A DNA stretch of 64,000 nt from Rebecca billardiae RCC1528 (GCA_965240325.2 OZ251222.1:4774001-4838000); one strand, 5' to 3'. Shown: positions 1 through 64,000, counted from the first letter of the stretch. Made by a program: numbers and translations. Notes: generated by a model from the sequence alone, not told the origin.

Positions 1-173
1 CCCGAACGACGGGCACTGTCCCAACGCATGTGACTCGCCGCCCGCGCCACTGCAGCTGCGAGCACGTTGCAGCTGCGAGAGCACGTTGCAGCGCAGCGCC
101 GGCGCCGCCCACAACGCCCACGGACTGCGATCCGCGCAGCATCCACCGCATCCAGCATGTTGACAGCCAGGCC

Positions 174-626
174 TCATCGCGGAGGGCCCCGGCCTCGCCC
201 ACGTCCCCTGCCGCGCCCCCTTCCGCGCCCGAGCTTGGGGGCAGACGCCTCGCGCTTCTGCTTGGGCCGCGGAGTGTCGTCGAGCAGCAGTGTTTCCAGG
301 TTGAGTGAATCGGGGAGGAGGAAATAGCGCACATTGCTGCCGCGGATGCTGAGCGCGTCCATGTTGACAGGGTTCTTGCCCTTGACCGTCACCTTAACGG
401 CCTTCATGTGGGTGTTCATGCTCACATCCACGCCCGCAATCGTGCCGTGCACGATCGTGCCGTTCTTGAGCTCGACCGTGACTGTCTGGTTGGTTAGCTT
501 CATCAAGAAGCTGCGCGCGGGCGGAGGTGAGAGGGGCGGGAAGGGGGTGAGCCTCGGGCGCACCGCGCTCGCGCGTCCCCGTGCCACGATGCCCACGTGC
601 TGCGGCACGCACCGGACGAGCTTCAT
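174..626 (-). CDS. SNRPD1: Small nuclear ribonucleoprotein Sm D1 (2 exons: 626-613, 510-174)
   Basis: Splicing a GT-AG intron at 511-612 gives [23 protein letters not shown]...[19 protein letters not shown] with a C-terminal GR repeat tail, the canonical SmD1 sequence. Confidence 0.96.
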
Positions 627-898
627 GGCGAGCAGCCGCGCTCGCTCGGCAGGATCGAGCACGACGCTGCTCACGATGGCGGCGCGGCGCGCGTCGACAC
701 TCCATCTGAAGAAAAGGAAATGCGCGGCAAATCGCGCGTCCGAATAATTCCGCGCAACTTTTTCTGCGTACAAATATATTCGATCGCGTCGCGTGCTGCT
801 AGCCAACTCGGGCAACTGGCTGCTAAGTGCTAGCTCGAGCACCATTGGCGCACAGCTTGCAGCTGCCGACTGATCAATTGATGAGCTCATCGTGGAGC

Positions 899-3800
899 CT
901 ACGACGGAGCAGCTGCTGAATCTTCGCTGCACTCCACCATGCGCGCGCGGATGAGTTCGGCCAGTTCCGCCATGCCGTCCATGTTCTTGTCTACGCAGGC
1001 GTTCAGCCCAGCGGCCTCAAACTCGCGACGGTCGTCGCAGCCCGAAGGGTCGCCCGTCACGCCAATGATCATGCCGGAGTAGCCGTTGCTGCGTAGCTTG
1101 CGCGTCGCGGCCGCTCCGGACATCAGAGGCATCCTGGGCAGGGGTGAACGCGGCGGTGACCGATGAGTTGGGCGGGCGGAGGATGGGAGCGCCCATCCAT
1201 GTGTGGGGACGCACCATCCGTGTGGCGGCCCGTTCTCCCTCCATGGGCATGGCACGGGCGTGCGCAAAGGCCGCGCGCGCGCGGCGGTCGCGGTCGCGCG
1301 CGCGCTCACTGGTTGTCCATGACGATCACGTCGTACCGCTGGCCGGCGCTGACGGCCTCGACGGCGGCCGCCCCGTCGTCCACCTGGTCGTAGGGCAGAC
1401 CCAGCACATCGAACGTCTGCAGCGGCATGGTGAGCCGCACGAAGTGGTCGTCCTCGGCGTGGAGGCAGCGGAAGCCTGGCGGCACCGCGGTGGCAGGCGC
1501 GGCCTCCGCGGGGATGCGCGCTCCGCCGTGGCCAGAGGAGTCGGGAGTTTCGAAGTTGGAGGAGGAATCCTTGCTGCCGCCCCCGGCAGACTCGAACGGG
1601 TGCACGTCCGCGCTGCCGGAGCCGGGGGGCACGTTGAGCTTGCGCGACGCGCTGTCCGATCCAGCGCGCGAGCTCGGGGCGTGGGGCGAGGGGAGAGGCT
1701 CAGAACTGTGCTTGCTCGGGGACGCGGGCGGTGGCCGTGCGATGCGGCAGCGGATGCGCATCTCGAAGATCGTGCCGTGGCCGTGCCCATCCGAGCGGAT
1801 CTCGAGCTCCGAGTCGCTGTGCAGCGAGAGGATTTGCCTCACGATCGTGAGCCCCAGCCCAGTGCCTCCGTTGCCCTGCATCTGCCCGCGGCCCACCTGC
1901 GGGCGAAGGGGCGCGGGCGCGCACGGGCCAGGCAGGGCGAGGCAGCGGGCGGCCACGTCATGCCAACGCGTGGCGTGTCGCGCGCGGAGAAAAAGGGCGC
2001 TCGAGGCGCGCCGCGCGCACCTGCGTGAACATGACGTTGCTGTTGAGCAGGCGCAGCTCCTCCTGGTCCAACCCAATGCCCTCGTCCTGGATCTCGACGA
2101 CGAGCTGCACCCACTCGCCTGCGCCCGCCATGTGAGCCAGCTGGCAGCACCCCTTCGCTGGCTCCGACGCTGGCTCCGACGCTGGCTCCGACGCTGGCTC
2201 GGACGGCTCGGGCGCGCGTGCGGCCTCCGTGCGCTCGGAGGGGACGGTTGGTGGGTGGCAGCGGGCCGGCGAGCGCGTCGGCGTGTTCGGGTCTTGCACG
2301 GCGGGGTGGACGACGGAGAGCGCGGGCGAGTCCGGGGGGCGCAGCCGGCGCATCACTCGCGCGTGCGTCGAGCCCTGCTCGCCGAGCCGCGAGCCAAGGC
2401 TCGACCGATACGGCGCTGAATTGCGCGCCGAAGGATGTGGCTCGGCCGCGGCTGCGGCTGCGGCCTCGGCGACCGCACGGCACGGGGTGCCGTTCTCGGC
2501 CCGCACGCGCACGTGCACACTCTGCCCGCGCTCCGAGAACTTGAGCGCGTTGCTCAGCCCGTTGTTCAGGCACTGCTGCAGACGCCGGATGTCGCCGAGC
2601 AGCAGCGCGTGCGCGTACTCGCCTGTCGGCTCGGCCGCGACCGCCAACCGGATGCCTTTCGAGACCGCGGGCTCCGTGAACGTCGCGAGGGCGGCGGAGA
2701 GCACCTCCGACGCGCGGAACTGCGCCATCACCAGATTCAGCTTCCCTGCCTCGATCCGCTCGAAGTCGAGCATGTCGCTGACGATGTTCTCCATGAGCGA
2801 GGCGCACATCATCTGGCTGCGGATGAGCTGCGCGACGCTCTCGAGCGACGTGCCCGGCGGCAGCTGGAGGAGGCGCTTGGCCACCGCGCCGACGGAGACG
2901 AGCGGCGAGCGCAGGTCGTGCATCACCTGCATCACGCGCGCCGCGCGGATGGACGTCAGACTGCGGCGCGGCACCGGGCGCGCGCGCGCAGGGGGGCGGA
3001 GAGCGCGAGCGCATGGCGCGTGCGCGCGCGCACAGTCCGAATGAGCCGCGAGCGCGCCGTCGACGCAGCGGCCGCCTCCTTGCCCACGAGGAGCTTCTCC
3101 GCCTCGAGGCGCTCGACGCGTGCGCGGCGGTCGTACGTGGCGCGCACGCTCGAGATCACGATGAAGCCCATGCCGAGCCCGCCGACCAGCGTGAAGAGGC
3201 CGATCAGCGCGAGCTGCTGCACAAAGTCGGAGGAGACCAGCGGCCAGCCGTCGCGCGGGGCGATCGCCAACGTCCAGGCCTCGCCGAACTCGGGCAGGAC
3301 GATGCGGGCCTCGATGGCGTCGGCCATCCAACGGTCCGCGGGGGCGTTGGGCGAGTGCGCGAAGATGCCCTCCGACTCGTTCAGCCCCGGGTTCCACACG
3401 TCCTCGCGCAGCTGCCACACAAAGTGGCGCAGGTTGCCCACCACGTGCGTGCCGTTCTCGAGCCGCTCGATGTTGAGCGGGTCAAGGAGGTCGTCGATGT
3501 ACGCGAGCGCCTGCGAGAAGCCCCAGAAGAAGGTGGGCTCGCCGTCCTCGGTGTCGGGGCCGGGAAACCGACAGTTGTCGTCGCGCTGCTCCGGCGAGCA
3601 GTCCACTGTGTTGTTGGCGTCGCGCGCATCGTTGTAGTAGGGCAGAAGCGGGAGGTACTCGGGGGAGTCTGTCGAGAAGAGCGGGTGGCGGACGACCATG
3701 CCGATGCCGCCCTGGAGGAGCTCGAGCGGCCCGACGATGGTGGCGCTCTGCTCCGGGAAGTTCCGAATGGTGTCGACGGCGCCCGGCCGGCGCACCGAGT

Positions 3801-4305
3801 CCACGAGCAGCGAGTAGCCGAGGGCGGGGCGGTCACGATCGGTGAGCGGATGGATGAAGGTGATCACGCCGCCTGGCGCGAGCTGGATCACAGAGATCCC
3901 GCGATGCGACTCGATGAGCTTGTGCGCGATCGTGTCGAAGGCGGCCGAGGAGTTGCCACTCGATTCGTAGAACACCTGCGCCACCGCGCCCATCGACCAC
4001 GACGCGCTGGCAGCCGTGAAAATGCGGTAGCGCAGCTCGTCGGCGTACGACTGCGCCAGCACACGCACGCCGTCGATGAGTCGGGCGTGGCGCGCGATCT
4101 CGGATTCGGCGATCCACCACGAGCCGAGCGCGACGATCGTCAGCGTGAGCGCGAATGCCGAGATGGCCCGCAGGTCAAAGTACCAACGCGCGGGCGTGGG
4201 CAGGGCTAAGTTCCGCGGCGTGGGCCGAGCAGATGCAATGTCCTCGCCCTCTGCCTCCGGGGCATCGGCCACAGGCGCGGCTGCGAGCCTGCGGCGCGAG
4301 AACAT
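899..4305 (-). CDS. Membrane hybrid histidine kinase: TM-CHASE-TM-HisKA-HATPase-REC (predicted introns 2927-3033, 1897-2020, 1134-1309)
   Basis: CHASE-like motifs ([34 protein letters not shown]) lie between two TM helices. H-box [10 protein letters not shown]-box [21 protein letters not shown]1 DEGIG, G2 GGTGLGL. Receiver has AEDD...VIVMDNQMP...VTG...DK. The GT-AG introns restore the frame at each junction. Confidence 0.9.
2157..2200. repeat. 12-bp tandem repeat (cgctggctccga, ~3.5 copies) encoding ASEP repeats in the HATPase insert
   Basis: Directly visible tandem copies. Confidence 0.8.
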
Positions 4306-4567
4306 CGTCGCACGCAGTCCAGGACGTTCCCAACTGGTCGTATAATACTTTTCAATCGAACCGTCATTTTACCCGGACGCGCGCCCGGGGAATTATAAAC
4401 AGTCAGACCGTCTGACGAATAATCATCGATTAATCGGCCCTTCATCAATACCAACCGACGAATCAGGACTCATGCAGGAGACAGAACGGTCTGACTCTCA
4501 GAATTCTCGCCGACGCGCGCGCCGGGCCGCGATGCTAAAAGCGATGCCGGCCGCGTGAGGCGACCTG

Positions 4568-5605
4568 ATGGCCGGGCTGGATGTGCTCGGCAGGGCGGCG
4601 TGCATCCTCCAGTACGTCGTGCTCTCCGTGGTGCTCATCCTCTTCAACAAGTGGCAGCTCAAGCACGGTGGCTTCCCGCTGCCGCTCTGCCTCGTCACGC
4701 TGCACATGGCGCAGGGCTCGCTCATGGCACTCGCGCTGCGGCTGCTCGGCTGGGTGGAGGCGTCGCTCCCGTGGGACGCGTACGTGAGCCTCGTCCTTCC
4801 CATCGGCTTCCTGTTCGCCGGCGCCGTGTGCTCCGGCACCGTCGCCTTCCTGTACCTGTCGGTGCCGTTCATCCAGATGATCAAGGCGTGGACGCCCGCG
4901 GTCGTGCTCATGCTCTCGTTCGCGGTGGGCCTCGAGTCGCCGTCCCCGCAGCTCGCGCTGATCATCCTCGTCACGAGCGGCGGCGTCGCGCTCACCGTGT
5001 ACGGCGAGCTCGAGTTCGTGCTCGTCGGCTTCCTCGTGATGGCCGCGTCCGACTGCATCGAGGCGCTGCGGCTCGTGCTGGTCGAGCTGCTGTACGCGCG
5101 CCGCTCTGAGCGGCTGAGCGGGCTGTCGGGCGTGTACTTCCTGTCGCCCGTGTGCTTCGCGTGCGCCGCGCCCGTCGCGCTGTACTTCGAGGGCGACGAG
5201 CTGCGCACCGTCATCCGGCAGCGCGGCTGCAGCCCCGCGCTGCTGCTGCTGAACGGCGTGTGCGCGTTTGCGCTCAACATCTCGAGCCTCGTGCTCATCA
5301 AGAAGACGTCGGCGCTCACGCTCCGGGTGGTGGGCGTGCTCAAGGACTGGATTGTGATCGTGGTGAGCGCGTGGGCCTTCCACACCGACGTCCAGCCGAC
5401 GCAGTGGCTCGGCTACGGGATTGCGTTTGTCGGCGTCGGGCTCTACTCGCGCTTCAAATACACGCAGACTCTGGCCGCGCAGGAGGCGGCTGCCAACGGC
5501 GCCGAGGGCGAGGCTCGCCCGCTCCTGAGCGCCACGCCGACGCTCGGCCGACGCAGCGATCTGTCGAGTGGAGCAGGCTCCGAGGCGGTGCCGAGCGAGC
5601 GCTGA
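4568..5605 (+). CDS. Triose-phosphate/nucleotide-sugar transporter (TPT/DMT family)
   Basis: Multi-TM ORF with ILFNKW, FPLPL, YLSVPFIQMIKA and KKTSALTLRVVGVLKD motifs. Confidence 0.9.
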   Translation: MAGLDVLGRAACILQYVVLSVVLILFNKWQLKHGGFPLPLCLVTLHMAQGSLMALALRLLGWVEASLPWDAYVSLVLPIGFLFAGAVCSGTVAFLYLSVPFIQMIKAWTPAVVLMLSFAVGLESPSPQLALIILVTSGGVALTVYGELEFVLVGFLVMAASDCIEALRLVLVELLYARRSERLSGLSGVYFLSPVCFACAAPVALYFEGDELRTVIRQRGCSPALLLLNGVCAFALNISSLVLIKKTSALTLRVVGVLKDWIVIVVSAWAFHTDVQPTQWLGYGIAFVGVGLYSRFKYTQTLAAQEAAANGAEGEARPLLSATPTLGRRSDLSSGAGSEAVPSER

Positions 5606-6071
5606 TGGCACGATGCGTTCATCACCCAATCGTCACATCGACCTGTGGATTTTCGTGTACTGGCCGGTGCAGCACAGCAGTGGTGCGGGTGCTGTAGTGC
5701 ACCCCGGCGTGTGCGCGGCGGACCGCCCGTCTCCTGCGGGCTGCACTCGCTGCAGCAGGCGGCTCATGCATGATGACGACACATATATCATCGACATCAT
5801 GTCGATATCGTCGTCATCGTCATCATATTATCAGCGCATGCAGTCTGCGCGCGCCTTAGATCCGTCGGTTCAGCCAGTGTGCCCAGTGTCGCGCGGGCCC
5901 GCGGGCTAATAAATCGAATAATAATAATAAGCATGCAGTGCCGCAATAATAACATGCGCATACAGCCAATATATATATATATATATTAATTATAATAATA
6001 ACCGTTCACAGTACGTAGCCGTCGTCTGCACTGACACTCGTGATGCCAGCACTCGTGAGTGATGGCGTCGT

Positions 6072-6809
6072 TGACAAACCGGTTGAATGAAAACCCGTTT
6101 GCCGACTGAGCTAAATCGGTTCGCGCGAGCCAATTTAGCTCAGTCGGCAAACGGGTTTTCAACCGGTTTGTCATGACTAGGAAGTCGCCTGTTCGAATCC
6201 CACTACCGACGTGCAACAAAAAGTTCTTACACTCTCCGGCTCCCCGCGAGAGCCTTACGGCCCGGGGGGGAAAGACGAGCCGGAGACGACGAAAGAATCG
6301 AACAGAAACCGGACAACGACCCACCGCCGACAGAAGACAAGCACGGTTCCACGAGAAGCGCAGCCCCCGGGTACAGTCACCCCCGGGTCAACAACGATGA
6401 CACAACGAGCCTCAAGAAGCCACAGCCGCAGAAGGGCTCACCGCCCACACACACCGACAGAGGCGGCCGGAGCCTCTACGAAGCTGCCACATTGACATCG
6501 CGCAGACGAGCACGCAAGGGCGGGACACCCGGGACAGACCGGGCGGGGAAGGAACAACCTCGTCAACAAATCCGTATAGTCGGTAGACTGGGACGGACTA
6601 CTTAACTCACTACAGCCCCTCGCGGGGTGTCCCCAGGTGACTTACGGTTATGACAAACCGGTTGAAAACCCGTGCAAAAAGCAGCCGACTGAGCGCTCAA
6701 ATCGGCTCGCGCGAGCCGATTTAGCTCAGTCGGCAAGGCCGAAGGCGGGTTTTCAACGCGAGCAGCCGATTTAGCTCAGTCAGCAAACGGGTTTTCATCC
6801 GGTTTGTCA
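6072..6809. mobile_element. Non-autonomous element with TG...CA ends, 5-bp TSD (GTCGT) and palindromic terminal repeats
   Basis: GTCGT occurs at 6067-6071 and 6810-6814. Terminal blocks 6072-6173 and 6651-6809 each start TGACAAACCGG, end CCGGTTTGTCA and are self-complementary. Confidence 0.7.
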
Positions 6810-7156
6810 GTCGTCATGATGCATAATCCGTATTATCTAAGTCGCTGTCGTAGCGCCTAGCGCCCTAGGCCCTAGCGGTACTGGCACCGACCGGCCGGAG
6901 TACTGTCTGTCATGCAGCGCAGCGCCACTGAACGCGCGACACTATAGCTGGCACCACCTGACCACGGGCACGCCGCACGGCAGACGACCGAGTCAGCCGA
7001 CAGCGCCCGCGGTCGACCCCGGCGGCGCCTGATGCGGCCCCGGAGCGCGGCGCGCGCGCTGTCTGTGATCCGTACCTCACGTACATGTCGTAAATCCACC
7101 GAGCGCAGGCCGCGATGCCCACCTGCAGCCGTGCACGCGCCTCTCCGCCGTCACCG

Positions 7157-8254
7157 CTATCTGTGGTCCGCGTTCATGATGTGCACGGGCACGCCCCTCT
7201 GCACCAGCGCGTACGGAGCGAACGTGCCGCCTGTGGGCGATGGCTCTGCCGCCTCAGCCGCGGTGGCGTGGTGCCGCTTCGGGATCTTGCGCTGCACCGG
7301 GCACTGCCCGCCCAGCGAGCAGAAGAGGACGGCGCGCCACAGCCGCTCCTGGTACTGCGCGGCCATATCGCCAGTGGGGCCCGTCCGCTCAAGCTGCACG
7401 AGCACGCGCTCGTACGCTGCGCGGCCGCGCGCGCGCAGCAGCTGGCTGCCGGCCGCAAACGTGCCGCCCATCTGCCACTTGCACGCGTGCAGCACGCGCG
7501 GCGGCACGCCCCAGTGCGCGCACGCCCACGCGATGAGCGAGGGCGGCGCGGCGTCGGCGAGCGGCACGCCGGGGCCCTGCCGGTTGCGCTGCAGCGCACA
7601 CTCGTGCTGCGCCTCGCACTCGCAGCGCGTGTCGCACGGCATGTACGGCCGCAGGCTGCAGCGGTACTCGGAGGCGCAGTACGCGCGCCGGTCGTCCTCG
7701 CAGCCGGCGGAGCTCGCCGTGAGGTTGGGCGCGATGGTGGCGGGCAGCAGCGCGTCCTTGATGCCGAAGATGCGGCGGCGAGCGCGCTGCATGAAGATGC
7801 CGTGCGCGTCCGTCCAGAACGTCGAGAGCGACGCCGTCCGCTGCGAGGCCAGCTCGGCGATGTCGTCGACCGCCCACTCGAGCACGCGCGCCGCGTACGT
7901 GCCGGCGCCCGTGTCCTTGTTGGTGATGGCGGCGTTGATGAAGAGCGTCAGGTCGGCGAGCGAGTCGTACCGCCGGATGATGTGCGTCAGGTGCGTGTGC
8001 GCCTCGCGCCCGTGGTTCGGGAGGCGCACGTTGCACACGGCGCGCTCCGCGCACTTGCAGTAGTACGTCGTGCGCACCTGCCCAAAGCCCTTCGCGCGGA
8101 GCGCCTGCTCCTTCGAGGCGATGGTCTCGAGGACCGCGTCGCTCTCGTCGCAGAGGGCCACCACCAGTTCGATCGACTGCCGGGTCACCGCCTGCTGCTG
8201 CCCGCTCGTCGCGAGCGGGACCAGAGCCAGCAGCAGCGCCCTGAGTGGCACCAT
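7157..8254 (-). CDS. Secreted DUF3431-family protein
   Basis: Signal peptide MVPLRALLLALVPLA, family motif LPNHGREAHTHLTHIIRRYDSLADLTLF, and ERLW near the C-terminus. Confidence 0.75.
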   Translation of the reverse strand: MVPLRALLLALVPLATSGQQQAVTRQSIELVVALCDESDAVLETIASKEQALRAKGFGQVRTTYYCKCAERAVCNVRLPNHGREAHTHLTHIIRRYDSLADLTLFINAAITNKDTGAGTYAARVLEWAVDDIAELASQRTASLSTFWTDAHGIFMQRARRRIFGIKDALLPATIAPNLTASSAGCEDDRRAYCASEYRCSLRPYMPCDTRCECEAQHECALQRNRQGPGVPLADAAPPSLIAWACAHWGVPPRVLHACKWQMGGTFAAGSQLLRARGRAAYERVLVQLERTGPTGDMAAQYQERLWRAVLFCSLGGQCPVQRKIPKRHHATAAEAAEPSPTGGTFAPYALVQRGVPVHIMNADHR

Positions 8255-9413
8255 CGTGACTCGTGTGCGCAGCGAGAAGGGCAAACCCGCCGCACTGGCA
8301 AGGGTCTGCGCTGCCGGCCCGGCACCTCGCCGAGAAGGCCGCGGGCGTCGCGTTTCGCTCGGGGCTCGGAGGCCAGCGCGAGTCGGTGGGGGGACCGACC
8401 GATACGGGGCACGCGTCGGGCGGGCAGGCCGGGCGCATCGGCATTCTGAACTGCCCGCCGATCGTCTCGCTCCGCCGCTTCTACTCGTAGCGCTCACGAG
8501 CTCGCTCATTGCGCACGGGAGGTCGGGCCCAGCCAGGCGCGCGCATGGCTTCCACGTGCGGGGCCGGGCATGTACGCGCGCGCGCGCGCGCCGAAGCCGT
8601 TCGGCCAGAGAGCCAGTTTCTTGCCCAAGCCGAGTGTACACGTGAAAACAGAACGGTGCCGGGCCGCCAGTGCGCCGTCTGCAGCTCGCGGGCTCACAGA
8701 GGCCTGCACGTTTCACACTGGCCCACGGGCACGGCTCGAGCGTGTCGCGTGAGAGAAGACGCGATGAGCTCATCCGCGGGTGGGTTAGCAGGCTGAGGCA
8801 TGCGCTTCAATTGCCCAATGGCATGCGTTCGGGACCGTGCTCAACCGAGTCAACGCAGTGGCGGCCGTGGTTGTCCCACCCGGCCACCCAACACATGCTG
8901 CAGGCTGCTGCTGGTCTGCTGGTATCTTCAGGCCGAACCCCTCGGTAGGCGGTAGTGCTACAGTTTACTAAGAATAAGAGACGCACACAGCCCAGGCAGG
9001 CGAGATAATGACACTGCCGCTTGTGTGTGGTGGGTAGGGGCCGGTAAAATTCTTTTGAAACCGAGCGTTCGGCGACGCCAATTCACTGGATCAATGTATC
9101 GCAATCCCACCAACAATTCCCCCCTCCCGCGGCTCCGCAGATATCAGAGAGCAGGCCTGTGTGTGACGTCGAAAAAGCTGCTATGATCTGCGCAGGAGCT
9201 GCGGTAGTCGGGTAGGATCTCCAATAAATCATTGCGCAGTAACTTAGCTCCGATCTCGCGAGAGATCGTGGATTCCTTACTGTATAATTGGATCACACTC
9301 CGTGACTTTGCAAACGCGACCTGCACACAAGCAGCCAACCTGGACCACCCAACCACATCGGCCCCGGCCAAATCGCGCACGCGCAGTGAACCAGCCTGAT
9401 CGTCGACGGCGAG

Positions 9414-12400
9414 ATGGGCTTCCTCAGCACCAGCCGGGATCCGCAGGCGCTCCTCCCGAACGGCGTGGACAAGGCGACCGTCCTCGACTCGAGCCCCACC
9501 AGCCGTACCATCGTCGCCTGCTGCATCTGCTTCTACGTGATTGCCGTCGCGACGGCGTTCCTCACGCTCGGCGACTCGACCGAGCACCTCCTCCCGGCCG
9601 AGCAGTACGCCGCGCAGTGCGCGGGCACTGTGCTCGCCGCGTCTGTCGTTCTGCGCACTATCCACCTCCACTTCCAGCGCGGCTCGAAGACGACCACCGC
9701 CGACATCGCCATGCTCGCGACGAACGCGATCGCTGCGTCGTCCAACCTGCTGATGGGCACGATCCCCACGCCGATCATCGTCGACAAGGTCACCGGCACG
9801 AGCGAGTACATGATCCGCTGGTGCGAGTGGACGACACTTGCCTTCTTGATGACGTTCATCGTCGAGGGCCTCACGGCCACCTCCCTGGGCGAGGCCCTCT
9901 CGCTCGCGCTGCTGATGGGCGTGAGCGCGGGCTGCGGCCTCGTCTTCCCGTTCTGCGAGGGCGTGTGGGCGTGGGGCTTCGTGATGACCGTCTCCTTTGT
10001 GACGTACTTTGCTCTCTTCCCGCGCTACGCGCGCCGCCGCCGGCTGTACCACGAGGCGGTCGCCTCGTGCATGAGCGCGAGCGACGTCTCGCGCGTCGTC
10101 GCGACCAAGGTGAGCTACTACCTGATGACGTGCTGCACTGTCATGTGGACGCTCATCACGCTCGACTACTGCGTGACGTGGGCGGCAGCGCTCTACCAGG
10201 GGGCAGGCTATGGCCGCGGGCAGACGCGCCCGCAGTGGCCGTTCATCCTCGACTGCGTGCTCGACGTCACCGCCAAGCTACTGTGCGTGCGGGCAGCACG
10301 CGTCCGCGCGAGCTACTGCGCACGCGCGCGCGGGCCATCTGGCAAAGCGCAACGAGCGCGCTCACCCGCCGACCACCCCTGCGGCCCCTGCGATGCCCGC
10401 GCGCCTCGTGATGCCATGCAGGTACGCGCACATCATCTCGACGGGCCACGCGCACGTGCCGCGCGAGGCGGAGCGGCAGCAGGCGCGCTGGATCCGGGAG
10501 GCCATGGACATGGTCTGGTCGGGCTCCCAGGACACGATCGTGCTCTCCGAGCTCCAGGGCGAGGGCACCGCGCGCTCCCTAGCCTCGACCGGCCTGGCGA
10601 AGCTCATCGGCGAAGAGAACGCGCAGAAGTGGTCGTCGTGGCGCACGCAGAGCGTCGTCGTGCAGGCCAACCCCACCGTCGCCCGCCGCCGCTCCCGCAG
10701 CAGCTCGCTCAAGCTGTCCTCCGCCGAGCTCGCGCCGCGGACGCCGTCCATTGACGGCTCGTCTTCCGGCGACGACTCGTCGAACTCGTCCTCTTCCAAC
10801 TCGAGCTCCCCGTGGCGCGAGAGGCGGCAGATCCGGGACATGAAGGTGCACGGCCAGCTCTCCTTCATGCATGCCGCGGTGCACCCGCTCGTTCACTCGC
10901 TCAACCTCGTGGCCTCCAGCCCCTCGGACTCCGGCCGCGCGACCGCCTCCAACCCCACGGACGCGTGCGCTTCCTTTGAGAACCTCATCTCCGAGGCGTG
11001 GGCGTCGTCCTCGCGCGCGGAGGGCCAGACGTGCTCGCTGACGTGGTGCGCGCACTTTGACGACGGCTCGGCCGGCGGGCAGGAGAAGCACTGCGAGATC
11101 CAGGTCACCCAGTGCGAGCGCGAGCTGCACGTCGAGATGCCGCGCGGCTCGCCGCCGATGCGCGAGCGCTTCCTGATCCTCGTCATACGCGACGTGACCG
11201 AGCGCACACGCACGGCCGATCTCGAGAAGCAGCTCATGAACGAGATCGCGGACAAGACGGTGCTCGCCGAGCGCATCGGGCGGAAGAAGGACGAGGAGGC
11301 CAACCGCTTCTCGCGCCACGAGGTGAAGAACTGCGTGCTCGCCGCGATGGCGCAGTGCGAGGCGCTCGTCGAGTGGCACACCAAGACCGCCGAGTCGTTC
11401 GCAGCGGGCGTCGACACGCAGCCGCTGCGCGCGGGGCTCGAGGACCTCAGCTCCAAGCTGCAGCGCACGCTCAACACGGTGCTCGCCGCGGCGATGGCGA
11501 AGGACCTCGCGAACGGCGAGTACAGCCCGAAGCCCGAGTTCACCAAGGTCGAGACGCTGCTGCGCGACAACCTCGCCTCGTGCGGCCGATTCCAGCTGAG
11601 CCTCTCGCCGCGCGCGCTGCCGTCGGTGCTGCTAGACCCGCAGCTGCTCTTCTGCGTGCACCGCAACGCCATCTCGAACGCGGTCAAGTACGGCTGCGCG
11701 ACGAGCCCGATCGAGACCGTCGTCGAGGTCAAGGCGGGCACGCTCACGCTGCGCGTCGTCAACATGCCCGGGCCGAACCACGACAAGCTGCTCGGCGCGC
11801 AGGGCGCGGGCGAGCGCGTGTTTGAGCGTGGGCTGCGGCTGCACGACGTCGACGAGGAGCAGGAGGCGCGCGCGCTGCACACCGAGCGCGTCTCGGCGGG
11901 CGACGGCGGCTGGATCATGCGCCGCTGCGCGCTCGCGCTCGGCGGCGAGTGCACGATCGCGTTCGAGCCGGACAAGACCGTCTTCGAGCTCTCGTGCCCG
12001 GTGCGTACGCGCGAGGAGTACGACGCGACCAAGGCGACGGTCGGGTTTGAGCTGCCGCCCTCGACCGTCTGCATCGGCATCGACGACTCCAAGGTGCAGC
12101 GCACCATCCTCAAGAAGATCTTCTCCGCGGTGGGCGCGAAGCCGGAGCAGACGAGCATCTACGGCGAGTGCGACGAGCATATCGTCAACCTCCCCGCGCT
12201 GCTCGTGCAGGCCGTGCGCGCGCACCCGAGCCAGCGCGTCTTTGTGATCGGCGACGAGAACCTCGACCTGACCGAGGGCTGCGCGTGCACCACCGTCTCG
12301 TGCACGCAGGCGTTCGCGCAGCTCGGCGAGCTGCTGAGCGAGGAGGAGCGGGCGCGCGTGCTGCTCGTAATCCGCTCGGCGAACGACTCGAAGGCCGACG

Positions 12401-12879
12401 TCGACTGCTACCTCGAGCACGCGCACGGCGTGCTGCCCAAGCGCGGCTTCGCCAAGCAGGCGACCATCGACGCCATCGCGCCGATGTGGCACACGCGCTT
12501 CGCGCCGAGCACGCCGAGCGGGCACTCGCGCCTGCAGTCGCCGAAGGGCGCTTTGACGCGGCCCGCGACGATGCGCGCCAGCACGGCCAGCGGCGGCGGC
12601 ATCACGAACGAGATCCGCTGCGAGGTGAGCAGCACGGTCAGCAAGCTGATCCGCGAGCTGAGCTCGCGCTCGGCGCCGTGGTCGCAGGTGCGGCGCAGCC
12701 TCATCACCATCAAGGGCGAGCTGGCGAGCCTCAACGCCGTGTGCTGCACGGACGAGGAGCGGCTCACGGACGCGATGCGCTGCATCCAGGGGCTGCTCGA
12801 GCACGAGGACGAGCCGCCAGCATTCCGCACGCAGTGGCCCACGCTGCTCGGCGCCATCAACCGCGCGCTCGCCGTGTGA
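9414..12879 (+). CDS. Microbial rhodopsin–PAS–histidine kinase–receiver fusion (exons 9414-10282, 10422-12879)
   Basis: Eight hydrophobic segments. Helix C is RWCEW (9816-9830) and helix G is LDVTAKLLY, completed across intron 10283-10421. PAS end ILVIRDVTER, H-box FSRHEVKN, N-box NAISNAVKYG, G-box SAGDGGW. Receiver IDDS...GDENLD...SAND...LPK. Confidence 0.85.
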
Positions 12880-13377
12880 GTCGTCGTGCGGCAGCAGCGC
12901 TCGCGGCCGCTCCGCCTCCCCAGCACGCCGCCTACATCAGTCGTAAGCCGCATGATGCACCTACCCTGCCGCCCGCCCACAGTCCGTACACCGACACGTA
13001 TAACACTCCGACTGATGCTGGCGACGATGCATGATCGACGACGCGATGACGATACGGATATGCGCGCGCATGATCGATGCATGACTACGAATATGCATGA
13101 TCGATATGTCAGATGCTATACGACGATGACGTACTGCTGCTATACCGTTATAGCTACTCTGACTCTGTCGTGTATAACGTCATCGACATCGCATACGACG
13201 ACGCTACAGCAGCATCAACCTGCCTTACAGACCTGGCGAGTCTGCTACATCTGACTGCTGCTATTATTACGCGCGATACTATAGCCCCTCATCGCGTATA
13301 GCCTGCTTGCTTATTCAGCACCGTCATCATGTTATATCGTCATCAGTCTCAGCGGCAGTCATCGTCGCGTCGTATCG

Positions 13378-16300
13378 TCAGCCGCGGAAGAGGAATCTGA
13401 CGGCGTCGAGGCCCGCGCGCCACGCGCCGCCCACGCCGTCGCCCGCCGTCCCCGCCCACGTCTCGACGCGCAGCCCAAGCTCGATCGCGTGTGGCACGAA
13501 CTGCGCGAGCGCGAGCGCGAGCGGCTCGTGCAGCACAAACGTGGTGGTGAGCGCGCCCGCCCACGACGAGAGCATCGCCTCCGTCTTGGCGCGGCCGAAG
13601 AGGCGGCCGTACACGATCGAGAGCGCGCACGTGCACGCAAAGAGGAGCAGCATGGCCGCCCACGCGAGCGCGGAGCGCGCGGCGGGCGGCGGGCCCGCGC
13701 GGCGGCACCGGCGCACCGCGCTGCGCCGCCGCGCCTCCGCGAGCCGCCGGCGCGCGTACCACACCGTCAGCTCGACCTCGTCCAACCGGAGGTCGCCGTT
13801 CAGGTCGATCTCGCGCACGAGATTGCGCCGCTCGTGCTCGGCGAGCGGGTCGCCCAGCTCGGCCATCAGCACGCCGATGCCGGCGACGCCGATCGTGCCG
13901 TCGCCGTCCGTGTCGAAGCGGACGAACGCGTCGCGCAGCGCGAGCACCTCGCGCCTGGTCAGCCCGGCGCGCGCCGCCTCGGCCAGCGCGACGAGGGTGG
14001 CCGCGCGCCGCATGGACGGCTCTGACGCGCGCCGCTCGCGCGCCGCGGCCGCCGCCTGCTGCCAGTGCTCGAGCGCGGAGTGTGCGAGGGGCGCGGCGTC
14101 GCGCGAGGCTGCGGCGGGGGCGCGGGCGAGCGCCGCGTCGAGGGCCGGGCCCGTCATCGCCGGCTCCGCCACCTCCTCCTCCTCCTCCTCCGCAGCCGCC
14201 GCGTCCGCCGCCGCGGCTGGCGTCGGCGCGTGGTTGGTGTCGGCGCGCGGCGCATGCGGCGGCGCCTCAGAGCGCGGAGCGGTCGCGGCGCGGCCTGCCG
14301 CCTCCGCCGCCGGCGCGGGCGCTTGCGCCGGCGCGGCCGCCTGCGCCTGCGCCTCCGCGCCCTCGTCGTCGGCGTCGTCGGCATCCGCCAGCCTGGGCGA
14401 CGCGCGCAGCCTTGTGCCCGCGTGCGGCCAGGGGACCGAGGCTCCCGCAGGCGCCGCACCCGCCAACGAAGCACGTGGCGGCGCGCCCGGCGCGCCCGCG
14501 GGCGTGTGCGCCGGAGCGGGCGGCGGCGGCGCGCGCGGCGGCGAGGGCGGCGGCGAGGGGTCGGGCGGGTGCGTGCCGATGGGCCGGATCCGCGCGCCCG
14601 CGCCGCTGCCGAGCCCCACAGGTGCGGCGGGGCGGCGCGCGCCGCTTCGCGCGCCGCCGCTGCCGCCGCTGCCGACACTGCTGCCGCAGGAAGGCGGCCG
14701 GTCGGCGGCGGGCGCGGCCGTGCCCGCGTCCGCGGCGCGGTCAAAGGCGGCGGCGCGCGCTGCGAGCGTGCGCGAGCGCTCGAGCGAGAGCGCGCCCACC
14801 TCCATCCGCGAGAGCGAGCCCGCCGGCGCCGCAGCCTCCGCGCCCCCCTCCGCTTGCGCGCGCGCGTGCAGCCGCGCGGCCTCGCGCGGCCCGCCGCGCG
14901 CGTCCGCGCGCGCGCCGCTCTGCAGAGGCGCGACGATGCCGCGCCCGCTCGTCGGCACGTTGGGCACGTGCACGCGCGAGCCGGCGGAGGCGGGGCGCGC
15001 GAGGACCCACGCGGCCGGGGCGGCCTCGTCGCCCTCCGCCTCCGCCTCGCTCGGCAGCGGCGCGCGCGTGCCCACGAGCCGCCGTGCGGCGGGCGCGTGC
15101 GGCTGCGCGCGCAGCGGCGTCACGCTCGTGCCGCGCGGCGCGCCGCGCGGCGGCGGCGGCCCGGCGCGCCGCGCGCCCCCGCCGCGCGCCGCGCCCCTAC
15201 TCGCAAAGCGCGATCCGAGCATCAGCATGTCCGCCGCGCGCTCGCGCTCGGCCGCCGCCGACGAGCGCGCGCCGCGCTGCGTGCGGCCAGCCGCCGCGTC
15301 GGCGTCGGCGTCGGCGTGCTCGGCACCGACGGGCGTGCCCGGCTCCGAGCCCACGACCACGCCCTCGTACTCCTGCGCCGCGCCCAGCACCGCCGCGTAC
15401 CCGTACCCGCGTGCGCCGCGCCCGCCGCCCGTCCGAGCGCGCGCCCCAAAGTGCGCGCGCGCCGAGAGCCGCTGCACGGCCGCAAAGAGGCGGACGGCGG
15501 GCGTGGGGCGCTTCGGGTCGTCCGCGGCGCCGAAGCGCCAGAGCGCGCGGAAGAGCGCGAGGGCGGGGCCGGCGATCGCGCCGACGAGCAGCGCGTACAG
15601 CAGCACGGTCACCAGACCCACCGGAGCCGCTGCTTGGTCGTCCGGCCGCGCGCCCGCGCCGCCCTGCAGCGCGCCCTCGGAGAGCCGCGCGCCGCCGTCG
15701 GCGCCGTCGCGGTAGAGCATGCACTCGAGCGCGAGCTGGAGCGCGAGCGTGTTGAAGAGCGTCTGCACGAGCTCGGCGCGGCGCAGCGCGCGCTCGGGCG
15801 GGGTGAGCAGCAGCGCGAGCAGCGTGTGCGCGCGCACGATCGCGTCCGCCGCCCTGCGCGCGCCGCGCCGCAGCCGGCGCGCGCTCGAGCGCTCGGCGCG
15901 CGCCGCGAGGTGCAGCGTCGCGAGCCGGCGGCGCGCCTGGCGCTGCAGCACGACGGCCGCGACGTGCCTGCGCACCTCGGCGTCGCTGAGCCGCGCGGAG
16001 GGGCCGCGCATGCCGAAGCGCTCGAGGTGCTTCGCCGTCGTCGGCGTGGGCGGCGGCAGCGACACGGGCGTGCGCGCGCCGCTGCTGCGGCTACGAGCGC
16101 CGGGCGCGCGCCCGCCCCGCCGCGCGCCGCCGTCGGAGACGGCGAGGCCGCCGCCGTCCGCGCCCGCGCGCGCGTCGGCGTCGGCGGCTGAGGCGCGGTC
16201 GCTCGGCACGGAGACGAAGAGGGGCGGCGGCGGCGAGGGCGGCGGCGAGGGCGGCCCGGCCGCGCGCGGCGCGGCGCGATCGGCGGCCGCCGCGGCCGCG

Positions 16301-17405
16301 GCCGCCGCCTCGCGCGCGCGCCTCTTGCCGCGCACGACCTCGAGAGTGCTCGGGCCTGCGCCGCCGCACGCGCCGCCGGGGCGGACGACGACGATGCCGC
16401 CGGCGGCGGCGCCGGGCGTCGGGCCGCCGCCGCCGAAGCTGCAGCTCACGCGCTCGGCAGCGCCGCCGCGCGCGCCGCCGGCCGAGAGCGCCCCGCGCGG
16501 CGCGGACACGGAGCGCCGAGGGTCGGCGGCGGCGCGCGGCGGCGCGCGCTGCGCCGCGGCGGCCGAGGCGGCCGAGGGCGCGCGCCGCGCCGGGCTACGC
16601 CCGCGGCTGGCGCCGAGCGGCGAGCCGCCGCCAGCCGCGCCCCCGCCCGCGCGCCACACCGCCCCGCTCCCGCCCGAGCCCGCGCTCCGCCTCTGCACGC
16701 CCGCCCCGGCGTACGTGCGCAGCTCGTCCTCGTGCCACCGCGCGTACGTGCGGAGCGCGCGCGCGTCCGCCCAGAGGGCGAGGAGCAGGCACAGCGCGTT
16801 CGCGCCCGCGAGGAGGTAGACGAGGCGGTAGATCGCGGGGTTCTCGCGCCAGCCCTGCGCCGGCGTCGCGAGCACCGCGCGCGCGTCGTCCGCGCTGAAC
16901 GTGTTCACGCGCACGGCCTCCGCCTGCGCGCCCGCCTCGGCGTCGGAGGCGGGGAGCGCGACTGCCGCAAAGTCGGTGAGGTGCGTGCACGCGCAGTAGA
17001 GCAGCGAGGGCTCGGGGCCGGCCACCGCCTCGCAGCCGCTGGTGACCCACGCGCCGCCGCCCGCGGCCGAGGCGTCGTACCAGTGGCACGCGGCGCGGCG
17101 CGTGCACGCGCGGCCATTCCACGGCGGCGCGCACTCGCACACAGCGCCGCGCGCGCCGCCCTCCGGAGCGGGCGCGCACGCGCCGCGGCCGTGGCACCAG
17201 CCGAGCTGCGCGCAGTCGGCGCTGCCGTTGCCGGGCGCGCCCCAGCCCGCCGTCGGCGCGTCGGCCCGGAGCGGCAGCTGCAGCACGACAGGCGTGTGCA
17301 GCCCGCTGAGCGACAGCGCCGCGCCGCCCGCCGAGTAGAGCGTCACTGAGAGCACGGCCGAGGCGAGGGCGGCCACGCCGAGCGAGGACGTGTCCACGCG
17401 CTCGG

Positions 17406-17440
<35 letters not shown>

Positions 17441-20400
17441 TCCGCGCCGCCGTCGGCCCACGCGGAGGACGCGTTGGCGCTGGCGTGCACGTTGCGCCTC
17501 AGCGCGTACACGACAGCGTCCACGCCGCCGCCCAGCAGCGCCGCAGGCACGCCGTCGAGCGCGCTCGGCGGCAGCAGCGCGCCCGCCACCGCCGTGCCGT
17601 TGGCGCGCACCGCGGCCGCGCTCAGCCGCGCCGCGCTCACGTTGACGGCCGCGCCGACCGCCTCGGTCGGCGCCTCGCCCTGCACCGCGCCCGCGAGGAG
17701 CGCGCGCGCCAGCGCCGCGGTCGCCTTGCTCGCACTCGAGCCGAGCGCCGCCGCGGCCGCTGGCGCCAGCCCCGCCGCGTCCGGCGCGAGCGCGGCGTCG
17801 AGCGAGGCGAAGAGCGCCGCGGCCGTATGGCCGGCCACGCCCGTCTCCGCCGACGCGGCCGCGAGCTCGGCGAGCTGCCCGAGCGCGGAGGCCTGCGAGT
17901 CGGCGTCGAGGTCGCGCGCGGGCGCCGCGCGCAGCACGCTCTGCAGCACTGTCGCCGCCTGCGCGCGCGCGTCCGCCGTGCGCGGAGCGAGCCGCGCCGC
18001 GTGCGCTGAGACGGCGAGCAGCTCGCGCACGGCGCCGCGCGCGTCCACGCCCGCGGCCGCGCCGCCGGGCGCGCGCAGGCCGCCCGCGAGCGCGTCGGCG
18101 AGCTGCGCGGCCTCCGCGCCCGCGCCGCGCGCGAGCGCCTCCCTCGCGCGCGCCAGGCCCGCGCCAACCTCCGCCGCGCCCAGCCCGGCCGGCGGCGCGC
18201 GCGCCTCGCAGCGCGCGTACGCGGCAGCCGCGCCGCCGAGCGAGTCACGCACGGTCACGCGCACCGTGCGGTTGCCCGCGGGCAGCACGGCAAAGTCGAA
18301 GGGCGCGGCGCGCGGCGCGCCGAGCGGCGTGAACTCGAGCGCCTCGAGCGCCTCCCCGGCGGCCGCCGCGCCGCCGCCCGCCTCCGCCACCGCCTCCGCC
18401 TGCGCCTCAGCGTGCGCCTCCGCCTGCGCAAACGCGTAGCTGAGCGGCAGGTCCTCCGGGTCGTCGTCGGTCCAGCCGCCGCCCGCGGCCAGCGCGTACC
18501 GCGTGCGCAGCGCCTCGCCCGAGGGCGGCTCGACGCGGAGTGCGCCGCCGTACGGCGGCCGGTTCACGCGGACGAGCAGCTGCGCGAACGCGGCCGCCGC
18601 GCCGGCCGCCGCGCCTCCGTCCTTGGCGCCGCCCGCCGCTTGCGTGACGGTGAGGGACAAGGCGTACGTCGCGCCCGGCGTGAGCGCGCCAGACCTGAAG
18701 GCGAGCGCGCGGCCCGAGCGGCCGGTCGTGGTGACGGCGGACGTGTCCGCGAGGTCGAGCCCCGCGGGCGCGAGCTCGAGCGCGCCCTCCTCCTCCGCCC
18801 CCGCGCCCTCCTCCGCGCCGAGCACGAGCTGCGCCTCCCAGCGAAACTGCCAGCGCACCGCGCCCGCGGCCTCGGCCGCCTCCGCCGCCTCGTCCAGCGC
18901 CGAGCCGATCGCCAGCCGCTGCGTGGGCAGCGCGAACACGGGGTTGGCCTTGCGCGCGCTCGGCGGGAGCAGCGTGAGCGTGGGCACCGCGCGCCCCACC
19001 GTCTCCACCTCCACCGCCGCGCGCGCGGGCGCGAGGCCAGGCTTGGCCACGCGCACCGAGAATGTAAACGTGCCGGGCGGCAGTGCGCCCGCGCGCAGCG
19101 TCAGCACCGGCGCGCTCGCGTTGGCCCCGGCCGCGCCGAGGTCGAGCGGCGCGCCGTCCGCGCCGAGCGCGCGCGCCTCCCACGCGAACGTCAGGCCCGG
19201 CTGCGCGCCGCCGCCACCGCCCTCCTGGCCCGCGCCCTGCGGCGGCGGCGGCGCGTTGGGATCGACAGAGCCGCGCGCGTCAAGCTGCAGCGCGCTGCCC
19301 GCGCTCACGACGCGGCGGCTGCCGTCGCCGCCGCCGCCGAGGAGCGCCGCGCGCAACGGCTGGCGCTCGACGACGAGCACGACGCTCGCCTCGCCCGCCG
19401 CGCCCGGCTCGGCCTCCATCGCGCCGCGCACGCGCAGCTCATACGACACACCGGCAGCCATGCTGAACGGCGGCAGTGAGAGGGTCGGGCCGAGCGCGGC
19501 GCCGAGCGCGGCGCCGAGCGCGCCGCCCGCCGCGCTGAGCGGCGCGCCGGTGTCCGTCTCCCACGCGCGAACGAGCTCCCAGCCGAAGCGCACGCGCGCG
19601 CCCTCGGCGCCCTCGGGCCAGCACGCCGCCAGCGCCGCGCTCGCCTCGAGCGTCGTCTCCGCGTCCGCGCGCACGCGCCTCGTCGCTGGCCCTTCCACCG
19701 CCACCGCGGGCGCGGCCGCGTCCGAGCGGCGCACGCGCCAGCGCGCGCGCGCAGAGGCCGTGCCGAGGAACGAGCGCACCACGAGGGAGAAGTCGAGCGC
19801 GCCCGGCGGCAGCTGCGACAGCTCGAGCACGGCCGTGTGCGGCGGCAGCGCGCGCAGCGCCTCGTTGAGCGCGCGCGCACCGCCCGACGCGCCCGGCTCG
19901 ACACGCCACGTAAACTCGAGCGGCACGACGCCGCCGCCCGCCGAGGCCGAGCCGTCGAGGCGCAGCGTCTCGGCCGGGCAGCCCGAGAGCACGCTCGGCC
20001 CGGAGAGCGCGGCGACGGGCGTGGGGCAGCGCGCCTCGCGCCCGCACGGCGCGTCCGCGTGCACGGCCGCGCCGCCGCTCGCCCAGAGCGCGCCCGGCGC
20101 CGACTCGCACGGCGCCGGGTCGAGCGCGCACGCCGCCGGCCGCACCGCGCGCTCGCGCAGCGCGACGGCCGAGCCCGGCCGCGCGGCGGTGCCGGCGCCC
20201 AGCTGCGCGACGAGGGTGCGCTCGTCGCGCCAAAAGCACGCCGGCGGCTCCGTCGACGCGCCCTGCAGCACGGCGGCCACGCTTCGATCGTCGAGGAAGC
20301 GAGCGCACGGCAGCAGCTCAGCGCCGCGCGCGCCGCCGCGGTCGGTGGGCTGCGCGTCGAAGCGCAGCTCGAGCGTGCCCAGCGCCGCGCCAAACACGGC

Positions 20401-23400
20401 GGAGGCCACGCGCGGCGCGCGCACGCCCTCGTACTCGAAGAGCGCGCGCGGCGCGGCCGGAGGCGCGCCGTGCTCGGGCGCGAACTGCTGGCCGTTCAGC
20501 GACACTCGGACCGGCACCGCGCCCGCAGCGCCCGGCGGCGACGTCACGAGCACGGCCCCCGCGCTCGCGTGCGCGGGCGCGCCGTCCGCGAGCGCGTCGC
20601 CAAAGGCCACGCGCAGCAGGCCGCCCAGCCCGGCGGCGTGCAGTGCGCTCAGCCCCTCGCCGAGCACCGCCACCGACGTGCCGCCCGCCGCGGGGCCCGC
20701 CGCCGGCGAGACCGCCGTCACGTTGGGCTCGTCGTAATAGAAGAAGGGCGCGCCGGACGCGCTGGCGCTGCCGGCCGCGCCGCCGCCGAGCGAGAGCTCG
20801 AGCGCGGACGCGCCCGGCTGCGCGCGCGGCGGCGTGGCGCACTCCGCGCGCGACTCGCCGCCCGGCCCGGGCGGCAGCAGCCGCGCCGGCGCCGCGCAGC
20901 CGGGCGCGCCCGCGAGCACGCAGCACAGCAGCCCGGGCCCGTACTCGGCAAAGCCCGCGCCCACCACCGTCACGCGCGTGCCGCCGCGCACGGGGCCGGC
21001 GGGGGGCTCGAGCCGATGCACGGCGAGGGCCGAGGCGTTGTACAGCTCGAAGGTCGGAGGCCCGTCGAGCGCGGGCACAGCCAGCGCGCCGCCGCGCAGA
21101 CGCACGGCCACGGCGTACGCGCCTGCAGGGAGCGTGCGCGGGAGCGCGCACGCGAGCGCCTCGGCGGAGGCGAGCACGCCCGGCGTGACGGTGAGGGCGG
21201 GCGCGCCGCCGGGCGGGGGCGCTCCGAGCGCCGAGAGCACGCACTGCGCGCCGCCCTCGCGCGCGTCAAAGCCGAAGCCGTGCGCGGTGAGCGTGGGCGC
21301 GTGCGCGCCGCCCGCGGGCGCGCCGCGCGGCGAGACGGCGGCGAGGGAGGCCTGGATGGCAGGCGGCGGCGGCGAGGGCGGGGTGGGCGGCGGCGGCGGG
21401 CTCGGCGGCGGGCTCGGCGGCGGCGGCGGCGGCGGCGGCGGCGGGCTCGGCGGCGGGCTCGGCGGCGAGGGCGGCGGCAAGGGCTCCGTGCGAGGCGGCG
21501 GCGGTGGGGACGGCGGCGGGCTCGGCGGCGGCGGGCTCGGCGGCGGGCTCGGCGGCAGTGACGGCGGCGGGCTCGGCGGCGGCGAGGGCGGCGGGCTCGG
21601 CGGCGGCGAGGGCGGCGGCGAGGGCGGCGGCGAGGGCGGCGGCGGGCGCGGTGGCGGCGACGGCGGCGGGCTCGGCGGCGGGCTCGGCGGTGGCGACGGT
21701 GGCGGGCTGGGCGGCGGGCTGGGCGGCGGGCTCGGCGGCGGCGGGCTCGGCGGCGGGCTCGGCGGCGGCGAGGGCGGCGGCGAGGGCGGAGGGCTCGGCG
21801 GCGGCGAGGGGGGTGGCGAGGGCGGCGGGCTCGGCGGCGGGCTCGGCGGCGGCAAGGGCGGCGGGCTCGGCGGCGGTGATGGCGGTGGGCTCGGCGGTGG
21901 GCTTGGCGGTGGGCTCGGCGGCGGCGAGGGCGGCGGCGAGGGCGGCGGGCTCGGCGGTGGGCTCGGCGGCGGGCTTGGCGGCGGGGAGGGCGGCGGCGAG
22001 GGCGGCGGGCTCGGCGGTGGGCTTGGCGGCGGAGCCGGGGGCGGCGACGGCGGCGGCGACGGCGGAGGCAAGGGCGGCGGTGAGGGCGGTGGCGAGGGCG
22101 GGGGGCTCGGCGGTGGCGAGGGCGGCGGGCTCGGCGGTGGTGGGCTGGGCGGCGGCGAGGGCGGCGGGCTCGGCGGCGGCGAGGGCGGCGGCGAAGGCGG
22201 TGGGCTCGGAGGCGGGCGTGGCGGTGGTGACGGCGGTGGCGGGCTCGGCGGTGGCGACGGTGGTGGGCTCGGTGGTGGGCTCGGTGGTGGGCTCGGTGGT
22301 GGCGAGGGCGGCGGGCTCGGCGGCGGGCTCGGCGGCGGTGGGCTTGGTGGTGGGCTCGGCGGCGGGCTCGGCGGTGGCAAGGGCGGCGGGCTCGGCGGTG
22401 GGGATGGCGGCGGGCTCGGTGGCGGCGACGGCGGCGGCGGGCTCGGCGGAGGCGATGGTGGCGGGCTCGGCGGTGGGCCTGGCGGCGGCGATGGTGGCGG
22501 GCGTGGTGGCGGCGACGGCGGTGGGCTCGGTGGCGGGCTAGGCGGCGGGCTCGGCGGCGGCGAGGGCGGCGGGCTCGGTGGCGGGCTCGGAGGCGGGCTC
22601 GGAGGCGGGCTCGGCGGCGGCGAGGGTGGCGGCGACGGTGGCGGCAAGGGCGGAGGCGAGGGCGGTGGCGATGGTGGTGGCGGACTAGGTGGCGGGGATG
22701 GTGGAGGGCTTGGGGGCGGCGAGGGCGGCGGCGGGCTCGGCGGAGGCGATGGCGGCGGGCTGGGTGGTGGGCCTGGCGGCGGCGACGGTGGCGGGCTCGG
22801 CGGCGGCGAGGGGGGCGGCGAGGGCGGCGGCGATGGTGGCGGAGCAGGCGGCGGCGAGGGCGGTGGCGAGGGTGGTGGGCCCGGCGGCGGGCTTGGCGGC
22901 GGGCTCGGTGGCGGGCTCGGTGGCGGGCTCGGTGGCGGCGAGGGGGGCGGCGACGGAGGCGGCGGACTGGGAGGCGGGCTCGGCGGTGGTGACGGTGGAG
23001 GGCTTGGCGGTGGTGAGGGCGGCGGCGGGCTTGGCGGCGGCGACGGCGGCGGGCTCGGCGGCGGCGACGGCGGCGGCGACGGCGGCGGCGACGGTGGCGG
23101 GCTCGGCGGCGGTGATGGTGGCGGGCTCGGTGGCGGGCTCGGTGGCGGCGAGGGCGGCGGCGATGGTGGCGGCGGGCTCGGTGGCGGGCTCGGCGGTGGC
23201 GACGGTGGAGGGCTTGGCGGTGGTGAGGGCGGCGGCGGACTTGGCGGCGGGCTCGGTGGCGGGCTCGGCGGCGGCGACGGCGGCGGCGACGGTGGCGGCG
23301 GGCTCGGTGGCGGGCTCGGCGGTGGCGACGGTGGAGGGCTTGGCGGTGGTGAGGGCGGCGGCGGGCTCGGCGGCGGTGACGGTGGCGGGCTCGGCGGCGG

Positions 23401-26400
23401 CGACGGCGGCGGCGACGGGGGCGGCGGGCTCGGTGGCGGGCTCGGCGGTGGCGACGGTGGAGGGCTTGGCGGTGGCGAGGGCGGCGGTGGGCTCGGCGGC
23501 GGTGACGGTGGCGGGCTCGGCGGCGGCGACGGCGGCGGCGACGGGGGCGGTGGGCTCGGTGGCGGGCTCGGCGGTGGCGACGGTGGAGGGCTTGGAGGTG
23601 GCGAGGGCGGCGGTGGGCTTGGTGGCGGCGACGGTGGCGGGCTCGGTGGCGGGCTCGGCGGTGGGCTCGGTGGCGGGCTCGGCGGCGGCGATGGTGGCGG
23701 CGACGGGGGCGGTGGGCTCGGTGGCGGGCTTGGCGGTGGCGACGGTGGAGGGCTTGGCGGTGGCGAGGGCGGCGGTGGGCTTGGTGGCGGCGATGGTGGC
23801 GGCGACGGGGGCGGTGGGCTCGGTGGCGGGCTCGGCGGTGGCGACGGTGGAGGGCTTGGAGGTGGCGAGGGCGGCGGTGGGCTTGGAGGCGGCGACGGTG
23901 GCGGGCTCGGTGGCGGGCTCGGCGGTGGGCTCGGTGGCGGGCTCGGTGGCGGGCTCGGTGGCGGGCTCGGCGGTGGCGACGGTGGAGGGCTTGGCGGTGG
24001 TGAGGGCGGCGGCGGGCTTGGCGGCGGTGACGGCGGCGGGCTCGGCGGCGGCGACGGCGGCGGCGACGGGGGCGGCGGGCTCGGCGGCGGGCTCGGCGGC
24101 GGCGATGGTGGCGGGCTCGGCGGCGGTGATGGCGGCGGGCTCGGTGGTGGGCTCGGCGGCGGCGACGGGGGCGGCGACGGGGGCGGCGGGCTCGGTGGCG
24201 GGCTTGGCGGCGGCGAGGGCGGCGGGCTCGGCGGTGGCGAGGGCGGCGGGGGGCTTGGTGGCGGCGAGGGTGGCGGGCTCGGTGGCGGTGATGGCGGTGG
24301 CGAGGGCGGCGGGCTCGGCGGCGGCGATGGTGGCGGGCTCGGCGGCGGTGATGGCGGCGGGCTCGGTGGCGGGCTCGGCGGTGGCGACGGGGGCGGCGAC
24401 GGGGGCGGCGGGCTCGGTGGCGGGCTTGGCGGCGGCGACGGCGGCGGGCTCGGCGGTGGCGAGGGCGGCGGTGGGCTTGGTGGCGGCAACGGTGGCGGGC
24501 TCGGCGGCGGCGAGGGCGGCGGCGAGGGTGGCGGCGGGCTCGGTGGCGGGGATGGCGGTGGTGACGGTGGAGGGCTTGGCGGTGGCGAGGGCGGCGGTGG
24601 GCTTGGTGGCGGCGACGGCGGCGGGCTCGGTGGCGGTGACGGTGGCGGCGACGGGGGCGGCGGGCTCGGTGGCGGGCTTGGCGGCGGCGAGGGCGGCGGG
24701 CTTGGCGGTGGCGAGGGCGGCGGTGGGCTTGGTGGCGGCGAGGGTGGCGGGATCGGCGGCGGTGATGGTGGTGGGCTCGGCGGCGGGCTCGGCGGCGGCG
24801 ATGGTGGCGGGCTCGGCGGTGGTGATGGCGGCGGGCTCGGTGGCGGGCTCGGCGGCGGCGACGGCGGCGGCGATGGGGGCGGCGGGCTCGGTGGCGGGCT
24901 CGGTGGTGGCGACGGCGGCGGGCTTGGCGGTGGCGAGGGCGGCGGGGGGCTTGGTGGCGGCGACGGTGGCGGGCTCGGCGGCGGCGAGGGCGGCGGCGAG
25001 GGTGGCGGCGGGCTCGGTGGCGGGGATGGCGGTGGTGACGGTGGAGGGCTTGGCGGTGGCGAGGGCGGCGGTGGGCTTGGTGGCGGCGACGGCGGCGGGC
25101 TCGGTGGCGGTGACGGTGGCGGCGACGGGGGCGGCGGGCTCGGTGGCGGGCTTGGCGGCGGCGAGGGCGGCGGGCTTGGCGGTGGCGAGGGCGGCGGTGG
25201 GCTTGGTGGCGGCGAGGGTGGCGGGATCGGCGGCGGTGATGGTGGTGGGCTCGGTGGCGGGCTCGGCGGCGGCGATGGTGGCGGGCTCGGCGGCGGTGTT
25301 GGCGGCGGGCTCGGTGGCGGGCTTGGCGGCGGCGACGGGGGCGGCGACGGGGGCGGTGGGCTCGGTGGCGGGCTCGGCGGTGGCGACGGTGGAGGGCTTG
25401 GAGGTGGCGAGGGCGGCGGTGGGCTTGGAGGCGGCGACGGTGGCGGGCTCGGTGGCGGGCTCGGCGGTGGGCTCGGTGGCGGGCTCGGTGGCGGGCTCGG
25501 TGGCGGGCTCGGCGGTGGCGACGGTGGAGGGCTTGGCGGTGGTGAGGGCGGCGGCGGGCTTGGCGGCGGTGACGGCGGCGGGCTCGGCGGCGGCGACGGC
25601 GGCGGCGACGGGGGCGGCGGGCTCGGCGGCGGGCTCGGCGGCGGCGATGGTGGCGGGCTCGGCGGCGGTGATGGCGGCGGGCTCGGTGGTGGGCTCGGCG
25701 GCGGCGACGGGGGCGGCGACGGGGGCGGCGGGCTCGGTGGCGGGCTTGGCGGCGGCGAGGGCGGCGGGCTCGGCGGTGGCGAGGGCGGCGGGGGGCTTGG
25801 TGGCGGCGAGGGTGGCGGGCTCGGTGGCGGTGATGGCGGTGGCGAGGGCGGCGGGCTCGGCGGCGGCGATGGTGGCGGGCTCGGCGGCGGTGATGGCGGC
25901 GGGCTCGGTGGCGGGCTCGGCGGTGGCGACGGGGGCGGCGACGGGGGCGGCGGGCTCGGTGGCGGGCTTGGCGGCGGCGACGGCGGCGGGCTCGGCGGTG
26001 GCGAGGGCGGCGGTGGGCTTGGTGGCGGCAACGGTGGCGGGCTCGGCGGCGGCGAGGGCGGCGGCGAGGGTGGCGGCGGGCTCGGTGGCGGGGATGGCGG
26101 TGGTGACGGTGGAGGGCTTGGCGGTGGCGAGGGCGGCGGTGGGCTTGGTGGCGGCGACGGCGGCGGGCTCGGTGGCGGTGACGGTGGCGGCGACGGGGGC
26201 GGCGGGCTCGGTGGCGGGCTTGGCGGCGGCGAGGGCGGCGGGCTTGGCGGTGGCGAGGGCGGCGGTGGGCTTGGTGGCGGCGAGGGTGGCGGGATCGGCG
26301 GCGGTGATGGTGGTGGGCTCGGCGGCGGGCTCGGCGGCGGCGATGGTGGCGGGCTCGGCGGTGGTGATGGCGGCGGGCTCGGTGGCGGGCTCGGCGGCGG

Positions 26401-28791
26401 CGACGGCGGCGGCGATGGGGGCGGCGGGCTCGGTGGCGGGCTCGGTGGTGGCGACGGCGGCGGGCTTGGCGGTGGCGAGGGCGGCGGGGGGCTTGGTGGC
26501 GGCGACGGTGGCGGGCTCGGCGGCGGCGAGGGCGGCGGCGAGGGTGGCGGCGGGCTCGGTGGCGGGGATGGCGGTGGTGACGGTGGAGGGCTTGGCGGTG
26601 GCGAGGGCGGCGGTGGGCTTGGTGGCGGCGACGGCGGCGGGCTCGGTGGCGGTGACGGTGGCGGCGACGGGGGCGGCGGGCTCGGTGGCGGGCTTGGCGG
26701 CGGCGAGGGCGGCGGGCTTGGCGGTGGCGAGGGCGGCGGTGGGCTTGGTGGCGGCGAGGGTGGCGGGATCGGCGGCGGTGATGGTGGTGGGCTCGGTGGC
26801 GGGCTCGGCGGCGGCGATGGTGGCGGGCTCGGCGGCGGTGTTGGCGGCGGGCTCGGTGGCGGGCTTGGCGGCGGCGACGGGGGCGGCGACGGTGGCGGCG
26901 GGCTCGGTGGCGGGCTCGGCGGTGGCGACGGTGGAGGGCTCGGCGGTGGCGAGGGCGGCGGCGGGCTTGGTGGCGGCGACGGTGGCGGCCTTGGTGGCGG
27001 TGATGGCGGCGGGCTCGGCGGCGGCGACGGCGGCGGGCTCGGTGGCGGGCTTGGCGGCGGGCTCGGCGGCGGGCTCGGTGGCGGGCTCGGCGGCGGTGAT
27101 GGCGGCGGGCTCGGCGGCGGGCTCGGGGGCGGCGACGGTGGCGGCGACGGTGGTGGCGGGCTCGGTGGCGGGCTCGGTGGCGGTGACGGCGGCGGGCTCG
27201 GCGGTGGTGACGGCGGCGGGCTTGGCGGCGGGCTTGGCGGCGGGCTCGGCGGCGGGCTCGGCGGCGGTGATGGCGGTGGGCTCGGCGGCGGTGATGGCGG
27301 CGGGCTCGGTGGCGAGCTCGGTGGCGGCGACGGTGGCGGTGACGGGGGCGGCGGGCTCGGTGGCGGGCTCGGCGGTGGTGACGGCGGAGGGCTCGGCGGT
27401 GGCGAAGGCGGCGGCGGGCTTGGTGGCGGCGATGGTGGCGGGCTCGGTGGCGGTGACGGCGGTGGGCTCGGCGGCGGCGACGGCGGCGGGCTTGGTGGGG
27501 GGCTCGGCGGCGGGCTTGGCGGCGGTGATGGCGGCGGGCTCGGCGGCGGTGATGGCGGCGGGCTCGGTGGAGGGCTCGGTGGCGGCGACGGGGGCGGCGA
27601 CGGGGGCGGGGGGCTCGGTGGCGGGCTCGGTGGTGGTGACGGTGGCGGGCTTGGCGGTGGCGAGGGTGGCGGCGGGCTTGGTGGCGGCGATGGTGGTGGG
27701 CTCGGTGGCGGGGATGGTGGTGGGCTCGGCGGCGGGGATGGCGGTGGTGACGGTGGCGGTGAGGGCGGCGGCGATGGCGGCGGTGAAGGCGGCGGCGATG
27801 GCGGCGGGCGCGGTGGCGGTGGCGATGGGGGTGGGCTCGGTGGCGGCGAGGGCGGCGGGCTCGGCGGGGGCGAGGGCGGCGGTGAGGGCGGCGGCGAGGG
27901 CGGTGGAGGGCTGGGGGGTGGCGATGGCGGTGGCGATGGCGGCGGCGATGGCGGCGGCGATGGCGGCAGCAAGGGCGGCGGCGAGGGCGGCGGCGCCGGC
28001 GGCGAAGGCGGGGGCGACATCCCAGGCAAGGGCGTGTACGGAATGTACCCGTACCCGTCCCCGTCAGTAATTGGAGCACCGCCGCCGCTGGTCTGCAGCC
28101 GACGGCGCGTTGCAGCCTGTGCCGGGAGCGGCGCCACCAGCGCTGGCGCTCGCGGCGGGCCCGATGGCGGGCAGCTTGGGAGCACGGCCGTTCGGCCGCT
28201 CCCCAGCGTGAGTCTGCCGCCGCAGACGCCGCTGTTCGCCGCCGCCACCGCGTCGAGCGCGCGCACCCCCAGCAGGCTGGGCGGCAGCGCCCCGCCCAGC
28301 CCCGGGCAGTCGTGCACGCGCAGCTCGTGCAGCGCGCTCAGACGCCCGAGCTCGGTGGGGAGCGTGCCAGCCATCGAGGTGAACGCGATCGAGAGCCGCG
28401 TCAGCGCTGTGAGCTTGCCCAGCTCCGTCGGCACCGCGCCCGTGAGCGGGTTGAGCGCGAGGTCCACGTCCTGCACGCGCGACATGCGCCCGAGCTCGGT
28501 CGGGAGCGTGCCCGTGAGGTCGTTGTCCGCCAGGTGGAAGGAGGTGACCGCGGTCAGGTGCCCGATGCTCGTCGGGATCGTTCCGCACGGCCTGCCCACA
28601 TGGCCGCCGCCGCCGTTCGTCTCGTCGAGACCGCTGTCGATCCAAACCGTCAGGCAGCCGCTGCCTCCAACAGCGCACGCGCTCCACGAGCCGAGCTTGG
28701 TGAGCGGGGTGTTGCACTGCGCGACGACCCGCGGTACAAGCGCTAGCCCCGCGACGAGTGCGGCCAGGAGATGCGCCCTGCACCGCCACAT
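13378..28791 (-). CDS. Giant cell-surface polycystin-1/REJ-like protein: signal peptide, LRRs, (SP3-4)n stalk, IPT/TIG, REJ, EGF, GAIN/GPS, TM helices, EF-hand pair
   Basis: One open frame of ~5,137 aa from MWRCRAHLLAALVAGLALV. It has plant-type LRRs (LADNDLTGTLPTELGRM), IPT (SPAAGPAAGGTSVAVLGEG), REJ (VNRPPYGG...WTDDDPEDLPLSYAF), GPS (CACTHLTDFA) and EF-hand loops DTDGDGTIG and DLNGDLRLDEVE. Confidence 0.85.
21362..28015 (-). repeat. ~6.6-kb coding minisatellite of Ser-Pro3/Ser-Pro4 (extensin/pherophorin-like)
   Basis: Continuous 12/15-bp units such as ggcgggctcggc. Confidence 0.97.
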
Positions 28792-29230
28792 GCGCGACGA
28801 TCCGTCGACGCGCCTGCCCACAGCAGCAAGCTTTGGTGTCCCCATTCGGTTTGCACACTTCATCTATTTTTAACTTACCCTGAGCTCGAGTTCCCAGCCC
28901 ATATTCGCTAAATAGGACGATGTTGGTGCGCGACTACGGCGCGAAGCGTGGTTTATTCGTATGTGGTTTAACGACTGGGTATGTATGCAACGGCGGGAAC
29001 GAATATGCCGATTTACTTTCATACGGATTGACGGGCAGAAAGATTCCACAAGAGAGGAAAAACTCAAAAAGAGTCCGCACGCGCACGGCTCGGCAGTGCG
29101 CGCCCCGAGTCGCCGAGCGGGTTGGAGGCGTCGTTCCCGTCTGAATAAACGAGACGAGTCGGTCCAGACCATGCTGCGCTGTGTCCAGACCGCGTCTCTA
29201 GCGCCATCCCGGACGCCGAGCCCCCCGCTC

Positions 29231-29994
29231 TCACTGCCCTTCCCCGTCCTCCGAGTCCTCGTCCCCCGAGTCGTCGTCCGAGAGCGCCTGCAGGTCCCGC
29301 TCGAGGTCCTGCTTCCACTCGGACAGCCCGTCCAGCTCCTCTTCGTTGAACAGGCCCTCCACGGCGCGCAGGCGCTCGGCGGGGCTGCGGGGCGGCGCGG
29401 GCAGCTGCTCAGGGGCCGCACTGCCGCCCGGCGCCGCGCCACGCCCGACCGGTGCGTCGGCTGCGTCGGCAGGCGGTGAGCTGCCGCGCGCGCCCTCGGC
29501 GGGTGCGCCCTGCTCGCCCTGCTCCTGCTCCTTGCCCGCCTGTGCGCCCGGGGGTGGCGCGCGCGCTCAGCGGCACTCGCTCGGGTGCGCAGCGGCGCGC
29601 GCGGCGCGGGCGAACGGGCCCGTACCTGCCACATGCGCGACGCGTCCGCCGCGCTCAGCACCGGCGGCCCGCCCTCGAACGCGTACGGCGCTCGCCTGCG
29701 CAGCTTGGCCATGGCGGAGTCGCACACGCGCTCAACCGGCGCACTGCCGCACTCGCGCTCGCACGCGTGCACGAGCATGAGCACGTCGAAGAGGATGTCT
29801 CCGAGCTCTGCGGTCAGCTTCTCCGGCCCGCCACCGCTCTGCCCGTCGATGATCTCCTCCGCCTCGACGAGCTCCTTGCGCGTGAACTCGAGCATGTCGC
29901 GCGCGCTCTGCGCCTGCGTCCACGGGCACACGGCCTGCAGGCGCGCGACGACGGCCGCGAGCTCGAGGAGGCGCGCTGTGCCACCGCCCACCAT
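29231..29994 (-). CDS. mazG: MazG-family nucleoside triphosphate pyrophosphohydrolase (intron 29540-29625)
   Basis: LAAVVARLQAVCPWTQAQS...ELVEAEE...ELGDILFDVLM...KLRRRAPYAF. Splicing adds an acidic tail. Confidence 0.85.
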
Positions 29995-30238
29995 GCCGCG
30001 ACGCGCTCGCTCCCGACCGCGAGGCTCGTGCGCCCGCGGACCGCCTGCACGCGACGGCCGCGACGCGCGGACCAACCGCCCGGGCCCGCGACTTTCACTT
30101 CTTTTGGTGCCACGGTCGCTTGCGCTTCACGGCCAGTCCGGGGCGGCGCGCGCCCGCGCTGGCTCCGCAGGCCGCGCGCAGGACTGTTGGCCGAGACTCG
30201 CGCTGGGCGCGGGAGCTCCGTCGGCGTCCCGAAGCGCG

Positions 30239-31754
30239 ATGGAGGTGGGGAGCAGCAGTAGCGCCAACGTGCCGCTGCTGGCGGCGGTCGAGGCCCCGCC
30301 GGACGCCAGCGCGCCGCCGCCGCGCGCGGCCGAGCCCGCCACGTCCGACGCCGGCGTTTGCGCCGTGTTCGCCGTGCACTTCCACCCGACCTCGGGCCAC
30401 ACGCTCGAGTGGCAGCACCCGGAGGGGCTCGAGCTGGCGGGCGTCGAGTTCAAGGCGATGGCGTCCGGGCAGCACGCGCTGGAGACGGACTACGTCTACT
30501 TCCGGCACGGCGAGCTCTTCGGCCTCGCCGCCTTCCACAACCACGCCAGCGCCGACCCGACCGAGCGGCACGCGCGCATGCGCTCTGTGGGCGTGCTGGG
30601 CGCAGACTTCAGAGGGCTGCACGCGCACCTGCCCGAGCTGGAGGCGGCGGCGCGCGGGCTGAACGCGCGCCCGCGGCAGTACGACGCGCTGCTCGCGCTG
30701 TACGCGCACGCCTCGCGCGCGCCCGCCCCGCCGCTCGCGCCGCAGCTCTCCCCCCTCGCCCCCCCCGCCTCCGCGGTCGGGCCGCTCGCGCCGCTTGTGG
30801 ACAGCCTGGGCGATGGCGTGTTCGTGCTCTGGAAGGCGGCGCTGCTGCGCATGCGCGTGCTGCTGTACGGCACGCCGCCGGTGGGCGCGCTGTGCTCGCG
30901 CGCGCTCGCGGCGCTGCACCTGCTCGCCACCGCCACGCTCGACGCGCGCGCGCTGCTCCCCAAGCCGCGCGCCGCCGCGCGCTTCTGCGTCTCTGTCGCG
31001 GACGCGGACGCGCTGGCAGCCGAGGGCGCGCGCGCCGGCTATGTGGCGTGCACGGTCGACGGGGTGTGTGCGCGGGGCGCGCGGCGGGGAGGCCTGGGCG
31101 TGGCGCCGCGCGCGCGGCGGCGCGCGTGGCGCGCTGACGCGCGCTGCGCCGCGCCGCGCCCGCCCCCGCGCGCGCTTCTCCGCCGCTCCCCCCCCACCCG
31201 GCTGCGCCGCGCGCCCGTGTGCGCGTGTGCGTGTGCGTGCGCGCGTGCGTGCGCGAATGTGCCGCCCGCTGCCGCCCGCTGCGCCGCCTCAGGTGCTCAC
31301 CTCCAAGCACCAGCTGTGGGACGTGCTCGTCGACGGGGCGAGCGTGCGCGTGAGCGGGCCGGCGGCGAGCCTGCTCGCCGTCACCAGCGTCGACCGCAGC
31401 CGCCTGCGCTACCTCGCCAGCCTGCGTGAGTCACTGTTCAGCGTGCGGCCGGCGGCGGGCGCGGAGCAGGCGGAGGGCGCGGGCGCGCGCGCGCGGTACG
31501 AGCGAGTGCTGCGCGGCTTCTTCTGCCGGCTCAACGACACGCTGCTGGGCGCGCTCGCCGAGAAGGCGCGCGGCGCGCCAAAGGGCGCACGCGCCGCGCG
31601 CACGCGCGTCGTCGACGTGGGCGAGCTCGGGCTGGACCCGCCGGACGCGCCGTTCGTCTCGAGGCTGGCCGCGCTGGGCGGGCTGCCGCTCGAGGTGCGC
31701 GCGGCGCGCTGCACGTGCATGTGCTGCCACCGGCTGCTCTGCCGCTGCGGCTGA
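30239..31754 (+). CDS. DENND11/LCHN-like DENN protein (intron 31064-31292)
   Basis: FAVHFHPTSGHTLEW...GVEFKAMASGQH...DYVYF...ERHARMRSVGVL and FVLWKAALLRMRVLLY. Confidence 0.8.
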
Positions 31755-31887
31755 CGCGCTGGTGATGACGACGATACTGCTACTGCTGTCGTCATCACTT
31801 GACTCGCGGCACTGCACTTTGGAATCCTAGCGGCTATAGCCTGAGTAGCCGCCTACGAGTGCACTTTGGAATCCTAGCGCCTACAAG

Positions 31888-31973
31888 TATTAATATATAT
31901 ATATTCATCATCAGGGCACCTACGAGTCGCTGACCGACTGCCCTGATGATGAATATATATATATATATTAATA
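31888..31973. repeat. AT-rich intergenic hairpin/inverted repeat
   Basis: tattaatatatatatattcatcatcagggca, a 20-nt loop, then tgccctgatgatgaatatatatatatatattaata. Confidence 0.75.
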
Positions 31974-32241
31974 ATAAATAATTAAATAATATAAGTAGTA
32001 CGTATTATATGCTTTTGAAAAAGAATACGGTAACGATCACACAGGGCCACTAGGCACTACCGACTCCCGGGTCGCACGCGTGACAGTCGTGATGACACTG
32101 CTGCCTCACTCAGCAGCGCAGATATATTGCTGCTGATATAATCATCGGCTGAGGACGATGCATCGTATGATCGTCATCGCTTTGCACGCGAGTCGAGTGA
32201 TGATCGATGTCTGAGCAGGCTCGTCGCGCCGCCGCCAGGCG

Positions 32242-33873
32242 TCATCCCGGCACGCGGCCGCGCTGCTGCGACTGCGCCGGCTGCCGCACTGCGACTGTCG
32301 GTCTCGTCGTCCCGCTGGCGGCGCGCTGCGCCTCCGGCTCCGCCGCCGGCTGCTGGCGCGGGGCGCTCGGCCGCACTTTCCCCTGCAGCACGGTCACGAT
32401 GCCGTCCCTGAACTCCCGGCGCGTCCACGAGCGCGTGATGAAGTGGAAGGCGAGGAAGTGCGGCTTGGTGGTGAAGGAGTGCATGTGCACCGCGTCCTGG
32501 AACGTGGACTGCGGCAGCCCGACCAGCCCGTCGGTGAGCGAGGCGAGGTAGTGGTCGAGCACGATGCGCGTCCAGCCGCCGCCCGGGTCCCTGCCGCGCG
32601 CGCACGGCAGCCAGTTGCCGCGCGAGTCCTTGCCCGAGCACGCCTGCGCGTACGAGTTGTGCGCGAACACGCCGCGCGTCTGCACCACGTGGCCCCTGAG
32701 CTGCGCGGACGCGCGCACGTACTGCATCAGCGCGGGCGTGTCCGACATGACGAAGAGGCCCCAGCGCACACCGCGCGCGCCGCCGCCGCCGTCGGGCCCG
32801 CCGCCGGGCGCGCCCGCGTGCGGCTGCTGTGGGCGCGCGTACCACGCGGGCGAGACGAGGGCGGAGGCGTTGGGAGGCGGGGTGCCCGCGCGGCCGTGCT
32901 GCCACCACGGCCGGCCCGCGCCCAGCGCCGCCGGCTCGAGCCCGCGCGCGAGCGTGTGCGCCATCCGCCCCGCGCACGTGAGCGCGCGCGCGATCGGCCC
33001 GTTGGCCGCGGTCACCACCGCGAACGCGGCCTCGGCGCTGCCGTCGCCGCACGCGGCCGGGTGCTCGTAGAAGCGGTCGTCGAGGTGGTCGCGCGCGTGC
33101 CGCGGGTCGGTCACGCTGTGCAGCGCGCACGGCGCCGCCACCTCGAGGTACGCCTTGCTCTCGCACTCGCGCAGCAGCGCCTCGATCCCGTCCACGAACG
33201 CCGCCTCGTCCCAGCGCGACACGTCGGGCGGCGCGTACCGAGAGGCCACCTGCCTCTCCCACGACGAGTGCGGCGCGCCCGCAAAGTCGACGTACCGGCT
33301 GCGGAAGTGCACGGTGACCACCGCGTCGAACGCGTCGAGCGCCGCGAGGTACGGCTCGAGCGTCGCGCGGAAGCCGGCCGTCGGCGCGAGCCAGCCGTAG
33401 TAGGGGCACGCCGCCAGCCGCGGCACGCCCTGCCCCTGGTAGCCGTCCGAGCAGTCCGCGCGCAGCCGGCGGCGCATCGGAGCAAACATGGCCGAGTCGA
33501 GCTGCGCGATGCGGTCGATGTACAGCCAGGGCGCGGCCGCGGCGGAGCCCGCGCCCGTGAGCCACGCGTACGTGTCGTTCATGCACATCGGGTAGTGGCA
33601 CCGCCCGCCCACGCCAAAGCGCGTCGGCGTCGTGCAGCCCGGGTGGGGCGCGGCCAGCAGCGCGCTCACCTGCGCGCTCGTGTAGTTGCAGTAGTGCGCG
33701 CGCGTCTCGCGCACGCCGCGCGCGCGCATGGCGGCGTGCACGCGCGCGCGCGTCGCCGTCGACCACTGCCAGCGCACGCCGCCAAAGCCCTCGAGGTACT
33801 CGCCCAGGTCGAACTGGCAGTCGCCACCCTCGCCCGCCGCGCCGCCCGGCGAGCGGCGCCGCAGCAGGTCCCA

Positions 33874-33905
<32 letters not shown>

Positions 33906-34869
33906 GCTCGGCCGCGCGCGCGGCGCGCCGGTCGAGCGAGCAGTCGGAGAGGTAGAGGAAGGTGGCACGGCCGAGCGCGACGCCGAGGCGCAGCATGTCC
34001 ACCCAGCGCGGCAGCGAGTTGCCCAGCCCGTTCCACTTGGCGTCCCGCAGGTCGAGCACCAGCACGGCGGGCAGCTGCGCGTACAGCGCAGGGATGGACA
34101 GCGCCCCGGCCGCGGTGGGCCCGGCCGCGGTGGGCCCGGCCGCGGTGGGCCCGGCCGCGGTGGAGGCCGAGGGAGGCGAAAGGGGGGCCCACGCCGCGTG
34201 CTCGCACGGGCAGCGCAGCCGCCACAGCTCGTCCTGCCGCCGGATCCAGCGCGAGGGCTCGTGCGGGGGCGCGGCCGCGGCGGCCGCGCCGCTGGGCCGA
34301 GCGCTCGCCGCTCGCGCGCGCGGCCCCGACGGGGACTGGCGCACACGGACACCCACGCCCGCGGGAGCGCCGGCGGCGACGCTCGGGGCGGCGGCTGCCG
34401 GCGGCGCGCGCGCGCGCGCGCCGCCAGCGCGGGCAAAGCCGCGCCCGTCGGCGCCGCTGGTGGCGGCACTCGCGTCGGCGGAGCCTTGGCTGCCCCCGCG
34501 TGCCGGCGCACGCGTCGGCTGGCCAGGCACCCCGTGCTCGGCTGGCCCGCTGCGGCCGCTCTCCGCCCGCGGCGGCGCCGGGGCGGCCGCCGCGCGCGAG
34601 CCGCCCGCGGCTGCGGCGGCGCCGGAAGCGCCGGCTTGGCTCGGCTCCGCACGGGGGCTGGGAGCGGCGTGTGCAGCGGGCTGCACGCGAGCGGGTGCGG
34701 GGTCGAGGCGCGGCACGCGCGCGTGCTCTGCGCCTGGCGCGAGCGCGCTTGCCTGCGCGCGCGGCAACCGCCACTCCCCGGTCGAGGGCCTGCGCACAAG
34801 CTGCACGCCCATCAAGCACGCGAGCAGCACCGACGTGCCCGCCAGAGCGATGCACATCGAGCGCGACAT
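32242..34869 (-). CDS. Type II membrane glycosyltransferase, fucosyltransferase-like (GT-B)
   Basis: N-terminal TM and Pro/Ala stem, followed by GLGN, VHFRS, LFVMSD and DHYLASLTD...STF motifs in the order typical of fucosyltransferases. Confidence 0.6.
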
Positions 34870-35006
34870 GCGCAATCACTCCGCGAGCCACGCGCTCTCA
34901 GGGGAGGGCGGCCACCGACGCCATCATCTTGGGCTCGAATAAGGCGGGCCGGACCGGGACCGGACCGCCCAAGCGAGCGCTGATCGCGCGCGCTTTCGTC
35001 CAGGTC

Positions 35007-35972
35007 ATGGCGTCTGGACCCGCAGACGCACCCGCCGCGGCGCCCGCGGCGCCCGCGGAGCCCAAGCTGTGGGAGGACGAGCCGGACGAGTTCGCGCAGT
35101 TCCGGGGGCGCGTGGAGCGCTCGTACATCTTCGAGGAGCGCCTCGACGCCGGCCGCCGCCTCAAGGAGGCGGGTAACGCGATGCTGAACGACGGCGACTA
35201 CGAGGACGCGAGCGCCAAGTACGAGGAGGGGCTGTACCACCTCGACTTCGACGAGTTCCAGCGGATGGAGCTGCTCGACGAGCACCGCGAGGCGCTGATG
35301 AGCGTGCGCGCCCCGCTGCTCCTCAACAGCGTGCTCTGCGCGCTCCGCATGAACACGGCCGACCAGACGCGCCGGCTGACGGTCGCGGAGGCGCGCTGCG
35401 ACGAGGTGCTCAGGCACGACGCGCAGTCGAGCAAGGCGCGGTTCCGCCGCGCGCAGCTGCACTCGCGCGCGGGGGAGGACGAGAAGGCGAAGGCGATGCT
35501 CGAGGCGCTCTGCCGCGCGCACCCCTCCGAGCGCGCCTTCCGCGCCGAGCTCGCCGCCGTGCACGAGCGGCTGCGCGCGGCGCGGCGCGACACGGCGAGC
35601 TTCTGGTCGGAGGCGATGCGCAAGCAGGCGGAGCGGGCGGGCGGGGAGGGCGCGGACGTGGAGGGCGGCGGCGGGGCCACCTCGGCGGCCGAGGAGCCGT
35701 GCATCACGCACGGCCTCGGGCCGCTCGCGCGCTCGCAGCGCGCCCGGCTGGCGGGCGCCGCGGGCAAGGCCGGCCGCGCCGACAGCGCGGCCGTCTGGCT
35801 GGGCGGGCCGCTCGGCCCGCTGCTCGGCGCGCTGCGCGGCCTCGTCGACGTGGGCACGGCGGTGTGGGAATGGTGGGGCTCGATGCTCTGGGCATCGACC
35901 GTGCCGGGAGCGGCCACCCCGGCGGAGCCATTGTTCGGCGAGCACGCCGACGCCGCGAGCAAGAGCAGATGA
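35007..35972 (+). CDS. TPR-repeat protein (FKBP/cyclophilin-type TPR)
   Basis: LKEAGNAMLNDGDYEDASAKYEEGL...LLNSVLCAL...SKARFRRAQ. Confidence 0.8.
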   Translation: MASGPADAPAAAPAAPAEPKLWEDEPDEFAQFRGRVERSYIFEERLDAGRRLKEAGNAMLNDGDYEDASAKYEEGLYHLDFDEFQRMELLDEHREALMSVRAPLLLNSVLCALRMNTADQTRRLTVAEARCDEVLRHDAQSSKARFRRAQLHSRAGEDEKAKAMLEALCRAHPSERAFRAELAAVHERLRAARRDTASFWSEAMRKQAERAGGEGADVEGGGGATSAAEEPCITHGLGPLARSQRARLAGAAGKAGRADSAAVWLGGPLGPLLGALRGLVDVGTAVWEWWGSMLWASTVPGAATPAEPLFGEHADAASKSR

Positions 35973-36481
35973 GGATTCCCGGTGCCTGGGCTCGCCACTG
36001 CTGAGCAGCTGCGCGTCATGCCGGACATGGCTGTCATCAGTCGTGCAGTCAATGCGAGTCATTCGCGCGTGCGCACCAGCAGGCTTCATCAGCAGCAGCG
36101 AGTTATTCAGCGCGTCGCGCCGCTGCTGAATCATCGCGTCGCGTCGTCGGTCGTGCGACGACGACGCGATAATGATATTCAGCGCGTCGCGCCGCCGGAA
36201 TCATCGCGACGCAGTCATCACTGTCAATAGTGTAGCCATCCTGTCATCCGTTCGAGTCACCGTCGCGTAATCGGCGAATCGCGTCGTCGTCGGTCTGCTG
36301 ATGTGACCCTGACGATATATATAGTAGTAATATTTATTTTTAGACGTCATTATATATATATATAGTGATTATATAAGTACTGTCTATATATACTGCTGAT
36401 AATACTAGTGCTGTCGGTCGTCAGCAAGTCAGATCACGGCGCGCGCCTGACGACGCGCGCGCGAGATTATTGCTGAAATTA

Positions 36482-37534
36482 TTATTGATCCGCCTGGCAC
36501 CGGCCGCCAGCCTCCGGACTGGACAGTAGTCTTGGACTTGATGATGGTCTTGCCGTGCCGTCATCATCGTCACGGTAAATGTAGGACGAGTCGGCGTGCG
36601 CTGCTCGCACGCGCTGGTCAGTGCCTGCCTCGACGGGCGGCCCACGGCCGCCCTGCGACGCCGCAACAGCCGCTGCCAGATGCGGCGGCACGAGCGGCAC
36701 GTCCGCCACCCTCGGCACGGGCGCGGCCGCATGCAGCGGCTCCACAAAGGGGTTGGCAGCCGTAGCAGCCGCTCGCGAGCGCACACCGGTGTCCGGTGAG
36801 GTGCCGACGCGCTGCGCCCAGTCGCATCGCGCGACGCGCACGAGGAGCTCGGCGACCACGCCGTACGCGCCCTGCCCATGCACGGGCAGCCACTCCACGT
36901 GCGGCGGCGTGCACTCGCCCAGCTCCTCCAGCCGGAGCAGCGCGCGCCCGACCACGAGCGGCCGCATCATCGCCTCGCGCACCAGCTCGATCTGCAGCGT
37001 GTGCAGCTCGTCCGCGTTGAGGGAGACGATGCGTGCGGCGTTGAACGTGCCGACGGTGGAGAACTGCAGCTTGCTCTCGAAGCGGACGAGGCGGCGCACC
37101 GCCGCGGGGTTGTCGCGCCGCCGTGCGAACACGCTCGCGACCAGCGTGATCTCCCACTCGGCCGGCCGCTGCTTGCCCGGCCAGCGCATCACCTCGACGC
37201 CAAAGTCGGTGAGCTCCCGCGGCAGCTGCTTCATCCCGTTGACGATGTTGTCCGTGCCGAGGTGCCGCCCGTCGAGCGCGCGCACCTGATCGCCCAACTT
37301 GAGGTTCACCTGCTTCTCGTTGGTCACCTCGACGATGCGATCCTCCGCGTCCAGCCCGATGCCCAGCAGCCCGCCTGGCTCGCGTTGGACCTGCACGGTG
37401 CGGATCACGGCGTGGGCGTACCCGACGTTGCGCGTGCGCACGAGCTGGATGTTCACGGTGCGCAGCGGGGGCAGATCGTCGGCCGCAGCCACTGCCGCCT
37501 CGGACCCGAGCGGCTTGACATCATCGTCCGCCAT
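36482..37534 (-). CDS. PDZ domain protein with C2-like domain
   Basis: PDZ-like GLLGIGLD...LKLGDQVRALDG. C2-like LQIELV...VVGRALLRLEEL...EWLPV. Confidence 0.6.
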   Translation of the reverse strand: MADDDVKPLGSEAAVAAADDLPPLRTVNIQLVRTRNVGYAHAVIRTVQVQREPGGLLGIGLDAEDRIVEVTNEKQVNLKLGDQVRALDGRHLGTDNIVNGMKQLPRELTDFGVEVMRWPGKQRPAEWEITLVASVFARRRDNPAAVRRLVRFESKLQFSTVGTFNAARIVSLNADELHTLQIELVREAMMRPLVVGRALLRLEELGECTPPHVEWLPVHGQGAYGVVAELLVRVARCDWAQRVGTSPDTGVRSRAAATAANPFVEPLHAAAPVPRVADVPLVPPHLAAAVAASQGGRGPPVEAGTDQRVRAAHADSSYIYRDDDDGTARPSSSPRLLSSPEAGGRCQADQ

Positions 37535-37654
37535 CGCTGCTCAGGAGGGAGCCGGGACGAGCGCATGATGAGCCGCTGTGAAGAATGATGGCCGCCAGAT
37601 CGGCGTGAGGAAGCAACTTTGGACGGCAGTCCCTCGGCAGCGCGCGTGATCAAC

Positions 37655-38305
37655 ATGTCCGCCGGCGCGATCCGTGCGGCGCCATATTCGCTCAAGCCGA
37701 ACAACGAGAAGATCGTATGTCCCGTGCTGCGCGCCATGTACAACAACGGCGACATCGTGCCCGACGAGCGCGGCAACGTGACGCAGGCGCAGCTCATCGA
37801 GGCAGCGCGAAAGCTTGGCATGCCCGACTCGATCGCGAAGGACACCGGCGGCTTCAAGCTCCCAAACGGGGTGAATATATTCGGGATGAACACGAAGAAC
37901 TCTCACTTCACGGGTGCCGACCGGCCATACCACCACAAGACCTCGTCGGGCATTCTGAATCTCGGCGTCGACACGGTGGGCAGCGGCGCCGTGCAGGCCA
38001 AGTTTGACGAGCTGTGGTCGTACAACAGCAACGGCAGGATCAAGGCGAAGGAGCTCCACAAGTACGTCGCCGCGTGCAAAGCCGGGAAGGCGGGGATCAT
38101 CCTCGGTGGCGACAAGAAGGTGCCCGATCTGCAGCAGCCCAATGCCGGGCTGACCCTTGCGACGTTCGCGCGTGACGAGGGCTACACGCGCGAGGACCTG
38201 CACGCACTTTTCGTGCAGGGCAACTACCCCGAGTGGTTCCAAGGAGCCAAGGTCAGCCTGGCGAGGATCCTCGCCAAGATCGTCGCGGTGAAGTTTGGAT
38301 TCTGA
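37655..38305 (+). CDS. Putative heme-thiolate peroxidase-like (Peroxidase_2-related) protein
   Basis: N-terminal CPVLRAMYNNG resembles the PCPxLNxxANHG heme-ligand motif. HHKTSSGI is a possible distal motif. Confidence 0.45.
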   Translation: MSAGAIRAAPYSLKPNNEKIVCPVLRAMYNNGDIVPDERGNVTQAQLIEAARKLGMPDSIAKDTGGFKLPNGVNIFGMNTKNSHFTGADRPYHHKTSSGILNLGVDTVGSGAVQAKFDELWSYNSNGRIKAKELHKYVAACKAGKAGIILGGDKKVPDLQQPNAGLTLATFARDEGYTREDLHALFVQGNYPEWFQGAKVSLARILAKIVAVKFGF

Positions 38306-39602
38306 TGATGACGCCCTACTTCGATGGGCCACGCCCATCACCGCCGCGCCGCGCCGCCGGGCCAGCGCCGAGCGCGCCGGGCCCGCGCCGCGGGTCCGGA
38401 AGAGGCGGGAGACTGAGTCTGAGTTCCGACTCATCATTGAGTGATGGCTCGTCGCTCAGTGACAGAGTCGTCATGCACAGACGCCACTGGCGGGCAGCGA
38501 GTGGCGGCGCCGACGGCCCGGGGAGACGGCCGGACCGGCGCCCGCCGCCGGTCGGCCGGTCCGACGCCGCGGACTGACGCCGCCGCGCGAGCCGCTGTCG
38601 GGCCTGTCGCTGAGCGCCTGGCCGGCTGGCCGACTCACAGTCACACTATACGACGCCTCTTCACAGTAGTCGTCACTCGTCAGTAGACGACTCGTCATCA
38701 GTGACAGTAGTCACAAGCTGCCACTGGCTGGCCGAGCACTCCTGAACCGCGGCCAACCGCGGGGCGTCGCCGAGTACACTGTCACTGTCGTTCGACTCTC
38801 GGTCTCGGAGTGACGACGGAGTCGGAATATCGTGATCATCCTGGGCGGAGTATAGTGTCATCATCAGGAGTCACTCGACTCATAGTCGAAGTTCTTATTT
38901 GATGATCATCACGACATCACCGTCACGCGACGACCGGGCACGCGACGACCGTCTCACCGACCAGGCGAGTTAAGCATCAGTACCGCTGTACGTGACGACC
39001 GGCGCGTGTCCGACCGGCGTTGGGCCGTAGTTGTTAACCGAACCACCGGTCGTCGTTGACGTTAGACGCGGAGTTACGGTGCCCTCGCCAGACGAATGAC
39101 CTCGCCAGTCGCCTGATGCATGCGGCCCGTCAGTCCCGGGGCGTTCGGGCCGTTATAGTACACTCGCGCCGGGAACTGGCGGGAACCGCCAGTCCGCCGA
39201 GTCGATCCGCGTGGCGGACTCAGCGTGATTCTGATTATTAGGCGTGAGTAGTTTATCAGTCGTCGTAGTCGAGTTACGACTAAATACGACGAGTAGCTTA
39301 GTCGTAGGCGTAGCGGTAGCCGAGAACTCGAGAAGTCACACTCGTAGACCCGTGTGACACTCTACAGCCGGCCTGAAGGATATTCCGTTAAGGAGTGCCG
39401 ACATCGCCTGATACCTCAGCAAGCACGTAATTGAATAAACTACATGCAACACAGCCCGCTACGCCACACGCGCCGCCGCGCCCGCCATCCGGGCGAGCAC
39501 GGAATAATCTCGTTGTGCGTGAGATGGCCCACGTTGGGCGCGACGGGCAGCCATCGCTCGCAGAGTCGGCTTCGCCCGCGGGCCGCGCCGCGCGCTCGCG
39601 CC

Positions 39603-41675
39603 TCACTGGCGCGCGCGCAGCTTGAGCTCGACGGCGAGCGGCAAGTGGTCGGACGGGTACTGCGCGGAAGGCAGCGCCGTGTCCTTGGACGCCTCCGCCT
39701 CGTCGACGTGCTCGAGCAGCGCGGCGAGCTCGAGCTGGTCCTGCGAGTACCACACGTAGTCGAGCGTGCCCACAAAGTGGCCCGTGTAGTTGGAGAAGGG
39801 CAGCTCCATCTGCGCGCCCGGCTGGCCGTTCGAGTCGAGGTGCTGCGCGGTGGCGTTCCGGTGCGCGCCGAGCGTGGTGTGCGCCTGCGAGGGCAGGGGG
39901 GGGGGGGTGCGTGCGCGAGGTGCGTGAGCGCAGGGGGCAGCAGCGCGCGGGGCGTGTGTGCGCGCGTGTGCGCGCGCGTGTGCGCGCACCGACTTGAGCA
40001 GCATGTGGTGCTCGAGCGGGAGGGACGCGAGCACGCCCGCCGGGTCGTCCTCCGTCAGGCTCTCCCGCGCGATGTAGCCGTGCTGCATCAGCGTGTACGG
40101 CGACGAGCCGGGCGTCGAGTTGAAGTCGCCCGCGATCACGACGGGGACGGCATGGCTCATGCCCGCGCCCGTGAACTCAGAGATGATCCGCTCGATCTGG
40201 GCCGGACCAAGGGGGGAAGGGGGTGGGCGGGCGCGCGGCGCGCGGAGGGGGGGGGCGGGCGCGGCGTGAGCATCGGCGCCCGCGCCGCGCGTGCGCGCGC
40301 TCGGCCCGCGCCGCACCTCGATCAGCAGGTACTGCGTCTGCCACAGCTTGACGTCGGAGAACTCGGTGTTGGCGTTGATGTGCGTGTTGGCCACGCACAC
40401 GTGCGTCGCAGAGCCGTTCAGCCCGGCGCCGACGACGGAGAAGATGCCGACCTGCGCGACGTTGTCCTTGAGCAGGCGGTTGAGGATGCGCTTCTTGTCC
40501 GACGCGTGCGCCGCGTACTTGCCCACCGCGATCGTGTTGAACTCGACCGCGTGCAGCTGCCCCTCGACCGGCACGAGCTTGTCGCGCCTGTAGAAGAGCG
40601 CGCACCCGTCCATCTTGCCGTACTGCCCCATGAACTCGCGCGTCTTGCGCTTGTACACGCCCGAGTAGCCGAGCTTGTCCATCTGCGGCTCGAACCACTG
40701 CTCGTAGTGGTCCGCCTGCACCTCCTGCAGGCAGAACACGTCCGCGCCCAGCTGCTGCATGTCGCGCATCAGGTTGCGCCGCCGGTACGGCCACGCGAGC
40801 GCCCACGCGGGGCAGTACGGGTACGTGTCCGAGAGCGCGTACAGGTCGGCGAGGACGTTGTACGTGCAGACGGTGAGCCCCAGCCCGCCGTCGGCGCCGG
40901 AGCGCATGCTGCCGCTCGCCTTGTCGTACCCCACCACCTCGTCGTTGCGCACCACCAGTCTCCGCCGCGCGGGCGGCGGCGCGGGCTGCGCGATCACGAG
41001 GTTGGTGTCGACCGACTTGGACGGCCCGCGCCGGCCCGACTCGCTGACGGGCGTGCAGACGAGGCGGAGGGTGCGGCCGACGTCGTCGGCGCTCGGCGTG
41101 TACGTGAGCGACTGCGACACCTCCATCCACTTGTGCGCCAGGTGCTCGTCGCCCTGCTGCCCCGGGCCGTACGTCGTGTCGACGCCGTCCTCCGCCGCCT
41201 GCTGCAGCAGCCCGGCGTTGCGGTCCTCGCGCGGCGCGAAGCGCGAGGGCCAGCCGAGCTTGAAGCACTCGGCGGAGCAGTAGTAGCGCCCGCTCGCGAT
41301 GCACTGCATGCACACCGGCGACTTGCTGCACGAGCTGCACGACAGGTGGAACACGCACCGCTTCCACGAGTAGTGCACCGACTCGTCCGTCGGGTTGTGC
41401 GCGCCGTTCGAGAGGTACACCACCGGCGTGAGGTCGCAGCCCTGGACGGGCTGCTCCTGCAGGAGCCTCAGGCGTACCACCTGCGCGCGCGGCGCCCCGC
41501 GCACGCGCGTGCACGCCGCACGTGCCTCGTGAGCGCGCCGTCGCGACGGGCGAGGCGGCTGGGAGCCGCGCGCGCGCGCCGCGCGCCGCCACCCGTGCAG
41601 GCGGCGGGTGGGGCGCTCGGCAGCGGCTCGACAGCGCGGCGGACGCACCTCTGGTAGCTGGTCATTTCCCTGCAT
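39603..41675 (-). CDS. CCR4: CCR4-type deadenylase (EEP family) with N-terminal zinc finger (introns 41481-41648, 40197-40316, 39885-39989)
   Basis: YNVLAD, YCPAWALAWPYRR, CLQEVQ, DGCALF, NTHI, SDVKLWQ, GDFNSTPGS, TLDY and PSDH motifs. Confidence 0.92.
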   Translation of the reverse strand: MQGNDQLPEVRPPRCRAAAERPTRRLHGWRRAARARGSQPPRPSRRRAHEARAACTRVRGAPRAQVVRLRLLQEQPVQGCDLTPVVYLSNGAHNPTDESVHYSWKRCVFHLSCSSCSKSPVCMQCIASGRYYCSAECFKLGWPSRFAPREDRNAGLLQQAAEDGVDTTYGPGQQGDEHLAHKWMEVSQSLTYTPSADDVGRTLRLVCTPVSESGRRGPSKSVDTNLVIAQPAPPPARRRLVVRNDEVVGYDKASGSMRSGADGGLGLTVCTYNVLADLYALSDTYPYCPAWALAWPYRRRNLMRDMQQLGADVFCLQEVQADHYEQWFEPQMDKLGYSGVYKRKTREFMGQYGKMDGCALFYRRDKLVPVEGQLHAVEFNTIAVGKYAAHASDKKRILNRLLKDNVAQVGIFSVVGAGLNGSATHVCVANTHINANTEFSDVKLWQTQYLLIEVRRGPSARTRGAGADAHAAPAPPLRAPRARPPPSPLGPAQIERIISEFTGAGMSHAVPVVIAGDFNSTPGSSPYTLMQHGYIARESLTEDDPAGVLASLPLEHHMLLKSVRAHARAHARTHAPRAAAPCAHAPRARTPPPLPSQAHTTLGAHRNATAQHLDSNGQPGAQMELPFSNYTGHFVGTLDYVWYSQDQLELAALLEHVDEAEASKDTALPSAQYPSDHLPLAVELKLRARQ

Positions 41676-42281
41676 GCACGTGCGTCGCCGCTCGAGGGCG
41701 CGTCAGAGCGCGCCGCCGCGTCGGTGGCCCCGCTAGGGCGACACCCAACCCTCGCCTGCCGCCTGGGCTCGCCACCCTGCCGCGACTCGAGCTTTGGCGG
41801 CAAGGTCAATAAAGGTCCGGACGAATCCGGGCGGCCGACGCCGCTTGCGCTCTGCCGCTCGCGAACAAGGTCCAGACGGCGCACCGCCCCCGGCCCACGC
41901 GCGACGCCGACGACCTCGGGCTCGGCAAGCACGTCAGGCGGGCGGAGCGGCGACTCATAATCGGTCTGCGCGTCGACACCTTGACATCTTCATACCTCCG
42001 TGACCGGTTACGTTACTGCTTGTCATCAGCGGGGCCGGCCCCGGCATGCACGGTGGCCTCACGACCACGCGGGCCAGCGCGACACTGGCCGCCCCCGGCG
42101 GCGATGTCCGACTGGCGACTGGCAGCGCCGCCGCCCGGCCCGGTGCACCAAGCGCGGTTCAGCCGGTCGGAGCGAGAGCCCTCCGACCGCACCGCGCAGC
42201 TTAGGGCGGAAGACACGCTGAGGGAGATGCCCGCGGACGCAAGGCCACCTTCTGCTAGTCCAGCCGGGGCACGCGCTCGGC

Positions 42282-43500
42282 CTACGAACCCTGCTCCGGG
42301 GTCTTCTCCGCCGGCGATTCCGCCACGATCTCCGGCGCAGGCTCCTCCTCCGGCGTGGCTGGCGCCGCGGCCGCCGCACCCGCCGGCGAGGGCGGCGCCG
42401 GCGGCGCCGGGCTGGGCGGTGGCGAGGGCGGCGGTGGCGCAGGACTGGGCGAGGGCGGCGGGTTGGGCGGCGGCGACGGCTTGGCCATCAGCTCCCCCGC
42501 CGCCTCCTTCACCGCCCCCACCGAGCCCAGCGTCGCCTGCAGCGCGCCCGCCGCCTCCTCCAGCGCGTGCGCCACCACCTTGAGCTGCGCGTGCAGCACG
42601 CCCGCGTCCACCTCCGAGAGATCGAGCAGGTGGATCGAGTCGACCTCGGCCTTGGCGGCGGAGAGCGAGGCGGAGAGAGAGCGCAGGGAGAGGGTCTCCT
42701 CGCTCAGCCCGGCGTAGTGGCAGCACTGGTCCGGCGCGCCCTCCGCCAGCCCGCCAACCTGCAGCGAGCCCGCCGCGCACGCGCCCGGCTCGCCGCCGTC
42801 CGCGGCCGCGGGCGCGGGCTCGCACGTGAACCCTCCGGGCGAGCAGCACCGCCCGCCGGTCACGTTCGCGTCGGGCCATGCGATCCACGCGGCCGGCCCG
42901 GGGCAGCCCGCGCCGTCGTCCGCCGTTTCGAAGCAGGGCCCGGCGGGCAGCACCACGCGCTCCGGCCCCATCGAGCCGCCCGTGTAGGGCGCGCTCTTGG
43001 GCGGGTGCGTGTGCGCCGAGCACTCGGCCAGCGCCAGTGTGGTCGCAGCGATCACGGCGGCTGCCGCAAACGCGCCGATGCACGCGATCACGAGGACGCT
43101 CTGCGGCGCGCCCGGCGCGAGAGGGCACGGCGCGTCAGCGAGCGCCGCAGGCGTCCGCGCGGGCCGGGCGCTCGCCCCGCTGCCGCGCGGCGCGCACCCC
43201 AATAATCAGAGTCGTGCTCGGCCGCCCTCCTCCGCGGCCGGCCCCACCACCCGCACCGGAGGGCGGCGGCGCGACGACAACGCCGCCGGCTGCACCGTCA
43301 TCAGCCTGCGCGGCCTTCCTGAACCGTCGCATGTAGTCGCCAGACGGCAGGCCGTACCGCGGCGACTCGAGGTCACTCGGCACAAACGACGCGTGCTCGA
43401 CCATCGGCCGGAGGATGTCGGCGGAGGGCGTGTGCGCGCCGCGGGAGCCGGCCGCGCGCTTCACCTCGGCGGCCGTTTCACTCGGCAGGGAGGTCATCAT
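42282..43500 (-). CDS. Single-pass membrane protein with Cys-rich module, coiled coil and short SP-rich tail (intron ~43101-43197)
   Basis: Splicing gives the TM segment TTLIIGSVLVIACIGAFAAAAVI. Cys-rich CPGP...CCSPGGFTC...CC follows. Confidence 0.55.
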
Positions 43501-43745
43501 CGCGTGCCGTGCTCGCGGGGCCACGCCCGATTCGCCCGCCCGCCGACGAGAATGAGCCCCTGCACGCGAAAGGTGGGCACCGCCTTGCAAATCCCCCAGC
43601 GGCGCTGCTTGAACCCGGCGCTACCGCAAGCCGGGCGTGAGAGGACTGAGAGCGCACCCCGGTCCGGGCGCGCGCCCGCGGCGCGCGCCGCGCGGTGCCG
43701 CCGCGGGCCGGGCCGGTCCGGATGCCTCCCAAAGCCACAGTAAGC

Positions 43746-44528
43746 ATGGCGGACCCAGTCACCCGCGTGCTGACGGCCAAGCACTACTTCGACGTGCTCG
43801 AGCTGCCCGCGCCGACGTGGGACGCACTTGGGAGAGCGTCGTGGGCGCACCACGACCGAGTCGGCGCGGCCTTCCGCCGGCTGTCTTTCGCGCTGCACCC
43901 GGATCGCACCACGCACGCCGATGCGCCGCGCGCGTTCCAGATCCTGCTGCGCGCGCGCAAGACGCTCGACGATCCGAGCGAGCGCGAGGTGTACGTGAAG
44001 CGCTTCGTCGAGGACCAGCTCGTGCGCCCCGAGAACTCGACGTGGGTGGCCGACAAGTCCGCCACCGAGCGCCTCTCCGCGCAGCTCCAGCGCGACCAGC
44101 AGGTGAAGGAGCTGAGGCGCGAGGACGCGCGTGCCCACCAGGACCTCATCCTCGAGCAGGCGCGCCAGCGCCGCCTGCACGCCGAGTCCAAGCGCAAGCT
44201 CGCGCTTGGACGCGACGTGGCCGCCGGTGACGCTGGGCACAAGCGCGCGCGAGCCGGGGCGGGTGGCAGCAGCGCGGACGCAAGCAGGCGGCAGGCGGCA
44301 GGCGGCGCAGGCGCGCGCGAGCGCACGCGCGCACGTGTGGCGGAGGACAACAGCGAGGGCGAGAGCGAGAGCGACGGCGAGGCACCGGCCGATGGCCGTC
44401 GGGCTGCCGTGGGCAGGCGTCCGCCCGTCGGCGCACTGGGCGCCGGGAGTCGCAAGCCGGGCGGCGGCGGGCTTCTCGGCGGCACTGCGGCGGCGCGGAA
44501 GGCTGGCCCACGCCGAGCGTTCATGTGA
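43746..44528 (+). CDS. DnaJ-domain protein
   Basis: HYFDVL...AFRRLSFALHPDR...AFQIL with an intact HPD. Confidence 0.85.
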   Translation: MADPVTRVLTAKHYFDVLELPAPTWDALGRASWAHHDRVGAAFRRLSFALHPDRTTHADAPRAFQILLRARKTLDDPSEREVYVKRFVEDQLVRPENSTWVADKSATERLSAQLQRDQQVKELRREDARAHQDLILEQARQRRLHAESKRKLALGRDVAAGDAGHKRARAGAGGSSADASRRQAAGGAGARERTRARVAEDNSEGESESDGEAPADGRRAAVGRRPPVGALGAGSRKPGGGGLLGGTAAARKAGPRRAFM

Positions 44529-45167
44529 ATGAGGATGTGGGGGGCGGGCATTGGCGGTGAGTACACGTGACTGCACACTTACCCACGCCGTCATCGGACG
44601 TGGCTCAGCGGCGGCACCAGCCTGCAACGACTCGATATGGCCCTGCGAAGATCGTGTATCTGCGTGCGCAGGGTCGGCGTCACACATTGGCCTGGCTGCT
44701 GGCGGAGACTGCTGCGCCCAAGTTTGTGGCCGTGCCCGGTTGCGGGTTGGGCGTTGGCGTTGCGGGAGTCGCGGCCGGCCCGCCCCGCGCCCGGCCGGCC
44801 CGTACGCGTGCCGATGTGCCCGATTGGACCCGTTGCACGGGTGAGTGACCGTATACGGGGCGGCGGCGGCGGTGACTAAATGCGCGACGTACCGGACGCA
44901 CAGCCATCAGGGAGCCCTGTCAGTGAACTCGTGAGTCCCGGAGTTCAATCACTCCCCGGGTACTTGCGTCGCGTCTATAGCAGAATCATCATCGTCATCA
45001 GCACCGCCAGTCACTCGTCCGCGACTCCGGCTCAATGTTATGACCGTTGGCACCACACACGTTCCGACTCAGCCCCGGCGGCGGCCCGACTCGCTACTCA
45101 GGCTGCTGCCCGAGACTTTTAACTTCGGTACTTACTTCACGTAACCGCTAGGCCGCTCGGCCTCGGG

Positions 45168-45530
45168 TCATCCTCGAACTTTCACCTTCCCGCCTATGAT
45201 CTTCCTGGCGGGACGGCCGTGGATGGTCGCTTCTCGGCAGAACTGCGAGCCACAGCCCGGGCAGCCGAGCTCCCCGTCGGTGTAGTCCTCCACGATCCGC
45301 TCGAGATACACCTTGACGAGCGCGCTCGACGCTCCGTTGCCCTTAGCGTAGCGGTACAGCTTGGCGCCGCACTTGGCGCACGAGACGTCGACGCGCCGGT
45401 CGGGCAGACGTTTCCGCGGAGCAGCGAGCATGCGGATCTGACCACGTGCGAGGATCGGCGCGCGAGGGGGTGCGAGGGGGAGCAGTGCTGCCATGTGAAT
45501 GAGTGCAGGTGCCATCGCGAGCGCCGCCAT
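45168..45530 (-). CDS. Small Zn-ribbon protein, probably organelle-targeted
   Basis: Two CxxC pairs (CAKC, CPGC) with LYRYAKG and IHGRPARKIIGGK, plus an Ala/Arg-rich N-terminal leader. Confidence 0.7.
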   Translation of the reverse strand: MAALAMAPALIHMAALLPLAPPRAPILARGQIRMLAAPRKRLPDRRVDVSCAKCGAKLYRYAKGNGASSALVKVYLERIVEDYTDGELGCPGCGSQFCREATIHGRPARKIIGGKVKVRG

Positions 45531-45597
45531 CGTGGGTGACGACGCCCACAGCAGGCCATCATCGGCGACCGTTAGATTTTCAAAGAAGCGCGAAGCA

Positions 45598-47238
45598 ATG
45601 GCGCGACGAAGCCCGGCGGCGGCGCACACGGCCGCGCCGGATGGCAGCCCGAACACGGTGTTCGACGAGCGGTCGCGGCCGCCTTTCCACGTGCTCATCC
45701 ACGGCTTTGGCAAGGATGTCACCGAGGTGGTCATCCGCGAGGCGATTGCCGGCACCGACGCGCGCCCTGCCGCGGCGCACGTGCGCGCGCAGCCCTCGGG
45801 CACGCTGTGCGCGGTCGTGACGTTTGCGAGCGTGGCGGGCGCGCGCACGTGCCTGAGGCTGTGGGACGGCGTGCGCTTCCACAGCTCGAAAGACGACACC
45901 CCGCTGCGCGCGCACAACGCGGCGCAGCAGCTCTTCGCCGCCGCGCTGCAGGGCCAGCGCCGCGGCGTCGAGCTGCTCCTGTCGTGCGGCGTGAGCGCTG
46001 ACGCGTACGCGGACGAGTACGGCTGCACGCCGCTGCACGTGGCGTGCCGGTACGGCAACCCGCGGCTCGTCGCGTCGCTTCTCGATGCGCGCGCGGACGT
46101 GGACGCGCCCAACCGCTTCGGCCGCACGCCCCTCGCCGAGGCGACGCGCGCGGGCCACGCGCCGGTCGCCGAGCTGCTGCTTGGCCGCGGCGCGGCACCG
46201 GCTGCCCTCGACCGCTGGGGGCGGCACGCGGCGCTGGGCGGCGTGGTCGTGCCCGAGGCGGGGCACGGCGAGTGGCGCTCCGACGCGGAGCGCCGCATCG
46301 CGCAGATGCTGCTCGACGAGGACGAGCCCACCGCCGCGAGCAAGCGAGAGGCGGTGCGTGCCGCACGGCACGCGCGCGCGCAGCTCGACGCGGCCGCTGC
46401 GCAGGAGGCGGGCGCGGCGCGCGAGGCGGCCGCGGCGGCGCGGGCGAAGAGGCTCGCGACGGAGGTGCGGGCGCGGGCCGAGGAGGTGCGCGTACGCCGG
46501 GCGGCCGACCCCACCGTGTACGAGCGCTTCGACCCCACCGCGGCCGAGCGCGAGCGCGCCGAGCACGCGCGGCGCGCCGCCGCCTCGCGCGCCGCCGCTG
46601 CGCAGCGCGAGAGGCTGGCGGCCGCGCGTGCGCCGGGCGCCGAGGCGCTGCAGCGGGCGCGGCGCGAGGAGGGGCGCGCGGAGACGATCGAGCGCGAGAT
46701 GTGGGCCGAGGCGGCGCGCGCGGTCAACCCGGAGATCACGCGGGGCGACTTCCTCCGCTCCGCCGCCCCGCAGCCCGCGCGCGGAGCCGCTCCGGCGGAC
46801 GGCGCGTCGCACTCGCAGCGGGCGCGGCGGGCGGAGGCGGAGCGCGCGGCCGCGGGGCTGCCCGTCGGCAGGGCGGCAGGCGCGTGGAGGCCTTCGAGCG
46901 GCGGGCTCCCCTCCGAGGCGGCCCTCAGGGCGGCCGGAGCCGGTGCGAGCGACCCGACCGCGGCGCGCCTTCGCGAGCTGGGGGGCGCCCGCGGCGCCGC
47001 GCGCGCCGGCGCTCTGAGCGCCGCGGCCGCGTGCCGCGCGCAGAGCGCGCGCGAGGCGGAGCTCGTGCTACGGTACGACAACCCGGTGGTCGGCGCGAGG
47101 GAGGCGCGGACTGGCGACGGCATCGGCGTGACGAACGAGCTCGTGTGGTGTGAGCGCGACGGCTGGGTCGCGCGCGGCGTGCCGCGCGTCAATCGCGCGG
47201 CGTACCTCGTGCGCGGCACAGCCAGGGCGAGCGCTTGA
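45598..47238 (+). CDS. Ankyrin-repeat protein with possible N-terminal RRM-like domain
   Basis: GCTPLHVACRYGN...GRTPLAEATRAGH ankyrin repeats and a C-terminal coiled coil. Confidence 0.8.
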   Translation: MARRSPAAAHTAAPDGSPNTVFDERSRPPFHVLIHGFGKDVTEVVIREAIAGTDARPAAAHVRAQPSGTLCAVVTFASVAGARTCLRLWDGVRFHSSKDDTPLRAHNAAQQLFAAALQGQRRGVELLLSCGVSADAYADEYGCTPLHVACRYGNPRLVASLLDARADVDAPNRFGRTPLAEATRAGHAPVAELLLGRGAAPAALDRWGRHAALGGVVVPEAGHGEWRSDAERRIAQMLLDEDEPTAASKREAVRAARHARAQLDAAAAQEAGAAREAAAAARAKRLATEVRARAEEVRVRRAADPTVYERFDPTAAERERAEHARRAAASRAAAAQRERLAAARAPGAEALQRARREEGRAETIEREMWAEAARAVNPEITRGDFLRSAAPQPARGAAPADGASHSQRARRAEAERAAAGLPVGRAAGAWRPSSGGLPSEAALRAAGAGASDPTAARLRELGGARGAARAGALSAAAACRAQSAREAELVLRYDNPVVGAREARTGDGIGVTNELVWCERDGWVARGVPRVNRAAYLVRGTARASA

Positions 47239-48386
47239 GCTACTCTGCTACTTTTACTGTAATAACTGTAACTGCATCGTAGTCGTATCTGTCGTCTGCA
47301 GCGTCTCCTGACCGGCATCATGCCTACACACACACCGACACACATGTATATATACTCTTACTACTGTCGGCGGACGACGCGTGGCACCGCGATCACCGCG
47401 CCGGGCCTCGCCCTCGGCTCGCGGCCGGCCGCCGTGAGCAGACAGCATATCGAGCATCGACGAGCATGTCGCATGAGCAGCGCGCGCGCCGAATACTCAT
47501 ACTGACGCTGAATAGCAACATTGGCAGCCTCATCACTCATCAGGCTCGATCAGACGCCACGGCTCACTGACACTGCATCGGCACTGCTCAAGCTGAAGCT
47601 GACCCGCACACACAGTGACCACCCGTCCCAAGAAGCTCCTGAGCCCGTCCCGGTCCGGGGGCGAGTTTAGCTGCCGACGGCAGCTTAACTCCCCCGGACA
47701 CACAGTGCGCGAGCTTGCCGGCCTCGATTCGAGGTAGGCGCCAAGGCCCGTCACAGCGCCCGTCGTGCGCGCTTGACTGCGGCGACTGAGATGGCCGGAG
47801 CGGCGGCGCGTTGCGCGCATCCTCAGTGCACACGCGTAAGTGACCTTCGGCGCGGCACACATGTGCCGCCTTGGGCCCTCCTCCGCGTGCTAGCGCGGCT
47901 CGACTGCAACCGTCGCCAAAGCCAAGCGTTGCCTACTGAGTCCGCTTCTGCCCGCGACACGCGCTTGAATGGCGCCTTGAGCGCGCGCGCAATGGGAACA
48001 TATACAATGCCCCTCTCTCCAGATAGCGCGCGCCTGGCTCCTGCAGCACACCATGTGCGATGAAGCGGCGGCGTAGGCGCCTGCCGGCCTGTTGTCGAAA
48101 CGCATCAACTCGGCCAGGGAGCATGGGCGCAGAAGACGCCGAGAAGCCGAGACATGAGCGCCGGAAGGGGTTCCGAGGTACTACCAGACCAGCCCACCTG
48201 GCGCGCCGCCGCACAGCCCTCGCCTACGCGCACGCGCACGACCAGAGCGAGGCTGCCCGCGCGGCGGACGGCCATTTTCAATTTCCTTTCAAATGTTTTG
48301 ACGAGTTTTCGCTGCCGGACCGGACAAACGGACGGTCCGAACAAGCTTCGCGGCCGCGGCAGGCGGCAGCCGCTCGACGGGCTTCC

Positions 48387-49595
48387 ATGTCTGCCGCGCT
48401 TGCGTCCGTGGTTGTGCCTATTGCCTGCGGATCTTTCATCGGTCCGGGACCCGCCGTCCTCGTCGAGCGCGGATGCACGTGGGCAGTCAACGTCACCCGC
48501 CGCCCGTGTCGAGCACTTCTCTTCGTCCACGTGGGCAAAGCCGGTGGCGGCAGCGTGGGCGCTGCGCTAGGTACGACGTGCGATGTGATGCGCGCACATG
48601 ACACGTTCGAGGCCATCATCCAAGTTCACGAGCGAGGCGGTATCGTGGACGACGACGGCTGCCGGTGGCGTGCACCCAGCCTGCCGACGCCTCACGGGGG
48701 AACCAGCAGCCGGTGCTCACGAGTCATCATCCCCGGCCCGCTGTACGTCGACCCGCTCAAGGTGAACGTGAGTCACGGCGCAGGACGCAACGCCGCTGCC
48801 GCTGCCAAGCACGTGGAGTGCTTGCGCACCAAGCCAGGGCTGTTTGGCGACATCCTCCGCGACTCGCCGATCGTCGTTTTCGTGCGCGACCCCGTGGCTC
48901 GCTTCACCGCGTGCTTCAACTTCATGCTGCTGCGATGCACGCAGCCGGACAGCAGCACCACTGGTTGCCGTCAAGTGGCGAACTACGTGGCCACGGCCTC
49001 CGCAGTGGTGCGTGGCGCGGCCGCCGATGGACAGAGCGCTGCGTTGGAGTGGAGCAACGCCACTGACTTGCAGTTCATCCTCGAGCACCTCCTTTGGCGC
49101 ACGCGGCAGGAGGGGTCTGTGCACACTGCCACTTCTCTTTTCAGCGCCATCAAACACGCGGCGACCGGTGTGGCATGGTACTTCGGCGGCCTCAGCGGAC
49201 TGGCGCAGCTGGAGCGACGGCTGCTCTTCGTGGGCACGGTGGAGGCGATATCTGATGACTTCGCGGCCCTACAGCGCATCATCGCTCGCCACTTTGGGCT
49301 CTCTGCTTTCTTGCCGAGCATGCACGTCGAACTGGGCCACACGCACTCGTCGACGACGGGGCGCGCTCGCAGGCGATTGCCTGCGCAGTTGGTGACGTTC
49401 GTGCGTGATATCTTCATCGAGGACTACGACAGCATCTCGTGGCTTTCCCAGCGGGGGTTCGTGCACTATGGCGGGCGCGGCGGAGCGCAGTACGTTGAGA
49501 GCATCACATATGCTGCCGCCAATAACGCTTACTGGTTCGAGCCGCCGTTGTCCGAGCAGGACTGCTCATCAGACATTATCAAGCAAGCAGTATAG
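48387..49595 (+). CDS. Sulfotransferase family protein (Sulfotransfer_2-like)
   Basis: 5'-PSB motif FVHVGKAGGGSV, 3'-PB motif FVRDPVARF, plus FVGTVE and EDY. Confidence 0.75.
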   Translation: MSAALASVVVPIACGSFIGPGPAVLVERGCTWAVNVTRRPCRALLFVHVGKAGGGSVGAALGTTCDVMRAHDTFEAIIQVHERGGIVDDDGCRWRAPSLPTPHGGTSSRCSRVIIPGPLYVDPLKVNVSHGAGRNAAAAAKHVECLRTKPGLFGDILRDSPIVVFVRDPVARFTACFNFMLLRCTQPDSSTTGCRQVANYVATASAVVRGAAADGQSAALEWSNATDLQFILEHLLWRTRQEGSVHTATSLFSAIKHAATGVAWYFGGLSGLAQLERRLLFVGTVEAISDDFAALQRIIARHFGLSAFLPSMHVELGHTHSSTTGRARRRLPAQLVTFVRDIFIEDYDSISWLSQRGFVHYGGRGGAQYVESITYAAANNAYWFEPPLSEQDCSSDIIKQAV

Positions 49596-50888
49596 CAGAT
49601 AGAGTCTGCAGAGTGAGAGGGTGCATCGGCGGCCGGCGGATCGTTATTCGGCGGGCGGAACTTTGGCGGCCGGCCGCCCGTGGCCGTGGTCCGATGACCG
49701 ATGACGATGACCTCCGAGGATGACGGGACAATGACGGCGGATGAGTAAATCGATCTACCACAGTAAAGAAATCGATTTTCGGCGTTACCGTAACCCGTCC
49801 GCATTTCCGCCCAGTGGGGACTGGGGATGCGCTGGAATTTTTTTCATGCCCCGTTCGCGGCACTTCGCGCCGCGCACAGTGGAGAAAGATCGGGCCGGAA
49901 GCCGTTTGAGCATGGTCGGTCGTGCGCACGCCCATTCGAATCGATGGCGCGCTCCGAGCGGCGGGCGTGCGCGCATGACTGCCGCGAGGGGGGCTGCGAG
50001 GCGTCGGCCGGCTTGCCAAGGCGGTTCCTCGGGGCGGCGTCACCCTCGCCCGCCCCTCCTCGCCCACCCTCGCCCCACGGGCGGCCACACGTGACCTGTT
50101 AAGATGAGTTCACGGGAGCCGCACGGCACGCGCGCGGAGAGGCGAGGAAGTGGTGTGTCGCGGAAAAACGCAACGTCGCATTGTGCTCAACCCATGTGGG
50201 CACCCGCTCCACAAGTTTGCGCGCCTTCAAACCGCACACAGCGGCCTGAGGAGCTCCCAGACTGAGTTTCGCTCTTGAAGCCTGGTTTTGGGCCAGATCT
50301 TGGTGTGGATGTAGCGCGGCGAGGAGGCGCCGGGCGCGCGCCCGAGCTGCGTGCTGGCACTCGCCATGACCCATAGGCATCGTCCGTCGCGAACGACCCG
50401 GCTCGCCTCGACCTCTCCGACCCGCCGGGCAGCCACGACCGAGCACGGCACGACAATGGCCAAACCGGGAGGCTTCTCAGACCGCGTGGGATGGGCATAG
50501 GCGCGAGAGAGGGCGCCCAGCGCGCTCTTGAGATGCACAGGAGCACGCACTGATGCGTATGGAACCATCCCATCACGATCGCCCCGACCTGGCGCGCCTT
50601 ATCTGGCCCGTCAGGCTGCCCGCGCCGCCGCCGCCGCGCCATGCCGCCGCCGCGGGCGCCGCCGCACCGCGGGCACATGGGTAAGTCCGTATTCAACAAA
50701 TACAGAATTTCCGGTGCGGCCCTCTTTTGGGCGGCAAGGTCGGTCTGGTCGACACCTGCCGCGCGGCATGGGCCACGGCGCGGCGAGGTGGCGGCTGGCG
50801 CACCGCGGCGTGGGCGGGATGGCTCGAGGACACCACCGCCCCGCCTCCCACGCCGCGCCGTGCGCGTGCGCCGTGCTCTCGTCAAGGG

Positions 50889-51953
50889 TGGTCAGGGTCG
50901 CCGACTCCAGCGGAGGCCGGCGCCGGAGCCTCGCTTCCGATTTTTTGCAGCGGCGCGGCGCGCGGGGCCGCCGCCGCTGTGGCGGGCCGCTCGGGGCGTG
51001 CACGGCGTGGGCTCGTGCGGCCGCTGCCGCGCACGCCGAGCGATCCGGCGCGGGCTCGCGGCTTGTCGATGGCCTCGCGCGCCGCAGCGCGACGCGCGCC
51101 TTGCCTAGCTTCGCCTGTCTCGCGCCTTGGCCGCCGTGCACGCGTGCGCCGCCAAACCGCAAGCTCGGCATACCTCTCAGCCGAGCGTGCACGTGCCTTG
51201 CGCGACGCGACGCGGGCATTGCCGCCAGACGATGTAGCCGTAGTGCGAGCGCGCGCCGTGAAGCCTCAGCGCGGATCGAGAGTGTCTTCAACGTCTCGGT
51301 CAGCTGTCGACAACTGCTGACGCATCAACCACCAATGGACATCACGGTCCTCCGTTGAACGATGGGCTATCGCGACGCTGCGACTCGTGAAGACTAGTCG
51401 AGCGTGGTAGCCAAAACGATGAACGCCACTATGACGTGTGTGTGAGCCTTGCGTGACGATGCGACGTGACGATCGCCCCGGCAAGAGAGTCAGTCGTGCA
51501 GCTTTCAGCACTGCTCAACGAACAGACGGTCCACGCGCGTACGCGGCATCATTTCATTGTTCTCGATCCGCGCCGAGGCTTCACGGCGCGCGCTCGCACT
51601 ACGGCTACATCGTCTGGCGGCAATGCCCGCGTCGCGTCGCGCAAGGCACGTGCACGCTCGGCTGAGAGGTATGCCGAGCTTGCGGTTTGGCGGCGCACGC
51701 GTGCACGGCGGCCAAGGCGCGAGACAGGCGAAGCTAGGCAAGGCGCGCGTCGCGCTGCGGCGCGCGAGGCCATCGATAAGCCGCGAGCCCGCGCCGGATC
51801 GCTCGGCGTGCGCGGCAGCGGCCGCACGAGCCCACGCCGTGCACGCCCCGAGCGGCCCGCCACAGCGGCGGCGGCCCCGCGCGCCGCGCCGCTGCAAAAA
51901 ATCGGAAGCGAAGCTCCGGCGCCGGCCTCCGCTGGAGTCGGCGACCCTGACCA
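50889..51953. repeat. Long inverted repeat: 393-bp arms (50889-51281, 51561-51953) with a 279-bp spacer
   Basis: The arms are reverse complements with only about three mismatches seen by eye. Confidence 0.95.
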
Positions 51954-52267
51954 ATTCTATGATTTAAAGACACAGGCACGAGGGCGCAGCTCTCCTGATT
52001 CGTCTGTCGAAGTACTGAATGGAGTTAATGGAGGATGTCGGAGCGCGTTGGCCGCGGGTGAGGGAGTCGTCGTAACCGATGCTGATCACACGGTCACTGA
52101 GGTAGTAGGCGCCCGGGGATGCCGCTGTTTTGCAGTCGTCGTCGGCCTTGGTCATCATGTAGTTGCCCGTGTCGTCGTCGTCCGAGGCTGTTCAAGTTGA
52201 TGCCGTAGTGCAGGTAGTGGATGTGGTCGCCCGGGCCGGTGTGCGCGGCCTAGTGGCCTTGCCGAGT

Positions 52268-52392
52268 TGAGGGAGTAGTCGCCCTTGCCGTTGAGGAAGT
52301 CGTCGTCCTTGCCGTTGAGGAAGTCGTCGCCCTGGCCGCAGAGGAAGTCGTCGCCCTTGCCGTTGAGGAAGTCGTCGTCCTGGCCGCTGAGG
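52268..52392. repeat. 24-bp tandem repeat, ~5 copies (gtcgtcgtccttgccgttgaggaa)
   Basis: Directly visible. It reads DDDFLNGK on the minus strand. Confidence 0.85.
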
Positions 52393-52445
52393 GTGCCTGC
52401 GCTGCCCAACCGGGCGCGTCTGGCGCGCCAGCGCCGCGCGCGGCT

Positions 52446-53549
52446 CTACGCCAGCGACTGCGGCGCGGCGGCAGCCAGGTCACGGGGGGGGTCGCCGAGG
52501 GACGCGGTGCGAGCCTGCTTGGCCGGCTTGGCGTCGCTCCCGCCAGCGGAGGAGGGCCCATCCTCCTCCGCCGGCGTGGACGGCTCGGTCGCCGCGCGCT
52601 TGCCGGCTGCCGCGGCGCCGGGGGGCAGGACCAGGCGGTAGTTGGACTCCCCGAGCGCCGGCCTGGCCTGTTGCACCTCGGGCCCGTCCGACGGCGCGGC
52701 CGCGGTTGGTGGCTGGGGTGGCGGGATGGCATCGTCCGAACCCTCCCCCTCGGGCTCCTCCGCCTCCGGGCCGGCGGGGTCCGCCGCCTGTTGGTCGGCC
52801 GGCTGAGGAGCAGGGCGGCGCGCAGCGGCGGGCGGCGCGGGCGGCACAGGCGGCGCGGGCGGCACGCCCCACAGGTTGTGTGGGACGCGGGCGGCGCCGG
52901 CGATGCGGCGGCTCGGCTTGAGCGGCGCGAAGAAGATGGGGTGCTCGGGGTCGATGGGCATGAAACGCAGGCGGAGGAAGATCAGGTTCACACCGCCGGA
53001 GTAGATGTTGGTCTCGACGTGCTCACCGTTGGTCACGTACTTGTTGATGTCGGGCACGATCTGCTCGTAGAGGGCCCTGTGAAACTGCACGAGCGTCATC
53101 GTGGGGCTAACCGGGAGCGTGAGGGACACGTCCTTCGCCTGGGTTGCGAGGTCGGCCGCCGACAGCGCGAGCATCTCCTGCGTGAGCTCCGTGGTGCACG
53201 CCGTGAGAATGTTCGGCATGCACAGGCTGGTGGCCAGGCGGCGGCAGATGGTCATGTTCTCGAGCACCGAGCCGGTGAAGGAGAAAACGTGCTTATTGCC
53301 TTTGGGGTCCTGGGTGAGTCCTGAGAGCAGTCGCCCGCCTTGCGAGTTGGGCGCCACGTCGCTCAGGCAGCGCGCGCTCAGCTTGATCATCGTCGTGCAC
53401 ATCTGCTGGCCCGCATCCCGCCTGGCGGTGGGGGTGCTCGGCCGTTCCACCTGCAGCCCGCGCTCGAAGTTGTTGGAAGAGGGGAAGAAGCTCAAGGCGC
53501 TCCTGCTGTTGAGACGGTCGCGGAAAAAGCCGTGCTGGTAAGGGGGCAT
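52446..53549 (-). CDS. Orphan ORF inside the transposon-like element
   Basis: ATG-started ~367-aa frame with a complex globular N-terminal part and a Pro-rich C-terminus. No family recognised. Confidence 0.5.
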   Translation of the reverse strand: MPPYQHGFFRDRLNSRSALSFFPSSNNFERGLQVERPSTPTARRDAGQQMCTTMIKLSARCLSDVAPNSQGGRLLSGLTQDPKGNKHVFSFTGSVLENMTICRRLATSLCMPNILTACTTELTQEMLALSAADLATQAKDVSLTLPVSPTMTLVQFHRALYEQIVPDINKYVTNGEHVETNIYSGGVNLIFLRLRFMPIDPEHPIFFAPLKPSRRIAGAARVPHNLWGVPPAPPVPPAPPAAARRPAPQPADQQAADPAGPEAEEPEGEGSDDAIPPPQPPTAAAPSDGPEVQQARPALGESNYRLVLPPGAAAAGKRAATEPSTPAEEDGPSSAGGSDAKPAKQARTASLGDPPRDLAAAAPQSLA

Positions 53550-54261
53550 GGTGGCCGGTGTGGCGGGCGCGGGGCTGCGGAGGGCCGGGGGGCGGGTGCG
53601 GAAGCACTGCGGTGCGAGCGAGGTCGGTGCTGGTGCCAAAGGCATTTCGGCGCGCGGGGTTGAAATCAAATTTCAAAACCCAGGTCCGGAGTGGCCCCGC
53701 CGGTCCCCCGGACCACGGCGGCCCGTCGTGCGTTTCGGGGGGAGAGGGGTTTGTCGCGAAACGGGCAGGATGGGGAAAAGGGGGGGGGGGGGGGGGGGGG
53801 TCGCGGCCGCCGCGGGGAGGCCGGGACGGGCGCGGTCTCCACCTGAGGGCCGGGCGCTGCTCAGGAAGGAGGGCGGCCCACACTCCGCGTGTCGCTCCCC
53901 AGTGCCTCCGCACAGGCACACCGCAGGTGTTCGCCGTCGTGTCGGGATGAGCATGCGCTTGGCGTCCGCACCCGGGGCCAGTCCTTTCATGGTCAGCAAG
54001 CAGGCGGGGGGGGGGCGTGCGTGTGCAAGCGCGGGTGGATATGTCGTGTCTGCGATATGCGGAGTGTTGGATGCGGGTTGCGCCGGTGCCCCAGGGCACC
54101 GGTGAGTGTGTAGCTGTTTCGGGCACGCCTCGCGAACGCGAGGCGCTGGAAGACATGGCCACTGACCGGACCACCCTTGCTCTCGTCGCGTACCGATTTT
54201 CCTGCGGCGAGCGACGTCCAACAGCGCGACCATGCCATCGCGCGACGAGGTGCGTTCAGCT

Positions 54262-54722
54262 CAGGGCTCCAAGACGGTACACCGGACACCGGTAAATACC
54301 GTACCGGTGCGTACCGGTGCGTACCGGTACGCACCGCCACAAACTGCCGCGCACCGGTGAGAGTCCGGGAGGGGTCGTGTGCGCCCGGACCACAGCACCC
54401 GCGAGTACGGACTACTCGCGGAGCTGTCACTTGTCAGTGTCCGAGGTCGGAGTACTGAGACTGAGTAGTCACTGCTGGCACTCTCAGGCCGTGCCCCGAC
54501 TAGTCAGGGAAGGCGAATACGCCGGCCGATTTCGTCCTGAATAATTGGGCTATTTATATCAGTAAATAGGCCCAAAAATTTTCTTCGCCTCGGGCCGGCG
54601 GGGCCCCGGGGGGGACACCCCCCCGGACCCCCCCGCGGTGCGCGCACCGGTGTACCGGTACACCGGCGCCTGCGGCGCCGGTGCACCGGTACGCGTACCG
54701 AGCACCGGATCTTTGAGCCCTG
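54262..54722. mobile_element. Non-autonomous hAT-type MITE nested in the larger element
   Basis: TIRs CAGGGCTCCAAGA and TCTTTGAGCCCTG. Perfect 8-bp TSD GTTCAGCT at 54254-54261 and 54723-54730. Subterminal (T)ACCGGT repeats at both ends. Confidence 0.9.
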
Positions 54723-55677
54723 GTTCAGCTCGGCGATTTGTCGTATTTGTTGAATACATGCGGGTACGAATCGGCCGCAAGATGGCCTCGACGTACACGT
54801 CGAGAGCCACGCGCGCGGTGTGGAGTGGCACGCGACGCGGAGAGGGCGGGTGCGGTGCCGCGGGCGCGCGACTGGTCTAGAACATCTCAATGAAGCGCGG
54901 GACGGCGCTGCGCGCCTGTGCTCGCCGCCGTCTCCTCGCAGTCGAAAATATCTGTGCACCCTTCTGTCTGGCTAGTCGACCGGCCGGCACGCGGCACGCG
55001 AGCAGTGTGTGTGGGGAGGAGTGTGACATGGCAGGCTGTGGCGAGGTGGATGGCCGTGCAGGTCTACGCTAGGAAGGGCCGCTCCCGCGCTCGCGCGGTG
55101 CCTCGCGCACGCATCGTCGAGGACGAGCGTGTTTGAATGGCTCCGGAGAAGGCTTACGATCGCTCGTTGATGGGCAGCGCGCGACACGTGCACACGACGA
55201 AGGTGACGACCAGGCACTCCGGCGAGGGCGGCTGTGCTGGTAGCAGACTGCATTCGGAGTAAGATGCGCCATCTTACGCGCCGCTTCGCCTCGCTGCATC
55301 GCCGCACTGAGCAGCAGGGCTCCACGCTCACGAATGGCTCACCACGAGCTACGTGACCGGCCAGCCGCGTGCAACCCGGCGAGGCAGAGAGGGGCGGAGG
55401 GATGGGGAGGCTGGGTGGGATGTTGCAGTCCCATGCCCGGGGCACTCGCCAGGCGCCTGCGCGACCACCGTAGCGCCGTCTGTGCGCTCGTGCGGCCCGC
55501 GCGAGAAATTCCCCGAAAATCGGCTCGTGTCGGACGGGTTACGGTAACGATAATCCCGTTTTTGTTCACTGTGACGGTAGTGGCCTTATTAGCAGTAGTG
55601 GCCGCGCCGTATCATGGATACGTACGTACAGATGTCGCCGTCAATTCATCTCATCATGACAATGGCGTCACCGGCAA

Positions 55678-56877
55678 TCAAAAGTCTGCAAAGTGCGCGT
55701 CCCACCTGGCCGCGTCGTACGGCTCGAGGTCGGGCGCGGCGGCCATCTGCGCGGCGCCCTGCGCGGCGCCGCCGATGCCCATCGCCGCGCTCACCGCCGC
55801 GCTGCCGCCCGCGCCGCGCGCGTCGGCGCTGCCGTCGAACGCAAACGTGTCGTCGTCGCGCTCGAGCTCTGGGATCCACGGCGGCACGACGCCCGCGCGG
55901 TTGGCGATGCCGTCGAGGTGCACGCAGCGGAAGAAGGCGTGGGCGCGCACGGCGGCGTACCCGCCGCCCTCCGCGGTGGACGCGCCGAGGCGCGCGCTCT
56001 CGTCCCGGCGGAGGAGGCCGCGCAGCAGCGAGCTCGCCTCCGCCGAGAGCCGCGCCTCGTTGGGCCGCGGCCACACCACCTGCCCGCGCGCGATCCGCCC
56101 GAGGATCGCCTTCTCGTCCTCGGACGCAGCGGCGGCGCACGGCGTGCGCCCGACCAGCAGCTCAAACAGCAGCGCGCCAAACGACCACCAGTCGGTGGCG
56201 AGGCCGTGGCCGCGCTCGTCGCCGCGGCACACCTCGGGCGACATGTACTCGAGCGTGCCGAAGCGCGTGTGCGTGCGCCCCTCCGCGCCCGCGCCCGCCG
56301 GCGCGGCCGCCGCGCCGGCGGGCGCGGCCGCGGGCGCGGGTGCGCGCGGCCCGACGCACACGGCCGCACCCCAGTCCGCCAGCCTGGGCCAGCCGGCCGC
56401 GTCGATCAGCACGTTCTCGGGCTTGAGGTCGCGGTACGCGATGGCGCGCGCGTGCGCCGCGCCGAGCGCGAGCAGCACCGCGCCCGCGTAGAACGCCGCG
56501 TGCTCGTCCCCCAGCGGCGCGTACCGCTCGAGCAGCCGGAACAGGTCGCCGCCCATGCACGCCTCGGTCACGAGATAGACGCGGCGCGCGTCCGCGTGCG
56601 TGCCGTGCAGCTGCACGACGCACGGGTGGCCGCGCAGCGCGAGGAGCGCGTCGCGCTCGCGGCGGAGGCGGAGCACGGCGGCGCCGTCGCCCACGTTCGC
56701 CACCGTCGGCTTGCCCACCGCCTTGATCGCGTACAGCAGCCGCGAGCGCTCGTGGCGCGCGAGCGAGACCACGCCCACGCCGCCCGCGCCGAGCACGCGC
56801 AGCACACGCAGCTCGGACACGGCCACGGCCGCCTCGGGCGCGGCGGTGTCGATGTGCGTGGGCGGGACGGCGGGCGC

Positions 56878-56912
<35 letters not shown>

Positions 56913-58378
56913 CGGCGGCGTTCGCGCCGCGCGCCTTGCCCGGCGGCGACTTGCGCACCACCGCCGCCAGCTCGCGCCGCTGCCGCCGCTGCCGCTGCCC
57001 GCGCCGCGGCGACGCGGGCTCGGACTGCGCCGCGCCCGACTCGACCGAGACGGCGAGGGCGCGCAGCTTGCGCAGCTGCGCGCCGTCGATGGCGGCGTTG
57101 GCCGACGCGTCACGGGGGCGCGTGCCGGCGGCGTGCTCGCTTGGGAGCGAGCCGCGCCGCGGGAGCGCGCCCGGCGGCTCGGCGGCGCCGGCCAGCCCGC
57201 CGCCGTGCTGCGGCAGGCTGCTGCTCAGCCCTGCGGCCGACACGCCGCCCAGCCGCGGCGTGCCCATCTGCGGCGAGGTGTACGCCGACTTGTGCATCTG
57301 CGGCAGCCGGCGCGGCGGGGGCAGCGGCGGCGAGGCCGGCGTGGAGCCGTCGCCGTCGCTCCCGGACTCCGCGCCGCTGCTGCCCCCGGCCGCGCTGCCC
57401 TCCTCGACGAGCGGCGCGTAACTGGCGAGCGGCGCGTAGTTGCCGCTCGACATCGGCGACGAGCGCCCGGCCTTGGCGCGGCGCCCGACGAGCGGCGAGC
57501 CCGCGGCGTCGTCGGGCGGGAGCGGGGCGGCGGACGGGTTGGCGCGCCCGAGCGGCGAGCCGCGGCTCGGCTGGTGCGCCGGCGACAGCCCGCTCGTCCC
57601 CGGCAGCGTGCCGAGCCGCGAGCGGCCGAGCGGCGACGGCGCGACCGGCGGCCGGCCGTGCGCCACGCTCGGCACGCTCGCGAGCCGGCGCGCCTCGGAC
57701 GCCTCGGCTTGCGCGCGCCCGAGCGCGGCGGCTGTGCGGGGATGGATCGGGGCGGCGCGAGAGACGCGGCAGAGCAGGGGGCGGGTCAGACGGCGCGCGC
57801 CGGGAGGCGGGCGCGCGCGCGGCGCGCTCGCGCGCGCGCGCGCGGCGCGCACAGAGGTCGTGCACGTCCGCGTCCGCCGCGCTCAGCGCGCCCTCGAGGA
57901 GCTGCACGTGCGCGCGGAGCCGCGCGAGCTCGGCGCGCTGCTGCTCGCCCGGCCCTGCCGCCGCCGCCGCGTCGGACCACTCGGCGGATGCGTTCGACTC
58001 GCGGACGACCTTGATCGAGGAAGGCAATCCGGTTCCGCCCGGCACGTCCGCTTCAAGGTCGGGCAGCGAGCGCGAGCGGACGCGGCGGCCGTGGGACGGG
58101 CGCAGGAACGCGTGGCGCGGTGGTTGGACGTCCGCGCGCTTCACGGGCTGCTCGGGCTCAGTGCGCACAGACATGCGCAGAGAGCGCCGTATCCGCTCGA
58201 CGATCGGCGAGCGCCGCTTGGCAGCGTCCGACGAGCCATTGGTGAACGAGGCTGCGGCCTGGGGGGGCACGGGCGGCGTCGAGACGGCTGAGGCGAGCGA
58301 GTTGGTGCGCGAGGTGCGCGAGGCAAACGAGAACGAGCCCGACGATATCGACGAGTGCCTCGAGCCCGTGCCAGTCAT
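55678..58378 (-). CDS. AGC-family (PKA/PKG-like) Ser/Thr protein kinase (intron 57732-57852)
   Basis: GAGGVG, YAIK, YRDLKPEN, DWG, GTLEYMSPE and DWWSFG, plus an AGC C-terminal PPWIP...F..F tail. Confidence 0.9.
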
Positions 58379-58890
58379 GCTGCGAACTGTCCAACCGCGG
58401 GCGGCACGCCGCGGGCAGCCCTCACTAGCACAGCACGGTCAAGTGATTACCGCTGCTGGTCAGCACAACGGAGGCAACTTTCTACAGGCGAAAGTTATGA
58501 ATGTGGGTCGGTACAGGTGTATCTGATGGAGCGTTGATGAGGTGGAATTGGTAGATGAACCGTTGCGTCAAACCAACTCAACTGTTTTTTTCCGGTTTCA
58601 TCAGGTTTCCTCATTCCTGCAGACCTTCGAATTTCGATGCGCTTCTCAATAGAGGCTATTTTGGGACTCGCAACCTTGATCAAAGAAATATATTCAACAC
58701 CAGTTCCATGCTTAAGCCATGTTACCCTGGTGCCTGCTTATGATAAGACGCATTCGAGAATGATGTCGAAACCACTCCCATCCGTTCAAAACTGAAAACA
58801 AAGAGCCGAGTTCGGTTGAAAGTCGTACTTGGGTAAAAAGTAAAAACGGTACCCACAACGGCCAATCATAGAATCGTGTGCAGCGACGAG

Positions 58891-59809
58891 TCACACGCGG
58901 CGCACATCCGCGTCGCGCGCGCCGCCGGCGCGCGCGGCCACGGCGGCCTCGCGCGCGCGCGCGCGCTTCTGCAGCGCGCGCACGAGGTTCCAGTCCGTGC
59001 GCGCGTCGGGCAGCGCGCCGCCGCCCGCGCCGTCCGCGCACGGCCACGCGCGCCGCGCGTGCGCGGGCAGCTCGAGCGCGACGCACAGCGCCGCGCCGAG
59101 CAGCAGCCACGGGAACCATGAGAGGTAGATGTCGCCGAGCAGCGGGACCGCCTCGATCTGGCGATGCACCTGCCAGTACGCCAGCCGCGCCGCGTCCTCC
59201 CGGCCGAGCAGCAGCGTGAAGTTGTAGCAGATCGGGTTGACGAGGCCGAGCACGTACGTGTTGAGCACGGCGCACGACTGCACCTCCGAGTTGCGCTGCC
59301 AGCGCGGGCGGTAGAGCTGGTACGCGTGGAGCCGCGCGCGGAAGAGCGACCAGACGCACACGCCCGCCGCGAAGCCGAGCCACAGCACGCACAGCAGCAG
59401 CACGCCGTGCCCGCGCGGGTCGGCGCCTTGCACGCTCAGCGCGACCAGCGAGAGCTGGGCGGCGCCGCCGAGCGCGCTGCTGGCGAGGCCGGCGACCTGC
59501 GACCAGAGGAAGAGCGCGGAGAGCAGCGCGAGGAGCAGCGCCACGCCGTTGCGCGCGCGCGCGCGCCGCGCCGCGCGCGCGCCGCCCAGCTCGCGCAGCG
59601 CCTCCGTCGCCGCCTCCTCCGCCAGCGCGTCCTCCTCCGCCTCCGCGCACCGCCGCTGCGCGCACGCGAGCGCCTCGCGCAGCGCGGAGAGCCGCGCGTG
59701 CGTGCGCGCGCGCTGGCGGCGCACGTCGCGCTGCGGGTGGTCGAGCAGCGCGCGCTCGATCAGCGCGTCCTCGCGCGCGTCGCACAGCCCGGCGCACACG
59801 CCCGCCACC

Positions 59810-59847
<38 letters not shown>

Positions 59848-61362
59848 GTACTGCGCGCGCTCGGCCGCGGCGCGCGCGCCGAGCACGCGCGCCGCCTGCG
59901 CGCCGAGTGAGCCGTGCCCGCCGTCCGAGGCGGCGGCGCGCAGCTCGCGCGGCGCGCGGCCCGACGCGGCGAGGTGCAGCGCCGCCTCGGGCGCGGCCGC
60001 GTCGCACAGCGCCTCGATCACCGGGACGAAAGGGTCGGACGCGCCCAGCTCGGCGCCGAGCGCGCGCATGCGCGCCACGACCGCGGCCGCGCGCTCGGCG
60101 GCGGCGCGCGCGTCCCGCTCGAGCGTGCGCGCGCGCCGCGAGGCCTCGATGCGCCTCGCGGCGGCGTGCGCGCGGCCGCGCGCCTCGACCCACGCGCGCG
60201 GCACGCCCACCAGCCCGTGGGCCAGGCACGCCGTGTGCAGCGCCATGTACAGCGCCATCAGCCCCGCCTGGAGCACCGCCGCACCCATCGACGCAAACAC
60301 GGACGCTGAGTCGGAGTCGGAGCCGTAGCCGGAGCCGCCGCCGCCGTCGCGCGGGCGCACGGCGGCGGCCCAGTACGCGACGAGCGCGGCGGCGCACGCG
60401 GCGGCGAGCGCGCCCCACCGCGCGTAGTACGCCGCCGTCGCGCGCACCCGCGTCCGCACCGTCAGCCGGCCCGAGCCGAGGTAGGTGACGAGGGCGTGCG
60501 TGCAGCCGCACAGCACGGACGTGAGGGCGCTCAGCGGGCGCCACACGAGCGCCAGCCGGCCGCGCTCGAGGCCGCGGAGGCCGGCGGGCGGCGGCGCGGC
60601 GCGCGGCGCGGCGCCGGCGTCCTTGGCCGCCTCGAGCGCGGCGAGCGCCGCGTCGACCGCGAGCACCGCGAGCAGCGACGCCGCCAGCGCCAGCCCGAGC
60701 CACACCAGCGGCCCGAGCAGCCGGTGCGCGGCAGCGCTCGGGGGCGGCAGCACGCGCCACGTGGCGCACGCGGCGCAGAGCGCGGCGAGCGTGAGGAGGA
60801 GGACCAGGAGCCACGGCCCGCCCGCCGCGCCGCTCGCCGCCACCGCGCCCAGCGCCGCGAGCGCCAGCGCCGCCGACGGGCCGCGCGGCGGGTGGCCCAC
60901 CTCCGCCGCGCCCACGCCGCGCGCCGCGCCGCGCGCCGCGCTGCTCGCGGCCGCGTGCGCACTGCGGCCCGTCGCACCCGCGGCGCGCGCGGCGCTGTCG
61001 GCGAGGCGCTCGGCGAGCGAGGCGGCTGGCGGCGGCGGCGGCGGCGGCGGCGGCAGCGGAGGCCTCGGGCGCACGCCCAGCTCGACGGCGCGCGCCTCGA
61101 GCGCGCGCGCGCCCGCCTCCGCCTCCGCCTCCGCCTCCGCCGTGTCGGCGGTGCGCGCGCCCTGAGCGCCCTGAGCGCCCTGAGCGCCCTGAGCGCCCTG
61201 AGGGCCCTCTGACGAGCGCACCGCCCCGCGCGGCACCTCGACGCCCTCGGCGGCGAGCTCGCGCAGCATGGCCGCGGCGAACGTGTCGGGCGGCGCCGGC
61301 GCCGGCGGCAGCGCGCCCCCCGCCCGCTGCGCGCGCGCGCCCGCCTCCGCGCCGCCGCCGCC

Positions 61363-61406
<44 letters not shown>

Positions 61407-61929
61407 GCGTGCTCGGCGCGCCGCTGGCGTCGCTCGCGCTGTCGGACGCGTCGTCGGCGTCGGCGGTCGCGCGGGGCGGCGGCGGTGCGCCGCCGCGCGC
61501 CGAGGCGTCCCTCAGCGCTGCGAGCCATCGCTGCCGCGCCTCGCCGTCCGCGCAGCGCAGCGCAAGCGCGCGGCCGTCGGTCGCGCGCACGCCGAAGCGG
61601 CCGTCCGCGCGTGCGGCGCGCTCGTCGACGCGCGCGCCGTCGAGGACGAGCACGTCGACGGGCGCCTCCCCGCGCGCGCGCGCCTCGGCGGAGTCGAACG
61701 CCTCGAGCGTCGGCGGCACGAGCGCGCTGCCCGCGCGCAGCACGCACAGCCGCCGGCGCCACTCGCGGTGCGCGCTCGGCGCCGCGCCGGGCGGGCGCGG
61801 CAGCTGCAGCTCGAGAGCGCCGACGAGGAGCGGGGGGCCGCCGCCGCCGCCCGAGGCGCGCTCGTCCTCGGAGAGCTGCGAGCGACGCCGGTCGATCAGC
61901 AGCGCGAACTCTGACGACGCCGAGCTCAT
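58891..61929 (-). CDS. PH-domain / LMBR1-like membrane protein fusion
   Basis: N-terminal PH-like WRRRLCVL...LRCADGEARQRWLAAL. LMBR1/LMBRD2-like YLGSGRLT, HGLVGVPRAW and PICYNF, with multiple TMs. Confidence 0.7.
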
Positions 61930-62223
61930 TGCCTGCCGCCGGAACGGCCGGCGCGGGCGCGGGCGCAGGCCGTGCTGCCACACGCGCGACGGCCTTGGCG
62001 GCCGCCCTGCTGGAGAGCTGTGGAGTTCAGAGTCTGGCGGAGCGCTGCACAGCGGCAGCCGGACTGGAGTACTGGACAAGTTCAAAGTCCGGCGTCGCCC
62101 GGACGCACGCATCCTCAGACTCGCCACGTGATGCACGCCCAGATGCGCTCTCGATCGGCAATTGAGCGCGTCTAATTTGCCGACCCCAGCCGGAAGCTTG
62201 TCGCTCCTCGCCGCCGCATCACG

Positions 62224-63007
62224 ATGCTTGTCCAGTTCGCGCTCACGGCGATGCTCGCCTTCAGTGGCCCGGCGGTCCGCGCACCGGGCGCGTCGTCGGT
62301 GAAGATGGCGACGGGTGACAAGTCGCAGGCCCTCCCGTGGGCGCCGCGGCCGGTCAACCTGGACGGCACGCTCGCCGGCGACGTTGGCTTTGATCCGCTG
62401 GGCTTCTCGTCGAAGAGCGTGGAGGACCTCTACCGCTACCGCGAGGCGGAGCTCAAGCACGGCCGCGTGTGCATGCTCGCGGTGACGGGCATGCTCACCC
62501 AGGAGCTGTACTCGTGGCCCGCGCCCGACGGCGTCTTCAAGGCGCCGACGCCGCTCGGCGCGCTCGCGACTGTGCCGGCGTTTGGGTGGATTCAGATCAT
62601 CGCGGCGATTGGCTTTCTCGAGGTGGCGGCGGCAAAGTACCAGGAGGCGCGCGTGCCGGGCGACTACGGCTTCGACCCGGTTGGGCTGTCGAAGGACGGC
62701 ATCAACCCGTGGTACGCGCAGGCCGAGCTCGAGCACGGCCGCCTCGCGATGTGGGCGACCGCCGCGTTCCTCGTGCAGTCGTCGATCACCAACGAGCCCG
62801 TGCTCAAGACGACGCTCGACTGGGTGGCGTCGATCCCGGGCAACTCGCTGTGCGCGCGCGCGCGACGCGCGCCGGATCCGCCGCGCGCCACGCCGCCGCG
62901 CGCCACCCCTGCGCACCCTCGCGCCTGGCCCGCGCTCGGCCCGCTCACCGGTGCCGCGCTCGCCTCGCCCGCCGCCCCTCGGCTGCGCGCTGGGCAGGTC
63001 CGCCTAA
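62224..63007 (+). CDS. Chlorophyll a/c light-harvesting complex protein (Lhcr-like; intron 62850-62997)
   Basis: Signal peptide plus transit, [30 protein letters not shown] and [10 protein letters not shown]. Confidence 0.95.
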
Positions 63008-64000
63008 ATCGGACGCGGAGTCACGCATGTCGACGCGTATGCGCGTCGCGTGTGAGGCTTGCTCCACCTCCACTCGGACTGCCACGCCTGGTGGGGCGAC
63101 TGCGAGCGGGCACGGGCCTCTTGAGTGCGCTTGTGCCCGCGAATGATGCTGACGACACGACGACTGCGAGTGCCCCGAGGCACTCGACTGTCTCCTGACT
63201 GCGACGCGATGATCTATTTAGCATATCGACGGCATCATCGACCGTAAAGCTTGGCGAGAAGCCGCCGTGTCGTCTCGGACAGCGCTAATAGCGCGTGACA
63301 CTTACAGGTACGGTGCCGATACTGATTCGGTGACGATCGGTATGGCTATACTATTTATTATTATTATAAATAATAATAATATTAATTACTAATTTTATGT
63401 CTACAGCTTGATGACCCGGTTGCCGAACCGCCGTCCCGAGGGCCGCACTGCGCGTCTGCGGTCGTACCGCAGGCTGTATACTGCTGCTGGCGCCGGTCTC
63501 ACGTCAGACTCGTCATGTCATACTCATTCTATGATTTAACGACACAGGTCCAGACAGGTAGGACGACGCGGGTCTCCTGATTCGTCGGCGGCAGTGCCCG
63601 ATCGTCGACACGAAGTCGGCGTTGGTGGCAGAGCATAGCCTGCACCGCGATCGTAAAGCTTGAGCGCGGCCTTGAGCTGCTGGAGCGCGATCCACCTGCG
63701 CTGCGCGGCTCGCATGGCCCTGCTGTGCCCCGAGCGAGGGCGATGGTGCAGGTCCGGATGTCAGCTGGCAGTCTCAGCCGCTGGTAGCAGCTGGTCGAGC
63801 CTGCCCCGTGCTCCCCGAGCGGTCGCGTACGCGCCTGCCGCTCGAGCCAGCTGGCTGGCTGGCGGCGGCTGGCGCTGCGGCGTCGTCCAGGGTGCGCTTC
63901 GTCCGCTGCTGAGGCAGCTCCTCGTCGTGCAAGTCGTCGCCCGGGGGCGAGTCTCGGTCCTCGTGGAGCGGGGCAGCAGGGACTGGCGTGGGTGCAGCGG

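What the first reader, a model, noticed from the sequence alone, without database searches (positions are those of the whole stretch)
9414..12879. 8-TM microbial rhodopsin fused to a PAS–His kinase–receiver phosphorelay: candidate new light-sensing two-component system
Seen in sequence: after removing intron 10283-10421, the N-terminal ~300 aa has eight hydrophobic helices. Helix C is RWCEW (aligning to bacteriorhodopsin R82-Y83-A84-D85-W86) and helix G is LDVTAK (D212/K216, with the retinal Lys at 10275-10277). A PAS C-terminus, phospho-His box RHEVKN, HATPase and an intact receiver follow. Established: enzyme rhodopsins (HKR, Rh-GC, Rh-PDE) carry an extra TM0, and green-algal HKRs usually end in a guanylyl cyclase. 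Inference: this protein has a PAS domain, an HxxKN-type H-box and no cyclase, so it looks like a distinct light-regulated kinase architecture in a chromalveolate alga. The intron splits helix G from the kinase, so ORF-level annotation would miss the fusion.
Basis: partly seen in the sequence, partly recalled or inferred. Interest (0 to 1): 0.9.

Follow-up and report, generated by a model that had tools for sequence, protein, structure and literature searches.

The report
Hidden rhodopsin-histidine kinase light sensor
A two-exon gene of a very GC-rich haptophyte alga encodes an eight-helix retinal-type light sensor fused to a bacterial-style histidine kinase and receiver, and it belongs to a large family in haptophytes and diatoms that standard domain searches do not recognise as rhodopsins.

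Summary
Removing a GT..AG intron (10283-10421) joins 9414-10282 to 10422-12879 into one 1108-aa protein. Transcript-derived homologues run straight across the join.

- **Downstream modules.** These are a PAS-like module (weak evidence), a conserved His-Glu H-box, a histidine-kinase ATPase domain (hhalign 98%) and a receiver with all catalytic residues (hhalign E 8.8e-5). A phosphotransfer-like tail follows, with Ile at the histidine position in this copy.
- **Family.** At least 292 clusters in haptophytes, diatoms and a dictyochophyte, named only as hypothetical proteins.
- **Novelty.** No paper in the searchable library describes it. Rhodopsin-kinase-receiver without a cyclase is already known in green algae, so this is a new variant of a known kind.
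- **Untested.** Retinal binding, light regulation and kinase activity.

This scan noted, and twice followed up, paralogues elsewhere in this genome.

The parts
9414..10282 (+). Exon 1: start codon to splice donor. Encodes residues 1-289 and two bases of codon 290 (TM0 to mid helix G).
   Evidence: ORF and sequence. An in-frame stop lies 8 codons upstream of the ATG. Spliced translation.
10283..10421 (+). Intron, 139 nt, GT..AG, inside helix G two residues after the Schiff-base lysine.
   Evidence: Sequence. Frame restoration and junction identity with continuous homologues. No RNA of this organism could be examined.
10422..12879 (+). Exon 2: rest of helix G, linker, PAS-like module, kinase core, receiver, tail and the stop codon TGA at 12877-12879.
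   Evidence: tblastn of the spliced protein back onto the window.
9498..9566 (+). TM0, the extra N-terminal helix (residues 29-51).
   Evidence: Mapped from the AlphaFold model of P0002 (helix 10-32) through alignment A1. Mean hydropathy 1.77. Aligned with TM0 of Rh-PDE.
9594..9761 (+). Helices A and B (residues 61-86 and 95-116).
9768..9809 (+). B-C beta-hairpin with the family-invariant Asp (IIVDKVTG).
   Evidence: Strands 100-104 and 111-113 in the model. D105 of P0002 is invariant. Aligned to LVDSTQG of Rh-PDE.
9810..9869 (+). Helix C with RWCEW at 9816-9830. Arg135 and Glu138 (9825-9827) sit at the bacteriorhodopsin R82 and D85 positions. Leu142 and Ile149 sit at the T89 and D96 positions.
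   Evidence: Profile alignment to RYAEW of Rh-PDE. Arg in 162/162 and Glu in 156/162 relatives. The correspondence to bacteriorhodopsin numbering is from established knowledge of the RYxDW motif.
9888..10199 (+). Helices D, E and F (residues 159-180, 184-217, 222-262). Helix F carries the nearly invariant Cys241 and Trp245.
   Evidence: C in 146 and W in 151 of the relatives that cover the column.
10236..10282 (+). First part of helix G, WPFILDCVLDVTAKL. Asp284 is at 10263-10265 and the putative Schiff-base Lys288 at 10275-10277.
   Evidence: Lys in 145/145 and Asp/Glu in 137/146 relatives. Aligned to DIVAK of ChRmine and DYAAK of Rh-PDE.
10422..10524 (+). Rest of helix G, running without a break into a long cytosolic linker helix.
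   Evidence: Single helix 255-304 in the model. The structural alignment to the Rh-PDE TM+linker crystal structure 7d7q covers model residues 3-315.
10474..11208 (+). PAS-like module, interrupted in this copy by a Ser-rich, probably disordered insert of about 120 aa. It ends in ILVIRDVTER.
   Evidence: Conserved flanks (VWxxSSDVI..S, SPxF, CExK, VVVRDISER) around a variable middle. ESM Atlas features of the same region of P0019 score 0.96 to PAS clusters. No Pfam PAS hit at E<=0.01; one weak PAS_9 hit, E 0.047, in 1 of 34 members.
11206..11560 (+). DHp-like helical hairpin with the H-box ANRFSRHEVKN. The putative phospho-His589 codon is at 11317-11319.
   Evidence: His, Glu and Asn are invariant in 33 full-length relatives. 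The position right after the PAS-like C-terminus is the usual one. hhalign gives only a 6-residue in-register match to HELRTP (E 0.24).
11575..12006 (+). Catalytic ATP-binding (CA, HATPase_c) domain. N box HRNAISNAVKYG, G2-like SAGDGGWIM. The G1 position reads VNMPG (Asn for Asp).
   Evidence: hhalign 98%, E 2e-13, against six E. coli kinase cores. Profile hits in the PDB are almost all sensor kinase CA domains. Pfam HATPase_c matches 33-34 of 35 relatives, and this copy scores below the cut-off at 17.5-19.8 bits.
12055..12492 (+). Receiver (REC) domain. Asp844/Asp845 (GIDDS), putative phospho-acceptor Asp901 (12253-12255), Ser942, Lys963.
   Evidence: hhalign against 10 E. coli receivers: 119 columns, E 8.8e-5, all five catalytic positions in register. 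ESM Atlas: 92 of 100 nearest named clusters are Response_reg. No Pfam hit.
12565..12876 (+). C-terminal helical tail, HPt-like in the family (W...W..LHxLKGDL). This copy reads SLITIKGEL, with Ile at 12703-12705 in place of the histidine.
   Evidence: Alignment A6: His present in 24 of 32 relatives. Weak Pfam Hpt in 7 and DUF7032 in 10 of 32. hhalign to E. coli HPt is in register but weak (E 0.026, probability 2%).

Best explanation
The locus is one intact two-exon gene for a 1108-aa membrane photoreceptor kinase.

Shown:
- An N-terminal eight-helix microbial-rhodopsin fold (TM0 plus helices A-G).
- The helix-C Arg/Glu and the helix-G Asp/Lys of a retinal Schiff-base site.
- Helix G continuing as one long helix into the cytosol.
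- Then a PAS-like module, a helical hairpin with a conserved His-Glu box, a histidine-kinase ATP-binding domain, a receiver with a complete phospho-acceptor pocket and a helical tail.

Inferred, by analogy with the characterised enzymerhodopsins Rh-PDE, HKR1 and 2c-Cyclop:
- Lys288 binds retinal.
- Photoisomerisation moves helix G and the dimeric linker helix.
- The PAS-like module passes this change to the DHp bundle, which raises or lowers autophosphorylation of His589.
- The phosphoryl group then goes to Asp901 of the receiver.
- In most family members the tail carries an HxxKG histidine that could complete a His-Asp-His relay within the chain. This copy has Ile there, so its receiver would either pass phosphate to a separate HPt protein or paralogue, or act as the terminal output or sink.

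The sign of light regulation, the colour sensitivity and the cellular output are unknown.
For: Gene model:
- GT..AG intron, a single ORF after splicing, GC3 0.96.
- Continuous transcript-derived homologues across the junction.

Rhodopsin domain:
- The profile of 56 relatives hits only rhodopsins in the PDB. Rh-PDE scores E 9e-7 including TM0 and RYAEW. ChRmine scores E 3e-3 over helices F-G including the Lys.
- AlphaFold model: pLDDT 93.5, pTM 0.88, eight helices and a B-C hairpin.
- The top 50 Foldseek PDB hits are all microbial rhodopsins.
- Lys 145/145, Arg 162/162, Glu 156/162, Asp/Glu 137/146.

Kinase and receiver:
- hhalign 98% for the CA domain.
- Invariant H-E..N in the H-box.
- REC hhalign E 8.8e-5 with DD, D, S and K aligned, against controls of 0.31 and 0.63.
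- Atlas features.

Expression of the fusion in relatives: MMETSP transcripts from Pavlova, Rebecca, Pseudopedinella, Corethron and Rhizosolenia.

Retinal use in haptophytes: functional channelrhodopsins of Phaeocystis (PMC8818676).
Against: - No experiment exists: retinal binding, a photocycle and kinase activity are all inferred.
- The structural model is of the closest full-length homologue (57-58% identical in this domain), because the spliced window protein could not be submitted.
- No RNA of this organism could be laid on the intron.
- Pfam recognises neither rhodopsin, PAS, HisKA nor REC.
- Homology of the H-box helix to HisKA is not significant.
- The G1 box has Asn where GHKL ATPases normally have the adenine-binding Asp, in the whole family. 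ATP use is therefore not assured.
- This copy lacks the tail histidine.
- A retinal-forming carotenoid oxygenase was not looked for successfully in this genome.
Confidence: 0.8

Rival explanations
1. The 8-TM domain has the rhodopsin fold but binds no retinal. On this reading it is a membrane sensor for some other signal (a lipid, an ion, voltage or a small molecule) that drives the kinase, like opsin-related proteins that have lost photoreception.
For: Pfam Bac_rhodopsin does not match. Identity to any solved rhodopsin is only 8-18%. Helix C lacks the usual Thr and the Pro at +9, and helix F lacks the Tyr-Pro of WxxYP. No pigment data exist.
Against: The Schiff-base Lys is present in every one of 145 relatives, and the Arg and both carboxylates are almost invariant. 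Retinal-free opsin relatives typically lose the Lys (established knowledge of fungal opsin-related proteins). The pocket tryptophans of helices C and F are conserved.
Confidence: 0.1
2. It is simply a fast-evolving member of the already characterised green-algal histidine kinase rhodopsin (HKR / 2c-Cyclop / Ot-HKR) clade. On this reading it was inherited or transferred from green algae, and nothing about the family is new except its hosts.
For: It has the same general order of parts (8-TM rhodopsin, kinase, receiver), and green-algal members without a cyclase exist (PMC7693036, PMC12558739). I could not obtain HKR sequences to build a joint tree.
Against: In AlphaFold DB clusters the family's own members score E 1e-15 to 1e-16. 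A protein named 'histidine kinase' scores 2.7e-4, no better than other rhodopsin-fold hits in the same list. By sequence profile the best solved relative is Rh-PDE. A PAS-like module lies between rhodopsin and H-box, whereas in Cr2c-Cyclop1 the phospho-His is residue 352, right after the opsin (PMC6284317). Both counterion carboxylates are kept, whereas Cop5 and Cop6 lack Asp85 (PMC7693036). Among named relatives no green alga appeared.
Confidence: 0.12
3. The kinase module is catalytically dead. On this reading it is a pseudokinase scaffold and the protein signals by another route, for example the receiver or tail binding partners in a light-dependent way without phosphotransfer.
For: The G1 box has Asn-x-Pro-Gly instead of Asp-x-Gly-x-Gly in all relatives. 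Pfam HATPase_c is below its cut-off for this copy. The H-box helix has no significant similarity to HisKA. The tail histidine is lost in this copy and in 7 other relatives.
Against: The H-box His-Glu-Asn, the N-box Asn residues, the G2-like GDG and all five receiver catalytic residues are invariant or nearly so across more than 30 divergent proteins. That pattern is what purifying selection on phosphotransfer predicts. One solved histidine kinase (9m08) also has Asn at the aligned G1 position.
Confidence: 0.12
4. The gene model is wrong: two genes, a small membrane protein ending near 10754 and a soluble kinase starting downstream.
For: Without splicing, exon 1 reads on to a stop at 10754, and an ATG-initiated ORF 10210-12879 exists. 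No RNA data were available for this organism.
Against: The unspliced continuation is Arg/Ala-rich and has no homologue. Helix G would be cut two residues after the Lys. More than 40 full-length relatives, several from transcriptomes, carry both halves in one chain with the same junction sequence.
Confidence: 0.03

Closest known systems
Rhodopsin phosphodiesterase (Rh-PDE) of Salpingoeca rosetta (PDB 7cj3, 7d7q)
   Different: About 13% identity. The output here is a PAS-like module plus a histidine kinase and receiver, not a phosphodiesterase. The hosts are haptophytes and ochrophytes, not choanoflagellates.
Green-algal histidine kinase rhodopsins: Chlamydomonas HKR1/Cop5, 2c-Cyclop (Cop6), and Ostreococcus Ot-HKR
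   Same: An 8-TM (type Ib) rhodopsin followed in one chain by a histidine kinase and a receiver. Some members have no cyclase (PMC6284317, PMC7693036, PMC12558739). This is the best functional analogy.
   Different: Not close in fold search. A PAS-like module is inserted before the H-box. The kinase and receiver are too divergent for Pfam HisKA or Response_reg. An HPt-like tail replaces the cyclase. Both counterion carboxylates are retained, whereas Cop5 and Cop6 lack Asp85 (PMC7693036). No joint tree was built.
Sensory rhodopsin II with transducer HtrII and CheA
   Different: There the kinase is a separate protein reached through a separate transducer. Here everything is one polypeptide, with an extra TM0.
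Bacterial PAS- or LOV-linked hybrid histidine kinases (PAS, then DHp, CA, REC, HPt, e.g. ArcB)
   Same: The order of cytosolic modules is the same, including a ...RD[IV][ST]ER... PAS C-terminus leading through a helix into the H-box. The CA and REC domains are recognisably homologous to those of E. coli hybrid kinases.
   Different: The sensor is a membrane rhodopsin, not a cytosolic cofactor-binding PAS. The G1 box has Asn for Asp. The HPt histidine is missing in this copy.

Membership tests
Microbial (type 1) rhodopsin | Seven-helix rhodopsin fold | tested here: met
Microbial (type 1) rhodopsin | Lysine in the middle of the last helix for the retinal Schiff base | tested here: met
   Lys288 (10275-10277). 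Present in 145/145 relatives. Aligned to the Lys of ChRmine and Rh-PDE.
Microbial (type 1) rhodopsin | Helix C Arg and carboxylate counterion (R82/D85 positions) and helix G Asp (D212 position) | tested here: met
   RWCEW and LDVTAK. Arg 162/162, Glu 156/162, Asp/Glu 137/146.
Microbial (type 1) rhodopsin | Match to the curated sequence model (Pfam PF01036 Bac_rhodopsin) | tested here: not met
   No hit at E<=1 for the window protein or for P0001/P0002. Membership rests on profile and structure.
Microbial (type 1) rhodopsin | Binds retinal and forms a pigment with a photocycle | not testable with these tools
   Needs expression with retinal and spectroscopy.
Enzymerhodopsin (type Ib, 8 TM) | Extra N-terminal helix TM0, so both termini are on the same (cytosolic) side | tested here: met
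   Helix 10-32 of the model, which maps to residues 29-51 here. It aligns with TM0 of Rh-PDE. Topology itself is inferred.
Enzymerhodopsin (type Ib, 8 TM) | Enzyme domain fused C-terminally through a helical linker continuous with helix G | tested here: met
   Single helix 255-304 in the model. Kinase core downstream.
Canonical green-algal HKR / 2c-Cyclop | Rhodopsin, histidine kinase and receiver in one chain | tested here: met
Canonical green-algal HKR / 2c-Cyclop | Guanylyl cyclase (active or degenerate) at the C-terminus | tested here: not met
   No cyclase in Pfam scans of 35 relatives. The tail is HPt-like. This feature is optional in green algae (PMC7693036).
Canonical green-algal HKR / 2c-Cyclop | Rhodopsin domain nests within the HKR clade in a tree | not tested
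   No HKR sequences could be obtained by reference. Indirect evidence is against it: the AlphaFold DB hit named 'histidine kinase' scores E 2.7e-4, against 1e-16 for family members.
Hybrid histidine kinase | CA domain with N and G2 boxes | tested here: met
   hhalign 98%, E 2e-13. PDB profile hits are to sensor kinases.
Hybrid histidine kinase | G1 box Asp-x-Gly-x-Gly | tested here: not met
   Reads Asn-Met-Pro-Gly. The Asn and Gly are invariant in the family.
Hybrid histidine kinase | DHp with a phospho-accepting His in an H-box | tested here: inconclusive
   The His-Glu..Asn motif is invariant and in the expected place. Profile similarity to HisKA is limited to 6 residues, E 0.24, and no Pfam HisKA family matches.
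Hybrid histidine kinase | Receiver with DD, phospho-Asp, Ser/Thr and Lys | tested here: met
   hhalign E 8.8e-5 over 119 columns with all five positions in register. Atlas features.
HPt domain | Phosphorylatable His in HxxKG on a four-helix bundle | tested here: not met
   This copy has Ile (12703-12705). 24 of 32 relatives have His. Fold evidence is weak.
PAS domain | PAS fold recognisable by profile or structure | tested here: inconclusive
   No significant Pfam PAS hit (one PAS_9 at E 0.047 in 1 of 34 members). ESM Atlas features score 0.96 to PAS clusters for a homologue. The pattern of conserved strands is PAS-like.

The most novel reading that the evidence does not exclude
This family arose independently of green-algal HKRs, as a separate fusion of an Rh-PDE-like 8-TM rhodopsin with a PAS-kinase-receiver-HPt relay. 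On this reading it is a major unrecognised visible-light sensor of diatoms, coccolithophores and other red-lineage phytoplankton. Surveys that look for rhodopsins through Pfam models would then have missed it systematically. One example is the open-ocean metatranscriptome study that reported no rhodopsin-histidine kinase transcripts (PMC8017926).
Probability: 0.35. Interest if true: 0.85.

Novelty: new variant of a known kind. Interest (0 to 1): 0.74.

Why it matters
Diatoms and haptophytes carry out a large share of ocean photosynthesis. Their known light sensors are mainly flavin-based blue-light receptors, phytochromes, and pump or channel rhodopsins.

A multi-gene family of rhodopsin-controlled histidine kinases would add a retinal-based signalling input to two-component relays in these lineages. 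It would also explain why such receptors were reported as absent from ocean transcript surveys, and it would supply a profile for finding them.

For protein science, the family offers a self-contained His-Asp(-His) relay driven by a rhodopsin. It has an unusual ATP-lid (Asn in G1) and a PAS-like coupler, and it is a possible optogenetic kinase scaffold.

For annotation, intron-split and Pfam-invisible domains hide a whole receptor class behind the label 'hypothetical protein'.

Tried and rejected
- **Pfam on both halves:** only a sub-threshold HATPase_c hit.
- **phmmer of the TM half against PDB sequences:** chance hits only.
- **AlphaFold without an alignment:** pLDDT 42.7, unusable.
- **ESM Atlas features for the TM domain:** scores of 0.80 or less, to unrelated bacterial membrane sensor domains. 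Rejected as uninformative.
- **The search for homologous proteins:** all three searches returned only 2-4 proteins, because the word index saturated. The taxon range therefore had to be pieced together from cluster look-ups.
- **The look-up of sequencing runs:** none was listed for RNA or for any kind, so read laying was never used and the splice could not be checked with reads.
- **Profiles of the receiver and the tail against PDB sequences:** nothing significant.
- **hhalign of the tail to four E. coli HPt domains:** in register but probability 2%.
- **hhalign of the H-box helix to E. coli DHp:** six residues only.
- **HisKA_2/HWE assignment of the H-box:** considered and rejected, because the residue after His is Glu, not Arg, and no such Pfam model matched even at E<=10.
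- **Second copy in the window:** none.
- **Note on a retinal-forming oxygenase in this genome:** none found.
Full report
**Gene model**

The + strand holds an ORF from the ATG at 9414, with an in-frame stop 8 codons upstream, and a second long ORF ending at the TGA at 12877-12879. The stretch 10283-10421 (139 nt) starts GT and ends AG. Removing it shifts the frame by +1 and yields one 1108-aa protein with no internal stop. Third-position GC of the spliced CDS is 0.96, against 0.50 at second positions, as expected for a real gene in a 73% GC genome.

The junction reads ...LDVTAKLL|YAHIISTGHAHVPRE.... The two best full-length relatives read straight through the same place: P0002 has DVAAKLIYAHVIACAH and P0001 has IMLKLVYAHIVAGLH. 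P0002 is a transcriptome protein of Pavlova gyrans, MMETSP1466, so the fusion is transcribed as one message in a relative.

No public sequencing run was listed for this stretch. Splicing in this organism is therefore inferred, not seen. Only one copy lies in the window.

**Is the N-terminal domain a rhodopsin?**

Direct tools say nothing. There is no Pfam hit at E<=1, no PDB sequence hit, and a single-sequence AlphaFold model is unusable.

An exhaustive HMMER search with residues 1-289 found 292 clusters at E<=1e-3, of which 192 are at E<=1e-10. A 56-sequence alignment (A1) changed the picture.
- Used as a profile against PDB sequences it returned 12 hits, all rhodopsins.
- The best was Salpingoeca Rh-PDE (E 9e-7). 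That alignment runs from TM0 through the B-C loop motif (ptpVlvDpvtG against LVDSTQG) and helix C (RWcEW against RYAEW).
- ChRmine followed (E 3e-3), aligned over helices F-G, including FDViaKllY against CDIVAKSCY.

With A1 as its alignment, AlphaFold modelled P0002:1-320 at pLDDT 93.5 and pTM 0.88. P0002 is 57-58% identical to the window protein in this domain. It was used because the spliced window protein cannot be passed by reference. The model has eight helices, a beta-hairpin between helices B and C, and a 50-residue helix that continues helix G into the cytosol.
- The top 50 Foldseek PDB matches are all microbial rhodopsins, led by Rh-PDE.
- The ESM Atlas shape search puts a bacteriorhodopsin cluster first.

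**Retinal site**

All 168 fetched relatives were aligned to the family HMM.
- The helix-G lysine is present in 145 of the 145 sequences that cover the column.
- The helix-C arginine is present in 162 of 162, and the glutamate three residues later in 156 of 162.
- The following tryptophan is present in 150.
- The helix-G Asp/Glu four residues before the lysine is present in 137 of 146.
- A helix-F Cys...Trp pair is present in about 150.

In the window protein these residues are Arg135, Glu138 (9825-9827), Trp139, Asp284 (10263-10265) and Lys288 (10275-10277). By the established RYxDW / DxxxK correspondence, they sit at bacteriorhodopsin positions R82, D85, W86, D212 and K216. Positions T89 and D96 are Leu and Ile, so there is no proton donor, as in sensory rather than pumping rhodopsins. 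A lysine that is never lost across such divergence argues against a retinal-free membrane sensor, but pigment formation is untested.

**Cytosolic modules**

Thirty-five full-length relatives were aligned (A2) and cut into parts.
- *PAS-like module (10474-11208).* Conserved flanks (VWxxSSDVIxxS, SPxF, CExK, VVVRDISER) surround a variable middle, which in this copy is a Ser-rich insert of about 120 aa. Pfam gives no significant PAS hit; one member has a PAS_9 hit at E 0.047. Language-model features of the same region in P0019 point to PAS clusters at 0.96. I treat PAS as likely but not shown.
- *H-box.* ANRFSRHEVKN follows at once. In 33 full-length proteins the His, Glu and Asn are invariant. 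The dyad is His-Glu, as in HisKA (HELRTP). Homology of this helix to E. coli DHp domains is not significant (six residues in register, E 0.24), and no Pfam HisKA family matches.
- *ATP-binding domain.* This is secure. hhalign gives 98%, E 2e-13, against six E. coli kinase cores, with the N box (HRNAISNAVKYG) and a G2-like box (GDGGWIM) aligned. PDB profile hits are almost all sensor kinases. One oddity stands out: the G1 box reads V-N-M-P-G, with Asn and Gly invariant in the family, where GHKL ATPases normally have Asp-x-Gly-x-Gly. One solved kinase (9m08) also shows Asn at the aligned position. Whether ATP is bound normally is open.
- *Receiver (12055-12492).* Pfam misses it. hhalign against ten E. 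coli receivers aligns 119 columns at E 8.8e-5, with IDDS, the Asp of GDENLD (Asp901, 12253-12255), the Ser of RSAND and the Lys of LPK in register with CheY D12/D13, D57, T87 and K109. Cross-controls scored 0.31 and 0.63. Ninety-two of the 100 nearest named ESM Atlas clusters are Response_reg.
- *Tail (12565-12876).* In most relatives it carries W...W..LHxLKGDL, the HxxKG signature of HPt domains. Pfam gives weak Hpt hits in 7 and DUF7032 hits in 10 of 32 tails. P0002 adds a second, Pfam-significant Hpt. In this copy the histidine is Ile (12703-12705), and 7 other relatives also lack it.

**Family and hosts**

Named members come from these groups:
- Pavlovophyceae: Pavlova gyrans, Rebecca sp., Pavlovales sp. 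CCMP2436 and Diacronema lutheri.
- A coccolithophore: Chrysotila.
- Diatoms: Cylindrotheca, Cyclostephanos, Corethron and Rhizosolenia.
- A dictyochophyte: Pseudopedinella.

AlphaFold DB adds two unnamed family clusters at E 1e-15 to 1e-16. Every source name is 'hypothetical' or 'uncharacterized'. The D. lutheri entry KAG8461603.1 has 651 aa, where the full-length relatives assembled here have roughly 870-1460.

A quick ML tree of 113 rhodopsin domains places the window gene with P. gyrans inside a five-member clade (SH-aLRT 98) whose two named members, P. gyrans and Rebecca, are both Pavlovales. That clade lies within a 40-row group that also holds the Chrysotila and Pseudopedinella sequences. 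It stands apart from a 73-row group that contains all labelled diatoms.

The window's 73.1% GC equals that reported for D. lutheri, 73.25% (PMC8379373). The organism is therefore probably that species or a close relative; this is an inference.

**Comparison with what is known**

The class is known. Enzymerhodopsins have eight helices with TM0 and comprise HKRs, RhoGCs and RhoPDEs (PMC6284317, PMC12558739). Green-algal modular rhodopsins coupled to HisK and RR, only some with a cyclase, are described (PMC7693036). So 'no cyclase' is not new in itself.

This family differs in several respects:
- Its hosts.
- A rhodopsin domain that is no closer to the AlphaFold DB entry named 'histidine kinase' (E 2.7e-4) than to other rhodopsin folds, and closest by profile to Rh-PDE.
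- The PAS-like module before the H-box. In Cr2c-Cyclop1 the phospho-His is residue 352, directly after the opsin (PMC6284317).
- Retention of both counterion carboxylates, which Cop5 and Cop6 lack (PMC7693036).
- A kinase and receiver too divergent for Pfam.
- An HPt-like end.

Seven full-text searches found no paper describing a rhodopsin-kinase in haptophytes or diatoms.
- A survey of eukaryotic histidine kinases that required Pfam domains found three in Emiliania and did not describe these proteins (PMC6324907).
- An open-ocean survey reported no rhodopsin-histidine kinase transcripts (PMC8017926).
- A 2026 network of about 40,000 rhodopsins has 17 uncharacterised clusters, which may or may not include this family (PMC13739731).

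Subscription literature was not searchable. I could not obtain HKR sequences for a joint tree, so independence from green-algal HKRs is likely but unproven.

**Mechanism**

Shown: the domain order, the conserved catalytic and chromophore-site residues, and the continuous helix from helix G into the cytosol.

Inferred by analogy with Rh-PDE, HKR1 and 2c-Cyclop: retinal on Lys288 isomerises, helix G and the linker move, and the PAS-like/DHp bundle changes autophosphorylation of His589. The phosphate then passes to Asp901. In this copy the relay cannot continue to the tail, because the tail has no histidine. The phosphate must therefore go to another HPt protein or paralogue, or stop at the receiver.

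**Earlier notes of this scan**

The scan had already flagged many paralogues in this genome. Two were followed up with the same reading, and a note on this window points out the E-L-I helix-C motif. I reached the conclusions above from my own tests. Those notes are not independent evidence.

**Verdict**

This is a real, intact gene and a confirmed rhodopsin-fold/kinase/receiver fusion. It is a new variant of a known kind. Its photochemistry and kinase chemistry remain to be tested.

Noticed in passing
window 13378-28863 (- strand): One giant ORF of 5161 aa, convergent with the rhodopsin-kinase gene. It has an LRR-like N-terminus, about 2,000 residues of near-perfect (S/P)PPPSPPP repeats, and a long Ala/Gly-rich C-terminal part with an EF-hand-like stretch.
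   Followed up: no
window 11755-11775 (VVNMPGP) and the same column in alignments A2/A5: The G1 box of the kinase ATP-binding domain has Asn where GHKL ATPases have the adenine-contacting Asp. The Asn and the following Gly are invariant in the whole family. The solved kinase 9m08 also shows Asn at the aligned position. This could mean altered nucleotide binding.
   Followed up: partly
P0026 (Diacronema lutheri KAG8461603.1, 651 aa): A family member in the published D. lutheri annotation is a 651-aa 'hypothetical protein', where the full-length relatives assembled here have roughly 870-1460 aa. The deposited gene model is probably truncated, as an intron-split gene like this one would be.
   Followed up: no
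P0002 (Pavlova gyrans) residues 922-1013 and 1101-1175: The closest full-length homologue keeps the tail histidine and carries a second, Pfam-significant Hpt domain after it. Paralogues and orthologues therefore differ in how far the phosphorelay runs within the chain.
   Followed up: partly
alignment A6 (family tails): Pfam DUF7032 matches the HPt-like tail in 10 of 32 relatives (best E 8.6e-7). That domain of unknown function may therefore be an HPt-related four-helix bundle.
   Followed up: no
window 12900-13380: The short region between the two convergent genes is visibly less GC-rich than the rest. It contains several copies of short motifs such as GCATGATCGA and ATGATCGAT. This may be shared 3' UTR or terminator sequence.
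   Followed up: no
literature (PMC8818676): A rhodopsin sequence from Pavlova (Diacronema) lutheri was reported as non-electrogenic in a channelrhodopsin screen (Klapoetke et al. 2014, as cited there). I did not establish whether that sequence belongs to this family.
   Followed up: no
window 7157-8773 (- strand): An upstream 538-aa ORF with an Arg/Pro-rich N-terminus and a Cys-rich C-terminal half. Its function was not examined.
   Followed up: no
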